Source: Candidatus Woesearchaeota archaeon (lineage in GTDB: Archaea > Nanobdellota > Nanobdellia > SCGC-AAA011-G17 > CAZHCT01). From it: a DNA stretch of 31,970 bases. Of the stretch, positions 1-31,970 are shown one piece after another. Position numbers and translations under genes: made by a program. Location: contig CAZHCT010000002.1 of assembly GCA_964531355.1 (NCBI GenBank), positions 1 to 31,970 of the forward strand. The letters run 5' to 3'. Every line of letters begins with the position of its first letter. Positions within the stretch are counted from its first letter, which is position 1. The notes under the pieces were generated by a model. That model ran no database searches. It saw nothing but the letters and a program-made list of their open reading frames with translations, and had not been told where the DNA came from.

Positions 1-499
1 TGTAAGATTCTATCAAGCGAGCATCAGCTGGAATTTTATCGCCTGTTTCAATAAATATAATATCACCTGGAACTAATTCAATTACATCTATTGTTTGTTT
101 TTTGCCATCTCTCAGAACTTCTGTTTTTAAGCTTGATAATTTTTTTAATGCCTGGATTGATTTTTCTGCTTTATACTCCTGCATAAAACCCAGAATTGCA
201 TTTGAAATCAAGATGAAGATTATTGCAATTGCTTCTGCAAAGTCAATTAATCTTGTATTTCCAGGGTTTTCATAGAGCGGAAGAATAATAGAGATTACAG
301 CTGCAATAATCAATATCCATATTAAAATATCTTTGAACTGGTTTAAGAATATTTTTAGAGGAACAAGTTTTTCTTTTTCTTTTATCTGATTCAATCCATA
401 TTGTTTTAACCTTCTAAGAAATTCTTTATTAGTTAAACCTTTTTCAGAACTATCTAATTCCTTAAATACCTCTTTTATTTCTCTCTGGTAAAATTCCAT
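1..499 (-). CDS. P-type cation-transporting ATPase (type II-like), N-terminal part; runs off the window edge
   Basis: Not in ORF track. Manual translation from ATG at 499: MEFYQREIKEVFKELDSSEKGLTNKEFLRRLKQYGLNQI... two TM helices, GFMQEYKAEKSIQALKKL, and actuator motif LVPGDIIFIETGDKIPADARL. Confidence 0.95.
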   Translation of the reverse strand, partial: MEFYQREIKEVFKELDSSEKGLTNKEFLRRLKQYGLNQIKEKEKLVPLKIFLNQFKDILIWILIIAAVISIILPLYENPGNTRLIDFAEAIAIIFILISNAILGFMQEYKAEKSIQALKKLSSLKTEVLRDGKKQTIDVIELVPGDIIFIETGDKIPADARLIESY

Positions 500-515
500 T
501 AATATTTAAGTTAAA

Positions 516-536
516 AATAGAATATTTAATGTTTTC
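516..536. repeat. 21-bp direct repeat, copy 1 (AATAGAATATTTAATGTTTTC)
   Basis: Exact match to 1239-1259. Contains a minus-strand TATA-like ATTAAATA (523-530) 23 nt upstream of the ATPase ATG. Confidence 0.95.
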
Positions 537-544
537 GCTTGAGT

Positions 545-874
545 TTATATTGTAATTTTTAATTTCTGTTTGTTAATTTCTTGATCCATAAATTTTTTAG
601 AGATAGCTAAGTCTAAATCCATTAATTTTTTTACTAGTTGGTTATTCAGATTTAGTTTGTATAGTTCTGCTCTTCCAATTCTTCTAGTTTTTATAACTAT
701 CTCTAGTTTTACAAGTTTATCCCAAAATAGGTGCAATGTACTCCAACCAATATCTGCATTTTTTGCAATATTTGTTAAGCTGTAATCAAATTCCCTATTG
801 TCTAGAAAGAAATCTATAACTTTTACTATTGGAGAATCTCCAAATACTAGCCTAAAGGATGATTTTTCTTCCAT
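545..874 (-). CDS. Small winged-helix (ArsR-like) DNA-binding protein
   Basis: FGDSPIVKVIDFF...YSLTNIAKNADIGWSTLHLFWDKLVKLEIVIKTRRIGRAELYKLN gives HTH plus wing; TATA-like box about 25 nt upstream. Confidence 0.8.
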   Translation of the reverse strand: MEEKSSFRLVFGDSPIVKVIDFFLDNREFDYSLTNIAKNADIGWSTLHLFWDKLVKLEIVIKTRRIGRAELYKLNLNNQLVKKLMDLDLAISKKFMDQEINKQKLKITI

Positions 875-974
875 TGTAATGTATGATAATATTAGCTTAT
901 TTATATACTTTTTGGTATTTAAACATTCATAAATCTGAATAAAAGCTTAAAAATATAGGAGTATTAATAATAAT

Positions 975-1214
975 ATGAATTTAAGAGAAATTATTTTGAG
1001 GAAATTATACAGACGCAGGATAATTGGCGGAAAGCATACTGCAATAGAAAATTTAACAAAAAGTTTGCCAAAGCATATGATAGGGAAAGCAAGAGATGTT
1101 GTTAATGAACTGATTAAAGAAAGGTTTATCTTAGCAAAACCAACTTCTTATGGATTACAGGTTAGTTTAAATCCTGAAAGAATTAACGAAATTTGTAAAA
1201 TTATCGGAGAATAA
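975..1214 (+). CDS. Small basic hypothetical protein, possible winged-helix fold
   Basis: 79-aa ORF divergent from the 109-aa wHTH gene; helix-helix-hairpin pattern AIENLTKSLP...ARDVVNELIKERFILAKPTSYGLQVSLN. Confidence 0.7.
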   Translation: MNLREIILRKLYRRRIIGGKHTAIENLTKSLPKHMIGKARDVVNELIKERFILAKPTSYGLQVSLNPERINEICKIIGE

Positions 1215-1238
1215 TTTAGATTAACTATTCTACTAACC

Positions 1239-1259
1239 AATAGAATATTTAATGTTTTC
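1239..1259. repeat. 21-bp direct repeat, copy 2
   Basis: Exact match to 516-536; lies 2 nt from the stop codon of the 127-aa gene (1262). Confidence 0.95.
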
Positions 1260-1261
1260 AA

Positions 1262-1645
1262 TTACAGAATAAATTTTTCTGTTTTTAATTGGTCATACAG
1301 ATGCATATAATCTGGAGCAGAAGACATATGCTTTAACTTTAATGCATTTCTCCTTAATTTTTCAAAGAAATTGAATATTTTTTCCTTTACATCTTCTTCA
1401 TCTTCAATCCTTATTATTTGAATGCTGTCCAAAATATCATCTGTTTCATAAGTTACATCTGCGCTTCTTTTAACTCTCTTGATTATCTGATCGGCTAGGT
1501 AATCTGAAACTATTTCCCTGCATTCCTGGGTTAATTCTGCCAACTTATTGTCTATATCATAAAGAACGCGGAATTTTATTATATTTTCATTTGGAGCAAA
1601 GTTAACTACTTCGATTTTTTTAATTTTCAAGATAGTTTTTTTCAT
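1262..1645 (-). CDS. Hypothetical protein
   Basis: 127-aa ORF, 4-nt overlap with the upstream gene, normal composition; no recognised motif. Confidence 0.7.
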   Translation of the reverse strand: MKKTILKIKKIEVVNFAPNENIIKFRVLYDIDNKLAELTQECREIVSDYLADQIIKRVKRSADVTYETDDILDSIQIIRIEDEEDVKEKIFNFFEKLRRNALKLKHMSSAPDYMHLYDQLKTEKFIL

Positions 1646-1935
1646 ACATATTCACCGGTTTTTCTAAGTTTTTTATCTATTTCCCTTAATCTTGACATTG
1701 GTTTTATTGTAAGATATCCTCCGATTAAAAATAGGATAATGCAAACAACAATCAGAGAAGTGAACATGTAAGGGATTTCTTTTATATTATAATATTTTGA
1801 TGTTGCCACTAACAGCGTTATTATTGATAATGGGAGAATCAATGTTGTTATGCCTGTTCTGAATTCTGATAGAACTGTGCGTTTTTCAGACAATAAAGTC
1901 ATTATTTTTTCTTGCTTAATTGATTGGCTTGGCAT
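1642..1935 (-). CDS. DUF202/YidH-like small membrane protein
   Basis: LSEKRTVLSEFRTG resembles the DUF202 ERTxLxxxRT motif and is followed by two hydrophobic helices. Confidence 0.65.
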   Translation of the reverse strand: MPSQSIKQEKIMTLLSEKRTVLSEFRTGITTLILPLSIITLLVATSKYYNIKEIPYMFTSLIVVCIILFLIGGYLTIKPMSRLREIDKKLRKTGEYV

Positions 1936-1998
1936 ATTCTTTTTATGATTGAGTTATATTTAAAACTTTCTTTAGATTATGCGTAATTGTTTTTGCTT

Positions 1999-2175
1999 CT
2001 AAAGTTTTTTAATCTCTTTAGAACCTTGCCATTTACCTATTTTAGATCTTATGAAGTTTTGTATTCTTATTGCAGAATCAATCCTATTTGTTTCTCTTAA
2101 TTTAGCGCCAACTAATATTAACATTCTTTTTTCAGATAAATTTAAGCTATCTATTTGTCTTTCTTGGGTTGCCAT
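1999..2175 (-). CDS. Small hypothetical protein (58 aa), below ORF-track cutoff
   Basis: Manual translation MATQERQIDSLNLSEKRMLILVGAKLRETNRIDSAIRIQNFIRSKIGKWQGSKEIKKL; starts 7 nt after the 2183 stop and fills an otherwise empty gap. Confidence 0.5.
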   Translation of the reverse strand: MATQERQIDSLNLSEKRMLILVGAKLRETNRIDSAIRIQNFIRSKIGKWQGSKEIKKL

Positions 2176-2182
2176 ATTATTT

Positions 2183-2803
2183 TTAATCTTTAGCAGTATT
2201 TAAAACTTTCTTCTTTATTACAAAGCTCAGGATTATCAGAAGTGTAGATATTATTGCTGTGTATGTAAAGATTTTTCTTGCTATATCTTTGAAGATTTGC
2301 TCTGGGAAAAGCAGGATTAACTTGTCTTCTAAAGGATTTAACATCCAAAGATCATTATTAAAGAATACAATATGAAATTTTATGAATAAATCTGAAAAAT
2401 TAATTATTGAAAGCAATATAAAAAGCAAGACTATGGATATTATTATCAATCCTGAATAAAGAAATATTTTCTTGAATTCTGATTTATTTTTCCTGAATTG
2501 GATTATAATCAATGCCAATGCAATCAAAGACAGGGAATATAAAAGAATAAATGCATTTTGAATCAGGGATTTTACATCTTTTAGATGCAATTGCTCTTTT
2601 TGATTAAAATAGCTTAATTGTTCTTTGTTCTTTAAATAGTTTAATAAATTTTCAAGCATTGAATCTGCATTTTCTACTTTATCATAAATATTATATTTCT
2701 TGAATTCCTGCTTGTACATTGAAGAATCAAAAACAATCAACCTAAAACTCAATAAGATAATTATTAATGGAATCAAAATTATCAAGAATATTTTTGGTTT
2801 CAT
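2183..2803 (-). CDS. DUF1461/TIGR01906-like integral membrane protein
   Basis: Several TM helices and the motif FHIVFFNNDLWMLNPLEDKLILLFPEQIF. Confidence 0.8.
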   Translation of the reverse strand: MKPKIFLIILIPLIIILLSFRLIVFDSSMYKQEFKKYNIYDKVENADSMLENLLNYLKNKEQLSYFNQKEQLHLKDVKSLIQNAFILLYSLSLIALALIIIQFRKNKSEFKKIFLYSGLIIISIVLLFILLSIINFSDLFIKFHIVFFNNDLWMLNPLEDKLILLFPEQIFKDIARKIFTYTAIISTLLIILSFVIKKKVLNTAKD

Positions 2804-3354
2804 TTACATATGAATTCGCAAAAACTATTTCCTTTTGCAAGACATCTTGTTTCAACGCAGTCAATTTTTTTATTAAACAGATAAGAGAACATTCCTGCTA
2901 GAACAGCTGCATTAATTGTACAAGAATTTGTTTTAGATTTGCCTTGCTTAAGAGAAGCTTGAGCGATTGGACTTTCATAAACACGAATTACAGCTTGTTT
3001 TTTATCATTGTTTAAATCTACTACCTGCAATTTGCCTAATCCATAAACCTGGTAAATCTCTTCAATATTTTTTAATACTCCGCCCAAGCTAGAGCCTAAT
3101 TTTTTTCCGAATTCACTTATATCTGCAAATGAAACTTCTTTTAATACTTTGTATGCTTTAGAATGCATCAACTCAAGATTTTTTAATGTGCTTGTTTTTA
3201 TTATAGAATATATTTTACTTTGGTCAATGTTTTGAAGCTCCAAGACTGCATCATTGCTGAGCATAATATGTTTTTGCCCAAGAATTTCTATTTTTCCATC
3301 AATTAAAGAGAACTGCCTTGCAAATATCAACCTCTTTACAAAGTCTGAAATCAT
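2800..3354 (-). CDS. V4R (4-vinyl reductase) domain protein
   Basis: YGLGKLQV...ESPIA...C...AVLAGMFSYLFNKKIDCVETRCLAKGNSFCEF matches the V4R Cys pattern. Confidence 0.85.
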   Translation of the reverse strand: MISDFVKRLIFARQFSLIDGKIEILGQKHIMLSNDAVLELQNIDQSKIYSIIKTSTLKNLELMHSKAYKVLKEVSFADISEFGKKLGSSLGGVLKNIEEIYQVYGLGKLQVVDLNNDKKQAVIRVYESPIAQASLKQGKSKTNSCTINAAVLAGMFSYLFNKKIDCVETRCLAKGNSFCEFICK

Positions 3355-3408
3355 AGTATTTTAAAGATATTATTCGTATTTAAAGATTTCTTTTATTAAT
3401 TATCTTTT

Positions 3409-3942
3409 TTAGTATAATTTTCCTTCTTCTAGCACCATTAATCCTGGAAAATATCTAGTTAAGCCATGAAAGCGTTTGTTGTTATCTTTTTGATCATTAA
3501 ATTTCTCATTAATCTTTTTACATTCCTCTTCATCAAATTTTCCATCATTATTACCTAAATATTTGTCAAATAGATTTTCAAATCGAGTATAAACTTCTGG
3601 ACTGCTTAAAACTATGCATAATGAGTCAAATTCATCATTACTTGTCATATAATCTTCATTTCCAAATTTGTCAGCTAAACTACAAAACATTTTTTTACCG
3701 ATTTCAGCTTTTATTTCATAATTCTGCCTTTTAACAATTGCTTGAGGCTGGTCTGAAATGCTCATCATCCTATCTAAAGTTTTACCAATCATATCATATA
3801 TTTTATCTTCACTATAACCTGTTCTTTTTGATATTTTTTCTATTTCAATAGTATAATCTGGTGAACTACAAGCAAAATTTCCAAGAGCAAGAGTTCCTGT
3901 TAAAAAAATCCATGCCAACCTCTTTAATTTGTTTTTTATCAT
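3409..3942 (-). CDS. Predicted lipoprotein/secreted hypothetical protein
   Basis: Basic N-terminus, hydrophobic stretch and Cys (MIKNKLKRLAWIFLTGTLALGNFAC); TATA at 3964-3971. Confidence 0.65.
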   Translation of the reverse strand: MIKNKLKRLAWIFLTGTLALGNFACSSPDYTIEIEKISKRTGYSEDKIYDMIGKTLDRMMSISDQPQAIVKRQNYEIKAEIGKKMFCSLADKFGNEDYMTSNDEFDSLCIVLSSPEVYTRFENLFDKYLGNNDGKFDEEECKKINEKFNDQKDNNKRFHGLTRYFPGLMVLEEGKLY

Positions 3943-3963
3943 AAATAAGTGAATATTCTAATC

Positions 3964-4012
3964 TTTATAAAACCTTTTTTATAATGTAATAGTAGCACAA
4001 AACATTTAAATA
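3964..4012. promoter_or_regulatory. Divergent archaeal promoters (TTTATAAA 3964-3971 for the minus gene; TTTAAATA 4005-4012 for the KaiC-like gene)
   Basis: Each box lies 21-22 nt from its ATG, the spacing seen throughout the window. Confidence 0.6.
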
Positions 4013-4034
4013 GAATAAAAATGTAGGTTTAATA

Positions 4035-4721
4035 ATGAATGAGAGGGTATCTTCTGGGATAAATGGACTAGATCCTTTGATTAATGGGGGGTTTGTAAGC
4101 AATTCTATAAACTTAGTTACAGGCGGAGCAGGAGCTGGAAAAACAATATTTTTAGCTCATTTCCTGTATGATGGAGCTTTAAAGAATGAAAAGGGATTGT
4201 TTATTTCGTTTGAGCAGGATATAATAAGCGTAAAAAAGGATTTAGAGGGTTTTGGATTTAATTTTGACAAGCTTGAAAGCAAAGGATTAATAAAATTTAT
4301 TTATATGGGTCCTTACAAACAAAAAGATTTACAGGCTGAAATTCTTAAAGAGGTTAGCAAGTTTAAAGCTTCAAGAGTTGCAATAGATTCATTAAGCGTT
4401 TTTGCAATGTCCTTTAAAGATGAATATGAGATTAGAAGACAGATTTATACTTTAGGGAATTTATTGAACAGAATAAACTGCACTGTTATTGCTACTTCTG
4501 AAACGGTTGGAGAAGCTCCATTAGATGTCAGTTCTGGCGGAAGATTAACAAGATATGGCGTAGAAGAGTTTATTGCTGATTCTGTAATTACTCTGCATAA
4601 TGCTGGAATTGGAGGAGAAGCAGATAGAGCATTAAGAATTGTCAAGATGAGAAGGACAGCTCATGCTAGGGGAGTTGTACCAATGCAGATTACCAATAAA
4701 GGAATTGTTGTTAAAAAATAA
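4035..4721 (+). CDS. Single-domain KaiC/RAD55-like RecA-superfamily ATPase
   Basis: RVSSGINGLDPLINGGF, Walker A GGAGAGKT, Walker B RVAIDSLS, EEFIADSVITL, RALRIVKMRRTAH. Confidence 0.92.
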   Translation: MNERVSSGINGLDPLINGGFVSNSINLVTGGAGAGKTIFLAHFLYDGALKNEKGLFISFEQDIISVKKDLEGFGFNFDKLESKGLIKFIYMGPYKQKDLQAEILKEVSKFKASRVAIDSLSVFAMSFKDEYEIRRQIYTLGNLLNRINCTVIATSETVGEAPLDVSSGGRLTRYGVEEFIADSVITLHNAGIGGEADRALRIVKMRRTAHARGVVPMQITNKGIVVKK

Positions 4722-4941
4722 TATCTTCTTTTGAATATCTCTTGGTTGGAAAGGTACATTGATTCTTATAATAGGGGCATTTTGATCTTATTTTTTCTGC
4801 TTGTTTTTTTGTCAATTCAGAATAAAAATCAAGTATGTTGCATTTTTTATTGTAAAAGAATGAACAAGGAAATATTCCCTTAGATACAGAATTAATGTGG
4901 GCATATAGTAGTCTTATTTCCAATCTTGTATTATTGTGCAT
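4711..4941 (-). CDS. Small Cys-containing hypothetical protein
   Basis: 76-aa ORF with 4 Cys, promoter-like AAAGCTTATA upstream, convergent with the KaiC-like gene. Confidence 0.5.
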   Translation of the reverse strand: MHNNTRLEIRLLYAHINSVSKGIFPCSFFYNKKCNILDFYSELTKKQAEKIRSKCPYYKNQCTFPTKRYSKEDIIF

Positions 4942-5004
4942 TTATAACAAAAAATCTTTTAGAATATAAGCTTTTTTATTAAGTAAAACAATCTTTGCAA
5001 TTGC

Positions 5005-5024
5005 TATTTTCTAGACTTAAAATA
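5005..5024. repeat. 20-bp direct repeat, copy 1 (TATTTTCTAGACTTAAAATA)
   Basis: Exact match to 5549-5568; has 6-bp inverted ends (TATTTT...AAAATA). Confidence 0.95.
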
Positions 5025-5038
5025 ATTTATTATTTTAT

Positions 5039-5269
5039 TTATTTTCTAAGCAATTTAAGAAAATCCTCTCTGCCTAATCCGCTTTGAGAGATTATGCTTA
5101 ATAATGTTCCTTTCGCAAGTTCTTTGTGCTTTGGAACAACTACAGTTATCTTTTGTTCTGGAATATTTTTGCATAAGATCATATGGCTTCCTGATTGCCT
5201 AGTCAATATAAATCCTGTCTTCTTTAGCACCTTTACTATTTCATCACCTGAAACAATGGGTAATTTCAT
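5039..5269 (-). CDS. hicA: HicA-family type II toxin (mRNA interferase)
   Basis: MKLPIVSGDEIVKVLKKTGF...RQSGSHMIL...VVVPKHKELAKGTLLSIISQSGL is a HicA signature. Confidence 0.92.
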   Translation of the reverse strand: MKLPIVSGDEIVKVLKKTGFILTRQSGSHMILCKNIPEQKITVVVPKHKELAKGTLLSIISQSGLGREDFLKLLRK

Positions 5270-5505
5270 AAGAATAATCTTGTAGCTATTGGAGGCAGAA
5301 GTTTTTCTTGTTCTTTAGGAAACTTTTCTGGACATTCTTCTAAGTAAAGATTAATTGCATCTTTTATGTTTTCTATTGCTTCTTCATAACTATAACCTTG
5401 ACTAGCAATTCCTAAATTTAAGCAATGAGCAACAAAAACTTTTTTTCCATTAATTATTTCTTCATTTACAGCTATGTCAAAAACTCCATTCATTTTTCTT
5501 TCCAT
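5266..5505 (-). CDS. hicB: Short HicB-family antitoxin without a C-terminal DNA-binding domain
   Basis: FVAHCLNLGIASQGYSYEEAIENIKDAINLYLE; 4-nt overlap with hicA; ATG at 5505 preferred over GTG at 5511. Confidence 0.88.
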   Translation of the reverse strand: MERKMNGVFDIAVNEEIINGKKVFVAHCLNLGIASQGYSYEEAIENIKDAINLYLEECPEKFPKEQEKLLPPIATRLFL

Positions 5506-5509
5506 ATAC

Positions 5510-5582
5510 ACTTAATTGTTTTATTTATTTATAAGCTTTATGGTGCATTATTTTCTAGACTTAAAATACTTAATTGTTTTAT
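5510..5582. repeat. 15-bp direct repeat ACTTAATTGTTTTAT (5510-5524 and 5568-5582) plus 20-bp repeat copy 2 (5549-5568)
   Basis: Exact matches read directly; 5549-5582 is the 3' end of the 116-aa gene. Confidence 0.9.
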
Positions 5583-5898
5583 CCAATGCTTTTCTGAATC
5601 TTAATGATTTTTTTTCATTGATAAATGCTGCTTCTATCTCTGGATTTTTGCTTATGACAATCTCAAGAAAACCATTTTTTTCAAACATAAACCTTTCATA
5701 GCACTTGTTGTTTATTATGTCAAATCCCATTGAATAGATTTTTTCCTTAAAGTATTTTTCAAGAATTTTCATGAATTTTTCCAATGAGCTCCATGCTTCA
5801 TGAGTTTTCTTCAACTTTTTATCCAGTTTTAACTCTTCTTTTACTGCAAAAGGCAGTATACTTCTTTTATCATTGAGTCTTATTGTGTATGATTTCAT
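5548..5898 (-). CDS. Hypothetical protein
   Basis: 116-aa ORF with TATA-like TTTATATT about 25 nt upstream; no recognised motif. Confidence 0.65.
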   Translation of the reverse strand: MKSYTIRLNDKRSILPFAVKEELKLDKKLKKTHEAWSSLEKFMKILEKYFKEKIYSMGFDIINNKCYERFMFEKNGFLEIVISKNPEIEAAFINEKKSLRFRKALDKTIKYFKSRK

Positions 5899-5963
5899 CT
5901 TTTATATATTATTTATTCAATAAATATAAACCTATTGTTTTTGATTTTTATATCATCTTGCTC

Positions 5964-6001
5964 TTACCCTCTACATCTTAAAATTAGATTGTAAAGGGTA
6001 A
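5964..6001. repeat. 38-bp palindromic site TTACCCTCTACA-N14-TGTAAAGGGTAA at the Fic 3' end
   Basis: 12-bp inverted arms with one mismatch; partner site at 7033-7070. Confidence 0.95.
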
Positions 6002-6002
6002 A

Positions 6003-7001
6003 TTAAAGGAATATGCTCCAATAGGAATCTATCATCTCTTGCGAGATAAATTGAATTAATCCAAAGTAATCCTCTCTTGGGGATTGGGTAAGCGGACTTT
6101 TATCGGATCTTCTAAGCTGATTTAAGTATTCTGCTCTTCTTTTTTTGTATATTACCAGCGGCGGATATCCATTTTTCATCAAGATAAAATTCAAGAGCAT
6201 TCTTCCTGTTCTTCCATTGCCATCCATAAATGGATGTATCTTTTCTATTTTATGATGAAAGATAGAGGCTAAAGCTATCGGATGAAGCTTTTTTTTATTC
6301 TGTTCATACCATCTTAGCAATAGGTCCATATCTGTTTTAACATAGGGGGCTGGCGTTGCATCAAAATTAGACCTTAAAACTCTTACATCAGCATTTCTAT
6401 ATCCTTTTCTTTGGTCTATATTTTCTGTTAGATCAGAATGAACTTTAATTATAAGCTCATGGTTTATTTCTTCATTGCATTTTATTAAATCTAAAAAAAC
6501 TCTTTCTGTGTTTTGCAAATCATAAATTTCTCTTAATGTTTTATTCTTGGGGGTAAGGCCTTCTTCTAATAGGTTTGCTGCTTCTTTTAGCGTTATTGTG
6601 TTTCCTTCTATAGATGCTGTGTTAAATGCAAATTCTATTATAAAATACTTAAATATTTCTTTTTTTCCGAGATTATCTTTTTTTAAAAAAACATTATTAT
6701 AATGCAATTTACAGGCTTCTACTTCAATAAGCTTTTTATCCAGAAACTGGTCTTTTTTAAGCTTCAACGAAGCAGCCTTTTCCAGAAAATGATTTGATTC
6801 TATAAAGGAGTTAATAGTTTTGTAGGCTTTTCTTATTTGTTTTTTATATTTCTTCAGCTTGCTCATAGATTTCCTTACTTCTTCTATGGAACTGCCTAAG
6901 TAAGCAATGTCTTTAACCATTATTTTATTTTTTATTCTTTCAGAAGCTCTGAGGTAATAATAAGGTTTTCCGCTGACGATTTTTTTGTATATATAAACCA
7001 T
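6003..7001 (-). CDS. Fic-domain protein with an N-terminal extension
   Basis: Complete catalytic motif HPFMDGNGRTGR; FAFNTASIEGNTITL; N-terminal beta-rich YIYKKIVSGKPYYYLRASER segment. Confidence 0.95.
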   Translation of the reverse strand: MVYIYKKIVSGKPYYYLRASERIKNKIMVKDIAYLGSSIEEVRKSMSKLKKYKKQIRKAYKTINSFIESNHFLEKAASLKLKKDQFLDKKLIEVEACKLHYNNVFLKKDNLGKKEIFKYFIIEFAFNTASIEGNTITLKEAANLLEEGLTPKNKTLREIYDLQNTERVFLDLIKCNEEINHELIIKVHSDLTENIDQRKGYRNADVRVLRSNFDATPAPYVKTDMDLLLRWYEQNKKKLHPIALASIFHHKIEKIHPFMDGNGRTGRMLLNFILMKNGYPPLVIYKKRRAEYLNQLRRSDKSPLTQSPREDYFGLIQFISQEMIDSYWSIFL

Positions 7002-7032
7002 AATTAAGATGAGTAATCTCTATTTATAAACT

Positions 7033-7070
7033 TTACCCTTTACATTAATAAATTAAATTGTAGAGGGTAA
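7033..7070. repeat. 38-bp palindromic site TTACCCTTTACA-N14-TGTAGAGGGTAA upstream of Fic
   Basis: Same 12-14-12 architecture as 5964-6001; abuts the Fic TATA box (7023-7030) and the stop codon of the 710-aa gene (7071). Confidence 0.95.
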
Positions 7071-9203
7071 TCAAATTTTTCTATGCTTTAATTTATATGC
7101 AATAGATGGATGCTCTCTCCCTACTTTTATTGAATGAATCAACAAGTATTTTTCCTTTGTTTCTGGAAGTGAATGCTTTAATGAATTTTTCAATGCATGA
7201 GCGAATTTTTTAGCCCGTTTTTTATATATGAAATGAGCTACCAATGTCAATGGCTTGTTTTCTATTACATCAATAAACCCATCTTTTTTGAAGATATATT
7301 TATTCCTATTTTCTTCTTCTGAATGTATATGAGTTATCGGCTCTCTGAAATTATGCTCTGTTGTTTTTATCAAGCTGCTTTCATTTATTAATGAGTTTAA
7401 GTCTATCAAATAAACATAATAATGCTTGAATCTTAATAACATAAATGGAATTAATAATGCCAATAATAATGGCCATAATGAGAATATAATTCCTGTTGTG
7501 ATAATTACTGCACTGAATGTTAATATGTTTTTTGGTATTACTGGAATTGAAATTGGCTGCTCTTCTACAGGGCATTTTTTGCATCCATCTCCGCAATCTA
7601 CTCCTGTTTCAAAGCAGTCCTGTTTTGAGTTATTGCAATGATTATGACAATCTCCTTGGGTTAATGCTAGATATTGCTGCTTGCATTCTTCATCTGGTCT
7701 TGTGTATTTTTTAAAACATCCTCTTTCATAAACACATTCTTCTATTTCATCTTTAACACATTTTTTATATGCATAAGAGCATTCATTCTTGCAGACACAT
7801 TCTCCATTACTGCAGGTTTGGTATGTTTCACAGTAAATTCTATTACTCCAATATCTGCAGCCATCTGGATTTTGCAGGCAAGTATCATAAGCTTCATTAT
7901 CATAAGTGCATTTTTTCTCGTTTAAGGTGTTACAGCTGCTTGAGCAACCTGATGAACTACCACCTGAGCTTCCTCCACCTGAAGAACTGCTACCTGAAGA
8001 GGGGCATGCACCGCAATCTGATGAACAAGAAGAGCATAATTCTGTTCCTGAGCATAATCCACCACCGCAGGTGTTTATTGTAAATGTGAAGTTATTGTCA
8101 TAGAAATCTGTTTGGACTATTGTTGAATTGTCTGTACATTGAATATTCCATAAATATGTTCCATCTCTTAATGATGGGATTGTAATGTTGAATGTTTTGT
8201 TTGAGTAATTGTAGTTTATATCTCTTGAATTGTTAGCTAACCAAGAACCTGAGAAATTTGCGTATAAAGTGCAGTTTACTACTAAATAATCATCTTCTAC
8301 TGTAAAGTTGAAGTCTATTGGGGAAGAGGTTATTGATGATGCATTTAATGGGTAAGTTAAGTTTGAGACGTTTGGAGGATTGTCTTGTGTTAATGTTAAT
8401 ATTACATCCTTGTTTCCAGAGCCTATTAATATTGATGAGTTTACTGCTCTGAAATTTCCTATTGTTGCATTTACAGAATATGTTGCATAATATGCTGTTC
8501 CTGATGCTGTATCATTTGTGTATTCTGTTGCATTGAAGATTGCATGACCTGATGAATTTGTTGTTAATGTGTAAGTTGCTGAGGTTGAGTTAAATGCTAT
8601 AACTGTTGCTCCATTTACATTTGTTCCATTTGTGTAATTTACTTTTGTTCTTATATACCATTGTCTTGTGTAGTTTGATGAGGTTGTGAAGTTTATTTTT
8701 GAGTAGTTTACGTTTAATAATGTTATATTAATTGATTTTGTTATTTTGATGTCATTATTTGTGCTTGCGCTTATGTTTGAATTCCATATTAATGTGTTAT
8801 TTGCCGAGTATAAATGGATTCCTTCTGTTGTGAAAGAGGTTATTCTGCAGTTTCTTATGTTCATATTTGAGTTTATGCTTGTTATGTTCATTCCAAAACC
8901 TGCTGAACCTCCTCCTGTTATTGTGTTGTCTTGGCAGTTTAGTTCTGTGTTTGCTGCGTTGAAGATGGCACCGTTTGCAGCAAGTATAGAGTCACAGTCA
9001 ATCGTTCCGATAATATCATAATAACCTGTTCCTTTTGTTTGATCACAATATCCTGCTGCATTTAATGTTGTTAATCCGGTTATACTTGGTTTTAAAAAAA
9101 ACTCTTTTATAATTCCAAAGCCAAATAATATAATAATAAGTAACAGTAAGAATGGAATAAGTTCAAATTTCTTTTTAATACTATTTACACCTTTTTTAAA
9201 CAT
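7071..9203 (-). CDS. Large cell-surface protein (N-terminal TM/signal, beta-helix, Ig-like domains, Ser/Gly linker, Cys-rich repeats, C-terminal TM)
   Basis: Hydrophobic N-terminus then SITGL; Asn/Thr-rich with many N-x-S/T sequons; CGGGLCSGTELCSSCSSDCGAC; SSGSSSSGGGSSGGSSSG; ETGVDCGDGCKKC; TM segment before a cytoplasmic tail. Confidence 0.8.
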   Translation of the reverse strand: MFKKGVNSIKKKFELIPFLLLLIIILFGFGIIKEFFLKPSITGLTTLNAAGYCDQTKGTGYYDIIGTIDCDSILAANGAIFNAANTELNCQDNTITGGGSAGFGMNITSINSNMNIRNCRITSFTTEGIHLYSANNTLIWNSNISASTNNDIKITKSINITLLNVNYSKINFTTSSNYTRQWYIRTKVNYTNGTNVNGATVIAFNSTSATYTLTTNSSGHAIFNATEYTNDTASGTAYYATYSVNATIGNFRAVNSSILIGSGNKDVILTLTQDNPPNVSNLTYPLNASSITSSPIDFNFTVEDDYLVVNCTLYANFSGSWLANNSRDINYNYSNKTFNITIPSLRDGTYLWNIQCTDNSTIVQTDFYDNNFTFTINTCGGGLCSGTELCSSCSSDCGACPSSGSSSSGGGSSGGSSSGCSSSCNTLNEKKCTYDNEAYDTCLQNPDGCRYWSNRIYCETYQTCSNGECVCKNECSYAYKKCVKDEIEECVYERGCFKKYTRPDEECKQQYLALTQGDCHNHCNNSKQDCFETGVDCGDGCKKCPVEEQPISIPVIPKNILTFSAVIITTGIIFSLWPLLLALLIPFMLLRFKHYYVYLIDLNSLINESSLIKTTEHNFREPITHIHSEEENRNKYIFKKDGFIDVIENKPLTLVAHFIYKKRAKKFAHALKNSLKHSLPETKEKYLLIHSIKVGREHPSIAYKLKHRKI

Positions 9204-9251
9204 AAAAAAGATTAGTTATATTGTATATATAAAATTATTGTTAGTCTTAAA

Positions 9252-10124
9252 TCATTGTGATGTTGGATCGGGGAATACGTTATTTCCGGTTGATGACCAT
9301 TTTGAATCTTCTCTCCATTCTACATCCCCTCCTATATGCAGAATATTTCCTCCACCTTTAAGATTTCTCTTCGCAAGGTGATTTGCTATAGTCCTCTGCC
9401 CTGCTGTTCCTTCCCCATTTTCTAGTCCTGCATACCAATCGTATACAATAGGAAATCTACTATCCACTAGAAAGCCATTAATGACCTGCCCACCATTTCT
9501 TACTATTTGTACATCAAATGAATCAATATAAGACATTCTTGGTTGATTATCATTATAACCCGGAGTAGCTATTACAATTGTTGTTGGTTTTTTAGTTTCT
9601 TTATCTGCAGGACATCTAAAAGTTCCTGGTGTATCTATATAACCCCCTATGTAAATTAATCCTAAGGAAGCCACATTTAATGGTGATTCATAAAAAGGAT
9701 AATTTCCATCATAATCTAACATATATCTAGTTAAAGCTCCTCCAATATTCTTGAGATTAAAAGCACAACCAGCTCTATTTCCTTTTTCTATTGCTTCCCC
9801 TACTGGACCGGCTAATAATGCGGCAAGTATACCAATAATAGCCACAACAACAAGCAACTCAATCAATGTAAATCCTTTTCCGCCTGTTTTTTGAAATCTA
9901 TCAACTAATTCTTGATTTTTTTCATTGCTAAATCTAGATGTTATATCTGATGTTTCTTTGGGATCTAATTTACTAGCATAATTAACTGCCTCATTAAAAT
10001 TATTTCTAAACAGATATTTTTGAACTTTCTTAGCTACATTATAAAACTGAGAACTTAGATTAGGATATTCTCTATTCATAACTTCATTTATTGGCGTATT
10101 TAGCGCTATTGCTTCTAGTGACAT
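9252..10124 (-). CDS. Prepilin-type N-terminal cleavage/methylation domain protein (DUF1559/H-X9-DG-like) with an 84-aa leader
   Basis: GGKG|[20 protein letters not shown] at aa 84/85 with E5; [24 protein letters not shown]; C-terminal NH...[14 protein letters not shown]. Confidence 0.85.
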
Positions 10125-10350
10125 AAAATTAAGTAATTATAGAACTATTTAAAGTTTACTATTTAAAAGTAATTAAATATCTCATAAGCAAAGTTATTAC
10201 AACATTTTGTTTTAAAGGGATCTATATTTTATCATTTTATAAGATCTTTAAGGTTTTCCTTCCAATCCACATCAACATAAATTACCGAAAATTTACTCAA
10301 CTTACCTAAAAATTCTAAAGGTTTATAAATAAATTAAGTTTAATAAAAGT

Positions 10351-10782
10351 ATGACAGAAAAAATAATAAGACCTAGTGTAGTATTAGTCAAGGGAACGAA
10401 AATATTATTGCTTAAAAGCAAATATTCTTCTGGGGAGTTTTATTTATTGCCTGGGGGGGGTATTGAACGCTTTGAAAATATTGAAGAAACTGCGATAAGA
10501 GAGACTAAAGAAGAAACCGGATATGATATAAAAATAGAAAAACTTCTTTATTTATCTGAGTGGATTGAAAAAGAAAGAAATAAAAATATATTATATATCA
10601 TCTTTCTTGGGAAAATAAAAGGGGGCAAAGAAACCCACTTAAATGATCCATGCTTAGAGAAAGGAAATATTCAAGCAATTGAATGGATAGAAATTAAGAA
10701 TTTAAATAAAATTAAATTCTATCCTGAAGAAATAATTTCTAATCTAAAGAAAGATATAAAAAATCTTAGATTTAAAAAATGA
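10351..10782 (+). CDS. NUDIX hydrolase
   Basis: Nudix box PGGGIERFENIEETAIRETKEETGYDI; TATA at 10322-10329. Confidence 0.93.
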   Translation: MTEKIIRPSVVLVKGTKILLLKSKYSSGEFYLLPGGGIERFENIEETAIRETKEETGYDIKIEKLLYLSEWIEKERNKNILYIIFLGKIKGGKETHLNDPCLEKGNIQAIEWIEIKNLNKIKFYPEEIISNLKKDIKNLRFKK

Positions 10783-10783
10783 A

Positions 10784-11590
10784 TTAAAGTTTTATTAAAT
10801 TAAAAATTTTCATACCTGAGTTTATATTTATTTCCCCAGATGGATTCATATTATCTCTCAGTATGTTTTCTAGAAAATCATAAACTTTAAAATAAGTATC
10901 TTTGTCAAAAAGATTTGCTAAATGAAAATTAAGAAATGTTTCTATTGCTAAGTCAAGCGATTTGAATCTTGCTTGGCCTGTTACTTCTTCAATGCTAAAA
11001 TCGATAATATTTAATTTTTTATATTCTTCTAATTTTTGTATAAAAAAATCTTCTTTTTCACTGGTATTTTTATTTGGATTATATTTTTTATCTTTATATT
11101 TGTTTAGAACCTTTCTGATTAACTTTTGCTCAAATTTGCCCCTATCTGCATGAAAAAAAATCCCTTTTGTTCCCGAAGATAATTTTTCAAATAACATTCC
11201 ATTAGAATTTCCATCTAGATAAGGACCCCAAAATGAAAATATTAAATCATATTTTCTTAATGAATTTTTTTTAATAAAATTATTCATATCATCATTAATT
11301 ATAACAATCTTATCATCTATTTTTAATTCAAATGATTTTAACATAAACGGGTTTATTTCTATAATTGTAATATTACTTGAATATGCCTGAAGAACTTTTG
11401 TTGCTCTGCCAGTCCCAGCAGCAAATTCCAAAGAATTATTTATTTTATCTTTTAAATTATTCTCCAGGTAGTAATTTAAATATTCTAAATCAGATAAATT
11501 ATTCAAATCATATTTGGGTAAGAGCGAGCAGTAATATTTCCCATCCTCATAACAGTTTCTATTTTCCCAAAAGATATTTGTTTTGACCAT
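10784..11590 (-). CDS. Class I SAM-dependent methyltransferase, substrate unknown
   Basis: Motif I LEFAAGTGRAT, ITIIEINP, YDLIFSF; ATG at 11590 lies 1 nt after the upstream stop (track start 11614 is also possible). Confidence 0.8.
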   Translation of the reverse strand: MVKTNIFWENRNCYEDGKYYCSLLPKYDLNNLSDLEYLNYYLENNLKDKINNSLEFAAGTGRATKVLQAYSSNITIIEINPFMLKSFELKIDDKIVIINDDMNNFIKKNSLRKYDLIFSFWGPYLDGNSNGMLFEKLSSGTKGIFFHADRGKFEQKLIRKVLNKYKDKKYNPNKNTSEKEDFFIQKLEEYKKLNIIDFSIEEVTGQARFKSLDLAIETFLNFHLANLFDKDTYFKVYDFLENILRDNMNPSGEININSGMKIFNLIKL

Positions 11591-11591
11591 T

Positions 11592-12521
11592 TTATAATTT
11601 AAACCCAAATTCATTTACTCGTATTAATCTATCAAATTCTATTTTTTCAACACATTTGTAATTAACAAATGCTGAAATTTTTTGTATCCCCACTTTCCAA
11701 GCCCCATATGCACGATGTCTACCATCATAAATTATATCTGCATATTTTCCATCTTTTTGTATAATTCTGGTTACATTTATTGGTTTTAATTTCTTGCCTT
11801 TTTTTAGTTCTCTAAACTTTAGACTACTAGTTGATTGATAAACTCTTGGTTCAAAATCTACAAATAAATTTTCAATGCAAATTTCATTATTTAATATTTT
11901 TTCGTTTAAGATATGTTCTATGCACATTTTAGTAGAAAAATTTTCGTTAATGGTTGAAGTATCAATAATTTTATATGGAACATTAAATCTAGAGATTATT
12001 TCTCTATAAAGCATAGTAAACTCATTACTTTTTTTTTCAGACAATAAACTTTCTTGTTCATGTTTTTTTAGATATTGTCTTGACATTGCCCTTCTTTTTC
12101 TTTCTTCATAATCACATTCAATTAGAAATATATATTTTGGTTTTATACTTTTTTTGATAAATCTATCCATTTCTTTTATTTTTACATTATTCATAATTAA
12201 AGAATAAAATATGATTGCTGGAATATATCTATCTTGTATTATTTCTTTGAATTCACAGGGATTAGAGGGTAGAGAATCTCTTAGATAACAATTGAGGAAA
12301 TATTCTGATTTTTCCTTTGAGGTTAATCCTTTTATTCTTCCATCTTCTACAATATCATTTCTAATAAGTCCTTGATTATAATTATATACATTATCAATAT
12401 TGTAATCTTTTTTTAATAAAAAGGAAATATTTTTTGCTAAAACGGTCTTTCCGTTAAAGTCAAGCCCCTCAAATAAGATAAATCCAGGATGTTTTAGTTT
12501 AAGATTATTAATTTGTTTCAT
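11592..12521 (-). CDS. Thymidylate-kinase-like NMP kinase fused to a C-terminal ParB/Srx-like domain
   Basis: P-loop FEGLDFNGKT, IIQDRY motif, LID-like EERKRRAMSR; C-terminal KPINV...IIYDGRHRAYGAWKVG. Confidence 0.75.
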   Translation of the reverse strand: MKQINNLKLKHPGFILFEGLDFNGKTVLAKNISFLLKKDYNIDNVYNYNQGLIRNDIVEDGRIKGLTSKEKSEYFLNCYLRDSLPSNPCEFKEIIQDRYIPAIIFYSLIMNNVKIKEMDRFIKKSIKPKYIFLIECDYEERKRRAMSRQYLKKHEQESLLSEKKSNEFTMLYREIISRFNVPYKIIDTSTINENFSTKMCIEHILNEKILNNEICIENLFVDFEPRVYQSTSSLKFRELKKGKKLKPINVTRIIQKDGKYADIIYDGRHRAYGAWKVGIQKISAFVNYKCVEKIEFDRLIRVNEFGFKL

Positions 12522-13647
12522 AGAAAAACCCCTTATAAACTTCTGTATCTAATGAGCTTCTTCTACCAAATTCTGGAAATATTGGGATCAATCCATAATC
12601 TTTAGTTATCTTATCTTGTTCTGATAATATTTCAAACATATATTCAAGAGAAGGTCTTGGAAAATTAAAAAGAGGGGTCCCTTCATCAGGATGAAAGACA
12701 TTTAGGGATGGATGTATCCCTAATTTTCCAAAAAAATTCATTCCATCAGTTAAAGTCTTAGTTGATTCTAATCCACAAACAAAACCCGCTTTAACCGCAT
12801 TTTTTCTAAAAAGTTTAGAAGATTTTTCAAAAATATTCAAAAATTTTTCATATCCTATTTGTTTTTCTTTACCTGGACAATATCTTTTAAAAAGATTTGG
12901 ATCAAAAACTTCTATGTCAAATGCTATTGAATCTGGTCCTTCTTCTGCTAGGGAATATAATAGTTCATCTGATACAGGAGGAATTGTTACTAAATGATAT
13001 CTTACTGATTTGCCAGTTATTTTTTTCATTGATTTTATATATTTTAATTGATGTTCAATTCCCTTATCTGGGTTATTATAAGCTCCTGAAGAAATAAGAA
13101 TATAATTAAAAAGACCCTTATCCTTCTCTAAAGCAAGGTTAAGGGTCTCAATGACATTTTTTAATTTTAATTCTGGAAGATTTTCTTTTCCTTTATTTTT
13201 CTTTGTGTAGTCTATAGAACAAAAATAGCATCCTTCATTTTTATGCATAAAATAAGAGCAATGCCTATTGACAAAAATTGCAAAAACATCTATACCATAC
13301 ATCACAGCTATTTTTGATGCAGGAGTTCCATCAGATAAAGTACAGTTTGAAAAATTTGCTTCTGGAGTTAATTTTATATTACATAATCTTTCGTTTTTAT
13401 AATACAAAGACCTTTCATTTATGGAAAATGGCGAATTATTTTCTAAGAATATATTACTAATTATATTGTTGGGTAAAATTATTTCTGATGGTAAAATAAG
13501 ATCTGTTGTGATAGATGAATCGTAAATATATTTTTCAAGAGCTTCATCTTTATGTACTTTAAAGTTTTTATCAATGTTTACCCCTTTGATTAATAAGTTT
13601 AATTTAATTAATGCAGGATTATTTTTTAATTTATTAGTTTCCGTCAT
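12508..13647 (-). CDS. Radical SAM protein with a non-canonical CX9CX2C motif
   Basis: RHCSYFMHKNEGCYFC; TIM-barrel motifs ISSG, DSIAFDIEVFD...YCPGK, GFVCGLE, FHPDEGTPL. Confidence 0.85.
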   Translation of the reverse strand: MTETNKLKNNPALIKLNLLIKGVNIDKNFKVHKDEALEKYIYDSSITTDLILPSEIILPNNIISNIFLENNSPFSINERSLYYKNERLCNIKLTPEANFSNCTLSDGTPASKIAVMYGIDVFAIFVNRHCSYFMHKNEGCYFCSIDYTKKNKGKENLPELKLKNVIETLNLALEKDKGLFNYILISSGAYNNPDKGIEHQLKYIKSMKKITGKSVRYHLVTIPPVSDELLYSLAEEGPDSIAFDIEVFDPNLFKRYCPGKEKQIGYEKFLNIFEKSSKLFRKNAVKAGFVCGLESTKTLTDGMNFFGKLGIHPSLNVFHPDEGTPLFNFPRPSLEYMFEILSEQDKITKDYGLIPIFPEFGRRSSLDTEVYKGFFYETN

Positions 13648-14392
13648 CTTTTATAATCCCTCCGACAGGAATTTCTCCTCCAAGTCTTTTTATGTGGTCT
13701 ATTCTCCAAAGGAGAGAAGTGTCTAAGAAAACATCAATTCCCTTTTTATAACAATCGTGAAAGAAATAAGAATCATCCGCTCTATTTATTTTAGAGTTAT
13801 ATCTTACTTCTACAGATTTTATAATCTCTGTGTCAATCAAAGTACAACCTAATGAACAGCTCTTTACCTGAATTATTCCCTTATTTTCTATTTCTGAAGC
13901 GAGATACCATTCATTTACATCAACTGAATCAACAACATCTAAAACCTTGTCTAATTTAGAAGCAGAAATAACATAATCTACACATCTTCTTTGGTTGTTG
14001 GTGTGTGGTGAAACAATATAAGGTGCCCCTATAATTTTTTTATTATGCGACAAAAGAATGGTTAATATATCTAATGGCACAATTATATCCTGCTCAATCG
14101 ACATAAGAAAATCATAACCTCTTTCAATAACATAGTGATTTAACTTCTTTCTTGCTTCTGTAAGTCTTTCAAATGGATTTATATAATACTCTGATTTTAT
14201 TACTTCAATCTCTTCTTTTTCAAAAATTTTTTCAAATCTTGTGTTTTGTTTACTATTATCAACAACAACTATGTCATAGTTTTCATAAGCCAGGTTTTTT
14301 ACATTTTCTATCCAATAGGGGGTTATATACTTTTTATTTGAATAAGCCGGAGATCCAACCAATATTTTAGGTAATTTTTTTTTTAATTTCAT
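13634..14392 (-). CDS. GT-A fold glycosyltransferase (GT2-like)
   Basis: KILVGSPAY, DIVVVDNS, ARKKL, DFLMSIEQDII (DxD variant), LGCTLI, ADDSYF; start at ATG 14392. Confidence 0.82.
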   Translation of the reverse strand: MKLKKKLPKILVGSPAYSNKKYITPYWIENVKNLAYENYDIVVVDNSKQNTRFEKIFEKEEIEVIKSEYYINPFERLTEARKKLNHYVIERGYDFLMSIEQDIIVPLDILTILLSHNKKIIGAPYIVSPHTNNQRRCVDYVISASKLDKVLDVVDSVDVNEWYLASEIENKGIIQVKSCSLGCTLIDTEIIKSVEVRYNSKINRADDSYFFHDCYKKGIDVFLDTSLLWRIDHIKRLGGEIPVGGIIKDDGN

Positions 14393-14774
14393 AGAGATAT
14401 TATAAAAACAGAATATATAAACCTTTCTATTTATTCCTCTTCGGTAAGTAGTAACAACCATATTTTCGTAATTTGCTTCTTGATACGTCCTTCGTATTTT
14501 GATGCCTTTGGTTAACCTTTTAGGTTTAATTACATTCTCAGATTTAATTATAATTAATTGTTCTATTAAATAATTTATAAAACTATCTAAAGTATCAGTT
14601 CCATCCAATGCAACTAAATAATGCTTTATTTCAGAAGTTATTTCAATAAATATTACGAAGATTTATTAATAAATGAGCTTATTCTAAATAATGAGGTACA
14701 TCTAATAATGGAAAGAATAAAATGATAATAAAAAGAGAAAATGAAAATCCATTTGTTGAGATAATCAAAAAAAA

Positions 14775-15377
14775 ATGGCAGAAGAAATAGAACTTAAATT
14801 TGAAGTAAAGGATTATAAAAGTTTTGTTAAGGATGTTCTTAATATCTGTAAATTTATAAAATCGGCGATAGAGTTGACTGTAATGTACGATTATCCCAAT
14901 AAAATTCTATTTAATAAGGATGCACGATTAAGATTGCGTAAGATAGTTGATCTAAAGGACAATAAAGAGACTTGTGAACTTAGTTATAAAAAACCAAAAA
15001 CAAGGGAGGGGATTAAGATAGAAGAAGAATATGAAGTACAAGTTTCTTCGTTTGACCAAATGGACTTGATATTAAAAAATATTGGTTTTTTGAAAATTAG
15101 TAGTTATGAGAGAGTTAGGGACACATTTGTAGGTGATAATTGCAAAATTACTTTAGATAGTTTTCCATTTGGGGATTTTATTGAGATTGAAGGAGAAATA
15201 GATAAAATAAAATTTATTGCTAAAAAGCTTAAATTAGATATTGATAAAAATATAACCAAATCATATGATGACATTTATGCAGATCTATCAAAAAGAGATA
15301 AAAAAGAAGTAAAAGATCATTTAGTTTTTGATAAACCACTTCTTTTAGAAAAGGTTGAATTAAGAAAATCTATATAG
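14775..15377 (+). CDS. CYTH-domain protein (class IV adenylate cyclase/triphosphate tunnel enzyme family)
   Basis: EIELKF (ExExK), RLRLR, LSYKKP...EEYEV, YERVR, ITLD...GDFIEIEG. Confidence 0.9.
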   Translation: MAEEIELKFEVKDYKSFVKDVLNICKFIKSAIELTVMYDYPNKILFNKDARLRLRKIVDLKDNKETCELSYKKPKTREGIKIEEEYEVQVSSFDQMDLILKNIGFLKISSYERVRDTFVGDNCKITLDSFPFGDFIEIEGEIDKIKFIAKKLKLDIDKNITKSYDDIYADLSKRDKKEVKDHLVFDKPLLLEKVELRKSI

Positions 15378-15870
15378 ATGATAGAATAGACAGATTAAAT
15401 TTATCTTTCAGAAAAAATTGTGAAGGTTATTTTTTTGATGAATATAGGGATATCTTGGCAAAGGAAATGGATGGCATTTTAGTTTTTCCTGTAGGGGTAT
15501 TGATGATAACGAGAATATAGAGAAAGCGATTATTAGAGAAACCTTTGAAGAAACAGGAGCAACCATAAAAAATCTAAAAAAGATTGGAGAATTGAAATTT
15601 ATCTGGGGTCTAAATTGGGCTAAGACAGAAAAACAAAGAAAAAGGTATCAACAATATAAAGGTGAAGATATGCATTTCTTTGTTGGAGAGATAATTAAAT
15701 TTAATGAGCAAACTAAAAAAGAAGAAGATTTCTGGGTCGAAAAAAGGTTATTCCCGATAAAGAAATTAATTGAAATTATAGAATCAGGAAGACCTTTTGG
15801 CGAAGAAATTAAGGAATATAGAGAAACTCAATTAAAATTTTTAAGAGAAATTCAAAATGGAAAAATTTAA
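15378..15870 (+). pseudogene. NUDIX hydrolase with two -1 frameshifts
   Basis: Adding one A at 15385-86 and one G at 15494-97 restores a 164-aa ORF MIEIDRLNLSFRKNCEGYFF...FPVGGIDDNENIEKAIIRETFEETGA with a full Nudix box; the track shows only the C-terminal 92 aa. Confidence 0.8.
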
Positions 15871-16030
15871 GGTTGGAATAATAGGATTAAGACGCCAAGC
15901 AAGCCAAGATCATATTCCTGCGGTACTTAGTTCTGATCTTACTGAACTTAAAGCAGTTTGTGCAGGTTTAAATACGAAATTTAAATTGGAAGTATTAAAA
16001 TATAAGAGAGAAACCAATAGTTTTATATAA
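15857..16030 (+). pseudogene. Truncated Gfo/Idh/MocA oxidoreductase N-terminus
   Basis: MEKFKVGIIGLRRQASQDHIPAVLSSDLTELKAVC is a Rossmann beta1-alpha1-beta2 start; similarity stops after about aa 35 and the frame ends at 57 aa. Confidence 0.7.
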
Positions 16031-16051
16031 TAAAATGTTTGAAGTTAGGTT

Positions 16052-16798
16052 ATGACCTTTCCAAACTTTAAAAACAAGTATCTTGCTGAAGCATTATTTC
16101 ATCCTAATGACTTTATTAATTACAAAAAATGGGACAAGTCTAAATTTCCTTCAAGATACTTGCTAATATATTATCTTACACCATACAACTATTTACTAAA
16201 AAAGTATACGGGGAAATATCAAAAAATAAAATTATACAGTAACTTATCTATAATCCAAATTGGAAAAGTTGGAGTAATTAAAATGACAGGCATAGGCGCT
16301 CCTAATGCTGTAACAGTTTTAGAAGAATTGATAGCATTAGGTGGAAAGCAATTTATAAATATTGGAACCGCGGGTGGTTTGCAAGGTGAGGGGGTTTTTA
16401 TTTGTGATAGAGCTATTAGAGATGAGGGTACTAGTTATCATTATATTCCTTATGATAAATATTCCTATCCGAATAAAGATTTAACAAAAAAATTAGGTAT
16501 GTCCTTCAAAAAGCAAGGTGTGAATTTTACAAGTGCACCAACATGGACAATAGATGCTCCCTATCGAGAAACAAGAGATGAAATTGCTTATTATAAAAAA
16601 GAGGGGGTAGCAACTGTTGAAATGGAGGCTTCTGCCTTATTTGTAGTGGCTTCTGTTAGAAAAGTAAAAATTGCTTCTGCATTTGTAGTAAGTGATATTT
16701 TAGAAGAGAAGTGGAACCCAAAGTTTCATAAAATTGATATCAAAATAACATTAAATAAGATGATTGATGCTTCTATTCATTGTTTAAATAAAAATTAG
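16052..16798 (+). CDS. Nucleoside phosphorylase (PNP/UDP family)
   Basis: GIGAPNA, INIGTAGGL, AIRDEGTSYHY, TWTIDAPYRET, VEMEASALF. Confidence 0.92.
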   Translation: MTFPNFKNKYLAEALFHPNDFINYKKWDKSKFPSRYLLIYYLTPYNYLLKKYTGKYQKIKLYSNLSIIQIGKVGVIKMTGIGAPNAVTVLEELIALGGKQFINIGTAGGLQGEGVFICDRAIRDEGTSYHYIPYDKYSYPNKDLTKKLGMSFKKQGVNFTSAPTWTIDAPYRETRDEIAYYKKEGVATVEMEASALFVVASVRKVKIASAFVVSDILEEKWNPKFHKIDIKITLNKMIDASIHCLNKN

Positions 16799-16897
16799 AA
16801 TCCAGAAAGATATATAAACAAAACCCACTAAATTTATTTAGAGCACGTTCCATATATTGAAGCGAAGATTTTAAAAATTATATGGAGAACAGAATAA

Positions 16898-17590
16898 ATG
16901 GCTACTAAAATCGGTGTTTCAACAGGAGTATTTTACAAATACTTTAAGGAAGAAGAATTAAATCAAATGATTTCATTCCTAAAATCCATAGACCTTGATG
17001 TAATTGAAATACTTTATGCTAGACCATTTATGTTGGATGTGAAAATTTCAGATGAAAATATGGTTTATTTAAACACCAAAGAAGTATTAATTCATTCCCC
17101 TTTTTTTGTTAATCAAGGATATAAAGATATAGCTTATGATAAATCTCTTATTAAAAAGTTAATAGAGAAACAAAAATTACTTAGATCCAAGCACATTATT
17201 TTACATCCAGATTTATTGCCAAATTTTGATTTAATTAAAAAATATTCTAAGATATTTGTTTTTGAAAATTTGAAAGAAGAGAGAACTTATTCTTTTCAAA
17301 AATTATTGAATATGATAGATTCTGGACTAAAAATGAAAATTTCATTAGATATTGGTCATTTGAATAATATAGATAGTTTAGGATTATTAAAAATAATCAA
17401 AAAGTATAAAAAGAATATAGCTGAAATTCAATTATCTATTAAAGAAGATTATGAAGAATTTTTAAATGACAATATTAGTTCTAAATACTCTTTTTTGATA
17501 GGGATAGATATTCCAATAATTTTAGAGACAAGACCTAAAGAATTGTCTCATTTAAATATAATAATTAAAAATTTAAGAAACTTTTTATAA
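16898..17590 (+). CDS. Xylose isomerase/AP endonuclease 2-like TIM-barrel protein
   Basis: KIGVST, LIHSP, IILHP, FENL, SLDIGHL, ILET follow the strand order of this fold. Confidence 0.65.
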   Translation: MATKIGVSTGVFYKYFKEEELNQMISFLKSIDLDVIEILYARPFMLDVKISDENMVYLNTKEVLIHSPFFVNQGYKDIAYDKSLIKKLIEKQKLLRSKHIILHPDLLPNFDLIKKYSKIFVFENLKEERTYSFQKLLNMIDSGLKMKISLDIGHLNNIDSLGLLKIIKKYKKNIAEIQLSIKEDYEEFLNDNISSKYSFLIGIDIPIILETRPKELSHLNIIIKNLRNFL

Positions 17591-17625
17591 AAATAGAAAG
17601 ATTTAAATAGTAATTATCTTTGATA

Positions 17626-17644
17626 TTAGTAATAAAATTACTAA
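17626..17644. promoter_or_regulatory. Putative AbiEi operator TTAGTAAT-AAA-ATTACTAA
   Basis: Perfect 8-3-8 inverted repeat between the TATA box (about 17602-17609) and the abiEi ATG; extra half-site TAGTAAT at 17608-17614. Confidence 0.55.
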
Positions 17645-17656
17645 AATTAAAGAAAA

Positions 17657-18364
17657 ATGCAATTAAGCAAACTTGAGAATAGGGTTTATGAAGAACTGAA
17701 AAAGAACAAATTTATCGCATTTAAAATCAGAGATTTGAGCTTGCTGCTGAATCTAAGCAGAACAAAAGCTTACAATATTGTGAAGGCTCTTAAAAGAAAG
17801 CAGGCAATAGAGAGAATTGGGAAGAATTTTTTTGCACTAAGAGAAATGAATGATATTGTCATTGGCCAAACTATCCATTACCCTTCTTACCTTTCTTTCT
17901 GGTCTGCTTTGAACTATTACGGATTTTCTGACCAAACCCCAAAGAAAATATTTTTTGCCACAACAAAATATGCAAAGGAAATTAATAATTTTAAATATGT
18001 AACATTATCAAAGAAAAGATTTTTTGGCTATGAAAGAATAGGAGAATTAACAATTGCGGAAAAAGAAAAGGCGATTATAGACTCTTTGCTATTCCCAAAA
18101 TATTCCGGGGGAATCAGAGAAATAAACGCGGTTTTAAGAACAGGTTTGAAACAGATAAATATTAAAAGATTGATAAATTATGCCTTTAAAGTTGAGAGCA
18201 AAGCAGTTTTAAGAAGACTTGGTTTCATTCTTGAAACACTAAATTATAAAAAAGAGTTAAAAAAGATAAGAGAAAACATAGGCAGGGGCTATGAATTGCT
18301 AGATCCCGCTTTAAAAAGAAAAAATAATTTAAATAAAAAATGGCTTTTAGATGTGAACTGGTAA
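17657..18364 (+). CDS. abiEi: AbiEi-like type IV antitoxin / transcriptional regulator
   Basis: N-terminal wHTH; YPSYLSFWSALNYYGFSDQTP; AEKEKAIIDSL; RRLGFILE. Confidence 0.85.
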   Translation: MQLSKLENRVYEELKKNKFIAFKIRDLSLLLNLSRTKAYNIVKALKRKQAIERIGKNFFALREMNDIVIGQTIHYPSYLSFWSALNYYGFSDQTPKKIFFATTKYAKEINNFKYVTLSKKRFFGYERIGELTIAEKEKAIIDSLLFPKYSGGIREINAVLRTGLKQINIKRLINYAFKVESKAVLRRLGFILETLNYKKELKKIRENIGRGYELLDPALKRKNNLNKKWLLDVNW

Positions 18365-18365
18365 A

Positions 18366-19112
18366 ATGATCCTAATAGAAGAGCTTAATCAAATTAAAGA
18401 AGCAAAAAAGACAAATTCATACTATGAAGAAAAGGAATACCTGCAATATATTTTTCTTAATGCTATTTCTAAATATCCCGATAATTTTGTCTTTAAGGGG
18501 GGAACATGCTTGAAAATATGTTTTGGTCTTGAAAGAGCATCAGAAGATTTAGACTTCAGCACCAGTTTTAAGATTGATAAACTTAAAGAAGTTGTTTATA
18601 AATGCTTAAAAGATTTTGAGTTGCTTAATATAAATTATGAGATTTATTCAGAAAGAGAGTTTGAAGGCAATTTAAGATTTGAGATTAGATTTAAAGGCCC
18701 TTTATTCCAAGGACATGCAAAATCAACAAACACCCTGAAGATAGATTTCAACAAAAGAAATGTTAAAAATAAAATAATTAAAGTTATCCAAAAATTGTTT
18801 TCTGATGTGCCTTTATTCAGCATAGTTGTTTTAGATGAAAAAGAGATTCTCGCGGAAAAAATAAGGGCTTTAATTAATAGAGCAGAATCAAGAGATTTAT
18901 ATGATATATGGATGCTCTTAAATAAAGGAATAAAAATAGACAGAAAGCTTTTAATTATAAAATTAAATGAGGAAAAAAGCAAATTTTCTAATTTAAGATT
19001 TCCTTCAAAAGAGGAATATGAAAGAGATTTAAAAAATTTAGTTAAGACACTGCCATCTTACGAGCAAGTAAAGAAAGAAGTTTCAAAAGAATTTGATAAG
19101 ATTGCGCATTAA
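18366..19112 (+). CDS. abiEii: AbiEii-family nucleotidyltransferase toxin
   Basis: FVFKGGTCL...RASEDLDF; EILAEKIRAL...RDLYDIW. Confidence 0.92.
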   Translation: MILIEELNQIKEAKKTNSYYEEKEYLQYIFLNAISKYPDNFVFKGGTCLKICFGLERASEDLDFSTSFKIDKLKEVVYKCLKDFELLNINYEIYSEREFEGNLRFEIRFKGPLFQGHAKSTNTLKIDFNKRNVKNKIIKVIQKLFSDVPLFSIVVLDEKEILAEKIRALINRAESRDLYDIWMLLNKGIKIDRKLLIIKLNEEKSKFSNLRFPSKEEYERDLKNLVKTLPSYEQVKKEVSKEFDKIAH

Positions 19113-19179
19113 CTTATACATAAAGCGATTTTGTTGCATATGCAATATTTATAAACCCCAAAATTACAGAATTATAAAG

Positions 19180-20505
19180 ATGATAGAAATAGCAGCTATT
19201 GGAGGGTATGATGAAGTTGGAAAGAATATGACTGCTATTAAAATTGATGATGAGGTAATAATTCTTGATATTGGTTTGTTTTTGCCTAAAATAATCTCTT
19301 ATGAGGAAAATGAAAACAAAGAATTAAGCGCAAAGGAATTAATTGAGATTGGAGCTGGTCCAGATGATTCTATAATTGAGAAATGGAAAAACAATGCAAA
19401 GGCAATTGTTTTAGGGCATGCGCATTTAGACCATATTGGTTTTGCGCCTTATGTAGCAAACAAATACAAGTGCCCTATTTTAGGAACACCATTCACGTTA
19501 GAGGTTTTAAAAAAAATAATTGAAGACAAAGAAATAAAAGTAATGAACCAAATAATTCCAGTAAATCCAAATTCAAGCTTTAAAATATCTAAGAATATCA
19601 CTATAGAATTCATAAATATAACGCATTCCACATTGCAGACAGTAATGATAATAATACACACAAAATATGGGGATATTGTTTATGCAAATGACTTTAAGTT
19701 TGACAATCATCCTGTTTTAGGAAAAAAACCTAATTATGAAAGATTAAAGGAATTAAGCAAGAATACAATATGCTTAATAGTTGATTCATTATATTCTGGG
19801 TTAGAGCAGAAAACACCAAGCGAGAAAGTAGCAAGAGAGATGTTAAGCGATGTTTTATTAGGAACTGAAAACAAGGATAATGCAGTAATAGTAACTACGT
19901 TTGCATCTCATATAGCAAGATTAAAAAGCATAGTTGATTTTGGGCAAAAATTAAGAAGAAAGGTTGTTTTTTTGGGAAGAAGCTTGTCTAAATATGTTTA
20001 TGCTGCCAAAGACACGAATCTGATAGATTTCAAAAATGTTGAGATTATTGGATATGCAGGAAAGATAAAGAAAAAGCTAAGGGAAATTGAGAAAAACGGG
20101 AGAAGCAATTATTTGGTTGTTGTTACAGGGCATCAAGCAGAGCCTGGTTCTGTTTTAGTAAAAATGGTTAATGGAAATCTGCCATTTAATTTTTTGGATG
20201 GGGATCATATTGTATTTGCATGCAAGGTAATTCCAGATAAAGTAAATATTGAAAACCGGGAGAAATTAGAAGCAAAACTGAAGAAATTAGGAGTTAGGTT
20301 ATTCACAAATATACACCAGAGTGGGCATTGCGGAAGAGAAGATTTAAGGGATTTAATTGAGATGCTAAGACCAAGGCATATTATACCTGCTCATGGTGAC
20401 GAGGAAAAAAGAATTCCTTTAATAGAGCTAGCAACAGAGTTAGGTTACAAGAGAGATAAAGATGTGCATTTAATTAATAATGGGGATTTTTTAAGGATTA
20501 TTTAG
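19180..20505 (+). CDS. rnj: Archaeal ribonuclease J (beta-CASP metallo-beta-lactamase)
   Basis: AIGGYDEVGKNMTA, HAHLDHIG, THSTL, DFKFD, TTFASHIARL, GHQAEP, HQSGH, IIPAHG; ATG 19180 is 24 nt after TTTATAAA. Confidence 0.93.
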   Translation: MIEIAAIGGYDEVGKNMTAIKIDDEVIILDIGLFLPKIISYEENENKELSAKELIEIGAGPDDSIIEKWKNNAKAIVLGHAHLDHIGFAPYVANKYKCPILGTPFTLEVLKKIIEDKEIKVMNQIIPVNPNSSFKISKNITIEFINITHSTLQTVMIIIHTKYGDIVYANDFKFDNHPVLGKKPNYERLKELSKNTICLIVDSLYSGLEQKTPSEKVAREMLSDVLLGTENKDNAVIVTTFASHIARLKSIVDFGQKLRRKVVFLGRSLSKYVYAAKDTNLIDFKNVEIIGYAGKIKKKLREIEKNGRSNYLVVVTGHQAEPGSVLVKMVNGNLPFNFLDGDHIVFACKVIPDKVNIENREKLEAKLKKLGVRLFTNIHQSGHCGREDLRDLIEMLRPRHIIPAHGDEEKRIPLIELATELGYKRDKDVHLINNGDFLRII

Positions 20506-20548
20506 TAATAAAACAAGTTTAAATAGCCAAATAAGTTCTATTTTTACA

Positions 20549-20953
20549 ATGAAAATTAATAATTTAAGGCTTAATATATTAGGCTTGGTTATTGCTTTTT
20601 TAGCTGTAAATTTTGATAGAATTATGCATCCTTTTTTTGAGAGTGCTTTTCCGACATTTTATCCAGAGGTCTTTATATATTATTTGGTTAAGTTTTTGGT
20701 TATATATTTTGTTTTTATTATTCTTACATACTTATTTTTGCATTTAAAACCAAAGTTTATCAAGAGTTTAATATTAAGGCCTGTGATAATCGCTTTTACA
20801 GCTATGATAATATTTGCTATTTACTATTATTATTTTCCTTCAAACAGCGATCCTAGAGCATTACCTTTTGCATTTTTTCCATTAATGGGATTAAATCATT
20901 TTTTTGACATACTGGCTTCAATATTATTATTGGAATATTTAGGGAATAAATAA
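20549..20953 (+). CDS. Hypothetical membrane protein (about 4 TM)
   Basis: Hydrophobic 134-aa ORF; TATA at 20518-20525. Confidence 0.7.
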   Translation: MKINNLRLNILGLVIAFLAVNFDRIMHPFFESAFPTFYPEVFIYYLVKFLVIYFVFIILTYLFLHLKPKFIKSLILRPVIIAFTAMIIFAIYYYYFPSNSDPRALPFAFFPLMGLNHFFDILASILLLEYLGNK

Positions 20954-20984
20954 ATTTATAAGGAAAAAAACATACAAATAAACA

Positions 20985-21143
20985 ATGAATAAAAAAGCGA
21001 TAGTAATCAATCCAGTAAATATATTAATTGCATTCATTGCAATAGTAGGGGCTGGAGCATTTTTAATAAACCAGCCAAATTATGGGTTAATTTTATTAAT
21101 AATTTCAACTTTAGTGGAGGCTATAACCAGGATAATAAGATGA
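20985..21143 (+). CDS. Small 2-TM membrane protein (52 aa)
   Basis: MNKKAIVINPVNILIAFIAIVGAGAFLINQPNYGLILLIISTLVEAITRIIR; ATGA overlap with the next ORF. Confidence 0.65.
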   Translation: MNKKAIVINPVNILIAFIAIVGAGAFLINQPNYGLILLIISTLVEAITRIIR

Positions 21144-21286
21144 TAAATATTGCAAATTTGATTACAGGTATTTTAATAATTGGTTTAAATATAATTCCTT
21201 TATTAGTTAAAAATCCAAAATATTACAGCATAACATTACCCTTATCGTTGTTAATAGCAGCAATAAGAGTATTATTCATCAAATAA
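21140..21286 (+). CDS. Small 2-TM membrane protein (48 aa)
   Basis: MINIANLITGILIIGLNIIPLLVKNPKYYSITLPLSLLIAAIRVLFIK; translationally coupled to the previous ORF. Confidence 0.6.
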   Translation: MINIANLITGILIIGLNIIPLLVKNPKYYSITLPLSLLIAAIRVLFIK

Positions 21287-21306
21287 ATAAAAGGAGGTGT
21301 ATTTAA

Positions 21307-21456
21307 ATGGCAAAAACACAAGCTTGGATACAGGTTGTATTAGGTATTTTAGTTTTGATTGCGCCATGGGTAACGCAGTTAAGCAGCCAGGTTGGATTAG
21401 TGATTTTAGGAATTTTAATAGCATTAGTAGGAATCTGGGATTTAGCTGCCAAGTAA
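21307..21456 (+). CDS. Small 2-TM membrane protein (49 aa), SPW-repeat-like
   Basis: GGAGGTG at 21293-21299; MAKTQAWIQVVLGILVLIAPWVTQLSSQVGLVILGILIALVGIWDLAAK; followed by a T-tract. Confidence 0.75.
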   Translation: MAKTQAWIQVVLGILVLIAPWVTQLSSQVGLVILGILIALVGIWDLAAK

Positions 21457-21457
21457 A

Positions 21458-21483
21458 TTTTTTCTTTTTTTCTTTCTTTTTTT
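21458..21483 (+). terminator. Archaeal-type oligo-T terminator
   Basis: 26-nt T-rich pyrimidine tract immediately after the 21456 stop. Confidence 0.6.
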
Positions 21484-21538
21484 AAGTATATTTTAGAGTA
21501 GATATATCTATATAAATTCTAATTGTGTTTTAAATAAT

Positions 21539-22861
21539 ATGTGCGGGATATTTGGGGTGTATGGAAATGAAAATGCTGCAACATTAGCATGGCTGGGATT
21601 GCATGCAATACAGCATAGAGGACAGGAAAGTGCTGGGATTATTACTTCTGATGGAAAAAATATTTATCAGGATAAAGGTTCAGGAACAACTGCATTGGCA
21701 ATTAAATCAGAAAATTTAGGAAAGTTAAAGGGATTTTTAGCAATAGGCCATGTAAGATATTCTACAAGCGGAGAAAGCTCTTTGCAGCAACTAGAAAACT
21801 GCCAGCCTTTAATGAAATTATATAAAAAAATTCCATTTGCAATTGCCCATAACGGGAATATAGATGACATGTCTGTTTTGGATAATAAGTTAAATGGGCT
21901 TCTTTTCAGAACAAGCATAGATACAGAAGCTATAATGCATTTAATAGCTAAATCAGATAAAGAGGATTTTAAAGAAAAGGTTATAGATGCATTAAGGCAA
22001 ATTCCTCCATCTTATTCATTAGTAATGATTTATGGTGATATGCTGATTGCAGCAAGAGATCCTTATGGTTATAGGCCATTGTCATTGGGAAATCTAAATG
22101 GCACGCATTTAATTGCATCAGAGAGTGTTGCTTTTGATATTAATGAAGCAGAGTTTGTAAGAGATATTGAGCCTGGAGAAGTATTGTTCATTGATAAAAA
22201 TGGAATAGAAAGCAGGATAATAGAGAAAAAAGATAATTTGAAACAATGCATATTTGAATTGGTTTATTTTGCAAGACCAGACAGCAAGGTATTTGGCTAT
22301 AGTGTAAGCAAGTTCAAAGAGGAATTGGGAAGACAATTAGCAAGAGAGTTTCCCATTAAAGCTGATGTTATAGTGCCTGTTCCAGATGCTGCAAATTCAG
22401 CTGCTATTGGCTATTCTAAAGAGTCTGGGATTCCATATCATTTAGGCATAGTAAGAAACCATTATATTGGAAGGACTTTTATACAACCAGGAAATGAGCT
22501 AAGGCATTTTGGAGCTAAAATGAAATTTAATGCAGACAAGGAAATTTTAAATGGAAAAAGAGTTGTGATTGTTGATGATTCTATTGTTAGAGGAACTAAT
22601 GCAAGAAGAATAATTGAAATGGTCAGGAGAGCTGGAGCTAAGGAAGTCCATTTAATGATAACATTTCCACCTTGGAAAAAGCATTGCAGATGGGGCATTG
22701 ATACTAAATCTGATAAGGAATTGATTGCAGCTTCACATGAGATTGAGGAAATAAGAAAAGAAATAAATGCAGACAGCCTGCGTTATCTAAGCGCAGAGGG
22801 ATTATTAAAATCAGTTCATAATTCACAGAATAAGTTTTGCGTTTACTGCACAGGACATTAA
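21539..22861 (+). CDS. purF: Amidophosphoribosyltransferase (Fe-S type)
   Basis: MCGIFG Ntn nucleophile, QHRGQESAGI, GHVRYST, HNGN, CIFELVYFARPDS, VDDSIVRG PRPP loop, HCRWGID, FCVYC. Confidence 0.97.
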   Translation: MCGIFGVYGNENAATLAWLGLHAIQHRGQESAGIITSDGKNIYQDKGSGTTALAIKSENLGKLKGFLAIGHVRYSTSGESSLQQLENCQPLMKLYKKIPFAIAHNGNIDDMSVLDNKLNGLLFRTSIDTEAIMHLIAKSDKEDFKEKVIDALRQIPPSYSLVMIYGDMLIAARDPYGYRPLSLGNLNGTHLIASESVAFDINEAEFVRDIEPGEVLFIDKNGIESRIIEKKDNLKQCIFELVYFARPDSKVFGYSVSKFKEELGRQLAREFPIKADVIVPVPDAANSAAIGYSKESGIPYHLGIVRNHYIGRTFIQPGNELRHFGAKMKFNADKEILNGKRVVIVDDSIVRGTNARRIIEMVRRAGAKEVHLMITFPPWKKHCRWGIDTKSDKELIAASHEIEEIRKEINADSLRYLSAEGLLKSVHNSQNKFCVYCTGH

Positions 22862-22862
22862 A

Positions 22863-24038
22863 ATGAAATTTGCGCATTTAGCTGACTGCCATTTAGGGGG
22901 GTGGAGAGAACAGGAATTAAGAGACTTGAATATAGAAACATTCCAAAAAGCAATAGAGTTTTGCATTAAAGAAAATGTTGCTTTTGTCCTGATTTCCGGA
23001 GATTTGCTGAATACTTCTATTCCTTCAATTGAGCTGTTAAAAGGGGTAGCTCAGAATCTGGGGGAATTAAGAAACAATAATATTTCTGTTTATGTTATTC
23101 CTGGAAGCCATGATTTTTCCCCTTCTGGAAAGACAATGCTTGATGTTTTGGAAAAAGCTGATTTGATAGAGAATGTTGTCAAGCTAAAAGAGAATAAATT
23201 AGAGTTTACCTTGGATAAGACGAACACAAAGATTACTGGATTGTACGGGAAGAAGGGGGCATTGGAGAAAAATGAATATGAATTATTAGACAAGAAAAAT
23301 TTAGAAGATGAAAAGGGATTTAAAATATTTATGTTTCATACTGCCATAGATGAATTCAAAACTGATGAAAATTTAAAAGGAATAAAGTTTGATTTTCTGC
23401 CCAAGAATTTTGATTATTATGCTGGAGGGCATGTTCATTATATATTTAACAAAAAAGTTGGCAATAGCATAGTTGCATTTCCAGGTCCATTATTTCCAAA
23501 TAATTTTTTAGAGATTGAGGAATTGAAAAATGGCGGTTTTTATTTAGTGAATGTTAAAGATGATGTTAAAGTAGAATATGTTCCTATAAAGATTAAAGAG
23601 GTTTTAAGCTTGAATATAGATGCTAATGGAAAAAGCGCAAAAGATGTTGAAAGAGATATTTTAGATAATGCTGAGGATATTAAAGACAAGATAATCACGT
23701 TAAGAGTTGCTGGAACATTAGAAAGCGGAAAACCTTCTGATATTGATTTTAAATTAATCTTGGAGAAATTTAAAGACAGTTTTATTGTTTTGAGAAATAC
23801 TTCCAAGTTAACAACAAAGGAATTTGAAGAGTTTGAGATTAAAGCTGAAACAGTGGACGAGGTTGAAAATGCCATAATAAATGAGCATAAATCAAAGATG
23901 AAATTATTTGATGATGAGAAAGAAGCTGTTCATTTGCTGATTAATGCCCTGGATAAAGAGAAGATTGAAGGAGAGAAAAATATTGATTTTCAGAACAGGG
24001 TAATAAAAGACATAATAAAGGTGTTAAATGTTAATTAA
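22863..24038 (+). CDS. mre11: Mre11-like DNA repair nuclease
   Basis: Phosphoesterase motifs AHLADCHLG, SGDLL, PGSHDF, MFHT, AGGHVH; directly upstream of rad50. Confidence 0.92.
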   Translation: MKFAHLADCHLGGWREQELRDLNIETFQKAIEFCIKENVAFVLISGDLLNTSIPSIELLKGVAQNLGELRNNNISVYVIPGSHDFSPSGKTMLDVLEKADLIENVVKLKENKLEFTLDKTNTKITGLYGKKGALEKNEYELLDKKNLEDEKGFKIFMFHTAIDEFKTDENLKGIKFDFLPKNFDYYAGGHVHYIFNKKVGNSIVAFPGPLFPNNFLEIEELKNGGFYLVNVKDDVKVEYVPIKIKEVLSLNIDANGKSAKDVERDILDNAEDIKDKIITLRVAGTLESGKPSDIDFKLILEKFKDSFIVLRNTSKLTTKEFEEFEIKAETVDEVENAIINEHKSKMKLFDDEKEAVHLLINALDKEKIEGEKNIDFQNRVIKDIIKVLNVN

Positions 24039-26070
24039 AAGAATTAAACTGCAGAATATAAGGAGTTTTTTAGAGCAGGATATAAATTTTGGAAACGGGA
24101 GTGTTTTGCTCAGCGGTGATGTTGGAGCTGGAAAAAGTTCTGTATTATTGGCAATTGATTTTGCTTTATTTGGATTGGGAAGAGGAGCATTAAGCGGGGC
24201 TTCTTTATTGAGAAATGGAAAGAAAAATGGTTTTGTTGAGTTAAATTTTGAAATTGACGGGAAAAATATAATAATAAAAAGAACATTGAAAAGAGAAGCA
24301 AATGTCAACCAAGATTCTGGATATATAATAATTGACAATATAAAAAAAGAATTAACACCAATGGAATTAAAGCAGGTTATATTAAATTTATTGAATTATC
24401 CTGGAGAGTTATTGACAAAAAACAAGTCGTTGATTTACAGGTATACTGTTTACACCCCTCAAGAAGAGATGAAGAGGATTTTGTTGGAGGACAGAGAATT
24501 AAGATTGGATATATTAAGAAGGGTTTTTGGAATTGACAAGTACAAAAGAGTAAAAGAAAATGCAGATATTGCCATAAGTTTTTTAAAAGACAAGAGAAAA
24601 GAATTAGATGTTAAAATTTCAGATTTAGATGAATTGAAAAAAGAGATTGATGAAAGCAGAGAAAAAAGCAGATTAATTGCCAAAGATATTTCTGAATTAA
24701 GCAAAGAAATTGAAAGAGATAATATTCTATTGGATGAGAGAAAAAATGCGGTTTTGAAATTGGAGAAGGATATTGGAAAATTGATTGAACTAAAAAAACA
24801 ATTTGAGATTAATGAAAACAATGTAAATTACAAATCAAGAGAGTTTAATGAATTTAGTATAGAGATTAAAGATATAGAAAAACAAATTGAAAAATTAAGA
24901 ATAGAGGTTAAAGATAAGGTTGATGTAAATGAAGATGAAATAAAGGAGAATGAAAAAAAGATTAATGAAATAGAGAGAAATATAAGAGAAATTGATTTAA
25001 TAATGCAGGATTTGAAAACAAAGAAAGCGCATTCAATTGAAATAATCAACAGGGTAAAAACAATGGATAAATGCCCTTTATGCATGCAGAATGTTGATGA
25101 CAAGCATAAAGAAGATGTAATTAATCAAGAAAATTCAAAAATCAAGGAATTTGAGGAAAAAATAAAGGATAATAATAAAGAAGAATTGCAGAAAATAATC
25201 AAGGAATTAAAAGAAAAAAATGAATTAGCAAAAAAAGAAATGCATAGAGCAGAAATTATAAATTTAAAAATAAATAATTTAAATGAGCTTGAAAAAAGAA
25301 AAGAAAAAATCAAAGGTTTAATGGAAAAAACAAAGAAAGAGATTGAAGAATTAAATTCAAGAAAAATTAAGCTGAATGAAGAGATCGATGAGTTTAAGGA
25401 TGCTGAAACAAAGCATAATAAAGAAAAACAAGAATTAGAGAATATAAGAGAGATTATCCAGGAAAAGCAGATTGAAAAAGCTGGTTTTGAAAAAGAGCTT
25501 AAGACTTTTAATGTTAAAATAGAGAAATTAGAAAAAGAGATTAATGAGAAATTAAAGTTTAAAGAGAAAATAGGATATATAAGCAATTTGGAAGAATGGA
25601 TTAAGGAATATTTTGTAAATTTGATTAATATCATGGAGAAAAATATAATGGTTAAAGTGCATAATGATTTTAATACCTTATTCCAGAAGTGGTTTTCTAT
25701 TTTAGTTGATTCTGAATTATTAAAAATAAGGATAGATGAAGAGTTTACACCTTTGATAGAGCAGGCTGGGCATGAGATTGAGTATGATTTTTTATCTGGA
25801 GGAGAGAGAACAGCGGCTGCATTGGCTTATAGATTGGCTTTAAACCAGGTTATTAATTCATTAATATCAACAATAAAAACAAAAGACTTATTGGTATTGG
25901 ATGAGCCTACAGAAGGGTTTAGTTCTGAGCAATTGGATAGAATAAAGCTAATATTGGATGAGCTGAATATGAAGCAGATAATATTAGTAAGCCATGAGAG
26001 CAAAATAGAAAGTTTTGTTGACACTATTATCAGATTTGAGAAGAAGGATCATGTTAGTAAAATTATTTAA
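24028..26070 (+). CDS. rad50: Rad50/SbcC-like SMC ATPase
   Basis: Walker A GDVGAGKSS, Q-loop YTPQ, coiled coil with zinc hook CPLC, signature LSGGE, Walker B LDEPT, H-loop VSHE. Confidence 0.93.
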   Translation: MLIKRIKLQNIRSFLEQDINFGNGSVLLSGDVGAGKSSVLLAIDFALFGLGRGALSGASLLRNGKKNGFVELNFEIDGKNIIIKRTLKREANVNQDSGYIIIDNIKKELTPMELKQVILNLLNYPGELLTKNKSLIYRYTVYTPQEEMKRILLEDRELRLDILRRVFGIDKYKRVKENADIAISFLKDKRKELDVKISDLDELKKEIDESREKSRLIAKDISELSKEIERDNILLDERKNAVLKLEKDIGKLIELKKQFEINENNVNYKSREFNEFSIEIKDIEKQIEKLRIEVKDKVDVNEDEIKENEKKINEIERNIREIDLIMQDLKTKKAHSIEIINRVKTMDKCPLCMQNVDDKHKEDVINQENSKIKEFEEKIKDNNKEELQKIIKELKEKNELAKKEMHRAEIINLKINNLNELEKRKEKIKGLMEKTKKEIEELNSRKIKLNEEIDEFKDAETKHNKEKQELENIREIIQEKQIEKAGFEKELKTFNVKIEKLEKEINEKLKFKEKIGYISNLEEWIKEYFVNLINIMEKNIMVKVHNDFNTLFQKWFSILVDSELLKIRIDEEFTPLIEQAGHEIEYDFLSGGERTAAALAYRLALNQVINSLISTIKTKDLLVLDEPTEGFSSEQLDRIKLILDELNMKQIILVSHESKIESFVDTIIRFEKKDHVSKII

Positions 26071-26075
26071 TATAA

Positions 26076-26266
26076 TCATCTCTCTTCTATAAAATTAATT
26101 GGTATAAAATTCTTTTTCGATAATTTTTTTAAGATATCATACAAAATAAGCCTATGACATTTGGTTTTTGGACCTTTATACTTTTCATAACAACATAAAA
26201 TAATGTTTTCTATTGTTGCCCTTTTTTAGCACTTCTATAAAATCTAAAATCGTCTTTTTCTCCCAT
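26076..26266 (-). pseudogene. Frameshifted DUF488-like fragment
   Basis: GGAGG (26274-26278) then ATG 26266; one extra G at 26219-21 gives 63 aa MGEKDDFRFYRSAKKGATIENIILCCYEKYKGPKTKCHRLILYDILKKL..., with the LC.E...CHR motif of DUF488. Confidence 0.55.
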
Positions 26267-26386
26267 TTTTTAGCCTCCTGATAAATTTTTACTTTATAAC
26301 TACTAAAAAGAAGCAATAATTTATAAACTTTTGCTTTTTAAAATTGACATTTCATGATTTTCTGCATTTGAAATAGTATGTTATTA

Positions 26387-26887
26387 TCATCTTGCTAAGG
26401 CTTTTATTCCAGGAATCTCAAGATTATAAACTTCATCATAATAATTATAAACCTCTTTCATTAATTCTTTCACATAAGACTGTCTTTCATTGTTAATGGC
26501 TGTTTCTAATAATTTCAAAGTTCCTTTAGGAGAATTATTAAATTGCTGCATGTAAGTATCTCTTGCAATCGAAAAAAGAATCTGCTGAAAATCTTTATCT
26601 TGTATTCGTTCGGGTAAATCTATTAATAATGCATCTATGCTTGGAGTTATATCTCCTCTTAATGGCAATGTGTATGGTCCTAAATACTTTCCTAAGGATT
26701 CTATCCATTTTGGTATTTGTGTTCTTGCTTTTTTTAATTGGTTAGGGTATAATTGTATTAATCTATCTAATATTACTCCTGACAAGCCGTTTGCAGAAGT
26801 AGACAAAGCAGATAGTTTCTTAGCTGTTGGATTTTGCTCTAGGAAAGATTTGTATTGAGATTTTGAGGTTATTCTATGTTTATTAGA
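26387..26887 (-). repeat. ~500-bp direct repeat encoding the shared C-terminal domain (copy A; copy B at 30044-30544)
   Basis: 143/166 aa identical by manual alignment; 26776-26885 vs 30433-30542 match at 109/110 nt. Confidence 0.95.
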
Positions 26888-27715
26888 TCTTATTGGAATG
26901 TTATACCCCCTCAATAATCTTAAAATACATGATTTAGAAAGTTTAGTCATATTTGCAATATCAATTGAACTTCTGTTTTCCTTAATATAGAGTTCTTCTA
27001 ACTTTTCTTTTGATGGTTTATTTTTTCCTTTTAACAAAAATTCAGATGTTGTTCTTATTGGAATATTATAATCTATCAACCAATTATAGATGGTTCTAGG
27101 ACTAACTCCTATCAATTCTGCGATCTCATATGCAGTTTTATGTTTTTTAATATATAAGTAGACTAATCTTTCTTTAGGGGCTATCTTTTCCTTTTTTAGT
27201 TTAATAGTTCTTATTGGAATATCATAGTCTACTAGCCAATTAGAGATAGTTACATTGTTAACCCCAGTTAATTCAGCAAGCTCGACCATAGTCTTCTTCT
27301 CTTTAATATACCATCTCTCTAATTCTTCCTTAGATAGTTTCTTTCTGCCTTTTAACATAGATTCAGATTTAGTTCTTAAGAGAATCTCCTCTTTTTTTAA
27401 CCAGTTATAGACCGTTACGGGACTCATATTAATAATATTTCCAATTTTATAAATAGTTTTCTTTTCTTTGACATACCATCTTTCTAACTTTTTTTTTGAT
27501 GGTTTTTTTTTGTCTTTTAACTTAGCTTCTGATTTTGTTCTTGTTGGGATATTATATCTCTTTAGCCAAATTACAACACCCCCTGTAGAAATTCCTATCA
27601 TATTTGAGATATCTTCCAAGGTTTTATACCTTACTTCATATTCTCTTCTTAGAAAACTTCCTAGATCTTCTTTAATTTTTTGTTCTACTTCTTGCATTAA
27701 TTTGGTTTTTTCCAT
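26387..27715 (-). CDS. Protein with five ~55-aa HTH repeats plus an uncharacterised 166-aa C-terminal domain
   Basis: Repeat consensus KPSKEELERWYIKE.K...EIA...GVS..TI.NWL..YNIPIRT.SE..LKGK; ATG 27715 (MEKT) parallels the paralogue; track uses TTG 27727. Confidence 0.85.
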   Translation of the reverse strand: MEKTKLMQEVEQKIKEDLGSFLRREYEVRYKTLEDISNMIGISTGGVVIWLKRYNIPTRTKSEAKLKDKKKPSKKKLERWYVKEKKTIYKIGNIINMSPVTVYNWLKKEEILLRTKSESMLKGRKKLSKEELERWYIKEKKTMVELAELTGVNNVTISNWLVDYDIPIRTIKLKKEKIAPKERLVYLYIKKHKTAYEIAELIGVSPRTIYNWLIDYNIPIRTTSEFLLKGKNKPSKEKLEELYIKENRSSIDIANMTKLSKSCILRLLRGYNIPIRSNKHRITSKSQYKSFLEQNPTAKKLSALSTSANGLSGVILDRLIQLYPNQLKKARTQIPKWIESLGKYLGPYTLPLRGDITPSIDALLIDLPERIQDKDFQQILFSIARDTYMQQFNNSPKGTLKLLETAINNERQSYVKELMKEVYNYYDEVYNLEIPGIKALAR

Positions 27716-27723
27716 ACTTTCTC

Positions 27724-30042
27724 TCAAAAACTGATCTCCTTCTCTTTCTGTTTATTTTCCCTCTTATCAATTCTAACTTTTACCTTGGATGAATTGGAGA
27801 AGACTGAATCCATATGCATTTTAAATTGATCTTCTTTTAGTCCCTTCTCGCATGGATTTGATTTTTTCTGAAGACACATCTCATAAATGTTAAAATTGTC
27901 CTTCTCTCTAACAAAGCCTGTCAACTCAGGAACTATTTCAAATCCTAGTTTGGAAGCTCCTTCTTTGTACCTGGACATATCTTTTTCATTAAATGTACTT
28001 CCAGGAAGTGTGATTATTAGATAACCCTCTTTTCTTAAAACTCTATTTGATTCCCTGAAAAATGTTTCTCTTTCTTTTAATTCTTTTTGGGTTTTTCTTT
28101 TTCTTTTGCCAATTTTTTCTTCTATTATTTCTATTCTCTTCAAAGAAAACATTTGATATGCTAAAGAACAAACGGCTAAATCAAAATGCCCATCTTTATA
28201 TGGAATTTTATGAGCTGGTGTTAAATGGTAAGTGCTTTCCTTATGAGCCACTTTCTTAGCCATTTGAATAGCATATGGGTCTATGTCAACACCAACAGTT
28301 GGTTTTCCTAATGACATTGAAAGAATTCCAGGACCACAGCAAATGTCCAATTTTTTTTCTAAATTTATTTTTTCTTCAAGTTTTTCAATTGCTTTTTTTA
28401 CTACTTTTGCGGTATTTCCTTGAAGAGAATTCCAAAAGTCAGTTAAATATAATTTAATAATTTCTTTTTGGATATCTGGATATTTTTTAATGTGTTTTAT
28501 TATTCTTTCTGCTCCTAGATCTCTCCACTTAAGATAGTGATGCGTCACTAAATATCTTGATGATTGAACAGCATTTCTTATTGGCTTTAAGTTTGATACT
28601 TTGCCATTTTCAATTAATTCTAATTCTTCTTTAGAGATTGTAAATCCACTTAATAAGTATCTAATAATTCTTCCCTTGTCTTCTAATAGTCTCTCAATAC
28701 CTTGGTCTATTGTAGGAACATGATTTTTAGCTATTAAACTGTATACTTTTAATTCTTCTTTTTTAAATTCCCCTCTTCTTTGAGATCTTTTTACAGCTTG
28801 ATCAAATGATGAAGGTGTATATGGTTTATCCAAGAATACTATTGTTGTAGCTCTTGTTAAGTCAACTCCTTCATTCATTGTTTCTGTTGTAGCGAATAAT
28901 ACTTTATGATTTTCATCATTTTGGAATTTTTTTCTTATTTTCTCTCTTTCGCTATCTTCTCCATTTTTTCTTGCTGTATCAACATCACCATCTATTACGC
29001 AAGAACCATATTGTTTATATCTTTCTGATAATTTATCTGTAACTCCCTTTTTGAAATGCGAACTAAATACAAGTACTTTTCCATTGTTTTTGGTTTCTTC
29101 TTCTATTATCTTATCTAATTTCTTGTATTTGCAGGATTCTGCTGTTTTTAGTCTTTTTTTAAGTTCTGGGTCAGCTATATATTTTGGATCAACTAGCGAT
29201 GGATCTAATGAAGCTTTTAATAAAACCTTTAATTTTGTTTCAACAGAAATATTATCATTATTATACACCTCCGTGTAAATTTTTTCATGATCTTCTGTTA
29301 ATCTTACTTCTAGATCTTTATATTCTACTTTAGGAACTTCTTTTTTAATATAATCTTCTGCTAATCTTCTTAATTTCTTTTCACCGAATACTTTTTTAAC
29401 AGCTTCTGGATCTGTTTTATAGATGTTATAAAATAATCTTAAGATTTTTGAGCTACTTCCAAAATCCATTTTATATTTTTTTGGATCAATCAAGCTCATT
29501 ATCATATACATATCAACAATGCTATTTGGGATGGGTGTACCGCTAAGTAGAGCTAAATATTCTGAATTGTCTACAATCTCTTTAACAGATCTTGTTCTGT
29601 AAGCTTCAGGATTTTTGGCATTATGGATTTCGTCTCCGATAGTATAATCAAATTTCACTTTTTTAAGCTCATTAAGAATTTTCATCCCCCTCTTAGAATT
29701 TCTCATTGAGAGCAAGTCATAATTTATGATTACAAAATCAGATTCTTTAGCTTGTTTTACTATCTTATCGAGATCTTCGTATTTAATATTACTATCAATA
29801 GTAAGAATATTAGCATTTTCTTTGTAATACCACTTTTTAATTTCATTTTCCCAATGTTCTTTAACAGAATTAGGGCAAATGACTAAAGTTGAAATGTTTT
29901 TATTTTTCTGTTTTTCTATCAAAGATTTTGCCATGATTGCTTGAGCGGTTTTGCCAACGCCCATCTCATCAGCTAATAAGGACCTTTTATTATCCACAAT
30001 ATATTTTGCTCCAATTATTTGATAAGGGTTTGCTTCTTTCAT
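27724..30042 (-). CDS. SNF2/SWI2-family helicase-like ATPase fused to a C-terminal class I SAM-dependent methyltransferase
   Basis: LADEMGVGKT, LVICPNSV, IGDEIH, LSGTPIPN, MNEGVDLT, QAVKRSQRRG; then LDICCGPG, VGVDID, IPYKDGHFDLAVCSL. Confidence 0.92.
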   Translation of the reverse strand: MKEANPYQIIGAKYIVDNKRSLLADEMGVGKTAQAIMAKSLIEKQKNKNISTLVICPNSVKEHWENEIKKWYYKENANILTIDSNIKYEDLDKIVKQAKESDFVIINYDLLSMRNSKRGMKILNELKKVKFDYTIGDEIHNAKNPEAYRTRSVKEIVDNSEYLALLSGTPIPNSIVDMYMIMSLIDPKKYKMDFGSSSKILRLFYNIYKTDPEAVKKVFGEKKLRRLAEDYIKKEVPKVEYKDLEVRLTEDHEKIYTEVYNNDNISVETKLKVLLKASLDPSLVDPKYIADPELKKRLKTAESCKYKKLDKIIEEETKNNGKVLVFSSHFKKGVTDKLSERYKQYGSCVIDGDVDTARKNGEDSEREKIRKKFQNDENHKVLFATTETMNEGVDLTRATTIVFLDKPYTPSSFDQAVKRSQRRGEFKKEELKVYSLIAKNHVPTIDQGIERLLEDKGRIIRYLLSGFTISKEELELIENGKVSNLKPIRNAVQSSRYLVTHHYLKWRDLGAERIIKHIKKYPDIQKEIIKLYLTDFWNSLQGNTAKVVKKAIEKLEEKINLEKKLDICCGPGILSMSLGKPTVGVDIDPYAIQMAKKVAHKESTYHLTPAHKIPYKDGHFDLAVCSLAYQMFSLKRIEIIEEKIGKRKRKTQKELKERETFFRESNRVLRKEGYLIITLPGSTFNEKDMSRYKEGASKLGFEIVPELTGFVREKDNFNIYEMCLQKKSNPCEKGLKEDQFKMHMDSVFSNSSKVKVRIDKRENKQKEKEISF

Positions 30043-30043
30043 T

Positions 30044-31216
30044 TTAATTTCGTAAAGGTTTTATACCTGGAATCTCAAGATTATAAACATCTGAATAATA
30101 TTGATAAACTTGTTTTTTCAATTCTTTTATATAAGACTGTTTTTCATTATCTACAGCTATTTCTAGTGATTTTAAAGTTCCTTTAGGAGAATCATTAAAT
30201 TGCTGCATGTAAGTATCTCTTACAATTGAAAAAATAATTTGTTGAAAGTCATCATCTTTTATCTGCTCTGGTAAGTCTGTTAATAATGCATCTATACTTG
30301 GAGTTATATCTCCTCTTAATGGTAGAGTATATGGTCCTAAGTATTTTCCCAAGGATTCTATCCATTTTGGTATTTGTGTTCTTGCTTTTTTTAATTGATT
30401 AGGATATAACTGTATTAGTCTATCTAAAATAGCTCCTGACAAGCCGTTTGCAGAAGTAGACAAAGCAGATAGTTTCTTAGCTGTTGGATTTTGCTCTATG
30501 AAAGATTTGTATTGAGATTTTGAGGTTATTCTATGTTTATTACTTCGGATTGGAATATTATACTGTTTTAGCCATCTTACGATAGTTGGACCGGAAACAC
30601 CTATCATCTCTGCTATCTCATAAGTATTTTTATTCTCTTTAATATACCATTTTTCTAATTCTTCCTTAGATGGTTTTTTCTTGCCTTTCAGTTGGATTTC
30701 TGATATTGTTCTTAGCTTAATATTATAATCTTTTAGCCAATTTCCGATAGTTGAATTAGTCACTTTGAGTATATCTGCAATTTCAATTGTGGTTTTATTC
30801 TCCTTGAGATATAATCTCTTTAATTCTTCCTTAGATGGTTTTTTCTTTCCTTTTAACATAGCTTCTGATGTTGTTCTTGTTAGAATGTTATATTCTTTCA
30901 ACCATTTTCCAATGCACGTATCACTAACCCCTATCATATCTGCTATCTCATAAGTATTTTTATTCTCTTTAATATACCATCTTTCTAATTCTTCTTTTGA
31001 TGGTTTCTTTTTTCCTTTCAATTTAGTTTCCGATAATGTTCTTATGGGAATGTTGTACCTTATTAACCATCCACAAATGGTACTTATATCCACTCCCACT
31101 TTACTAGCAATTTTAGTTGTACTTTGATATTTTTTGACATAGGTTTTTCTAAGAAAACTTTCTAAATCCTCCCCAATCCTCTTTTCTATTTCAAGCATTC
31201 TCCTAGTTTTTTCCAT
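30044..31216 (-). CDS. Protein with four ~55-aa HTH repeats plus the same C-terminal domain (paralogue of 26387-27715)
   Basis: Repeats start at aa ~21, 70, 125 and 180; a 42-nt block is identical between repeats 2 and 4 (30939-30980 = 30609-30650). Confidence 0.88.
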   Translation of the reverse strand: MEKTRRMLEIEKRIGEDLESFLRKTYVKKYQSTTKIASKVGVDISTICGWLIRYNIPIRTLSETKLKGKKKPSKEELERWYIKENKNTYEIADMIGVSDTCIGKWLKEYNILTRTTSEAMLKGKKKPSKEELKRLYLKENKTTIEIADILKVTNSTIGNWLKDYNIKLRTISEIQLKGKKKPSKEELEKWYIKENKNTYEIAEMIGVSGPTIVRWLKQYNIPIRSNKHRITSKSQYKSFIEQNPTAKKLSALSTSANGLSGAILDRLIQLYPNQLKKARTQIPKWIESLGKYLGPYTLPLRGDITPSIDALLTDLPEQIKDDDFQQIIFSIVRDTYMQQFNDSPKGTLKSLEIAVDNEKQSYIKELKKQVYQYYSDVYNLEIPGIKPLRN

Positions 31217-31324
31217 TTTCTTTATGGTCTTTTTGATATTTTTAAGCCTTTCTATTCATAACTACTTTATAGTTATAAACTATTAAACCTTAACTTTAAA
31301 TATCTAAAATTTATGTTAAAATAA

Positions 31325-31891
31325 ATGCCAAAGATAATTTTGATGAAAGATGTGAAAAAGAATGAAAAAGAGATTGTAAATGCAATTATAGAAGGAAAAA
31401 TATTTATTTATCCTACAGATACAATTTATGGGTTGGGATGCAATGCTCTAGATGAAAATGCTGTAAACAAGATAAGAGAAATAAAACAGAGAGATGACAA
31501 GCCTTTTTCGGTTATTGCTCCAAGTGTTGAGTGGATTAACAAGAATTTCAGCTTTAAACATAAAAACCAGATAAAGAAATTACCAGGACCTTTTAGTTTT
31601 ATTGTTAAGATGAAAAAAGAAGCTGTAGCAAAAAATGTCAGCAAAGATACATTAGCAATAAGAATTCCAGATCATAAGTTTACTAAGATAATACAAAAAG
31701 CAAAAGTGCCATTTATCACGACAAGCGTTAATATTTCCGGGAAAAAACATGCAAAATCAATAAAAGAGATTCCTAAAGAGATTTTAGACAATGCAGATTA
31801 TGCGATTGATGATGGTGTTTTATTGAATAATCCTTCTGTTATAATTGATTTGACTGAGAAGATTCCTAAAATTATAAAGAGAAATATTTAA
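31325..31891 (+). CDS. sua5: L-threonylcarbamoyladenylate synthase (YrdC domain only, TsaC/Sua5 family)
   Basis: IFIYPTDTIYGLGC, IKQRDDKPFSV, PGPFSFI, LAIRIP, TTSVNISG, PSVIIDL. Confidence 0.93.
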   Translation: MPKIILMKDVKKNEKEIVNAIIEGKIFIYPTDTIYGLGCNALDENAVNKIREIKQRDDKPFSVIAPSVEWINKNFSFKHKNQIKKLPGPFSFIVKMKKEAVAKNVSKDTLAIRIPDHKFTKIIQKAKVPFITTSVNISGKKHAKSIKEIPKEILDNADYAIDDGVLLNNPSVIIDLTEKIPKIIKRNI

Positions 31892-31927
31892 ATATAAGTC
31901 TTAATAGTAGATTAAAGAGGTGTTTGA

Positions 31928-31970
31928 ATGAAAAAAATAATTTTAATGTTTTTACTGCTGATTGTTCCTA
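31928..31970 (+). CDS. Start of a secreted/membrane protein; runs off the window edge
   Basis: GAGGTG at 31917-31922, then MKKIILMFLLLIVP, a signal-peptide-like start. Confidence 0.6.
   Translation, partial: MKKIILMFLLLIVP

Follow-up and report, generated by a model that had tools for sequence, protein, structure and literature searches.

Repeat-bounded defence-type modules of a 743-kb archaeal genome and its relatives appear to come and go singly, each as a discrete unit

The window analysed here is a 31,970-nt stretch of a Candidatus Woesearchaeota archaeon genome of 743 kb. Near its start lie three small units, a winged-helix gene with a putative partner (U1), a hicBA pair (U2) and a Fic gene (U3), the last two placed on either side of a 116-aa gene (Table 1). 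A preliminary description of the window, made from the sequence alone, had proposed that each unit has boundary repeats of its own, and we found all three pairs where it had placed them.

Table 1. Genes and repeats of the three units (positions in the window)
Feature	Position	Strand	Remark
P-type ATPase gene, neighbour of U1	2-499	-	
U1 repeat, copy 1	503-536 (exact core 516-536)		within P-type ATPase promoter region
109-aa winged-helix DNA-binding protein	545-874	-	Sso10a/AspA/MarR-like fold, predicted
79-aa putative partner gene	975-1214	+	divergent to 109-aa gene
U1 repeat, copy 2	1226-1259 (exact core 1239-1259)		2 nt past stop of 127-aa gene
U2 repeat, copy 1	5005-5038		displaced 3' end of 116-aa gene; adjoins hicA stop
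hicA toxin gene, 76 aa	5039-5269	-	PF07927, E 4.5e-18
hicB-like antitoxin gene	5266-5511	-	weak DUF7387 match
Third, 15-nt copy of inner end of U2 repeat	5511-5525		equals 5568-5582; directly upstream of hicB
U2 repeat, copy 2	5549-5582		inside intact 116-aa gene, 3' end
116-aa gene, between hicBA and Fic units	5548-5898	-	
Palindrome P1	5964-6001		1 nt past Fic stop; 65 nt upstream of 116-aa gene
Fic AMP-transferase gene, 332 aa	6003-7001	-	FICD-like class, internal inhibitory helix
Palindrome P2	7033-7070		between Fic BRE/TATA box and 710-aa gene stop, touching both (0 nt past the stop)

The two copies of the U1 direct repeat share an exact core of 21 nt and are identical at 28 of 34 positions overall, and the 109-aa and 79-aa genes are the only ones between them. 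The 109-aa protein, modelled as a winged helix followed by a long C-terminal helix (pLDDT 92.9), is a member of a multi-copy family and has a weak match to the PADLOC candidate PDC-M05A. Its 79-aa companion is also present beside it in two other genomes, G037 and G094, and positions 558-1217 of the window are 76% identical to both of these, in contexts that are unrelated. When repeats were sought around the G037 copy of the pair, low-complexity A-runs were all that was found. Across the family as a whole, flanking repeats are present at 2 of 28 loci, which is no enrichment, and the expected association of such repeats with winged-helix genes was thus not upheld.

The U2 repeats are identical at 31 of 34 positions, 20 nt of this being exact. 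Copy 2 comprises the final 11 codons of the 116-aa gene, and copy 1 retains both the reading frame and the stop codon. The 710-aa protein has a C-terminal cytoplasmic domain to which the product of the 116-aa gene is related. As in other HicAB systems, a gene with a HicA domain (PF07927) is preceded by a hicB-type gene that it overlaps by 4 nt, and the DUF7387 match weakly suggests that the upstream product is HicB. The true start of hicB is probably the ATG at 5505, and a TATA-like promoter of its own lies within 5512-5548.

The boundaries of U3 are of a different nature. P1 and P2 are 38-nt palindromes of the form TTACCCTYTACA-N14-TGTARAGGGTAA (arms TTACCC...GGGTAA), a pattern that did not occur in 100 shuffles. 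Between them, the Fic protein (Pfam match, E 1.8e-21) has both hallmarks of its class, HPFx(D/E)GNGRxxR in the active site and (S/T)xxxE(G/N) in the inhibitory helix, as an intact HPFMDGNGRTGR and as TASIEGN in an alignment to the FICD homologue, and it matches the defence candidates PDC-S04 and SoFic. The palindrome adjoins the Fic TATA box in every orthologue that we looked at (about 22 orthologous loci), with a sequence that varies with the Fic subfamily, 12-nt arms and a spacer of 14-16 nt that is the same in both members of a pair within one genome and different between genomes; in about half of the orthologues, a second palindrome follows the Fic stop codon. The palindrome is a conserved cis-element that moves with the Fic module and not a target duplication. 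Its overlap with the BRE position in the Fic promoter leads us to predict that it probably serves as an operator for a repressor, and for an archaeal defence gene of the Fic/SoFic type it provides a candidate operator. In other families, matches to the Fic unit stop exactly at 7070 and 5964, and the neighbouring genes are not shared. Fic units adjoin tRNA 3' ends in three genomes (G129, G064 and G097) and a foreign, non-Xer integrase gene in G014, and in G129, G136 and G126 the Fic gene with both palindromes is enclosed by outer target repeats. In G029 a 700-aa gene lies upstream of Fic; homology of the 710-aa gene to it was considered and rejected.

Repeats of this kind are non-random. The genome contains 54 direct repeats that are exact over 20 nt or more and have a spacing of 150-2500 nt, versus none in each of five Markov-3 shuffles. 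About ten further isolated repeat-bounded units of 0.6-2 kb are present, with hicBA, AbiE, a MNT nucleotidyltransferase pair or AAA_14/DUF4143 ATPases as cargo. Genome-wide, at least 9 of about 12 isolated gene-spanning repeat pairs carry hicBA, AbiEii, MNT nucleotidyltransferase or AAA_14/DUF4143 genes, for which the chance is roughly 2e-7 on the assumption that 10% of genes are such cargo. The repeats are 20-126 nt long, differ in sequence from unit to unit, and represent second copies of a promoter or of the 3' end of the target, which in one case is a tRNA; several include TATA boxes or terminator hairpins. For instance, 41 nt of the 3' part of a tRNA lie on both sides of a single ATPase gene (C1), the 3' end of a hicA gene is duplicated around an ATPase gene (C4), and on contig C39 the 3' end of one gene is present four times, between stacked cassettes. 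The stacking of units that had been noted for hicBA and Fic is real in the window and on C39 alike.

The relatives from GTDB that were compared with the window all belong to other families. Across the order, spanning repeats were found at 8 of 27 hicBA (hicA) loci (p = 0.004) and at 13 of 22 Fic loci (p = 2e-6), versus none of 27 loci of the ribosomal protein gene S8e, so that the proposed enrichment at toxin-antitoxin (TA) and defence cargo relative to housekeeping genes was borne out for these two cargoes. Gain or loss of a single module, also part of the preliminary description, can be seen in a related genus, where G136 has hicAB between two copies of a 26-nt repeat and its congener G120 has an identical single copy between the same flanks; a hicBA-sized indel likewise separates G089 from G136. 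In five independent hicBA cassettes the repeat stops 43-112 nt before hicB and restarts 0-25 nt past the hicA stop, with neither leftover element DNA nor a conserved motif at the cassette ends found in these five. Repeat pairs range from 80% to 100% identity, both copies are retained at many loci, and in both U2 and G136/G120 the ends of the cassette bear short similarities to the target. Together with homology that is limited to the units in unrelated contexts, which agrees with the early view of discrete, horizontally moving modules, these data lead to the conclusion that defence-type modules of this genome and its relatives appear to be acquired and shed one by one, as self-contained units.

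What could have moved them? The claim that the units are recombinase-free stood for the window, in which no ORF has an integrase or transposase domain, and not for the genome, which encodes two XerA-type tyrosine recombinases elsewhere. Both enzymes pass the XerA model, and their scores of 196 and 222 bits compare with an integron-integrase cut-off of 265. A serine recombinase, Cas1, DDE_Tnp_1 transposase and TnpB were not found in the genome, and none of its repeat-bounded units encodes an integrase. Genes for Mre11 and Rad50 are present in the window.

The explanation that we favor, with a probability of roughly one half, is that three defence/TA modules, the winged-helix pair, hicBA and Fic, were acquired horizontally and independently of one another, by Campbell-type insertion catalysed in trans. 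Each module would have been inserted at a gene junction as a discrete unit of 0.5-1.1 kb, U1 duplicating a stretch of the ATPase promoter and U2 the terminal 34 nt of the 116-aa gene, and since a short target stretch would be duplicated on both occasions, both neighbours would be left intact. The most likely route would be a small circular cassette with a copy of the target stretch that integrates by a single crossover; the circle is a presumed intermediate, and its catalyst, equally presumed, would be a tyrosine recombinase, either a genomic XerA-type enzyme or the integrase of a passing virus or plasmid. Successive integrations at sites of one kind would lead to stacking. The Fic unit would use its own 38-bp palindrome as a boundary, the copy after the stop codon marking the end of the mobile unit. 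Against this explanation are the cassettes' lack of a recombinase and the variable length and sequence of the repeats, which are awkward for a single site-specific enzyme. Further points against it are the failure to find shared termini in the five hicBA cassettes, the small recombinase set of the genome (two XerA-type enzymes), the scarcity of flanking repeats in the winged-helix family, and the Logan contigs, among which U1-U3 are always occupied.

Several known systems resemble these units in part. Integrases capture genes and accrete them in tandem at att sites, as in archaeal tRNA-gene elements and in the CIMEs left by ICEs in Firmicutes. Here too, the 3' end of a tRNA or of a protein-coding gene recurs as a direct repeat (U2, C1 and C39) with the target gene intact, and stacked units without a recombinase of their own are divided by copies of one site; however, the present units are only 0.5-1.7 kb, consist of one or two genes plus promoter, carry no integrase or fragment of one, have promoters among their targets, and have repeats of 20-126 nt. 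Integrons, which reportedly (in a preprint) exist in archaea, and CALINs share with them small, single-function, TA-rich cassettes arrayed between recombination-site-like repeats, and the Fic palindrome resembles integron sites in its symmetry and in being more similar within than between genomes. In contrast to integrons, there is no IntI beside the arrays and both XerA-type enzymes score below the integron-integrase cut-off. An attC site has RYYYAAC ... GTTRRRY ends and belongs to a promoterless cassette, whereas the palindrome arms depart from the R''/R' consensus, the repeats of U1 and U2 lack palindromic symmetry, the units have their own promoters (TATA boxes) and lie in either orientation, and the majority of repeats replicate the target and are not sites borne by the cassette. 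The pdif modules of Acinetobacter plasmids are Xer-dependent, and dif-like sites have 28 bp, with 11-nt arms and a 6-nt centre. Like the present units, the pdif modules are TA/resistance-type modules without a recombinase whose short bounding sites could be used in trans by housekeeping Xer, a parallel made closer by the XerA type of this genome's sole recombinases, but the window palindrome is 12-14-12 (elsewhere with spacers of up to 16 nt) and the other repeats are unstructured. The hicAB pair is said to have been first described as a small insert in a pilus gene region of Haemophilus; hicBA here is likewise a tiny, sporadic insert between conserved genes, although with a defined target duplication, a clean empty site and DPANN-like archaeal hosts. 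U1 and U2 have none of the terminal inverted repeats of DDE transposons and MITEs, and the duplications, at 20-126 nt from unit to unit, are not of the short, fixed length typical of such elements.

Searches of the literature on DUF4143, direct-repeat TA cassettes in archaea, hicAB repeats and DPANN mobile elements returned no description of the pattern. We raise, tentatively and as a minority view, a previously undescribed DPANN-type route in which bare cassettes of 0.5-1.5 kb, with a promoter and one or two genes and without conserved ends or recombinase, insert beside gene ends, promoters or hairpins and duplicate a target of 20-126 bp, giving integron-like stacks without an integron, with the Fic palindrome as one dedicated boundary or recombination site. 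TA and small defence modules are clearly mobile, mostly without a mobility gene, and their transfer between genomes is poorly understood. In very small, nearly recombinase-free archaeal genomes their boundaries are readable to the base, with a reproducible signature of target duplication, constant cassette geometry, stacking and one clean empty site. The vague idea of selfish, mobile TA modules thereby becomes a testable question: what enzyme, or what repair pathway, puts a bare cassette into place? New defence cargo could also be sought between isolated short direct repeats.

A first alternative to insertion in trans, which we consider unlikely, is that the units are remnants of larger integrated viruses or plasmids, whose integrase made att repeats and whose DNA was lost by the deletion bias of a reduced genome, which spared addictive or defensive genes. 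The tRNA and gene 3' ends among the repeats are typical of att sites, G014 has its integrase beside Fic, and the repeat pairs differ in age. Such decay accords poorly with the same tight geometry, free of residual element DNA, in five independent hicBA cassettes, with the survival of two repeat copies at many loci and with the clean empty site in G120. Slightly less probable still is a process with no dedicated recombinase, in which a circle made up of the cassette and a single repeat is freed by recombination between repeats and is put back into related cells, at an identical short sequence, by host homologous recombination (RadA, Mre11-Rad50); the first insertion would come about through an illegitimate event, tied to replication or to a break, in which a target stretch of variable length is duplicated. 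Variable repeats, cassettes without conserved ends, the genome's near lack of recombinases, the Mre11 and Rad50 genes and the cassette-end/target similarities all suit it, but 20-34 nt is a very short substrate for homologous recombination, the preference for tRNA and gene 3' ends is left unexplained, and the primary insertion event is undefined.

We give little credence to the repeats being cis-regulatory duplications (promoters, terminators or operators) common to neighbouring genes and unrelated to insertion. The fixed TATA-box position of the Fic palindrome and its subfamily-dependent sequence fit a regulatory role, as do the TATA boxes and hairpins within several repeats and a 49-nt repeat at 1924/2164 that takes in the promoter and the initial codons of two small genes. 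However, the repeats of U2, C39, C1 and L143 are coding 3' ends or parts of tRNAs, the empty site has a single repeat copy, palindrome spacers match within and not between genomes, and three Fic units with their palindromes sit inside outer target repeats. A hairpin as the feature common to all repeats was rejected, as the palindromes alone fold, and Rfam and tRNA scans of the window gave no matches.

An assembly-wide search located all three window repeat sequences at the window locus only. Independent single-run Logan contigs reproduce the junctions of the U1 repeat with the 79-aa and 127-aa genes, of the U2 repeat with the 116-aa gene and hicB, and of hicA (76 aa) with its adjoining repeat, at 99.5-100% identity. 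Every Logan contig recovered is in the occupied state, with no empty site, circular junction or strain variant of U1-U3 among them; one seeming variant contig end was a Nextera adapter. No exact match was obtained for the 76-aa, 109-aa or Fic protein, the protein look-ups that had hits yielded short contigs with the window's own sequence, and a scan of JGI metagenomes with the KaiC neighbour gave nothing above 55% identity. That the repeats are metagenome assembly artefacts, from the threading of strain variants, is highly improbable even though exact 55-nt repeats with a spacing of 155 nt on four contigs are probably k-mer artefacts, for the repeats fall short of the overlap k and are often imperfect, their junctions recur in the single-run contigs, and the pattern is present in many genomes, closed ones included.

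The repeat-bounded units are confirmed as real, and the observation reaches well beyond the window. The preliminary description had placed a repeat pair around each of three units, a 109-aa wHTH/79-aa pair (U1), hicBA (U2) and Fic (U3), and all three pairs were located exactly as claimed (see table). The first U1 copy contains a TATA-like run and lies about 20-35 nt upstream of the P-type ATPase start; the second lies 2 nt beyond the stop of the 127-aa gene. At U2, copy 2 supplies the 116-aa gene with its final codons, copy 1 directly follows the hicA stop with an in-frame ...YFKSRK-stop retained, and an extra 15-nt copy of the repeat's inner end immediately precedes hicB. Both U3 palindromes lie 0-1 nt after a stop codon.

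Coordinates of features in the window (C2) and, where prefixed, on other contigs of the source genome (C-numbers) or extracted loci (L-numbers)
Feature	Position	Details
U1 direct repeat	516-536 and 1239-1259	exact 21-mer; 34 nt at 82%
U2 direct repeat	5005-5038 and 5549-5582	34-mer, 31/34 identical
U3 palindromes	5964-6001 and 7033-7070	38 nt each
Fourth repeat pair	1924-1972 and 2164-2212	49 nt, 80% identical, 240 nt spacing
116-aa protein	5548-5898	
Fic gene	6003-7001	
710-aa surface protein	7071-9203	
AbiEi-like/AbiEii pair	17657-19112	
Second hicBA	C4	99-nt repeat, 95%
AAA_14/DUF4143 ATPase	C4	95-nt repeat containing hicA 3' end
AbiEii and partner	C14	31-nt repeat
203-aa protein and MNT nucleotidyltransferase	C39	recurring gene 3' end
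Three more AAA_14/DUF4143 ATPases	C39, C16, C1	
tRNA-bounded ATPase unit	C1:50042-51518 (L103 6043-7519)	41-nt repeat
Target tRNA of that unit	about C1:51477-51585	minus strand
Stacked array	C39:1-6752 (L108)	gene-end copies at about 78-198, 1512-1565, 2871-2983, 4545-4647
3267-aa protein	C4:11137	
Tyrosine integrase of G014	L013 5641-6609	
Junctions in single-run Logan contigs	827-2363, 4943-5869, 5156-6222	
Junction in Logan contig of related strain	3053-5154	99.5%-identical strain
Exact 55-nt direct repeats	C1:14616/14771, C10:14842/14997, C24:10073/10228, C25:5879/6034	exactly 155 nt spacing
Overlap of C2 and C63	1-55 and C63:4592-4646	55 nt

The window contig (31,970 bases) is one of 65 in a 743-kb genome of roughly 28% G+C. 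In its first 9,300 nt nearly all genes lie on the minus strand, the exceptions on the plus strand being the 79-aa partner and KaiC, and their order is P-type ATPase N-terminus, the divergent 109-aa/79-aa pair, small proteins of 127, 97 and 58 aa, Lit, V4R, a 177-aa protein, KaiC, a 76-aa protein, hicA, hicB, the 116-aa protein, Fic and a 710-aa surface protein. The remainder holds nucleotide-metabolism genes, an AbiEi/AbiEii pair, RNase J, Mre11-Rad50 and an SNF2-methyltransferase operon. A domain search found no integrase or transposase domains in the 31,970-nt window. A fourth repeat pair spans the promoter and first four codons of the 97-aa and 58-aa genes, and because promoter and start are thus duplicated, the 58-aa gene looks like another small unit. 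The AbiEi-like (TrmB wHTH) and AbiEii pair adjoins the RNase J start, and no flanking repeat was found around it (best score 12). The cytoplasmic C-terminal domain of the 710-aa surface protein (residues ~610-680) has a homologue in the 116-aa protein (70 aligned residues, 27% identical, E 2e-7), and two related genomes, G017 and G025, encode 152-154 aa homologues matching both proteins.

A genome-wide scan for isolated repeats (at least 17 nt exact, free of collinear paralogy and spanning whole ORFs), with contents annotated with Pfam, returned about a dozen ORF-spanning units, and roughly half of the genome's modules of this kind have a spanning repeat. In PADLOC the cassette ATPases match the defence candidate PDC-S01, and Fic matches PDC-S04 and SoFic. 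On C1 a single AAA_14/DUF4143 ATPase gene lies between two copies of a 41-nt stretch from the 3' part of a tRNA gene; the target tRNA, missed by ARAGORN, probably carries an intron. A HicB-like gene lies beside this unit, as do a second Fic gene and another ATPase gene. The clearest stacked array of the genome is on C39, where four copies occur of a plus-strand gene's 3' end (...DYKDYATTLAGDKVTVKSETLS.ISLG-stop, then a T-rich tail), separated by minus-strand cassettes of one or two genes (the 203-aa protein and MNT nucleotidyltransferase; AAA_14 ATPases).

Could chance or assembly have produced these repeats? Exact direct repeats of at least 20 nt, 150-2500 nt apart, number 54 in the genome versus 0 in Markov-3 shuffles, most of the 54 lying within repeat proteins on C4. 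The three window repeat sequences have no further copies elsewhere in the assembly, and the window junctions are reproduced in single-run Logan contigs and in a further Logan contig from a closely similar strain. In run SRR12113420 a co-occurring strain is identical to the window over 2 kb (locus L116), with differences at third codon positions clustered at the contig ends, 3079-3106 (V4R gene) and 5114-5147 (inside hicA), which are signs of mosaic strain variation. Exact 55-nt repeats on four contigs have the appearance of assembler artefacts at k=55. The overlap of C2 and C63 makes these contigs adjacent, so that the P-type ATPase gene runs on into C63.

The relatives compared belong to the same order as the source genome, all of them to other families. 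Among them, presence-absence variation of the kind that the initial proposal needs is seen in analogous hicBA units rather than in the three window units. G136 has a T-hicA-hicB-T arrangement, T being 26 nt long and resembling a terminator, whereas in its congener G120 the two flanks are conserved (78-82% identity) around a single identical T and the cassette is absent; between G089 and G136 the difference is a replacement the size of hicBA, with no clean repeat. Window 558-1217, nearly all of the sequence between the U1 repeats, shares 76% DNA identity, intergenic spacer included, with G037 and G094 (families f13 and f15) in unrelated contexts, and two f13 genomes retain the 109-aa gene alone. 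Fic orthologues are patchy (about 25/151 genomes), with identity up to 68% regardless of family. Fic matches end exactly at 7070 in five other families and at 5964 in one, and within 6 kb the matching genomes share no neighbours of Fic except the wHTH pair in G004.

Enrichment of repeats around TA-type relative to housekeeping genes was borne out for two of the three families when we surveyed 150 genomes sampled from the order. Direct repeats span hicA at 8/27 usable loci (23-126 nt; local score at least 20) and Fic orthologues at 13/22, versus 0/27 for the ribosomal S8e control (maximum score 15; shuffles about 12), but the 109-aa wHTH family (2/28) did not differ from S8e. Fisher tests against S8e gave p = 0.004 for hicA and p = 2e-6 for Fic, values that overstate the enrichment because related genomes are not independent. 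As in the source genome, hicBA repeats in relatives are neighbour-gene 3' ends or promoters. Five independent hicBA cassettes have a constant geometry: the upstream repeat stops 43-112 nt 5' of hicB, leaving a gap that contains the TATA box belonging to the cassette, and the downstream repeat begins 0-25 nt past the hicA stop. A conserved terminal motif was sought in these five and was absent.

The interpretation as units of gain and loss is supported in kind, with corrections for the wHTH family and for the Fic palindrome, which is most likely an operator. How were such units inserted? We favour, at a probability of about one half, a trans-acting mechanism in which small cassettes would integrate Campbell-type, catalysed in trans. 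The genome (89% complete) encodes two XerA-type tyrosine recombinases, on C42 and C22, with 36% mutual identity; both pass the XerA model and score under the integron-integrase cut-off. Searches for a serine recombinase, Cas1, a DDE_Tnp_1 transposase and TnpB in this 89%-complete genome came back empty. It is unlikely that the units are eroded integrated elements, and slightly less probable that they were inserted independently of any recombinase. We found no published description of the repeat-bounded cassette pattern in the searchable literature.

The U3 Fic palindrome differs in kind from the other boundary repeats. A palindrome of the same design occurs in all of about 22 Fic orthologous loci. 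It stops 2-4 nt short of the TATA box, at the position of the BRE and some 31 nt upstream of the ATG. Its arms vary by Fic subfamily (TTCCCC...GGGGAA in one), and a more distant subfamily (36-46% identity; L213-L216, from G070, G022, G039 and G023) has instead, flanking the TATA box, a 13-nt direct motif (TGTAATCCCTAAA-like) that recurs twice past the stop codon. Such tracking of the subfamily is behaviour expected of an operator. A boundary or recombination role is indicated by several further features. The second copy starts 1-7 nt after the Fic stop in 12/22 loci; pairs are nearly or fully identical within a genome, spacer included, while spacers differ between genomes; and arms are reciprocally swapped in the source genome, G097 and G136. 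Outer target repeats surround the entire palindrome-Fic-palindrome unit in G129 (a tRNA 3' fragment), G136 and G126. Different cargo is flanked in G033 by an 83-nt repeat that terminates in the palindrome, namely a wHTH gene, a small partner gene and a RelE-like toxin gene (recognized by eye from its sequence). Solo palindromes also exist without Fic, one directly after a tRNA gene in G137. Judged from these sequence comparisons, we take the palindrome to be a module-borne site whose most probable role is that of an operator and which may double as the recombination boundary of the Fic module.

The Fic N-terminus (residues 1-40) carries a K-x-GK-x-YYYL...K...YLG motif, with which the 3267-aa C4 protein and one Fic-like protein of G033 also begin. 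The motif may represent a small DNA-binding domain of beta-sheet type and could be what reads the palindrome. In G014, a gene for a non-Xer tyrosine integrase lies in a G+C-richer segment 470 nt upstream of the Fic palindrome.

What the first reader, a model, noticed from the sequence alone, without database searches (positions are those of the whole stretch)
5005..5582. hicBA bounded by a 20-bp direct repeat that duplicates the 3' end of the neighbouring gene, with interleaved A-B-promoter-A-hicBA-B structure
Seen on the minus strand: the 116-aa gene ends with A (ATAAAACAATTAAGT) then B (TATTTTAAGTCTAGAAAATA). Next come a 24-nt promoter spacer, a second A just before hicB, hicB-hicA, and a second B after hicA. 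The module therefore carries both halves of its target, split around the TA genes. B-B recombination would release 544 bp and leave the host gene intact. Inference: integration at a gene 3' end with target duplication, as integrative elements do, but for a 0.5-kb unit with no recombinase gene.
Basis: partly seen in the sequence, partly recalled or inferred. Interest (0 to 1): 0.72.

Follow-up and report, generated by a model that had tools for sequence, protein, structure and literature searches.

The report
Recombinase-free hicBA cassette, duplicated target
A 0.5-kb toxin-antitoxin gene pair (hicB-hicA) in a tiny groundwater archaeon sits right after a neighbouring gene's stop codon between two copies of that gene's last ~34 bases, and about a third of related hicBA pairs in the same archaeal order carry the same kind of scar at unrelated sites, so these selfish gene pairs seem to insert without an enzyme of their own.

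Summary
A 20-nt exact repeat lies at 5005-5024 and 5549-5568, extending to 34 nt at 91% identity, and a 15-nt exact repeat lies at 5510-5524 and 5568-5582. Together they bracket hicB-hicA. It is not a misassembly: contigs from four sequencing runs reproduce both junctions.

The left copy is the native 3' end of the 116-aa gene. All 8 close orthologues end the same way, and three loci without hicBA carry one copy only.

The pattern is general. Of 27 hicBA loci in this archaeal order, 10 have locus-specific flanking direct repeats of 28-68 nt, against 0 of 702 cross-locus controls. The repeats cover stop codons or promoters, so neighbouring genes stay intact. The cassettes share no conserved ends, inverted repeats or hairpins, and encode no recombinase.

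Best reading: insertion with long target duplication, so far described for bacterial restriction-modification genes. Here the cargo is an RNA-targeting toxin-antitoxin pair in a DPANN-type archaeon, and the mechanism is unknown.

The "interleaved half-site" idea is not supported. No excision product was seen, and the locus history involves further rearrangements.

This scan has noted the same phenomenon on other DNA, for example e1-965710.

The parts
5548..5898 (-). 116-aa gene of unknown function. This is the target gene; its last 34 nt plus stop codon form the left repeat copy.
   Evidence: ORF. There are 8 orthologues at 69-91% identity; seven are 116 aa and one is 109 aa, and all end KTI[KNR]YF[KN]xxx*. 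It has no Pfam or NCBIfam hit. Distant 152-154-aa homologues exist, and a related domain forms the C-terminus of ORF 7071-9203.
5549..5582 (-). Left repeat copy (A1 5568-5582 plus B1 5549-5568). It is the native 3' end of the 116-aa gene and encodes DKTIKYFKSRK.
   Evidence: A single homologous copy is present in loci without hicBA (L042, L043, L044).
5525..5548 (-). 24-nt spacer carrying an archaeal BRE/TATA-like box (AAAGCTTATAAATA, 5526-5539), about 20 nt upstream of the hicB ATG. This is the probable promoter of a leaderless hicBA transcript.
   Evidence: Sequence. The motif AAAGNTTATAWA occurs 32 times in the genome, often with the first downstream ATG 22-26 nt after its end. The promoter role is inferred, not shown.
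5510..5524 (-). A2, a 15-nt exact copy of the gene-end A, 4 nt upstream of the hicB ATG. Its origin is unexplained: a relic of an earlier duplication, or the product of short-tract gene conversion.
   Evidence: Sister contigs have ATAAAACAATCAAGT here, matching their own gene end at 11-12 of 15 positions.
5266..5505 (-). hicB antitoxin, single-domain, 79 aa from the ATG at 5505. The ORF finder starts it at the GTG at 5511.
   Evidence: 114 homologues at 51-97% identity, named HicB family by NCBI and JGI. Pfam gives only a weak DUF7387 hit. The AlphaFold model has pLDDT 82.8 and a three-strand-plus-helix fold; the top PDB match is 2yzt with probability 0.98.
5039..5269 (-). hicA toxin, 76 aa. 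Its start overlaps the hicB stop (ATGA), and it contains the GSH motif.
   Evidence: PF07927 HicA_toxin, E = 4.5e-18, 65.5 bits against a cut-off of 27. Sequence.
5005..5038 (-). Right repeat copy (A' 5025-5038 with 3 mismatches, plus B2 5005-5024 exact), starting directly after the hicA stop codon. Its last 11 nt (5005-5015) also match the native sequence upstream of the next gene.
   Evidence: Compared with L041 and L045 and with L075 and L076.
4711..4941 (-). 76-aa Cys-rich ORF downstream, with its own BRE/TATA-like box at about 4965-4978. It is the neighbour that follows the right repeat copy.
   Evidence: One homologue at 75% identity on two contigs.

Best explanation
The hicB-hicA pair is a roughly 0.5-kb selfish toxin-antitoxin cassette. 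It was inserted immediately after the stop codon of the 116-aa gene by a process that duplicated about 30-34 nt of the target, the gene's 3' end. The cassette encodes no enzyme for this. This is 'insertion with long target duplication'. Because the duplicate spans the stop codon, the host gene stays intact. The cassette brings, or has captured, its own BRE/TATA promoter. Shown here: the repeats; their host origin; a single copy in loci without hicBA; the same kind of scar at 10 of 27 hicBA loci in the order, at unrelated targets; and the lack of conserved cassette ends. Inferred: the insertion happened in a common ancestor of this strain and the strains behind contigs L041 and L045. Afterwards the copies diverged or were exchanged by recombination between strains. 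In this lineage a degraded ParE-antitoxin remnant downstream was deleted between two TCTAGAAAATA words, which made B2 a perfect copy of B1. The molecular mechanism is not shown. I favour host-driven illegitimate joining of a DNA fragment at two staggered positions, by break repair or template switching, possibly on two chromosome copies. Selection in these gene-dense genomes would then keep only events whose duplication preserves both neighbours.
For: The repeats and anatomy are established. HicA matches PF07927, and HicB homologues are named HicB. A-B is the native gene end: the C-terminal tail is conserved in all 8 orthologues, and one copy only is present in L042, L043 and L044, which lack hicBA. 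The left junction, and a gene-end copy after hicA, are shared with L041 and L045; L039 and L040 share the left junction. Assemblies of four runs agree. In the survey, 10 of 27 loci have a same-locus direct repeat scoring 21 or more. Controls gave 0 of 702 cross-locus pairs at 20 or more (maximum 18), an inverted-repeat maximum of 12, and 2 of 594 random places in this genome, both from one large coding repeat. The repeats sit on stop codons or promoters of neighbouring genes. Two other loci also show a single-copy target in relatives: the G085 repeat against G086 and the G185 repeat against G033 and G006. Homology between cassettes is limited to roughly the promoter plus the coding region. The cassette contains no recombinase. 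In the genome, no Cas1, TnpB or DDE_Tnp_1 was found, and the two tyrosine recombinases and the one rve gene lie on other contigs. The same mode is published for restriction-modification genes, including the remark that repeats often span start or stop codons (PMC2853133).
Against: No clean empty site of the form gene-B-GCAATTGC-76-aa ORF was found. Loci without hicBA carry other genes in that position, so insertion and replacement cannot be fully separated. A2 is not explained by a single duplication. B1 and B2 co-vary between lineages at position 9: G in both copies here, T in both in L041 and L045. That needs gene conversion, recombination between strains or repeated insertion. Most repeats fall between 21 and 45 nt, a fairly narrow range that could point to an enzyme acting as a ruler rather than random joining. 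No junction reads for excision or circles were available, because only contigs could be laid.
Confidence: 0.7

Rival explanations
1. The cassette moves by site-specific recombination in trans, in the manner of an integron or a Xer-dependent element. A host tyrosine recombinase would recombine an att-like site on a circular hicBA cassette with the gene end, so the repeats would be attL and attR.
For: The genome encodes two XerA-type tyrosine recombinases. Both lie near contig ends, and the best match of one is the integron-integrase subfamily, though below its cut-off. All three mismatches of the 34-nt repeat lie in the part distal to B, as expected if the crossover falls inside B. A' resembles the gene-end allele of other strains. 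The same gene's 3' end (...KKTHGM...) carries an insert in two genomes of different families, with different cargo.
Against: Repeat sequences at the 10 loci are unrelated and share no core. B has no significant hairpin, with z = -0.2. Cassettes share no conserved non-coding ends. Neither recombinase is linked to any cassette. Integron cassettes duplicate only a few bases.
Confidence: 0.1
2. The B-B identity is a by-product of local rearrangement rather than of the insertion. B2 would have been assembled from a short gene-end fragment plus pre-existing intergenic sequence by deletion or gene conversion, and hicBA would have arrived by homologous replacement of the His_Phos_1 segment between the conserved flanks (the 116-aa gene and KaiC).
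For: TCTAGAAAATAG followed by CAATTGC is present upstream of the 77-aa ORF in L075 and L076 with no gene-end copy beside it. In L041 and L045 the two halves of B2 are about 240 nt apart, separated by a degraded antitoxin gene. Haplotypes with and without hicBA differ by a replacement between conserved flanks. The C-terminal tail alleles of the 116-aa gene are shuffled relative to the rest of the gene.
Against: In all three contigs that cover it, 16-23 nt of clearly gene-end-derived sequence lie directly after the hicA stop codon. That still requires a duplication of the gene end linked to hicBA. The same architecture at 9 other, unrelated loci argues for a common insertion-linked process.
Confidence: 0.13
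3. The cassette is a non-autonomous transposon, like a MITE or mobile insertion cassette, moved in trans by a transposase that makes long staggered cuts, as the Mycoplasma IS1630/IS1634-type elements do.
For: Long, variable target duplications are known for such insertion sequences: 19-26 bp for IS1630 is cited in PMC2853133. One rve-type DDE gene exists in the genome.
Against: The cassette ends show no terminal inverted repeats or conserved sequence. The inverted-repeat control scored no higher than 12. No DDE_Tnp_1 or TnpB was found. Cassette boundaries vary from -10 to +55 nt around the hicA stop codon.
Confidence: 0.05
4. The repeat is a chance low-complexity match or an assembly artefact.
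For: The sequence is AT-rich (30% G+C). B matches unrelated contigs in large collections by chance.
Against: Shuffle and genome controls exclude chance. Four independent assemblies and three other metagenome contigs agree.
Confidence: 0.02

Closest known systems
[quoted passage not shown] 2000, Gene 259:99; Furuta, Abe and Kobayashi 2010, NAR, PMC2853133)
   Same: An addiction-type gene unit with no mobility gene is flanked by direct repeats much longer than transposon duplications. The repeat is host sequence, present once at the empty site. Repeats often span a start or stop codon, so the target gene stays intact.
   Different: The cargo here is an RNA-targeting type II toxin-antitoxin pair, not a DNA-cutting restriction-modification system, so the published idea that the cargo's own DNA breakage drives insertion cannot apply. 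The host is a DPANN-type archaeon. The repeats are shorter (21-45 nt in most cases, against a threshold of more than 30 bp and up to the order of 100 bp), and the unit is only about 0.5 kb.
Integron gene cassettes, including the integrons reported in Archaea (bioRxiv 10.1101/2022.02.06.479319; seen in the list, not read)
   Same: Both are small one- or two-gene cassettes, often toxin-antitoxin pairs, without a recombinase of their own. A XerA/IntI-like recombinase is encoded elsewhere in the genome.
   Different: There is no attC-like hairpin, no shared core sequence among repeats, no cassette array next to an integrase, and the duplication is 20-45 nt of host sequence.
Integrative elements that target the 3' ends of tRNA or protein genes and restore them (attL/attR)
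   Same: The gene's 3' end is duplicated so that the gene remains intact, and direct repeats bound the insert.
   Different: These elements carry an integrase and a fixed att site. Here there is no integrase, and the repeat sequence differs at each locus.
HicAB type II toxin-antitoxin systems
   Same: A HicA toxin domain over the Pfam cut-off, an upstream overlapping antitoxin gene, and patchy distribution (32 of 240 genomes).
   Different: HicB here has 79 aa and only the N-terminal domain. No DNA-binding domain was detected, and Pfam places its relatives in DUF7387.

Membership tests
HicA toxin (PF07927) | Match to the family profile above the curated cut-off | tested here: met
   E = 4.5e-18, 65.5 bits against a cut-off of 27, covering profile positions 1-58 of 58.
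HicA toxin (PF07927) | Small protein carrying the conserved His of the G-S-H motif, encoded next to and co-oriented with its antitoxin gene | tested here: met
   76 aa, with the sequence ...RQSGSHMIL..., and an ATGA overlap with hicB. The catalytic role of the His rests on established knowledge of HicA and was not tested here.
HicB antitoxin | HicB N-terminal fold, or a match to a HicB family profile | tested here: inconclusive
   Pfam gives only DUF7387 at E = 0.0016, below the cut-off, and NCBIfam gives nothing. Homologues at 51-83% identity are named HicB family by NCBI and JGI. The model (pLDDT 82.8) has three strands plus a helix. The best PDB match is 2yzt (TTHA1756) with probability 0.98, E = 0.039 and TM 0.48-0.56. 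By sequence the match to 2yzt has E = 0.21.
HicB antitoxin | C-terminal DNA-binding domain (RHH or HTH) for autoregulation | tested here: not met
   The protein has 79 aa, with no second domain in the model or in the profile searches. From my own knowledge, single-domain HicB proteins exist.
Insertion with long target duplication | Direct repeats flank the insert, are host-derived, and are single-copy where the insert is absent | tested here: met
   The gene-end tail is conserved in all 8 orthologues, and one copy only is present in L042, L043 and L044. Caveat: those loci hold other genes downstream, so they are not clean empty sites. Two other loci show the same pattern.
Insertion with long target duplication | Repeat longer than classical transposon duplications, with length and sequence varying from locus to locus | tested here: met
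   34 nt here; 28-45 nt at seven other loci and 58-68 nt at two, all with different sequences.
Insertion with long target duplication | No mobility gene in or beside the inserted unit | tested here: met
   The unit holds only hicB and hicA. The neighbours are the 116-aa gene, a 76-aa ORF, KaiC and Fic. The recombinase and rve genes are on other contigs.
Insertion with long target duplication | Cargo is a restriction-modification system, as in the published cases | tested here: not met
   The cargo is hicBA. This makes the finding a variant of the published kind.
Integron gene cassette | attC recombination site (imperfect palindrome or hairpin) at the cassette's 3' end | tested here: not met
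   The B region folds no better than shuffled sequence, z = -0.21 and -0.05. No shared motif is seen among cassette ends.
Integron gene cassette | Position in an array next to an integron integrase and attI | tested here: not met
   The tyrosine recombinases lie on contigs C42 and C22, not in this window.
Non-autonomous transposon (MITE or mobile insertion cassette) | Terminal inverted repeats and conserved ends | tested here: not met
   No inverted repeat lies at the cassette ends. The inverted control scored no higher than 12. Homology between cassettes stops at the coding region or promoter.

The most novel reading that the evidence does not exclude
DPANN archaea, and perhaps other organisms with very small genomes, may possess a dedicated but unidentified trans-acting integration route. 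Candidates are the second XerA/IntI-like recombinase or a ruler-type nuclease or integrase. It would insert promoter-sized-target 'micro-cassettes' (hicBA, PIN-antitoxin pairs, AAA_14-DUF4143 ATPases, small wHTH genes) at gene boundaries with a defined stagger of about 20-45 nt. That would be a new class of mobile element with neither its own enzyme nor conserved ends.
Probability: 0.15. Interest if true: 0.85.

Novelty: new variant of a known kind. Interest (0 to 1): 0.6.

Why it matters
How chromosomal toxin-antitoxin pairs spread is an old open question, because most sit in genomes with no visible vehicle. In one archaeal order, 10 of 27 hicBA loci carry a long duplication of their own target and no mobility gene, and the same genome shows similar scars around ATPase and PIN cassettes. 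If this holds, insertion with long target duplication is not a peculiarity of DNA-cutting restriction-modification systems. It would be a general, host-driven entry route for small selfish modules, and it keeps neighbouring genes intact in extremely gene-dense genomes. The question also becomes testable. Recent events with perfect repeats, such as those in G146 and G173, define junctions that could be reproduced experimentally or sought in raw reads.

Tried and rejected
1. I scanned the metagenome and genome collections for exact matches to B, hoping to find empty sites. All 18 hits lie in unrelated contexts and are chance matches.
2. I first suspected that the 116-aa gene had been truncated by the insertion, because the 152-154-aa homologues lose similarity exactly at the A|B boundary. 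I rejected this: the 8 close orthologues (seven of 116 aa, one of 109 aa) all end with the B-encoded tail, including those without hicBA.
3. I first read L041 and L045 as having B2 split by a 240-nt insertion. I revised this: the left part is a copy of the alternative NKKK* gene-end allele, and the 240 nt are a degraded antitoxin gene that is native to that place.
4. I looked for an empty-site or circle junction in sequencing runs. Only assembled contigs could be laid, and no 5024/5568 joint appeared. Contigs drop rare variants, so this says nothing about absence.
5. I tested B as a hairpin or attC-like site. It is not significant.
6. I searched the genome for Cas1, TnpB and DDE_Tnp_1. None was found in this 89%-complete genome.
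7. The search for homologues of the 76-aa ORF gave only one relative and no true empty site.
8. NCBIfam gave no hit for any of the four small proteins.

Full report
**Observation.** On the minus strand the 116-aa ORF (5548-5898) ends ...GAT AAA ACA ATT AAG TAT TTT AAG TCT AGA AAA TAA.
- The repeat finder reports a 34-nt direct repeat, 5005-5038 against 5549-5582. It is 91% identical, its last 20 nt ("B") are exact, and the spacing is 544.
- It also reports a 15-nt exact repeat ("A") at 5510-5524 and 5568-5582.
- With up to 3 mismatches, B has only these two matches in the window, against 0.09 expected.
- In the 743-kb genome B has no other copy. The only near match is a 1-mismatch hit inside a methyltransferase ORF, which I take as chance.
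- An exact direct match of 15 nt or more between adjacent 34-nt and 47-nt stretches occurs at 0.075% of random places in this genome.

Between the repeats lie a 24-nt spacer with a BRE/TATA-like AAAGCTTATAAATA, then A2, hicB and hicA.
- HicA matches PF07927 at E = 4.5e-18.
- The 79-aa upstream protein has 114 close homologues that NCBI and JGI call HicB. Its model has three strands plus a helix, and its best PDB match is 2yzt.
- The two genes overlap by ATGA.

**Not an assembly artefact.** The locus is present in four groundwater metagenome runs of one study.
- A 927-nt contig of X3 covers 4943-5869 without a difference.
- Contigs of X1, X2 and X4 cover each repeat copy with its flanks.
- Contigs L039, L040, L041 and L045 from other assemblies share the left junction at 91-97% identity.

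**The organism.** The genome has 743 kb in 65 contigs, is 89% complete and has 30% G+C. HicB relatives come from records named Woesearchaeota and Nanoarchaeota. I infer a DPANN-type archaeon from groundwater. It has no close relative among the genomes held: every neighbour belongs to another family of the same order.

**Is A-B the gene's own end?** Distant homologues of 152-154 aa lose similarity exactly at the A|B boundary, which at first suggested a truncation. The 8 close orthologues (69-91% identity) settle it: seven are 116 aa and one is 109 aa, and all end KTI[KNR]YF[KN]xxx*. So the B-encoded tail is native in this clade.

Three of these orthologues sit in loci without hicBA (L042, L043, L044). 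There the gene end occurs once, followed by a TATA box and a His_Phos_1 gene. L044 comes from the same sample as the hicBA-bearing contig L040.

**The locus history is more complex than one insertion.**
- L043 overlaps L075 at 97% identity. The composite hicBA-free haplotype is: gene, His_Phos_1, ParE (minus), antitoxin (minus)...AATCTAGAAAATAGCAATTGC, 77-aa ORF, KaiC.
- In L041 and L045, hicBA is followed by AATTAGATATTTTAAT AAAAAGAAATAATCA. This is a copy of the NKKK*-type gene end, including 3 nt past the stop, as in L043.
- Next comes a degraded antitoxin remnant, then TCTAGAAAATAGCAATTGC and the 77-aa ORF.
- A gene-end copy directly after the hicA stop codon is therefore common to all three contigs that cover that place. 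Its sequence differs between strains.
- The 11 nt TCTAGAAAATA in front of GCAATTGC are present in L075 and L076 without an adjoining gene-end copy.

The simplest reading for this window is as follows, and it is inference. After the duplication, the remnant between the SRK-type right copy and that 11-nt word was deleted by recombination between the two words. This explains why B2 is followed by G (TAG) while B1 is followed by A (TAA). It also explains why B-B identity is perfect here. The 11-nt word may itself be the relic of an older duplication at the same gene end.

Three things remain unexplained:
- A2 is 15/15 identical to A1 here but only 11-12/15 in the sister contigs. A match of 10 nt or more has a chance of about 1%.
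- Position 9 of B co-varies between lineages in both copies.
- The tail alleles (SRK, KRK, KKK, FRK) are shuffled relative to the rest of the gene.

**Generality.** HicB homologues occur in 32 of 240 genomes of the order, in 30 of 132 genera. For 27 loci I compared 400 nt upstream of hicB with 400 nt downstream of hicA.
- Ten loci have a direct repeat scoring 21-35, with match +1 and mismatch -2.
- The remaining loci score 8-14.
- Controls: 0 of 702 cross-locus pairs reach 20 (maximum 18, 99th percentile 14), and same-locus inverted repeats score at most 12.
- Of 594 random 480-nt gaps in this genome, 2 reach 20, and both lie in one large coding repeat.

The ten repeats are 28-68 nt long, eight of them 28-45 nt, and all have different sequences. 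They sit on gene boundaries:
- the stop codon of the upstream gene (this window, G004, G146);
- the BRE/TATA box of the downstream gene, whose ATG follows 17-24 nt after the right copy (G146, G185, G053);
- the stop codon of a convergent gene (G017).

A weaker repeat in G039 (score 14, below the threshold) appears by eye to overlap the 3' end of a tRNA-like sequence. Rfam reported no tRNA in that locus.

Two further observations support a host origin for the repeats:
- Homology between cassettes from different loci is confined to about 40 nt upstream of hicB through the hicA stop codon. I saw no terminal inverted repeats.
- The target is single-copy in relatives for two other loci: the 45-nt repeat of G085 against its sister species G086, and the 37-nt promoter repeat of G185 against G033 and G006.

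**Other cassettes in the same genome.** A scan for direct repeats 250-2500 nt apart found the same architecture around other cargo:
- A 417-aa AAA_14-DUF4143 ATPase lies between 39-nt copies of a gene end. The orthologous gene end carries hicBA in G004.
- Two more such ATPases are bounded by repeats; for one, the 45-nt repeat includes the 3' part of a tRNA gene.
- An ATPase plus a second hicBA lie between 45-nt copies of a hicA 3' end.
- Two tandem PIN-antitoxin units share 26-32-nt boundaries.
- In this window, a 21-nt exact repeat at 516 and 1239 encloses two small ORFs.

Four of the seven strongest AAA_14 genes are repeat-bounded.

**Mechanism.** The cassette encodes only HicB and HicA.
- The genome has two XerA-type tyrosine recombinases on other contigs, one of them closest to the integron-integrase subfamily but below its cut-off.
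- It has one rve gene.
- No Cas1, TnpB or DDE_Tnp_1 was found.
- B has no significant hairpin.

With unrelated repeat sequences and no conserved ends, att-type or transposase-type models fit poorly. The closest published phenomenon is insertion with long target duplication of restriction-modification units. Its features match: no mobility gene, repeats over 30 bp, and repeats that often span start or stop codons (PMC2853133; PMC3874152). Those authors suggested that the cargo's own DNA breakage is involved. That cannot hold for an RNase toxin.

I therefore favour a host-level process, though this is inferred and untested. Two illegitimate joints would form at staggered target positions, by break repair or template switching and possibly on two chromosome copies. 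Selection would then filter the outcomes: in these compact genomes only events that duplicate enough sequence to keep the stop codon or promoter of both neighbours would survive. The rather narrow 21-45-nt range leaves room for an enzyme acting as a ruler.

**Novelty.** Four full-text searches found no description of this mode for toxin-antitoxin cassettes or for archaea. Earlier notes of this scan report the same phenomenon on other DNA, including a hicBA cassette with a 51-bp duplication in another DPANN genome. Those notes are unverified. My survey is independent of them and agrees.

**Verdict.** The interpretation "target duplication at a gene end, no recombinase" is supported. The "interleaved half-sites" and att-like readings are not.

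Noticed in passing
window 516-536 and 1239-1259: An exact 21-nt direct repeat (AATAGAATATTTAATGTTTTC), spacing 723, encloses two small divergent ORFs (109 aa on the minus strand, 79 aa on the plus strand) with no Pfam or NCBIfam hit. The architecture is the same as for hicBA.
   Followed up: partly
own genome: C16 11442/12828; C1 47279/48658; C1 50038/51474; C4 8299/10310 (loci L077, L080, L078): Four AAA_14-DUF4143 ATPase genes (411-433 aa) are each bracketed by 29-45-nt direct repeats. One repeat includes the 3' part of a tRNA gene. One bracket also contains a second hicBA, and its repeat is a copy of the hicA 3' end.
   Followed up: partly
own genome C16 10825-11484 and locus L019 (G004): The 3' end of the same orthologous gene (C-terminus ...V[FY]KKTHGM...) is duplicated around an ATPase gene in this genome and around hicBA in a genome of another family. 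This may be an insertion hot spot.
   Followed up: partly
own genome C4 24309-25770 (locus L079): Two tandem PIN_2-plus-antitoxin units of about 751 nt have diverged coding regions but near-identical 26-nt and 32-nt boundary sequences.
   Followed up: no
own genome, contigs C42 (locus L085 1189-2094) and C22 (locus L086 1207-2151): Two XerA-type tyrosine recombinases occur in this 0.74-Mb genome, both within about 0.5-0.7 kb of a contig end. The best match of the second is the integron-integrase subfamily TIGR02249, at 222 bits against a cut-off of 265.
   Followed up: partly
L061 1460-1648 and L063 1616-1794: An RT-16 RNA (RF03019, 79-82 bits) lies next to hicBA in two genomes of different families. 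In these loci the flanking repeats are 58-68 nt long and G+C-rich.
   Followed up: no
window 4984-5039 (runs X1, X4): Contigs in two runs match only about 4984-5038 and then continue with unrelated sequence exactly at the hicA stop codon. They may come from other strains with different cargo at this boundary.
   Followed up: no
window 7071-9203 (minus) and 5548-5898 (minus): The C-terminal part of the 710-aa membrane-anchored, Cys-rich protein (roughly its last 100 residues) is homologous to the 116-aa protein family, and more so to its 152-154-aa relatives. This is an unnamed domain family.
   Followed up: no
own genome C33 (locus L003 977-1802): A class I methyltransferase-like gene is split into two ORFs (197 and 72 aa) at an A9 run. 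This is either a frameshift or a sequencing error.
   Followed up: no
L072 (G086) against L073 (G085): In two species of one genus the hicBA cassette sits on opposite sides of the same roughly 650-nt gene. In G086 it carries upstream a copy of the sequence that forms the flanking repeat in G085, as if the cassette had moved together with one repeat copy.
   Followed up: partly

Follow-up and report, generated by a model that had tools for sequence, protein, structure and literature searches.

A 38-bp palindrome at the promoter and at the far edge of a one-gene class II Fic module in a Woesearchaeota archaeon: a candidate operator

Background

Class II is the commonest class of Fic proteins, and its control and biology are poorly known; to our knowledge, CccR is among the few worked examples of class II Fic control. 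Integrase-less cis-mobilisable elements (CIMEs) and Campbell-type insertions at tRNA genes carry no recombinase, have direct repeats at their ends and often lie near tRNA 3' ends. The attC sites of integron cassettes have R''/R' core sites (RYYYAAC...GTTRRRY), their cargo is diverse and the IntI integrase is found at the array. The cores on which known tyrosine recombinases act consist of a central region of 6-8 bp between two arms of about 11 bp. CccR of Yersinia pseudotuberculosis is a class II Fic protein and a transcription factor whose dimer footprints 10-bp inverted repeats lying 26 bp apart over its own promoter, which it represses (PMC9755527). In Acinetobacter, a pdif site is 28 bp long and has an XerC arm and a different XerD arm around a spacer of 6 bp, and dif modules are always flanked by such sites in inverse orientation (PMC13141974).

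The window analysed here is the stretch of 31,970 nucleotides that forms positions 1 to 31,970 of contig CAZHCT010000002.1 from a Candidatus Woesearchaeota archaeon (assembly GCA_964531355.1; this genome is called G000). A first-pass annotation of the window had picked out a Fic gene between two palindromes, had read these as attL/attR-like hybrids left by a circle that entered a resident site, and had offered as the alternative that both are operators.

Results and discussion

The Fic gene and its two palindromes

The Fic gene (6003..7001, minus strand) encodes a protein of 332 residues of the class II, FICD-like AMP-transferase type with an extra N-terminal domain. It matched Pfam PF02661 (E 1.8e-21) and FICD in the PDB (E about 1e-25, residues 106-301), the AF2 model has a pLDDT of 90, and a Foldseek search against the PDB confirmed the fold (3cuc, E 2.4e-10; FICD entries, E about 1e-9). 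The catalytic motif HPFMDGNGRTGR (residues 256-267; 6201..6236, minus strand) fits HxFx(D/E)GNGRxxR, and the inhibitory-helix motif TASIEG (residues 128-133; 6603..6620, minus strand) fits [ST]xxxE[GN] and aligns with TVAIEGN of FICD; among 35 homologues the columns from H256 to R267 were invariant, as were T128 and E132. In the model TASIEG lies in the helix of residues 110-131 and its adjoining loop, on the same polypeptide as the Fic core. The N-terminal domain (codons 1-48; 6858..7001, minus strand) had no Pfam match but was confidently modelled by AF2 as a three-stranded antiparallel beta-sheet and a helix, and it is kept in all orthologues. We propose it as a putative DNA-binding domain; its top three Foldseek matches were integrase arm-type DNA-binding domains, at non-significant values (E 0.39-0.54, TM 0.29-0.38). 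The gene stands alone as an accessory gene in a variable region and adjoins a HicA toxin gene, and no compositional anomaly of the Fic cassette was found.

The pattern TTACCCTYTACA-N14-TGTARAGGGTAA has two exact matches, at 5964-6001 and 7033-7070, where none was expected from 100 shuffles. These are its sole matches in the entire 743-kb genome, and the half-site, at 0 mismatches, is absent from the rest of it. Site A (5964..6001, minus strand; TTACCCTTTACA-N14-TGTAGAGGGTAA in the sense of Fic) has the arm order X-N14-Y' and lies 1 nt past the Fic stop codon (6003-6005), and site B (7033..7070, minus strand; TTACCCTCTACA-N14-TGTAAAGGGTAA in the sense of Fic) has the order Y-N14-X' and starts directly after the stop codon of a 710-aa ORF, so that the two 38-bp palindromes, their arms and their distance of 0-1 nt from stop codons are as first described. 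That 710-aa ORF (7071..9203, minus strand) is the upstream neighbour; it had no Pfam match and no homologue besides itself in the protein database. The downstream neighbour, an ORF of 116 aa (5548..5898, minus strand) that starts 65 nt past site A, matched no family searched, and neither ORF is counted in the module. On the minus strand, 2 nt separate site B from the TATA-like box TTTATAAATA (7021..7030, minus strand) that follows it, and the Fic ATG comes 31 nt past the site. By its position a BRE would overlap the proximal arm of site B. Because the ATG is only 21 nt downstream of the TATA-like box, the Fic transcript is probably leaderless or nearly so.

The palindrome at Fic promoters

When 50 non-redundant close Fic orthologues from Pace-, Woese- and Nanoarchaeota were compared, the palindrome was found fused to the TATA box, 30-33 nt 5' of the ATG, in all 50, and the arrangement ...AGGGTAA-RN-TTTATAWA was kept. 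The distance from this upstream copy to the Fic TATA box and ATG is constant regardless of the upstream sequence. In distant relatives with the same N-terminal domain, related half-sites bracket their own TATA box. The family site consists of two inverted 10-bp half-sites, TTACCCTYTA, about 18 bp apart, or about 28 bp when measured between their centres; the arms measure 10-12 bp and the spacer 14-18 bp, while the total is held to 37-39 bp. At position 8, about 40% of the arms have C and about 60% have T. Lineage differences in the arms hit both halves jointly, as in TTTCCCCCTACA...TGTAAGGGGAAA, and arm mismatches amount to 11% overall and to 21/69 at position 7, so that the variable positions are without compensation. 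Since they are uncompensated, the arms are better read as half-sites for a protein than as the stem of a hairpin. Taken together, the promoter fusion in 50 of 50 orthologues, the half-sites in distant relatives and the uncompensated arms are the reason why we read the palindrome as an operator through which a class II Fic protein represses itself, as in CccR. The operator that the first-pass annotation had offered as its alternative, abutting the Fic TATA box and BRE and bound by the Fic N-terminal domain, is thus the better supported function.

A search of the genomes of the order, which followed from the same annotation, found the core motif in 35 of 240 genomes compared to 8 control matches, with 1-3 occurrences per genome and the two already described in G000. 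A site of a global regulator at many unrelated promoters, which had been considered as well, was rejected on these counts and on the absence of the half-site elsewhere in G000, and a chromosomal dif site was rejected because the motif is missing in 205 of the 240 genomes. The consensus TTACCCTYTA-N18-TARAGGGTAA serves as a reliable annotation marker for Fic modules and their relics.

The second copy and the swapped arms

A second copy of the palindrome lies 0-8 nt past the stop codon in about 40% of the orthologous elements, usually in direct orientation, and in many genomes Fic lies between two sites at a distance of 1068-1120 bp from each other. An operator role alone leaves this second copy after the stop codon unexplained. 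It could be argued that both sites are operators and nothing else, that Fic binds the two and loops out its own gene, and that the second copy is unrelated to gain, loss or movement. The half-sites are intact in both copies, under apparent selection, with the central spacer drifting, and CccR provides a precedent for the binding of widely spaced half-sites, yet about 60% of the orthologous elements are without the second copy, which must therefore be dispensable for regulation. Moreover, presence/absence polymorphism concerns exactly Fic and one site, and the copies within an element are far more alike than copies from different genomes, with a spacer identity of 0.71 within elements compared to 0.43 between elements. 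This makes operators only decidedly unlikely, and as the difference includes the neutral spacer, it points to duplication or conversion tied to the turnover of the module.

What is to be made of the arm order of the two sites in G000 depends on how they are compared. In the inverted comparison the arms are identical at 24 of 24 positions and the spacer at 6 of 14, which agrees with the earlier statement that outer arms and inner arms are perfect inverted pairs; in the direct comparison the arms are identical at 22 of 24 and the spacer at 9 of 14. The spacer core TAATTT, said to be shared by the sites, is indeed present in both minus-strand spacers, but it is not significant, because a match of 9/14 has a P of about 0.10 at the local base composition. 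The arms had been taken as evidence for attL/attR hybrids, that is, a circle of about 1069 bp carrying Y-Y' would have recombined with a resident X-X' site through a XerA-like tyrosine recombinase encoded elsewhere. The G000 arms match this prediction exactly, and the perfect X-X' and Y-Y' palindromes that had been proposed as a check do occur in relatives, for example in G120 and G041. However, swapped arms in the same orientation are arithmetically the same as one imperfect palindrome placed inverted, and the only position that tells X from Y, position 8 (C/T), varies freely, so that the swapped arms carry little weight. The reciprocal pattern at position 8 was found in only 1 of 19 paired elements, namely that of G000, and its chance probability, estimated from arm frequencies, is roughly 0.1, whereas 17 of the 19 pairs have identical patterns in both copies and are plain duplicates. 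When orientation was judged by spacer similarity, two of the 19 pairs were clearly inverted (L084 and L022), most others were more similar in direct than in inverted comparison, and G000 was ambiguous. The simplest account of the reciprocal C/T arms of G000 is that the position tolerates either base and is polymorphic, or that a second copy is placed inverted.

As for cargo, 71 of 94 classifiable sites in a metagenome sample adjoin Fic, and nothing but Fic was found between paired sites in that sample or in the genomes, L286 being a decayed and G047 a truncated Fic. An integron cassette with attC sites was rejected as an identity: the sites end in TTACCCT.../...AGGGTAA, just Fic or its relics lie between pairs and there is no linked recombinase.

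Filled alleles, empty alleles and solo sites

The filled alleles of genus g129 (G230, G231 and G228) have the order flank, site, Fic, site, flank, and these flanks recur in the Fic-less genomes G229 and G232 (117/120 and 106/120 positions identical to G230), with exactly one palindrome between them. One-site empty and two-site filled alleles are what recombination at the site predicts, and to this extent the idea of a circle entering a resident site has gained ground: the Fic gene does form a discrete one-gene module with palindromes at its edges. The rest of that idea was not supported. In the close pair of this genus, the divergence between the solo G229 site and the sites of G230 is far greater than that of the flanks, so simple excision or integration is no explanation, and the outer arm and the spacers of the filled allele are not hybrids or derivatives of the solo site. 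In genera g13 (G046) and g23 (G174) the empty alleles have no palindrome at all. For G000 itself an empty allele of the locus was not found, because the neighbouring gene is an orphan, and in a search with the DNA from 5400 to 7800, 40 relatives matched it in the Fic part alone. Neither of two short Fic contigs, each about 1.05 kb long, had overlapping ends, and one of them breaks within the palindrome.

The enzymes that could act on such sites were looked for as well. Within 2.5 kb of Fic at 20 loci no gene family other than Fic recurs, hence there is no linked recombinase or antitoxin. G000 encodes two tyrosine recombinases, at C42:5389-5874 and C22:11211-11693, neither of them linked to Fic, and carries two Y1 transposase genes. 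Several Fic elements adjoin tRNA 3' ends (intron-bearing tRNAs were missed by ARAGORN and found by Rfam), and in G159 a 34-nt piece of a tRNA flanks the Fic element on both sides. The unlinked tyrosine recombinases and the tRNA ends would suit attL/attR hybrids, as do the one-site empty alleles of g129. Against this, the arms of 10-12 bp and above all the spacer of 14-18 bp are unlike the geometry of Xer and other tyrosine-recombinase cores, and with no recombinase at the 20 loci, no hybrids of the solo site in the g129 pair and no site in the empty alleles of g13 and g23, we consider the hybrids unlikely.

The siteless empty alleles would rather suit a transposon-like unit in which the outermost arms, a perfect inverted pair in G000, are terminal inverted repeats and a transposase acts in trans, either a DDE enzyme or an IS200/IS605-type Y1 enzyme that recognises hairpins. 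The two Y1 genes of G000 and a possible 6-bp duplication (AYTAAA) flanking the G173 element, seen in comparison with G174, are in keeping with such a unit, but there is no consistent target-site duplication around the elements, no similar half-site is found in G000 outside the Fic locus, the surroundings of the Y1 genes included, and hairpin pairing is not conserved. In addition, if the ends had come down from one shared ancestor, their similarity within elements should not exceed that between elements, and yet it does. We hold a unit of this kind to be very improbable. As identities, a DDE transposon or MITE was rejected, the G173 case being the single possible target-site duplication, and so was an IS200/IS605-type (PATE-like) element, since stem pairing is not conserved and no related half-site exists elsewhere in G000 despite the two Y1 genes.

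Deletion relics of the Fic module were also found, and about one quarter of the sites are solo ones that lie beside unrelated genes, and the genomes concerned may lack a cognate Fic. No synteny was detected between the solo-site loci and the filled loci examined. A solo site without Fic was present on one viral contig. Judged by the first 13, solo sites seemed always to adjoin stop codons; this was rejected, as it failed in 21 solo sites from metagenomes with gaps of 13-811 nt. The same wider sample bears on whether the palindromes work as RNA hairpins, that is, as terminators or 3'-end stabilisers, given that both G000 copies lie 3' of genes transcribed toward them and adjoin their stop codons, and that some solo sites adjoin gene or tRNA 3' ends. 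The predicted folding energies are -10.9 to -17.4 kcal/mol (z -2.5 to -5.6), but folding is expected of any palindrome, and the uncompensated arm variation, the fixed distance of the upstream copy to the Fic TATA box and ATG whatever lies upstream, the distances of solo sites from the nearest stop and a motif found just 1-3 times per genome make RNA hairpins extremely unlikely.

The Fic tree conflicts with the genome families; this incongruence could partly be due to mis-binning of MAGs. These comparisons show Fic to be a one-gene module, without a recombination enzyme of its own, that is gained or lost as a whole and passes from one lineage to another.

A probable self-regulated Fic module without a recombinase

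The most probable explanation, to which we give a probability of about 0.6, is that this is a self-regulated, recombinase-less Fic module in which the promoter palindrome is the operator and the second copy is the other edge of the module. The 38-bp palindrome would be the cognate DNA site of the Fic family. The upstream copy (7033-7070), fused to the TATA box and BRE of the Fic promoter, would most likely be the operator, to which a Fic dimer may bind via its N-terminal beta-sheet domain, and the bound Fic may repress its own transcription in the manner of CccR. The downstream copy (5964-6001) is a duplicate that marks the other edge of a unit of about 1.07 kb consisting of site, promoter, Fic and site. 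Its movement could be due to a host tyrosine recombinase acting at the site, to homologous recombination by a single crossover in the site or in captured host DNA, or to deletion between the repeats. If Fic binds the palindrome, the pair would be a clean and readily testable archaeal repressor and operator placed on a BRE and TATA box. A single architecture, made up of N-terminal sheet domain, FICD-like core and promoter palindrome, recurs thousands of times among genome-reduced DPANN archaea.

A bolder version, which we find doubtful, gives the palindrome a dual role as Fic operator and as a crossover or synapsis site: the integrase-arm-like N-terminal domain would mark the site, and an enzyme of the host, a tyrosine recombinase or some other, would excise a one-site circle and insert it elsewhere. 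If that were true, Fic modules would be an archaeal counterpart of dif modules and IMEX elements, with a cargo that is its own recombination-directionality or targeting factor. A palindrome that is also a recombination site would show how a one-gene element can spread without encoding a recombinase.

Comparison with known systems

Of the single-gene Fic defence candidates in PADLOC, the models for PDC-S04 (E 1.7e-36) and SoFic (E 1.3e-29) match the G000 protein. The match spans just the Fic core, residues 89-306, the C-terminal winged helix of SoFic (as named for PDB 3eqx) is missing here, and against the NCBIfam SoFic model the protein scores 38.7 bits compared to a cut-off of 550 bits.

Like CIMEs and Campbell-type insertions, Fic elements often lie next to tRNA 3' ends and sometimes have host sequence duplicated at both ends. 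They differ in that their repeat is their own promoter palindrome and not a host att core, and in that the element is about 1.07 kb long with one gene.

The dif modules of Acinetobacter are likewise small, often with toxin-antitoxin or other accessory genes, have no recombinase of their own, carry short recombination-type sites on both sides and are shuffled between replicons, and the G000 sites allow a reading with opposite orientations, as in C/D and D/C pdif sites. In the Fic module, however, the arms are near-identical, the spacer is 14-18 bp and most pairs are direct, with 2 of 19 clearly inverted, unlike the inverse orientation in which dif modules are flanked. Fic is the sole cargo, the site also lies in the promoter and the host replicon is an archaeal chromosome.

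The closest likeness in regulation is to CccR. There the DNA-binding domain is C-terminal, whereas the extra domain of the archaeal Fic, a putative DNA-binding domain of three-stranded sheet and helix, is N-terminal; the spacer is 26 bp in CccR and about 18 bp here; the CccR site lies on a bacterial -35/-10 promoter and the archaeal site adjoins a TATA box and BRE; and CccR has not been described as a module bounded by sites. What the two have in common is a class II Fic protein with an inhibitory-helix motif and an attached extra domain, and two 10-bp inverted repeats with a long spacer that overlap the core promoter of its own gene.

The Fic gene and its two palindromic sites

The pattern TTACCCTYTACA-N14-TGTARAGGGTAA has two exact matches in the window, namely 5964-6001 (site A) and 7033-7070 (site B), against none expected by chance, and it is absent elsewhere in the whole 743-kb genome (G000; 30% G+C, 65 contigs, 89% complete, the window being one contig). 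Between the two sites lies, on the minus strand, an ORF of 332 aa with a Fic domain match (6003-7001). Site A begins 1 nt past its stop codon; beyond site B on the minus strand come 2 nt and then TTTATAAATA, with the ATG 31 nt past site B. The start of site B is directly adjoined by the stop codon of an upstream 710-aa ORF (7071-9203, minus strand), which had no Pfam, PADLOC or NCBIfam match and found only itself among 5.8 billion proteins. Homologue names put G000 in Pace-/Woese-/Nanoarchaeota, and the archaeal tRNA methyltransferase (aTrm56) in the locus of a relative confirms that the order is archaeal. Tyrosine recombinases and Y1 transposases, two of each, are encoded in the genome, all of them on contigs other than the window. 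Also on the minus strand are a gene for a HicA toxin (5039-5269, Pfam E 4.5e-18) and an 81-aa ORF with a weak DUF7387 match (5266-5511), which overlap by 4 nt and are probably a HicAB-type pair; with Fic added, this stretch resembles a small islet of accessory or defence genes. Residues 83-104 of a 290-aa ORF (9252-10124, minus strand) match a pilin-type motif for prokaryotic N-terminal methylation.

The core of the Fic protein is class II and FICD-like, with the catalytic motif HPFMDGNGRTGR, the inhibitory motif TASIEG, FICD sequence matches over residues 106-301 (E about 1e-25) and fold matches to Fic structures (E about 1e-10). For residues 1-105 a Pfam search at E <= 0.01 gave nothing, and the sequence matches to PDB entries all began at residue 106 or later. 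The pLDDT of the AlphaFold model is 90 over the full length and 86 over residues 1-58, and residues 1-48 are modelled as a three-stranded antiparallel sheet plus a helix. The best three Foldseek matches of this N-terminal domain were the arm-type DNA-binding domains of the P4-like, HPI and HAI7 integrases, all of them weak (E 0.39-0.54, TM 0.29-0.38), and we take the likeness of the modelled domain to them as a lead and not as a demonstration.

The palindrome at Fic promoters of relatives

In other families of the same order, homologues of the Fic gene found at the DNA level match as far as window position 7070, which is the outer end of site B, and have the palindrome. Its core, TTACCCT-N22-26-AGGGTAA, was found in 35 of 240 genomes of the order, compared to 8 hits for the reversed control, and core motif pairs are often 1068-1120 bp apart with a Fic orthologue between them. 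When all close orthologues were taken, including those without the exact core (50 non-redundant genes, 47-72% identity), the palindrome was present 30-33 nt before the ATG in all 50, with the proximal arm fused to a TATA-like box (...AGGGTAA-RN-TTTATAWA). In the half-site consensus, TTACCCTYTACA, CCC never varies and T2, A3, T9 and A10 hardly do; conservation is stronger in the proximal arm than in the distal one, and lineages with altered arms mostly differ in both (TTTCCCCCTACA...TGTAAGGGGAAA in G059 and TTACCCCTTGAA...TTTAGGGGTAA in G045). Altogether 50 sites span 38 bp, while 10 span 39 bp and 7 span 37 bp. A metagenome-wide scan gave 54 sites upstream of Fic, 17 downstream and 23 truly solo, with 37 further sites too close to contig ends to be classified.

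Two more distant Fic paralogues of 39-43% identity, at loci L056 (G022:C42) and L010 (G039:C29), have a different repeat, with TGTAGTCCCT or TGTAATCCCT in it, both upstream and downstream, and from this pattern other Fic subfamilies may have the same two-copy architecture with sites of their own. Distant full-length relatives (Iainarchaeum-type and Methanofastidiosum MAGs, 29-34% identity) retain the N-terminal domain, and related half-sites flank their own TATA box on both sides (L104, L108 and L116, each at 2371-2500), as TGTGCNCCCTAA twice in direct orientation in the Iainarchaeum-type relatives and as TGTAGTGGGTAA with inverted TGTAGTGCCTA in Methanofastidiosum.

A contig labelled Chloroflexi bacterium (L094, JAFCCG010000004.1) carries an archaeal-type Fic orthologue of full length (57% identity), preceded by the palindrome; this label is probably a binning error, the alternative being cross-domain transfer. 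The only viral-collection contig with the palindrome (IMGVR_UViG_3300031576_000380) carries it as a solo site (L179:2325-2362) and lacks Fic, and the half-site-like AATACCCTCCACTA follows the site. Solo palindromes with the same site and TATA geometry also precede MNT-type nucleotidyltransferase genes with AbrB-like or wHTH N-termini (L200:11749-12593 and L015:1501-2246), which may be promoter reuse after loss of Fic.

A palindrome could also act in RNA, as a hairpin or a terminator. The G000 sites can indeed be folded as RNA (-10.9 to -17.4 kcal/mol) but this is expected of any palindrome. Over 69 sites 11% of the arm positions are mismatched, and these mismatches cluster at the variable positions 1, 7, 8, 11 and 12 (position 7 in 21 of the 69); therefore the variation is not compensated, which argues against a hairpin, and the fixed distance to TATA and ATG regardless of the upstream sequence argues against a terminator. 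From the pattern of variation the arms appear to be protein half-sites rather than a hairpin. For the class II Fic CccR it has been reported that the dimer protects, in footprints over its own promoter, two inverted repeats of 10 bp separated by 26 bp, and that it represses this promoter (PMC9755527). CccR is the closest functional analogue of the G000 Fic and its promoter palindrome, in which 10-bp half-sites about 18 bp apart abut the BRE/TATA, a closely analogous geometry. Because of this precedent we interpret the upstream palindrome as an operator through which this Fic would repress itself; by analogy the protein would dimerise, bind the palindrome and repress its own promoter.

The second copy of the palindrome

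In about 40% of the elements a second copy of the palindrome lies 0-8 nt past the stop codon. Spacer identity is 0.71 on average within an element and 0.43 +/- 0.14 between elements, and the upstream and downstream copies are identical in several (G173, G113, G078 and G059). Judged by this similarity, the second copy duplicates the upstream site of the same element, usually in direct orientation and clearly inverted in L084 and L022.

The first-pass annotation described accurately the two palindromes bracketing Fic at the stop codons and the TATA box, as the pattern match and the ORF coordinates confirm. From two arm variants, X and Y, arranged as X-N14-Y' and Y-N14-X', it had also argued that a ~1069-bp Fic circle carrying Y-Y' recombined into an X-X' site. 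This swapped-arm argument is weak, as both C and T are found at position 8 of either arm within the family, 17 of 19 paired elements have the same position-8 pattern in both copies and G000 is the sole reciprocal case among these 19 pairs. Moreover, X-N14-Y' and Y-N14-X' in the same orientation are logically identical to two copies of one imperfect palindrome, inverted relative to each other, so that an inverted second copy can equally explain the reciprocal arms. In the inverted register the two G000 sites agree at 24/24 arm and 6/14 spacer positions, and in the direct register at 22/24 and 9/14, the latter having a P of about 0.10 at the local base composition; neither register is clearly favoured.

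Turnover and probable movement of the element

In genus g129 the filled alleles (G230, G231 and G228) read flank-site-Fic-site-flank, and G229 and G232 have no Fic and exactly one palindrome, with flanks 117/120 and 106/120 identical to those of G230 and a difference of 1071 bp. Empty alleles in genera g13 (G046) and g23 (G174) have conserved flanks with no palindrome between them. Relics were also found, namely two sites around a 363-bp Fic remnant (G047), a site and promoter fused to the final ~70 nt of Fic (G076) and two sites around a decayed Fic (L286). On sequence grounds, these comparisons within genera show turnover of the module. For G000's own locus no empty allele was found in a DNA homologue search or in a search with the 710-aa neighbour protein. 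In the one close filled/empty pair, that of g129, the sites of the filled allele are not hybrids of the solo site, which differs at 8/14 spacer positions and two arm positions while the flanks are 88-97% identical. The solo site has thus diverged far beyond its flanks, and its history is therefore not that of one simple integration or excision event. Both the lack of hybrids and an arm/spacer geometry unlike that of Xer sites speak against integration of a circle into an X-X' site.

Some elements lie between direct repeats of host DNA; in G159 the repeat is a 34-nt tRNA piece, and in G113 and G139 it comprises the site with another 20-22 nt. At L058 (G097:C9), where the element has no downstream palindrome, a 71-nt non-site direct repeat (56/71, ~79% identical) has one copy about 95-24 nt ahead of the site and the other 16-87 nt past the Fic stop, and at L074 (G092) there is a 48-nt direct repeat of non-site DNA; both look like host-sequence duplications. 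Several elements adjoin tRNA 3' ends. At L032 a solo palindrome starts at the first base past the tRNA 3' end and at L064 a tRNA of the same type ends 1 nt before a Fic element; the intron-bearing tRNA genes of 99-129 nt (L032:1372-1500, L064:374-480 and L030:2630-2728) were found by Rfam and missed by ARAGORN. Apart from Fic itself, no gene recurred within 2.5 kb at 20 loci. The Fic tree conflicts with the genome families under well-supported branches, with MAG mis-binning as a caveat: G004, a genome of family f5, falls within f28, and G092 (f22) groups as a pair with G031 (f4). Near-identical Fic genes with an identical 78-nt downstream flank at L062 (G113:C16, f22) and L067 (G075:C25, f4) reflect either a transfer in the very recent past or a contig that was binned wrongly. 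Taken together, the host repeats, the tRNA ends, the lack of a recurrent neighbour and the tree conflict point to movement of the element. Candidate routes would be a host recombinase acting at the site, deletion from one repeat to the other, and a homologous crossover of Campbell type via either the site or host DNA that had been captured.

Comparison with known systems

When compared to a dif or att site, an attC cassette, a DDE transposon and an IS200/IS605 element, the Fic element fails the defining features of each. A literature search on the Fic domain in DPANN and archaea found one unrelated survey. We conclude that the feature is real and conserved and that it combines a putatively self-regulated Fic with a recombinase-less module; the module and the operator, which had earlier been proposed as alternatives, were both largely right and are combined here, the operator function being a predicted one. 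The closest organisational analogue of the element is the dif modules of Acinetobacter (PMC13141974), together with integrase-less cis-mobilisable elements.

Follow-up and report, generated by a model that had tools for sequence, protein, structure and literature searches.

The window analysed here is a stretch of 31,970 nucleotides from a Candidatus Woesearchaeota archaeon (contig CAZHCT010000002.1), in which a compact run of minus-strand genes encodes, in 5' to 3' order, a predicted GT-A glycosyltransferase (GT), a radical SAM enzyme (rSAM), a fusion of a dTMP-kinase-like domain with a ParB/sulfiredoxin (Srx)-like domain, and a class I methyltransferase. Overlaps of 14 nt join the GT gene to the rSAM gene and the rSAM gene to the kinase gene, and a 1-nt gap separates the kinase from the methyltransferase (TAA-A-ATG), so that ORFs and junctions agree with the four-gene minus-strand operon of the original prediction. 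The features of the region are the following:

13634-14392, minus strand: putative GT-A-fold glycosyltransferase, 252 aa, operon gene 1
12508-13647, minus strand: variant radical SAM enzyme, BciD-like, 379 aa (NF045502, PF04055)
11592-12521, minus strand: fusion of a dTMP-kinase-like domain (residues ~1-205) and a predicted ParB/sulfiredoxin-fold domain (~209-309) (PF02223 plus fold)
10784-11590, minus strand: class I SAM-dependent methyltransferase, 268 aa, optional member (sub-threshold Methyltransf_25/12/11 matches)
10351-10782, plus strand: NUDIX hydrolase, 143 aa, convergent, regular module member (PF00293, 56.6 bits)
14393-14774, no strand: intergenic region of 382 bp separating the operon from the divergent CYTH gene, presumed to hold the promoter (from coordinates)
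14775-15377, plus strand: CYTH triphosphate-tunnel protein, neighbour (PF01928, 36.6 bits)
15400-16030, plus strand: remnants of two decayed genes, a NUDIX with a frameshift and 57 aa from the N-terminus of a Gfo-like protein (three-frame translation)
16052-16798, plus strand: PNP_UDP_1 nucleoside phosphorylase, neighbour outside the module (PNP_UDP_1, 102 bits)
16898-17590, plus strand: 230-aa gene without family assignment, neighbour outside the module (PDC-M70B match only)

The gene-neighbourhood search suggested with the original prediction found the core genes together elsewhere in the same order: GT, rSAM and kinase-ParB keep strict collinearity in a further 13 archaeal loci, with gene borders that mostly overlap, and thus their grouping is more than chance. 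About a dozen related uncultured archaea carry the module intact, its own order has it in one genome among 240, and a phylum sample of 400 genomes yielded 2 good rSAM matches; it is rare and was probably acquired horizontally by its tiny, symbiotic DPANN host. In one relative (L026/G353), the GT and rSAM genes have for the most part been lost and both kinase-ParB and NUDIX are intact, thus these two proteins may work without the others. Across 51 non-redundant loci, the partners of the rSAM family are GT2, Tmk-like/AAA_17 kinases, NUDIX, HIT, APH, B12-rSAM, and GalE, arranged in four architecture classes (A-D) in which P-loop nucleotide kinases and NUDIX/HIT/HD hydrolases recur. The nucleotide theme proposed earlier is, therefore, strengthened at the family level by these kinase, NUDIX/HIT/HD, and GT2/GalE partners.

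None of the genes at 14775-17590 accompanies the core in the 13 other loci, and for this reason the segment is not assigned to the unit, although the cluster as first described extended over CYTH, a second NUDIX, Gfo, nucleoside phosphorylase, and TIM-barrel genes. The functional unit corresponds to 10351-14392, with NUDIX as a regular member and the methyltransferase as an optional add-on. From the reported CYTH-NUDIX-Gfo run, only the CYTH gene was recovered as such; its product carries an EIELK (ExExK) motif, is absent at all other class A loci, and has relatives within its own order that are only 27-36% identical. The second NUDIX (~15400-15870; box ~15463-15768) is frameshifted and N-terminally truncated, covering only model positions 27-118 with 33 bits, and the 57-aa 'Gfo' fragment (15857-16030) matches no family. 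The nucleoside phosphorylase that was said to follow is present, with orthologues in ~15 of the 240 genomes of the order that share no neighbours, and the kinase-ParB fusion occurs in none of these ~15 genomes. However, the supposed TIM-barrel gene beyond it (16898-17590) has no Pfam match, and matches only the PADLOC candidate PDC-M70B (1.3e-9) and, weakly, Nfo. In locus L020, a CYTH gene adjoins a distant class D cassette.

The GT start was set at the ATG at 14392, since homologues of 243-265 aa align from there, whereas the listed TTG ORF reaches 14608. The window copy alone gives no Pfam match, whereas in GT family A3 (24 sequences, 50-90% identical, with two outlying members at only 37% and 32%) Anp1 (GT62) is matched in 19 sequences (best E 4.8e-9) and Glycos_transf_2 in 15 (best E 4.2e-8). 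Residues D45, N46, E100, and D102 (VVDNS / EQD) are invariant, and a PDB profile search returned Mnn9 alone, as a weak match (E 0.028). The protein seems to be of the GT-A type (GT2/GT62), an assignment supported at the level of its family only. A weak PADLOC match to Cas8a (E 3.8e-4) was taken as chance. The GT gene lies 5' of the rSAM gene at each of the 12 further class A loci whose upstream sequence is available and, in locus L048, it carries a fused N-terminal HD domain where the NUDIX is missing. Nevertheless, beyond the first nucleotide-binding motif, there is no detectable homology between the class A GT and the class B GT2, thus the GT may have been recruited more than once instead of being an ancestral partner of the rSAM.

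The rSAM is a member of a small family with a variant motif (NF045502; 237.5 bits, cut-off 125) of the radical SAM superfamily with TIM-barrel fold (PF04055; 37.2 bits, cut-off 29.5). Residues C130, C140, and C143, which form the three-Cys [4Fe-4S] site, are invariant in 38 sequences, and C257 is a fourth invariant Cys. The spacing of the cluster motif is variant, being Cx9Cx2C in the window copy and Cx8Cx2C in most relatives; in the part of the RadicalSAM.org catalogue that includes both variants, no function is given for them (PMC9477430). The AF2 model (pLDDT 93.7) matches HydE, BioB, and LipA in Foldseek with probability 1.0, and the match to BciD (bacteriochlorophyllide c C-7(1)-hydroxylase, Swiss-Prot N0DKX5) is a full-length one (TM 0.77/0.73, E 3e-21, residues 1-370) that covers also the N-terminal domain of ~115 aa, the next-best folds, those of BioB, CofG, and HydE, reaching TM ~0.45-0.50. 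Judging from these models, BciD appears to be the only characterised structural relative. BciD, IsrB/NflB, and the MSMEG_0568 (Nit1C-cluster) rSAMs share the NCBIfam superfamily of the module enzyme; however, the latter lies far below the equivalog cut-off of the MSMEG_0568 family (TIGR04043; 97 vs 304 bits), and BciD is only 16% identical, acts on a tetrapyrrole, and sits in pigment gene clusters, whereas the module has no pigment gene and its partners are a GT-A, a Tmk-ParB fusion, and a NUDIX. BciD performs an anaerobic, oxygen-independent hydroxylation of a ring methyl group using water, an activity known for BciD alone (PMC7242693), and its paralogue IsrB has a role in sulfonate assimilation (PMC11423573), thus chemistry varies within the BciD family. 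Although the product had been considered unpredictable from sequence, this holds only in part, as kinship with BciD, the nearest characterised relative, suggests a hydroxylation followed by glycosylation. The enzyme was rejected as a viperin/pVip, since its motif is Cx9Cx2C rather than CxxxCxxC and viperin is outside the top fold matches; none of the pVip/viperin models of NCBIfam and PADLOC matched it at E <= 0.01.

The kinase domain of the fusion is recognised by PF02223 (36 bits, cut-off 27), contains the P-loop EGLDFNGKT and the DRY motif QDRY, and resembles dTMP kinase 2plr (Z 17.0) in the AF2 model of the fusion (pLDDT 90.8). It is not the housekeeping Tmk, as it scores 37 bits against TIGR00041, far below the cut-off of 83.25, and a separate canonical Tmk (124.9 bits) is encoded on contig C62 of the same genome. 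Residues 209-308 superimpose on 2hwj (Z 9.8, rmsd 2.4, 93 residues aligned) and on sulfiredoxin 6ky4 (Z 9.6, 85/89 residues aligned), and Pfam gives only sub-threshold matches to this part (Parb-CE in 5/10 members, E 0.005-0.09; ParB_N in 2/10). The C-terminal part is thus modelled as a ParB/Srx fold of ~100 aa, of the N-terminal-ParB type, and its GRHRA motif (G267-A271) is invariant. A chromosome-partition ParB was discarded, since there is no HTH and the protein stops at residue 309, right after the Srx-like domain. The fusion is rare, with only 13 clusters among 5.8 billion proteins.

The convergent NUDIX gene, intact as originally described, encodes the box GX5EX7REUXEEXGU and exceeds the PF00293 cut-off of 21.1 bits. 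Its orthologues, 51-73% identical, adjoin the kinase gene in L008, L009, L012, L053, L056, and L026, and, of the 10 loci that extend far enough to show it, 7 have a NUDIX, the window and one decayed copy included. A Fic orthologue also adjoins the module in L053. The methyltransferase, carried only by the window, L008, and L045, which fall within one rSAM subclade, scores 0.97 to Methyltransf_11/25 clusters in atlas features and is a small-molecule class I enzyme; it belongs to no DNA methyltransferase family. All five module proteins (GT, rSAM, kinase-ParB, methyltransferase, and NUDIX) contain 0 transmembrane helices.

We propose that the genes at 10351-14392 make up one of several copies of a biosynthetic module that is conserved, moves horizontally, and acts in the cytoplasm, and whose product would most likely be an oxidised, glycosylated, nucleotide-derived small molecule, and we hold this proposal with middling confidence. 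Genes, domains, translational coupling, and gene-set conservation are seen directly, whereas from the domain calls onwards the steps are inferred as follows. The BciD-like rSAM would, through a 5'-deoxyadenosyl radical and without O2, functionalise an unactivated C-H in a substrate linked to a nucleotide, hydroxylation being the simplest outcome, and the co-translated GT-A would add a sugar onto the new hydroxyl, or act ahead of the radical step. The Tmk-like domain would phosphorylate the monophosphate form, with the fused ParB/Srx domain as a putative second nucleotide-binding or phosphotransfer module. Hydrolysis of the di- or triphosphate form by NUDIX, or by the GT-fused HD domain in one relative, could supply the monophosphate substrate or shield the producer's own polymerases from the product and, in one subclade, the methyltransferase could provide further decoration. 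The pathway is favoured by the collinear gene set, the overlapping or 1-nt junctions, the consistent family partners, the non-housekeeping kinase, the soluble proteins, the small-molecule type of the methyltransferase, the HD-GT fusion found where NUDIX is missing, and the patchy distribution, as well as, for the rSAM, by the intact variant cluster motif, the fourth invariant Cys, and the full-length fold match; thmABC is a precedent for its logic of rSAM, nucleoside kinase, and self-resistance NTPase (PMC12691670). Against it stand the low identity to BciD, its tetrapyrrole substrate and the varied chemistry of that family, the possible repeated recruitment of the GT, the GT2, GalE, polysaccharide deacetylase, and phosphodiester glycosidase neighbours of distant relatives, and the possible self-sufficiency of kinase-ParB and NUDIX. 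The original inference that the cluster makes or recycles a modified nucleotide thus gains from gene-set conservation and nucleotide-type partners, and loses its wider extent and its phage link. The product could serve competition, antiviral action, or signalling, and the molecule-building chemistry of the module would be previously unstudied.

Sugar or glycan chemistry would fit these neighbours equally well. The rSAM could alter the sugar of an NDP-sugar, or a glycoside that the GT has formed, and the GT-A could transfer it to a cell-surface or protein acceptor, with kinase and NUDIX recycling or controlling the nucleotide carrier; HpnI/HpnJ and calditol synthase are models for such tailoring. 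GT-A/GT2 is indeed the most constant upstream partner of the rSAM in classes A, B, and C, and GalE, a phosphodiester glycosidase, two GT2 genes, and a polysaccharide deacetylase lie near distant relatives. However, the core proteins are all soluble, the module contains no flippase, oligosaccharyltransferase, or lipid-carrier enzyme, a dedicated Tmk-like kinase with NUDIX/HD/HIT is atypical of glycan operons, and class D keeps kinase and NUDIX without any GT, so we regard nucleotide-sugar tailoring as unlikely. A different proposal addresses what the module does for its host and does not conflict with the chemistry proposed for the nucleotide-derived product. The module could provide, as viperin/CMPK2 or ThmABC do, a 'poisoned nucleotide' with antiviral or antibiotic effect, chain-terminating or polymerase-inhibiting, with NUDIX/HD providing self-immunity. 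The triad of rSAM, Tmk-family kinase, and NTP hydrolase recurs, the module is patchy, accessory, and at times decaying, and in class B, the sister class, HIT, APH, and a gene similar to class II aaRS form a fixed block that resembles resistance genes. AbiE lies nearby, hicBA and Fic modules farther off, and the Fic orthologue of L053 counts in the same direction; nevertheless, a 'defence island' is not established, since the housekeeping genes RNase J and Mre11-Rad50 are in the same window. OxsA/OxsB (oxetanocin) constitute a comparable minimal cassette. The likeness to thmABC of Photorhabdus, which makes 4'-thiothymidine with an rSAM, a nucleoside/nucleotide kinase, and a phosphohydrolase, the NTPase ThmC that confers self-resistance, is one of gene content; the ThmABC kinase is, however, AbmG-like (dNK type) rather than Tmk-ParB, and the system is bacterial and lacks a glycosyltransferase (PMC12691670). 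Viperin/pVip with a CMPK2-type kinase likewise places an rSAM beside a Tmk-family kinase with a proposed nucleotide substrate, but that rSAM is of another family and fold neighbourhood (MoaA appears only at rank 50 for the module rSAM) and the module has in addition the GT-A, the ParB/Srx domain, and NUDIX. Moreover, no named PADLOC system matched the core proteins: PDC-S07, PDC-M51B, and a weak VakA were the only matches, those of NUDIX and kinase being to candidate families, and neither the rSAM nor the methyltransferase gave any. Such a role is considered improbable.

Hypermodification of DNA or RNA, to which the original prediction had alluded through phage systems, is very doubtful. Here, the rSAM would hydroxylate a base (e.g., the thymine methyl) in a nucleotide or polymer, the GT would glycosylate it, and the kinase-ParB fusion would target or process nucleic acid. 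T4 and base J logic comprises an NTP pyrophosphatase, base hydroxymethylation or hydroxylation, a dNMP kinase, and a glucosyltransferase, and the enzyme roles of the module map one-to-one on it; ParB-fold domains, in turn, occur in DNA-modification systems. The logic of pyrophosphatase, base oxidation/hydroxymethylation, dNMP kinase, and glycosyltransferase is shared with T4 hmC/glucosyl-hmC, base J (JBP + JGT), and phage thymidine hypermodification (5-HMUDK). Bases in DNA are known targets of both P-loop kinases and rSAM enzymes (PMC8989533), and the canonical Tmk substrate bears a methyl group, as does the ring hydroxylated by BciD (PMC7242693). However, the oxidation step in the module would be radical-SAM-based and oxygen-independent, and action on DNA is putative. 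The phage hypermodification enzymes show no sequence relationship to the module proteins in searches at the tblastn/pattern level, at which the kinase gave one weak match (cyanophage) in 50,697 phage records; no relatives of the rSAM were found in IMG/VR, nor of the module in 2.9 million viral contigs or phage genomes, and the connection with phage genes was thus dropped. The window also lacks aGPT-Pplase, TET/JBP, dUMP hydroxymethylase, and thymidylate-synthase-like genes, the ParB part is a ~100-aa Srx-like domain without HTH, and the methyltransferase is outside DNA methyltransferase families. Finally, the exporters (MFS, ABC) alongside bacterial relatives of the rSAM fit a secreted small molecule.

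Four genes lie head to tail on the minus strand of the window, joined by two overlaps of 14 nt and a gap of 1 nt, an arrangement first read from the sequence and borne out by the ORF coordinates, and a fifth gene converges on them:

13634-14392, minus strand: GT-A glycosyltransferase (GT), 252 aa, with its ATG at 14392
12508-13647, minus strand: radical SAM enzyme (rSAM), 379 aa, overlapping the GT gene by 14 nt
11592-12521, minus strand: kinase fusion (Tmk-ParB/Srx), 309 aa, overlapping the rSAM gene by 14 nt
10784-11590, minus strand: methyltransferase (MTase), 268 aa, with its ATG 1 nt past the kinase stop codon
10351-10782, convergent on the methyltransferase: NUDIX protein, 143 aa, the two stop codons being 1 nt apart

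A mechanical TTG ORF for the GT reaches 14608, and all the homologues are 243–265 aa long and align from the ATG at 14392. Transmembrane segments were found in none of the five proteins, and the methyltransferase is predicted to be a generic class I, small-molecule-type enzyme.

Homologous loci were gathered from exact-protein look-ups, GTDB genomes, metagenome contigs and a plasmid collection, and neighbouring ORFs were clustered across the 51 non-redundant loci that resulted; the ORFs of high-GC loci were called crudely, and neighbourhood counts are lower bounds because many of the contigs are short. Four classes of architecture were distinguished among the loci carrying the variant rSAM:

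Class A, 14 loci including the window: GT, rSAM, Tmk/ParB, optional MTase and NUDIX, with an HD-GT fusion in one locus
Class B, 5 loci: GT2, rSAM, HIT, APH-type kinase and a class II aaRS-like gene, in a conserved block with varying flanks
Class C, 4-5 loci: rSAM with two GT2, polysaccharide deacetylase, SPASM rSAM and AAA_17 kinase
Class D, about 20 loci: B12-binding rSAM of ~710 aa (gene seen in 17) and the variant rSAM, then a Tmk-family kinase, DUF2797 or NUDIX

Class A loci, which come from DPANN-type archaea wherever they are named, share the same architecture, with gene junctions that mostly overlap. The kinase-ParB fusion lies downstream of the rSAM in 13 of the 13 other loci of this class and the GT lies upstream of it in all 12 with upstream sequence; the neighbourhood search suggested with the original prediction therefore finds GT, rSAM and kinase/ParB recurring collinear in other archaeal loci. 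An orthologous NUDIX gene (51–73% identity) adjoins this core in 7 of the 10 loci whose flanks extend far enough, a count that includes the window and the decayed L026. The homologous locus L048 (5595-6998) is without a NUDIX gene and carries an HD phosphohydrolase domain N-terminal on the module's GT, the GT part of which is 57% identical to that of the window over 236 aa; a MazG-like gene and a Rad50 orthologue are found a few kb downstream of this fusion. The methyltransferase, previously counted as a core gene, is coupled to the others in the window, but elsewhere it is limited to L045 and L008, which form with the window one subclade of the rSAM tree; L045, the 89%-identical relative, is carried in groundwater samples. 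In L026 (7898-9562; G353, a Woesearchaeota MAG), a deletion remnant, GT codons 4–56 abut rSAM codons 333–375, and the kinase-ParB gene (301 aa aligned) and the NUDIX gene are both intact, which suggests that this pair can persist without GT and rSAM. Moreover, in L053, another archaeal contig, an orthologue (7817-8812; 62% identity) of the Fic gene found at 6003-7001 of the window stands right beside the module's NUDIX gene, so that two accessory modules lie in the same region in two genomes.

The interval 10351-17590, initially proposed as a single cluster, holds for its part at 10351-14392. The CYTH gene, the second NUDIX gene, the Gfo piece, PNP and the 230-aa gene described as a TIM barrel accompany the core in no other class A locus, and the unit is thus confined to 10351-14392. 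Positions 15380-16050 are a zone of gene decay, in which the second NUDIX gene has one apparent frameshift, has no clear start codon and is followed by a 57-aa Gfo/Idh/MocA-like N-terminal stump. PNP orthologues occur in ~15 of the 240 genomes of the order, with different neighbours, and the kinase-ParB fusion is absent from all of these ~15 genomes. PNP was considered as a partner for 5'-deoxyadenosine disposal and set aside, since no synteny was found elsewhere and its best models are those of uridine phosphorylase and DeoD types. A cassette boundary was sought from flanking repeats, and the search of 9000-19500 gave only imperfect AT-rich matches; no flanking repeats marking an insertion were found. 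Directly downstream of the 230-aa gene, an intact AbiEi/AbiEii type IV toxin-antitoxin pair with a 1-nt gap is located at 17657-19112 (PADLOC E 2.5e-51 and 9.8e-48). For the core proteins of the module, PADLOC gave no match to a named defence system. The accessory stretch is bordered by housekeeping-type genes at 19093-26070:

19093-20505: RNase J
21539-22861: PurF-like glutamine amidotransferase-phosphoribosyltransferase, a surprising find given that purine synthesis is said to be missing from this genome
22863-24038: Mre11
24028-26070: Rad50 with a zinc hook

A 680-aa protein common to the window and L048 was at one point taken for a defence ATPase, and was dropped as evidence for an island because Pfam identifies it as Rad50 adjoining Mre11.

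The module is rare. The kinase-ParB fusion forms 13 clusters among 5.8 billion proteins and, in the order to which the organism belongs, is present in one species genome out of 240, and the rSAM has two good matches in 400 genomes sampled across the phylum, both in other architectures. The pattern is that of an accessory module gained and lost. Among 2.9 million viral contigs of IMG/VR there are no relatives of the rSAM, the module proteins matched nothing in PHROGs beyond generic Tmk and NUDIX families, and no phage relatives of the kinase or the GT were found by tblastn. The single match labelled as phage (MT835476, unverified) was discarded as a sign of phage carriage, its neighbours looking bacterial from their ORF starts (sugar kinase, ABC-transporter components). 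The genomes of DPANN archaea are reduced to about 0.75 Mb, with little biosynthesis, and the window is an entire contig of 31,970 bp from a genome of this type, which has 743 kb and is 89% complete. The organism devotes ~4 kb to a specialised pathway, which a dozen or more lineages keep intact and collinear but which 239 of the 240 species genomes searched in its order lack. The pathway is anchored by an rSAM family with one biochemically characterised member, the bacteriochlorophyllide c C-7(1)-hydroxylase BciD.

The rSAM scores 237.5 bits on NF045502, the NCBIfam model 'variant_rSAM' (cut-off 125). With the MSMEG_0568 model it reaches 97 bits (cut-off 304), and with PF04055 37 bits. All 38 homologues in an alignment have C130, C140 and C143, with the spacing Cx9Cx2C in the window copy and Cx8Cx2C in the majority of the others, and a fourth cysteine, C257 in a YCPGK motif, is likewise invariant together with several charged residues. 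Compared with solved structures, the rSAM model (pLDDT 93.7) shows only generic likeness to HydE, BioB and LipA (TM about 0.45), whereas among predicted structures of reviewed proteins BciD is far ahead (E 3e-21, TM 0.77/0.73), with a match that spans residues 1-370, including the N-terminal domain, and with BioB and CofG next at about 0.45–0.50. BciD is a radical SAM enzyme that suffices alone for two hydroxylations of a methyl group on a ring (PMC7242693), and water is the proposed oxygen source in the strict anaerobes in which it works (PMC3613366). Harada et al. noted BciD paralogues of low identity in many bacteria (PMC3613366), and one of them, IsrB, works in isethionate assimilation (PMC11423573), and thus the chemistry of the family is not uniform. 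Oxygen-independent C–H oxidation is the only activity demonstrated in the family.

The N-terminal part of the kinase fusion is Tmk-like (PF02223, 36 bits; PDB profile match, E 1e-5; fold Z 17.0 to the dTMP kinase 2plr), but with 37 bits on the Tmk equivalog model it falls far under the cut-off of 83, and a canonical Tmk (124.9 bits) is encoded on another contig, C62, of the same genome. A third Tmk-family gene lies on contig C24 (8388-8948; 38 bits on PF02223). The C-terminal 100 residues of the fusion match the ParB models of Pfam below threshold only, and in the predicted structure (pLDDT 90.8) their fold matches that of the ParB-like protein 2hwj (Z 9.8) as well as that of plant sulfiredoxin (Z 9.6, 85/89 residues); the GRHRA motif of this domain is invariant in the family alignment, and the fusion has no HTH domain. 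In the GT family, Anp1 (GT62) is matched by 19 of 24 members and GT2 by 15 of 24, the window copy itself being without a Pfam match.

The most economical reading, which may be given an even chance, is a soluble pathway that combines C–H functionalisation, glycosylation, phosphorylation and hydrolysis on a nucleotide-linked substrate. The rSAM would perform radical C–H functionalisation of this substrate, most simply a hydroxylation, and the co-translated GT-A enzyme would glycosylate it. The dedicated, non-housekeeping Tmk-like kinase would phosphorylate it, the Srx-fold domain fused to the kinase would probably bind or transfer a second nucleotide phosphate, and the NUDIX or HD enzyme would hydrolyse the activated form. 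The likeness to thmABC, from the 4'-thiothymidine pathway, offers a tested precedent for the combination of rSAM, kinase and NTPase, where the NTPase protects the producer (PMC12691670). The proposed chemistry would also allow a putative role in conflict, in the manner of viperin or of an antibiotic. Alternatively, the same enzymes could tailor NDP-sugars destined for glycans, which seems unlikely, or hypermodify nucleic acids, which is a doubtful proposition.

The boldest form of the soluble nucleotide pathway, a long shot, would be an O2-independent radical-SAM route, similar to those of base J and T4, by which anaerobic DPANN archaea turn a thymidine nucleotide into a glycosyl-hydroxymethyl-uracil nucleotide. 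Three points suggest it: the kinase has a Tmk fold, the rSAM is related to BciD, and the enzyme roles correspond one to one to those of T4 and base J. The C5-methyl group of the thymidine nucleotide would be hydroxylated by the BciD-like enzyme and then glycosylated by the GT-A enzyme, the Tmk-Srx fusion would take the modified monophosphate in the triphosphate direction, and NUDIX would control the nucleotide pool; the product could be built into nucleic acid or serve as an antimetabolite. The identity of the product might reveal an anaerobic counterpart of the dioxygenase-based pathways that hydroxylate and then glycosylate nucleobases. It would also tell which compounds such tiny symbionts produce for conflict or communication, and what chemistry belongs to the variant Cx8-9Cx2C rSAM family, whose about 400–1300 representative clusters take in the widespread Nit1C/MSMEG_0568 and B12-rSAM cassettes.

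In an exhaustive profile search (1.84 billion), the rSAM family forms 415 representative clusters when the limit is E <= 1e-30 and 1,334 when it is E <= 1e-10; the members of ten family representatives bore no telling names. In the maximum-likelihood tree, class A is monophyletic (100/100), its sister group (100/95) is class B, whose loci come from CPR-type and other uncultured bacteria, and the about 20 bacterial loci of class D form a separate deep clade. Across the classes, the rSAM is accompanied by a phosphotransferase and a nucleotide phosphohydrolase, and usually also by a GT-A enzyme. Between the class A GT and the class B GT2, hhalign found no significant similarity, and none is detectable beyond the first motif, and therefore the association with a GT may have been re-created rather than inherited. 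The class B block resembles, by its gene content, a putative nucleotide-antibiotic cluster with resistance genes; in CPR-type bacteria it occurs in L010, L013/L029, L030, L057 and L060, with an aaRS-like gene of the Asp/Asn/Lys type. The relative in Streptomyces albus subsp. chlorinus (L024) falls in class D, and it could be linked to no known product. Plasmid matches in Klebsiella and Agrobacterium belong to the sister MSMEG_0568/Nit1C family and were uninformative about function, and the Nit1C literature gives no role to the rSAM of that family. The class D cassette is widespread in bacteria (L020, L021/L032, L022, L023, L025, L033 and others), and in L020 a CYTH gene is located upstream of it. 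In another copy, carried by an Agrobacterium pusense plasmid, the genes that come next are GalE, a phosphodiester glycosidase and an MFS exporter. A different architecture is seen in L003 and L004, from two other DPANN genomes of the organism's own class (G351 and G006), where a 30%-identical member of the rSAM family adjoins a MiaB-like (UPF0004 + rSAM) gene.

Follow-up and report, generated by a model that had tools for sequence, protein, structure and literature searches.

What might a DNA motor fused to a methyltransferase be doing between two paralogous proteins built of helix-turn-helix (HTH) repeats? The question is raised by a locus in the window, the whole stretch of 31,970 nucleotides from a Candidatus Woesearchaeota archaeon analysed here, in which three consecutive ORFs on the minus strand (31216..30044, 30042..27724 and 27727/27715..26387) encode proteins of 390, 772 and 446 or 442 aa. 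The initial annotation had described a tight operon, with gaps of 1 and 8 nt, of four HTH repeats plus a C-terminal domain (CTD), a SNF2 domain plus a class I methyltransferase (SM), and five HTH repeats plus a CTD; the ORFs, the junctions and the Pfam matches agree with this description. Read directly, the junction between the adaptor A and SM genes is TAA-a-ATG, a 1-nt gap, and that between the SM and adaptor B genes is TGA-gagaaagt-ATG, an 8-nt gap if adaptor B starts at ATG 27715. This start yields 442 aa and matches the database record P0219 (442 aa), and a start at TTG 27727 yields 446 aa. The intergenic region ahead of the adaptor A gene is A/T-rich and has, some 25 nt before ATG 31216, the TATA-like sequence TTAAAAATA; it is probably the promoter of the three-gene unit. 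Mre11, Rad50 and Sua5 are recognised by Pfam among the neighbours within the window. The features are the following:

31217..31324, no strand: intergenic region from the adaptor A gene to the divergent Sua5/YrdC-type gene (sequence read directly)
30044..31216, minus strand: adaptor A gene (P0001, 390 aa), four HTH repeats and CTD (ORF, Pfam HTH_23, PHROG)
30542..31216, minus strand: HTH array A, residues 1-225, four 55-aa repeats ending WLxxYNIPxR[TS] (repeat alignment)
30433..30542, minus strand: 110-nt block at the array/CTD junction, with 1 mismatch to 26776-26885 (nucleotide alignment of the adaptor A and B genes)
30047..30544, minus strand: CTD of adaptor A (P0004, residues 225-390), proposed docking module (AlphaFold2, homologue scan)
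27724..30042, minus strand: SNF2-methyltransferase fusion gene SM (P0002, 772 aa) (Pfam, homologues)
28633..30042, minus strand: SNF2 motor, SM residues 1-470 (PDB relatives, conserved motifs)
27823..28485, minus strand: class I SAM methyltransferase core, SM residues 520-740 (Pfam, AlphaFold2, Foldseek)
26387..27715, minus strand: adaptor B gene (442 aa from ATG 27715; alternative TTG 27727), five HTH repeats and CTD (ORF)
26888..27715, minus strand: HTH array B, five repeats where array A has four (repeat alignment)
26390..26887, minus strand: CTD of adaptor B, sharing 87% identity with that of adaptor A (protein comparison)

The locus is an undescribed three-gene module of a DPANN-type archaeon, in which a DNA motor fused to an RNA-type methyltransferase is accompanied by two adaptor-like proteins. 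Its layout had not been recognised at first sight, and in fact no description of the module was found in the literature and defence catalogues searched, nor do PADLOC, NCBIfam or PHROGs give a system-level match. Since the same three-part layout is found again in independent metagenomes, it goes far beyond chance. We lean, by a narrow preference, towards the hypothesis that the three genes form one machine, a SNF2-methyltransferase served by two alternative targeting adaptors.

In the middle protein, Pfam recognises SNF2-rel_dom PF00176 (115.7 bits, cut-off 24.9) and Helicase_C PF00271 (64.8 bits), and the motor motifs DEMGVGKT, DEIHNAKN, LSGTPIPN and QAVKRSQRRGE are conserved in the family alignment. 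With an N-lobe, a Helicase_C lobe and motifs I, II (DExH), III and VI, the motor is a Snf2-family ATPase; among solved structures it is closest to Sulfolobus SSO1653 (1z63, E 1.1e-28), followed by ISWI. No nuclease domain is found in SM by Pfam. About 90 full-length homologues of SM are named Nanoarchaeota, Pacearchaeota or Aenigmatarchaeota; a profile search of genome contigs with the full SM alignment retrieved mostly generic bacterial SNF2 genes, and only L016 covered the methyltransferase.

The C-terminal part of SM is a class I SAM-dependent methyltransferase, with a Methyltransf_11 PF08241 match of 52.8 bits (cut-off 21.2), a motif I (LDICCGPG), an acidic residue ending strand 2 and the further motifs VDID, FDLAVCSLA and RESNRVLRKEGY; in the family alignment D566, G570 and D586 vary little or not at all. 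The AlphaFold2 model (pLDDT 90.1) gives more than 1000 class I fold matches, headed in Foldseek by nucleomethylin/Rrp8 (2zfu) and Bud23 (4qtt/4qtu) at E 2.5e-10 to 2.4e-9, a lead over generic class I enzymes of only about tenfold in E-value. As modelled, the domain most closely resembles these rRNA purine methylators; for Methyltransf_8 the score of 22.4 bits falls short of the cut-off (27), and the kinship to RRP8/Bud23 is therefore one of structural resemblance only. RRP8/nucleomethylin (m1A in large-subunit rRNA) and Bud23/WBSCR22 (m7G in 18S rRNA), whose best-matching structures also include 6g4w, differ from SM in acting on rRNA and in not being fused to a DNA motor, and their sequence identity to its methyltransferase is 16-20%. 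Weak Pfam matches within the SM family are to Methyltransf_8, to Bmt2 and to the protein methyltransferase PrmA. A DNA amino- or C5-methyltransferase was rejected, because the (D/N/S)PP(Y/F/W) motif IV and the PC and ENV motifs are absent from the family alignment, where motif IV is FDLAVCSLA family-wide, and N6_Mtase, N6_N4_Mtase and DNA_methylase of Pfam have no matches in SM. Methyltransferases of this type are known for RNA, protein or small-molecule substrates, which counts against the explanation we prefer.

Two known types of protein come close to this arrangement. DNMT5, the SNF2-fused cytosine-5 DNA methyltransferase of fungi and protists, likewise joins a methyltransferase and a SNF2 ATPase in one polypeptide and couples ATP-driven DNA handling to methylation; its C5 domain is, however, N-terminal to the motor, whereas the Rrp8/Bud23-like domain of SM is C-terminal, lacks the PC/ENV motifs and is accompanied by adaptors that are separate proteins. 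The P1 DarB-type polyvalent proteins of phages and plasmids also combine a helicase and a methyltransferase and are associated with mobile elements, and the PHROG DarB-like family gives a weak match (E 4.9e-5), but these are giant proteins with DNA N6-adenine methyltransferases that are delivered with the invading DNA, whereas SM has 772 aa, another methyltransferase type and separate adaptors.

The same domains invite a different explanation, in which HTH-array transcription factors would recruit a remodeller for gene regulation or chromatin control and the methyltransferase would act on a chromatin protein or on an adaptor. Eukaryotic SNF2 remodellers with SANT/Myb-type modules and the lysine methylation of archaeal chromatin proteins come nearest to it. 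Such a role is consistent with the closeness of the SNF2 part to SSO1653 and ISWI-type remodellers, with the PrmA matches, weak as they are, with a top structural match, nucleomethylin, that is a chromatin-associated protein, and with the housekeeping genes that surround most SM loci, which carry no island markers. A regulator of core chromatin should nevertheless occur widely, and nearly all relatives searched lack the module. In many relatives a DNA-glycosylase homologue accompanies the module, as described below, which points to DNA bases and not to proteins; we consider this role improbable.

In the flanking proteins, HTH_23 scores 63.3 bits in adaptor A and 44.3 bits in the other (cut-off 24.6), and HTH_28 scores 43.1 and 41.9 bits; with tri-helical units above the Pfam threshold, both are by sequence HTH DNA-binding repeat proteins. 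Adaptor A contains four units of 55 aa and adaptor B five of 52-55 aa, and the nine aligned units share 25-74% pairwise identity, their variation peaking right after the GVS turn and right before WL, that is, at the recognition helix. The two arrays had been said to differ in repeat number and sequence, and they do so (four versus five repeats), the DNA-level identity of the two genes being 40-82% in the arrays and 77-98% in the CTD; the near-identical 110-nt block at the array/CTD junction may reflect gene conversion or very strong constraint. If the adaptor hypothesis holds, the recognition scheme of the HTH arrays may be decodable, since their scaffold stays constant while the recognition positions vary. 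The best PHROG families for adaptor A are phage HNH endonucleases (phrog_8446, E 1.6e-40), and it is the DNA-binding repeats of these homing endonucleases (PHROG 8446/7545) that best match the HTH repeats of the window; units of the HNH_repeat type (PF18780) are present in some related adaptors. Unlike the phage enzymes, the window adaptors lack a nuclease domain, and their arrays end in the CTD. Across the family the N-termini of CTD proteins consist of HTH arrays, homing-endonuclease-type repeats or unassigned sequence, and the Pfam families recognised there (in about 27 of 89 representatives) are all DNA-binding HTH types.

The CTD common to both flanking proteins comprises 166 aa and is 87% identical between them at the protein level, against the 86% initially given. 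In adaptor A it is predicted by AlphaFold2 to be all-alpha, with 9 helices (pLDDT 87.8); no fold match is found in the PDB or in BFVD (viral structures), with E about 0.6-0.9 and TM < 0.3 at best, and no match in PADLOC, NCBIfam or PHROGs. In a word-indexed search of proteins, the CTD region matched nothing beyond the two proteins of the window and one fragment, and a scan of 1.8 billion representative proteins yielded 94 clusters of homologues. Among the matches listed the domain is C-terminal, except in P0078, a natural fusion of 866 aa in which the CTD (residues 5-151) directly precedes the SNF2 domain. Most likely, the CTD is a new tail domain that would plug the adaptors into the motor. 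There is a hint, from profile comparison, that some clades may divide the CTD over adaptor and motor: the L099 adaptor has a C-terminus that aligns with CTD profile positions 6-116, the N-terminal two-thirds (hhalign probability 79%, E 1.6e-5), and in SM forms of about 1150-1200 aa the sequence before the motor weakly resembles the C-terminal half of the CTD, the matches of motor N-termini to this half being weak (E 0.0016, probability 16%) or absent.

Of 19 non-redundant SM loci, all from ultra-small archaea, 16 have one to three CTD genes as direct neighbours of the SM gene, on either or both sides of it, in the same orientation and often overlapping; these loci are not independent, because the sample was drawn partly from one sequence pattern. 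No full CTD neighbour was seen at the other three (L099, L100 and L115). Among 401 genomes of the phylum, five hold a strong CTD match, four of which abut a SNF2(-MTase) gene and the fifth of which stands at a contig end, so that the CTD lies next to a SNF2(-MTase) gene at every strong match that can be assessed in this sample. The flanking proteins might instead be independent HTH regulators or mobile-element relics that happen to lie beside SM, with a CTD that oligomerises or binds a ligand and makes no contact with the motor, and the likeness of their repeats to those of transposases, terminases and homing endonucleases would fit. We regard this as very improbable, since six SM clades with differing gene orders all retain the adjacency, the CTD-SNF2 fusion P0078 exists and no strong CTD match lies away from a SNF2 gene where the context is readable. 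CTD and SM identities do correlate in a mirror-tree comparison (r = 0.97), but this was rejected as evidence of contact, because linked genes share their history.

In the machine that we prefer, a dsDNA-tracking SNF2 ATPase would be joined by a helical linker to an Rrp8/Bud23-type SAM methyltransferase. The tandem HTH repeats, of the phage homing endonuclease kind, would read the DNA sequence, and the shared all-alpha CTD would dock the adaptor on the SNF2 motor, at its N-terminus or close to it; by combining the two, the adaptor would bring the motor-methylase to chosen DNA sites. There, ATP hydrolysis would move or open the DNA and the methyltransferase would modify a nearby substrate, presumably nucleic acid at the target site. 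The initial annotation had likened the flanking proteins to HsdS, as alternative specificity subunits. Adjacency, the P0078 fusion and the variable copy number speak for this part of the proposal, and one to three copies with differing N-terminal arrays on a shared CTD fit interchangeable adaptors of that kind, but the methyltransferase is not of the DNA type. Type I R-M systems also provide their methyltransferase and SF2 ATP-dependent translocase with a separate, swappable specificity subunit, and in multi-hsdS loci several paralogous specificity genes stand beside one enzyme. In contrast to HsdS, which is built of TRDs and coiled coil, the window adaptors are HTH-repeat arrays with a new all-alpha tail; motor and methyltransferase form one chain, the motor is of the Snf2 family and not HsdR, and neither an NPPF/DPPY motif nor a nuclease domain is present. 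Accordingly, neither an HsdS with two TRDs nor an HsdR nuclease was found, and the flanking proteins match only HTH families.

The distribution of the module bears on antiviral defence, in which, as in R-M, DISARM or BREX, the adaptors would give specificity, the methyltransferase would mark DNA and, in most relatives, a protein resembling the glycosylase AAG would read or attack marked or unmarked DNA. A search of the 40 nearest relatives recovered neither SM nor CTD, a joint absence that also favours the single machine; canonical SM occurs in 3 of the 401 genomes, and one locus (L096) lies within an integrated element, between integrase and Rep_1/NikA genes. Being patchy and once inside such an element, the module is accessory, and for the same reasons a role in genetic conflict (defence or mobile-element protection) is weakly favoured over housekeeping chromatin control. 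Defence would also suit the fast divergence of the DNA-reading repeats and the scores of the SNF2 part on the ZorD, DrmD and DpdE models (E 1e-36 to 1e-20) of Zorya, DISARM and Dpd, systems that share the patchy accessory distribution. These matches are, however, confined to the SNF2 core and far under curated cut-offs (DrmD 71.5 bits versus 610); in PADLOC, SM matches only SNF2-core models and the adaptors only a short HTH match (mad1). None of the partners DrmA/B/C, PglX/PglZ/BrxC/BrxL, ZorA/B/C and DpdA-C is present. The suggested parallel with DISARM/BREX therefore holds for the SNF2 part only, as the methyltransferase, which lacks DNA-methyltransferase motifs, is Rrp8/Bud23-like. The defence reading is further weakened by the lack of a nuclease or other obvious effector in the window, and no relatives were found in viral contigs (IMG/VR), a weak negative since the patterns came from SNF2 motifs and the confirmation from the methyltransferase part. 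Overall, we consider defence unlikely, although the adjacency of a glycosylase-family partner in relatives would speak for it.

That partner, a small AAG-like glycosylase homologue, is a fourth member in 13 of the 19 SM loci, in three gene orders, and in 8 of 13 genomes with this glycosylase subfamily no more than about 2 kb separate it from a family SNF2 gene. The three-part layout is thus present here as annotated, but the usual layout of the family adds this fourth gene. Although two partners score 43-44 bits with PF02245 (Pur_DNA_glyco; cut-off 27), the position aligned to the catalytic Glu125 of AAG (ETEAY motif) is Gly or Trp in 10 of 10 partners, which places them outside the AAG/MPG methylpurine-DNA glycosylases and argues against defence. 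The window lacks the homologue and none was found in its 89%-complete genome, which likewise tells against defence, and as a defining component of the system it was rejected, being missing from three of six SM tree groups, including that of the window, as well as from this genome. One might conceive of a programmable DNA marker, in which swappable HTH arrays would steer the ATP-driven motor and the Rrp8/Bud23-like domain would write a non-canonical purine methyl (of the m1A, m7G or m3A kind) at selected sites in dsDNA, to be read in most relatives by the Glu-less AAG-like protein; we hold this to be quite improbable, and if true it would amount to a new epigenetic or conflict chemistry in ultra-small archaea. 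The window itself, having no glycosylase partner, speaks against such DNA marking.

Even if the adaptor hypothesis fails, the locus belongs to a conserved, unannotated gene family that deserves a name in DPANN genome annotation. Should the hypothesis hold, modular and interchangeable DNA readers would plug via one small domain into a single ATP-driven modifier, which would provide a new docking domain and a new class of partner for Snf2 motors outside eukaryotes. It would also pose a question accessible to experiment, namely the function of an rRNA-type methyltransferase on a DNA motor, and would bear on how genome-reduced DPANN symbionts mark or police DNA.

Three genes on the minus strand make up the module, which lies on a contig of 31,970 bp, taken whole, from a genome of 743 kb (89% complete, ~28% G+C):

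31216..30044, minus strand: adaptor A, an HTH-repeat protein of 390 aa
30042..27724, minus strand: SM, the SNF2-methyltransferase fusion, 772 aa
27715..26387, minus strand: adaptor B, the second HTH-repeat protein, 442 aa counted from ATG

The junction between adaptor A and SM, read directly, is TAA-a-ATG, a 1-nt gap, and that between SM and adaptor B is TGA-gagaaagt-ATG, an 8-nt gap. In both flanking proteins the HTH repeats score well above Pfam cut-offs, four of 55 aa in adaptor A and five in adaptor B, with a mutual identity of 25-74%, and their alignment places the differences mainly at the two ends of the recognition helix. The final 166 residues of each adaptor constitute a common C-terminal domain (CTD), 87% identical between A and B; at the nucleotide level the arrays are 40-82% and the CTDs 77-98% identical, and a 110-nt run with one mismatch lies exactly at the array/CTD junction. 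The ORFs, junctions, Pfam matches, repeat counts and CTD/array identities thus confirm in all details the initial annotation, which had described this three-gene layout with two HTH-array paralogues of four and five repeats and CTDs 86% identical. The CTD is confidently modelled as nine helices (pLDDT 87.8), with no significant fold match in the PDB (best E 0.9, TM < 0.3), none in a viral structure library, and no family in Pfam, NCBIfam, PADLOC or PHROG. The neighboring genes (Mre11, Rad50 with a zinc hook, archaeal-type RNase J and Sua5) and the names on homologues place the source among DPANN-type archaea. The Mre11-like phosphoesterase and Rad50 genes (22863-26070) overlap by 11 nt and are convergent to the module, a pairing found only in the window. 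A TrmB-like wHTH gene followed after 1 nt by an AbiEii nucleotidyltransferase toxin gene (17657-19112; PF08843, 104 bits) forms a type IV toxin-antitoxin pair.

The association of SM with CTD proteins extends across the family. About 90 full-length homologues of the SM fusion were found, the named ones belonging to Nanoarchaeota, Pacearchaeota or Aenigmatarchaeota, and the CTD, searched for across all of 1.8 billion representative proteins, came back in 94 clusters. Among the matches listed, proteins 172-675 aa long carry the domain at their C-terminus; the single exception is P0078, an SM homologue in which it occupies residues 5-151, directly ahead of the SNF2 domain. Nineteen non-redundant SM loci, taken from assemblies, metagenome contigs and species-representative genomes, were searched by HMM for four components: the CTD, the SNF2 part, the methyltransferase part and a glycosylase partner. 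One to three CTD genes directly adjoin SM on the same strand in 16 of these loci, upstream, downstream or on both sides, usually overlapping or a few bases apart, and the sandwich layout recurs in L096, L097, L101, L103 and L104. In the reverse test, a strong CTD match was present in 5/401 genomes of the phylum; in four the CTD gene adjoins an SNF2(-methyltransferase) gene, one of them truncated, and in the fifth it lies at a contig end. The result that the initial annotation had named as a refutation, CTD homologues mostly without SM, did not arise in the contexts that could be read. CTD paralogues share 42-87% identity inside one locus versus a mean of 27% between loci, and CTD and SM identities correlate (r = 0.97), a relation between sequences that shows co-inheritance and not contact.

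The N-terminal parts of the adaptors vary widely across loci (HTH arrays, HNH_repeat-type units or unassigned repeats), and all Pfam families recognized in them are DNA-binding; in PHROG the window repeats match phage HNH homing-endonuclease families best (E 1.6e-40). The flanking genes could be unrelated to SM, mere neighbours. Because CTD genes stay tightly adjacent to SM, vary in copy number while keeping a constant tail and occur once naturally fused to SM, and because their variable parts are of DNA-binding types, we hypothesize instead that the array proteins are alternative targeting adaptors. These would dock through the CTD on the motor's N-terminal side and take the motor-methylase to the DNA sites that their HTH repeats read; three elements of this reading, adaptor docking, sequence-specific binding and the target of methylation, are inferences. 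In genome G353 (L012:2738-4512) a 277-aa CTD protein precedes a 314-aa ORF with the N-terminal SNF2 lobe only, probably a decaying module copy. Two SNF2(-methyltransferase) proteins of ~1150 aa (L009:2981-6409 in genome G014 and L010:2182-5649 in G337; Methyltransf_11 match in the former only), with a glycosylase homologue close by, carry a 290-aa N-terminal extension that weakly resembles the CTD's C-terminal half and may represent a fused adaptor tail and motor.

SM matches SNF2-rel_dom, Helicase_C and Methyltransf_11 in Pfam, all well above cut-offs. Among solved structures its SNF2 half is closest to the Sulfolobus SSO1653 core (1z63, E 1.1e-28) and next closest to ISWI, and motifs I, II, III and VI are retained; by its sequence, this half is a genuine Snf2-family motor. 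Many homologues show a Walker A variant, G[ML][FY]KT and not GxGKT (SM alignment A2, columns ~201-210), the window protein having GVGKT. The other half belongs to the class I SAM enzymes, its motif I and acidic residue being intact. Motif IV is FDLAVCSLA throughout the SM family; the motifs of DNA methyltransferases, (D/N/S)PP(Y/F) and PC, are therefore both lacking. When residues 480-772 were modelled with AlphaFold2 (pLDDT 90.1), the best matches were nucleomethylin/RRP8 and Bud23 (E 2.5e-10 to 2.4e-9), with generic small-molecule methyltransferases only ~tenfold behind, and this modelled resemblance is a lead, short of an assignment. One rival reading is a module for regulation or chromatin whose substrate is a protein.

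In 13 of the 19 loci, the same operon encodes a methylpurine-DNA glycosylase relative of 150-220 aa; the two run against Pfam score 43-44 bits for PF02245. This partner occurs in three of six groups of the SM tree, in three different gene orders, and is absent from the window's clade (the window's SM and L003) and from the clade with SM first. Full-length members of its subfamily were present in 13 of the 401 genomes, in eight within ~2 kb of a family SNF2 gene. All ten partners that were aligned have Gly or Trp where AAG has its catalytic Glu125, as a comparison with the human enzyme and the E125Q crystal form confirmed, so the partner may bind rather than cut. The homologues carried by many related loci (L096:3971-4426, L004:4303-4752, L097:4619-5092 and L013:7389-7844, among others) are miniature, with ETGAY in place of ETEAY and an added conserved NCxGY tail, and the position of the intercalating Tyr162 appears to be Arg. 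It seems improbable to us that the module deliberately puts a damage-type methyl mark on DNA, to be read or cut by the AAG-like partner. The window's genome, 89% complete, has no PF02245 match at all; either its module works without the partner or the partner gene is missing from the assembly. In L013 the glycosylase-adaptor-SM operon is immediately preceded, on its own strand, by an S-adenosylmethionine synthetase gene (8003-9220), which may supply cofactor or be a chance neighbor.

Neither SM nor CTD was found in any of the 40 nearest relatives searched. In L096 the module (GIY-YIG, glycosylase homologue, adaptor, SM and two adaptors) has a tyrosine integrase on one side and Rep_1 and NikA-like genes on the other (1452-2624 and 11787-13335), in what looks like an integrated plasmid-like element. 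Given this copy and its patchy distribution, the module is accessory, and for that reason we lean towards a role in genetic conflict, although the window encodes neither a nuclease nor a known defence partner, which counts against it. An R-M-like defence system is one rival; in its logic the module is like a Type I R-M locus with several HsdS genes and in its architecture like DNMT5, but it lacks the defining features of either, and likewise those of DISARM, BREX, Zorya and Dpd. No description of it was found in a literature and defence-catalogue search. New here are the CTD-SM fusion of P0078, an 866-aa protein, and evidence that one clade works without a glycosylase-like partner, unless that gene is unassembled in the window's genome. 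The window further supplies a clean case of two adaptor paralogues and a defined, modelled domain without known fold as the proposed docking domain.

What the first reader, a model, noticed from the sequence alone, without database searches (positions are those of the whole stretch)
26888..31156. Nine ~55-aa HTH repeats with a constant scaffold and hypervariable recognition helix
Seen: the scaffold KPSKEEL..WY.KE.K...EIA and WL..YNIPIRT.SE..LKGK is conserved. The turn/recognition-helix segment differs in all nine units: VDISTICG, VSDTCIGK, VTNSTIGN, VSGPTIVR, ISTGGVVI, MSPVTVYN, VNNVTISN, VSPRTIYN, LSKSCILR. Repeats 2 and 4 of the 390-aa protein share an identical 42-nt block up to the variable helix. 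Inference: a modular DNA-reading array that diversifies by repeat shuffling, loosely analogous to zinc-finger or TALE arrays.
Basis: partly seen in the sequence, partly recalled or inferred. Interest (0 to 1): 0.72.

Follow-up and report, generated by a model that had tools for sequence, protein, structure and literature searches.

The report
HTH-array targeting subunits of SNF2-methyltransferase
Two neighbouring genes in a very small archaeal genome encode chains of four and five small DNA-binding (helix-turn-helix) units ending in a shared, unnamed docking domain, and they most likely steer the DNA-motor/methyltransferase enzyme encoded between them to specific long DNA sites.

Summary
Nine in-register units of about 55 aa (4 in the 390-aa protein, 5 in its 442-aa paralogue) each match a profile built only from other proteins' units (i-E 6.5e-16 to 2.9e-26). 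The 42-nt identical block is real. Each unit models as a three-helix HTH, and the exposed face of helix 3 is the most variable part among the nine.

"Constant scaffold, hypervariable helix" is overstated. Units are 24-65% identical. In 255 units from 62 proteins other surface positions vary as much. In one pair of close relatives (619 and 620 aa, same unit order) substitutions are spread evenly.

Change by whole units is supported: relatives carry 1-9 units, and one 91%-identical pair differs by a clean two-unit indel.

The larger result is the context. Both arrays end in an unnamed 166-aa helical domain. Its gene sits directly upstream of an SNF2-ATPase/class-I-methyltransferase fusion in all 8 loci with enough sequence. 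It is fused to that enzyme in two relatives, and it is predicted to dock on the SNF2 N-lobe (0.71 vs 0.00 for controls). Other family members carry different repeat types on the same domain.

The same HTH unit serves HNH and GIY-YIG nucleases elsewhere. This scan has noted HTH arrays before on other DNA. The methylation substrate is unknown.

The parts
30044..31216 (-). Gene A, 390 aa (P0001): short leader, four HTH units, 166-aa C-terminal domain (CTD)
31007..31171 (-). HTH unit A1 (aa 16-70)
   Evidence: i-E 1.1e-18
30842..31006 (-). HTH unit A2 (aa 71-125); holds the 42-nt block 30939-30980, identical to 30609-30650 in A4
30677..30841 (-). HTH unit A3 (aa 126-180)
30545..30676 (-). HTH unit A4 core (aa 181-224), joined directly to the CTD
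30047..30544 (-). CTD of A (aa 225-390): all-helical, no Pfam family, predicted to dock on the SNF2 N-lobe
30433..30542 (-). 110-nt tract, 109/110 identical to 26776-26885 in gene B (start of the CTD): gene-conversion tract
27724..30042 (-). SNF2 ATPase (aa 1-~470) fused to a class I SAM methyltransferase (aa ~545-700), 772 aa (P0003). Its start lies 1 nt after the stop of A; its stop lies 8 nt before the ATG of B
26387..27715 (-). Gene B, 442 aa from the ATG (P0004; P0002 is the reading from TTG 27727): five HTH units plus the CTD
27506..27670 (-). HTH unit B1
27341..27505 (-). HTH unit B2
27185..27340 (-). HTH unit B3 (52 aa, short linker)
27020..27184 (-). HTH unit B4
26888..27019 (-). HTH unit B5 core, joined directly to the CTD
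26390..26887 (-). CTD of B: 86% aa and 87% nt identical to the CTD of A

Best explanation
A and B are alternative DNA-targeting subunits of the SNF2-ATPase/methyltransferase encoded between them.

Each protein is a chain of independent three-helix HTH domains joined by basic linkers. Each domain has its own recognition helix, so the chain as a whole would read a long composite DNA site (inferred). The shared 166-aa helical C-terminal domain (CTD) is a docking module. Its most conserved motifs (Y..xFN..P, and the C-terminal IPG tail) bind the N-terminal lobe of the SNF2 motor. This step is supported by synteny, natural fusions and a complex model, but it is not shown biochemically. The docked enzyme would then use ATP-driven DNA translocation and SAM-dependent methylation at or near the bound site (inferred). 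The methyl acceptor is unknown, and the methyltransferase is not of the usual DNA N6A/N4C/C5 type.

Specificity evolves by swapping, duplicating and deleting whole units, and even whole array types, on a constant CTD. The two CTDs in one genome are kept alike by gene conversion, so both fit the single partner. Specificity does not seem to evolve by rapid mutation of recognition helices.
For: 1. HTH nature. HTH_23 and HTH_28 match above their cut-offs. In the two-unit model, helices lie at residues 4-13, 18-25 and 29-38, with pLDDT about 90 inside units. All nine units match a profile built from other proteins.

2. DNA-enzyme setting. The same unit is joined to HNH, HNH_3, GIY-YIG and Mom-family domains in relatives.

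3. Link between the CTD and SNF2-MT.
- An exhaustive phmmer search finds 94 cluster representatives. The CTD is C-terminal in all array-bearing hits; the one listed exception, P0097, carries it N-terminally, fused to the enzyme.
- The CTD gene lies directly upstream of an SNF2-MT gene in the window, L004, the P0007 contig, L008, L009, L015, L017 and L018. That is 8 of 8 loci with enough flank.
- P0097 is a CTD-SNF2-MT fusion. P0122 is an HNH_repeat-CTD-SNF2-MT fusion (CTD i-E 2.3e-10).

4. Complex model. The score is 0.71 (runs 0.68, 0.73, 0.71) against a best control of 0.00. In the tool's calibration this mark was reached by 58 of 80 solved complexes and 2 of 110 mismatched pairs; those counts hold only roughly here because my own alignments were used. 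The runs share at least 75% of their contacts, and partner pLDDT is at least 71. The interface is CTD residues 106-120 and 152-164, which include the near-invariant F116, N117 and P120, against SNF2 residues 1-13, 37-44, 73 and 220-231. This fits the fusion topology, in which the CTD C-terminus joins the SNF2 N-terminus. No similar solved complex is known for the CTD.

5. Modularity. The same CTD carries HTH arrays, Pfam HNH_repeat arrays (P0035, P0037, L017) and at least two unnamed repeat types (P0027/P0029, P0030/P0031).

6. Concerted evolution. CTD dS is 0.42, with a 109/110-nt tract, whereas the arrays give dS of about 0.7 up to saturation (about 3). In L004 the two CTDs are likewise near-identical to each other, yet only 23-24% identical to the window's.

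7. Unit-wise change. P0006 and P0046 differ by a two-unit indel. A2 and A4 are 77% identical over the core and share the 42-nt block.
Against: - No binding site, methylation product or interaction has been measured.
- The complex score is a model's own confidence, and my own alignments were used.
- The methyltransferase lacks (D/N/S)PP(Y/F/W) and resembles small-molecule and protein methyltransferases. DNA may therefore not be the methyl acceptor.
- Five other loci (L008, L009, L015, L017, L018) have only one CTD gene, so two arrays are not essential.
- The P0006/P0046 indel could be an assembly collapse of repeats.
- The even-substitution result rests on a single pair of close relatives.
Confidence: 0.62

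Rival explanations
1. The cassette is an anti-virus or anti-plasmid system of the restriction-modification, DISARM or Zorya kind. The arrays are fast-changing specificity subunits, and the methyltransferase marks self or foreign DNA. This reading is compatible with the docking model but adds a defence role.
For: The SNF2 part matches ZorD, DrmD and DpdE profiles. Distribution is patchy: 5 of 401 sampled genomes of the phylum and 1 of 60 in the order. Exchangeable specificity modules are typical of conflict systems. Five related cassettes carry an AAG-fold (methylpurine glycosylase-like) gene next to them.
Against: All matches lie far below the curated cut-offs: 78 against 1500 bits for ZorD and 71.5 against 610 bits for DrmD. 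No nuclease or other effector lies in the cassette. The methyltransferase has no DNA amino- or C5-methyltransferase motif. The flanks are housekeeping genes (Mre11/Rad50 and Sua5). Recognition helices are not fast-evolving between close relatives.
Confidence: 0.25
2. A and B are ordinary multi-HTH transcription regulators that merely control the operon or other genes and do not bind the enzyme.
For: HTH proteins commonly autoregulate. A 7-nt inverted repeat lies 42-60 nt upstream of gene A.
Against: The CTD is fused to the SNF2-MT protein in two relatives. Gene order is fixed, with gaps or overlaps of a few nt, across proteins only 36-48% identical. The complex model passes with zero-score controls. 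The CTD carries unrelated repeat types, which fits an adaptor better than a regulator.
Confidence: 0.1
3. One reading: a TALE- or zinc-finger-like code in which a near-constant scaffold carries a few hypervariable specificity residues under diversifying selection.
For: Within the nine units, helix-3 exposed columns are the most variable (2.18 against 1.49 bits, p about 5e-4). They fall on one face of helix 3 (i, i+1, i+4, i+5, i+8, i+9).
Against: Units share only 24-65% identity. In 255 units, columns 13, 19, 24 and 46 vary as much as helix 3. Between close relatives substitutions are not enriched in helix 3 (Fisher p 0.72). dN/dS between units is 0.11-0.50, that is, purifying selection overall.
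Confidence: 0.08
4. The arrays are leftovers of homing endonucleases that lost their nuclease, and the cassette is a selfish element.
For: The same HTH unit and Pfam HNH_repeat units occur on HNH and GIY-YIG nucleases. Distribution is patchy.
Against: The CTD family has 94 representatives under clear constraint, with near-invariant residues. No nuclease, integrase or terminal repeats lie in the cassette. The partnership with SNF2-MT is conserved.
Confidence: 0.05

Closest known systems
Modular DNA-binding regions of phage and intron homing endonucleases (NUMOD-type HTH motifs of I-TevI, I-HmuI, I-Bth0305I; PMC3239194)
   Same: Small HTH modules are strung in an extended chain to contact long DNA sites. 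Relatives of this very unit sit on HNH, HNH_3 and GIY-YIG nuclease domains.
   Different: Here the arrays have 4-5 units (up to 9 in relatives), against 1-2 in the studied enzymes. No nuclease is attached. The arrays end in an unnamed docking domain and partner with an SNF2-methyltransferase. No NUMOD1 profile match was reported for a single unit at E<=1.
Type I restriction-modification enzymes (HsdS specificity subunit + HsdM methyltransferase + HsdR SF2 motor)
   Same: The logic matches: an exchangeable DNA-specificity subunit joined to a methyltransferase and an ATP-driven DNA translocase, with conserved regions of the specificity subunit kept alike while the target-reading parts differ.
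   Different: There is no homology. The motor is SNF2, not HsdR. The methyltransferase is the Methyltransf_11 type without DPPY. There is no nuclease. The specificity parts are repeat arrays, not TRDs.
Sulfolobus solfataricus SSO1653 SNF2 ATPase core (PDB 1Z63) and eukaryotic ISWI/CHD remodellers recruited by DNA-binding subunits
   Same: SSO1653 is the closest solved sequence to the motor (E 1.1e-28). Like those enzymes, this would be an SNF2 dsDNA translocase steered by accessory DNA-binding modules.
   Different: The motor is fused to a methyltransferase and partnered with array-CTD proteins. No nucleosome context is known in this lineage.
TALE and C2H2 zinc-finger arrays; bipartite HTH domains of Tc1/mariner transposases, Pax paired domains, archaeal Cbp1
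   Same: Tandem small DNA-reading modules. The weak fold hits of the two-unit model are almost all such bipartite HTH proteins: Mos1, Tc3, DUX4, Pax6 and a CRISPR-repeat-binding protein (all E > 0.1).
   Different: The scaffold is far less uniform than in TALEs, no unit-to-base code is known, and no fold hit reaches E 0.001.

Membership tests
Helix-turn-helix, Pfam HTH_23 (PF13384) / HTH clan | Profile match above the gathering score | tested here: met
   P0001 scores 63.3 bits and P0002 44.3 bits against a cut-off of 24.6. A single unit alone scores 18.1 bits, below the cut-off.
Helix-turn-helix, Pfam HTH_23 (PF13384) / HTH clan | Three-helix bundle with helix 2-turn-helix 3 | tested here: met
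   AF2 two-unit model: H1 4-13, H2 18-25, H3 29-38 in each unit, with pLDDT about 90 in units.
NUMOD1 (nuclease-associated modular DNA-binding domain 1) | Match to the Pfam NUMOD1 profile | tested here: not met
   NUMOD1 is not among the families reported for one unit at E<=1, nor in the top 25 for the whole proteins. HMMER filters can drop weak matches.
NUMOD1 (nuclease-associated modular DNA-binding domain 1) | Occurs as the DNA-binding part of homing nucleases | tested here: met
   Relatives of the unit are joined to HNH (P0012, 22.4 against 21.4 bits), HNH_3 (P0022, 35.7 against 24.8) and GIY-YIG (P0015, 23.3 against 22.6). The window's own proteins have no nuclease.
TALE-like / zinc-finger-like coded arrays | Near-identical scaffold with a few hypervariable specificity residues | tested here: not met
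   Units are 24-65% identical. Variability is also high outside helix 3 in 255 units.
TALE-like / zinc-finger-like coded arrays | One unit reads a fixed number of base pairs | not testable with these tools
   Needs binding assays or a DNA co-structure.
SNF2 family ATPase (partner protein) | SNF2-rel_dom + Helicase_C with intact ATPase motifs | tested here: met
   PF00176 115.7 bits and PF00271 64.8 bits. GxGKT, DExH, SGTPIPN and Q..R..R are conserved in 8 homologues. 1Z63 matches at E 1.1e-28.
DNA N6A/N4C/C5 methyltransferases (as in R-M, BREX, DISARM) | Motif IV (D/N/S)PP(Y/F/W), or the catalytic PC of C5 enzymes in context | tested here: not met
   There is no such motif in P0003; the only PC lies at aa 730, outside the fold core. 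The best matches are Methyltransf_11, UbiG/UbiE and PrmA.
Zorya ZorD / DISARM DrmD / Dpd DpdE | Score above the NCBIfam equivalog cut-off | tested here: not met
   78 against 1500 bits, 71.5 against 610 bits and 62.8 against 500 bits. This is generic SNF2 similarity only.
CTD family (unnamed; defined here by alignment A1) | About 165-aa helical domain with A22, Y112, F116-N117, P120 and Y150, placed at the C-terminus after a repeat array | tested here: met
   Both window proteins carry it. There are 94 representatives, alignment A1 and a model with pLDDT 87. It has no Pfam family.

The most novel reading that the evidence does not exclude
A sequence-programmable SNF2 motor-methyltransferase of DPANN-type archaea. 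Exchangeable repeat arrays (HTH, homing-endonuclease-associated repeat and others) plug in through a new docking domain and set where the enzyme acts. The enzyme writes a non-canonical methyl mark, either a methylpurine in DNA or a mark on a chromatin protein. In one clade that mark is handled by a dedicated AAG-fold protein whose catalytic glutamate is replaced by glycine, which suggests a reader rather than a glycosylase.
Probability: 0.22. Interest if true: 0.85.

Novelty: new variant of a known kind. Interest (0 to 1): 0.62.

Why it matters
Tandem HTH arrays as long-site DNA readers are known from homing endonucleases, and this scan has met them repeatedly. The unusual point here is that such arrays are detachable subunits. 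They share an uncatalogued docking domain and are coupled to an SNF2 translocase fused to a methyltransferase of unknown substrate.

If the docking and targeting model holds, the system would be a natural plug-in targeting platform: different repeat chemistries on one adaptor, serving a DNA motor-modifier. It would also be a rare lead on site-directed DNA or chromatin modification in DPANN-type archaea with minimal genomes. The predicted interface and the natural fusions make the model directly testable.

Tried and rejected
- Tandem Repeats Finder on 26300-31300 found no 165-nt array. The repeat is visible only at protein level, and weakly with the repeat finder.
- Fold searches with the CTD model gave nothing above noise. 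PDB Foldseek's best E was 1.1. VIA wide gave a best Z of 6.2 on half the model, within the range the tool calls common for helical proteins. AFDB clusters returned only the CTD's own family. I therefore do not name a fold.
- The fold search with the two-unit model gave no hit at E<=0.001.
- Pfam, NCBIfam and PADLOC give no family for the CTD.
- The word-indexed search with the methyltransferase half found only 3 relatives, so I used synteny and genome searches instead.
- The Atlas feature search on the methyltransferase half returned only generic Methyltransf_11 clusters below 0.9.
- Four literature searches found no description of this cassette. This is a limited library, so it is not proof of novelty.
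- The AAG-like partner gene seen in relatives was not found in the window's own genome, which is 89% complete.
- The gene downstream of SNF2-MT in L008 is not a CTD protein, so a second array gene is not universal.
- Codon-level dN/dS on orthologous arrays could not be done, because the P0007 contig has no DNA available.

Full report
**Anatomy**

The window is contig C2 of a 743-kb genome in 65 contigs, 89% complete, with about 28% GC. Three co-directional genes lie on the minus strand.
- Gene A (30044-31216, 390 aa).
- A 772-aa gene (27724-30042).
- Gene B (26387-27715 from its ATG, 442 aa).

The middle gene starts 1 nt after the stop of A. Its stop lies 8 nt before the ATG of B. The flanks are Mre11- and Rad50-like genes on one side and Sua5 on the other.

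**Checking the observation**

A holds four units and B five. They sit in a gap-free 55-aa register; B3 is 52 aa. A profile built only from 246 units of other proteins finds all nine, with i-E 6.5e-16 to 2.9e-26. The 42-nt block shared by A2 and A4 is exact (30939-30980 equals 30609-30650).

At DNA level the units are only 42-72% identical and Tandem Repeats Finder sees nothing. Pairwise protein identity is 24-65%, so "constant scaffold" is too strong.

**What a unit is**

Pfam gives HTH_23 and HTH_28 above their cut-offs for both proteins. An AlphaFold2 model of A2-A3, built with 79 two-unit fragments, has helices at residues 4-13, 18-25 and 29-38, then an extended YNIPIR stretch, a short helix (46-50) and a basic linker. 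pLDDT is about 90 inside units and about 70 in linkers, and pTM is 0.49. That is beads on a string.

The variable columns 29, 30, 33, 34, 37 and 38 follow an i, i+1, i+4, i+5, i+8, i+9 pattern on helix 3. T31, I32, W35 and L36 are conserved.

**How variable is helix 3?**

- Among the nine units, helix-3 exposed columns average 2.18 bits against 1.49 bits for other non-core columns (permutation p about 5e-4). The columns were chosen after inspection.
- In 255 units from 62 proteins the most variable columns are 19, 29, 46, 33, 13, 30, 24 and 34. Helix 3 is high but not unique.
- Between the close relatives P0007 and P0008 (619 and 620 aa, same eight-unit order) substitutions are even: 11/56 at helix-3 exposed positions, 49/219 at other surface positions and 17/95 in the core (Fisher p 0.72).
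- dN/dS between units is 0.11-0.50.

So each unit carries its own stable recognition helix. There is no sign of hypermutation.

**How arrays change**

Unit number ranges from 1 to 9 in relatives. P0006 and P0046 are 91% identical, and 100% identical over nearly all of the CTD. They differ by one in-register 112-aa (two-unit) indel. An assembly collapse cannot be excluded.

In the window, A2 and A4 are 77% identical over the core. The first units match each other best (A1-B1), as do the last units (A4-B5), while the internal units resemble A2/A4. This points to internal duplication.

**The same unit on other enzymes**

A word-indexed search found 24 relatives. Besides CTD-bearing proteins, they include arrays joined to HNH (P0012), HNH_3 (P0022), GIY-YIG (P0015) and a Mom-family domain (P0024). 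[quoted passage not shown] No NUMOD1 profile match was reported for one unit.

**The C-terminal domain (CTD)**

A and B share a 166-aa C-terminal domain that is 86% identical in protein and 87% in DNA. It has no Pfam, NCBIfam or PADLOC family.

An exhaustive phmmer search found 94 cluster representatives. The domain is C-terminal in all array-bearing hits; the one listed exception, P0097, carries it N-terminally, fused to the enzyme. A 60-sequence alignment shows near-invariant A22, Y112, F116, N117, P120 and Y150 and no obvious catalytic residues. The model is all-helical with pLDDT 87 and has no convincing fold relative.

The parts N-terminal to the CTD are tandem arrays of different kinds:
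- this HTH unit;
- Pfam HNH_repeat, the homing endonuclease associated repeat (P0035, P0037 and the L017 protein);
- at least two unnamed repeat types (P0027/P0029 and P0030/P0031).

**Link to the SNF2-methyltransferase**

The middle gene encodes an SNF2 ATPase whose closest solved sequence is the Sulfolobus SSO1653 core, 1Z63 (E 1.1e-28). It is fused to a Methyltransf_11-type class I methyltransferase. ATPase motifs and SAM motif I are conserved in eight homologues that are 36-48% identical. No (D/N/S)PP(Y/F/W) motif is present.

A CTD gene lies directly upstream of such a fusion gene in the window, L004, the P0007 contig, L008, L009, L015, L017 and L018. P0097 is a CTD-SNF2-MT fusion. P0122 is an HNH_repeat-CTD-SNF2-MT fusion.

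A complex prediction with alignments scored 0.71 (runs 0.68, 0.73, 0.71) against 0.00 for the best of three controls. In the tool's calibration that mark was reached by 58 of 80 solved complexes and 2 of 110 mismatched pairs; those counts are only rough here because my own alignments were used. The runs share at least 75% of their contacts and partner pLDDT is at least 71. The interface uses the CTD's conserved FN..P region and C-terminal IPG tail against SNF2 residues 1-13, 37-44, 73 and 220-231. This agrees with the fusion topology.

**Concerted evolution of the two CTDs**

dS is 0.42 in the CTD, against about 0.7 up to saturation in the arrays. A 110-nt tract at the array-CTD junction is 109/110 identical (30433-30542 and 26776-26885). 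In L004 the two CTDs are likewise almost identical to each other, yet only 23-24% identical to the window's. Gene conversion that keeps both adaptors fitted to one partner explains this.

**Distribution**

The CTD was found in 5 of 401 sampled genomes of the phylum and in 1 of 60 of the order besides the window's own genome. The system is rare and patchy. Neighbours in related loci are archaeal housekeeping genes such as L35Ae, thermosome and eIF-1A.

**A lead on chemistry**

In L004, the P0007 contig, L015 and L017 a 150-200-aa Pur_DNA_glyco (AAG-fold) gene lies directly upstream of the array gene. In G046 it lies at a contig end.

Aligned to human AAG, the ETEAY segment reads Q(T/V)GAY. The glutamate two residues before the stacking tyrosine is the general base E125 by my knowledge of AAG. 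In all three sequences examined it is glycine, while 58-60% of the protein is conserved among them. This hints at a methylpurine-related substrate and a reader-like partner.

This gene was not found in the window's own genome. I treat it as a hypothesis only.

**Verdict**

The arrays are best read as exchangeable targeting subunits of an SNF2-methyltransferase. I found no description of this cassette in four literature searches of a limited library. Notes from this scan report similar HTH arrays in other genomes and the same cassette in this window.

Noticed in passing
L004:159-620; L015:7389-7844 (-); L017:10714-11196 (-); P0007 contig; G046:C11:35532-35981: A short AAG-fold (Pur_DNA_glyco) gene lies directly upstream of the array-CTD gene in five related cassettes. 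The position of the catalytic glutamate of human AAG is an invariant glycine (GAY instead of EAY). It was not found in the window's own genome.
   Followed up: partly
L015:8003-9220 (-): An S-adenosylmethionine synthetase gene sits next to the AAG-like gene and the cassette in G259. This may be chance.
   Followed up: no
window 31258-31276: Inverted repeat ATAACTA-N5-TAGTTAT, 42-60 nt upstream of the ATG of gene A, in the 108-nt gap shared with the divergent Sua5 gene. It could be an operator.
   Followed up: no
L004:2543-2950: A 135-aa protein made of two HTH units only, without a CTD, is inserted between the first array gene and the SNF2-MT gene.
   Followed up: no
P0024 (459 aa, metagenome): Two units of the same HTH type are joined to a Mom-family (DNA-modification) domain (35.3 bits against a cut-off of 27.1). 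The unit therefore serves DNA modifiers as well as nucleases.
   Followed up: partly
P0005, P0011, P0013 (metagenome): HTH arrays of 5-9 units surround or precede a conserved domain of about 115 aa (YERRVDNWLY...DFKV...IEIWG). It has no Pfam match and looks like a PD-(D/E)xK / Vsr-type nuclease by eye only.
   Followed up: no
window 17657-19112: An AbiEii nucleotidyltransferase toxin gene (104 bits) lies after a gene with a weak TrmB-type HTH match (22.9 bits, below the 25.6-bit cut-off): a type IV toxin-antitoxin-like pair.
   Followed up: no
window 28043-28110 (P0003 aa ~645-665): The window's methyltransferase domain has a lysine/arginine-rich insertion (IEIIEEKIGKRKRKTQKE) that is partly or wholly missing from the seven aligned homologues.
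   Followed up: no
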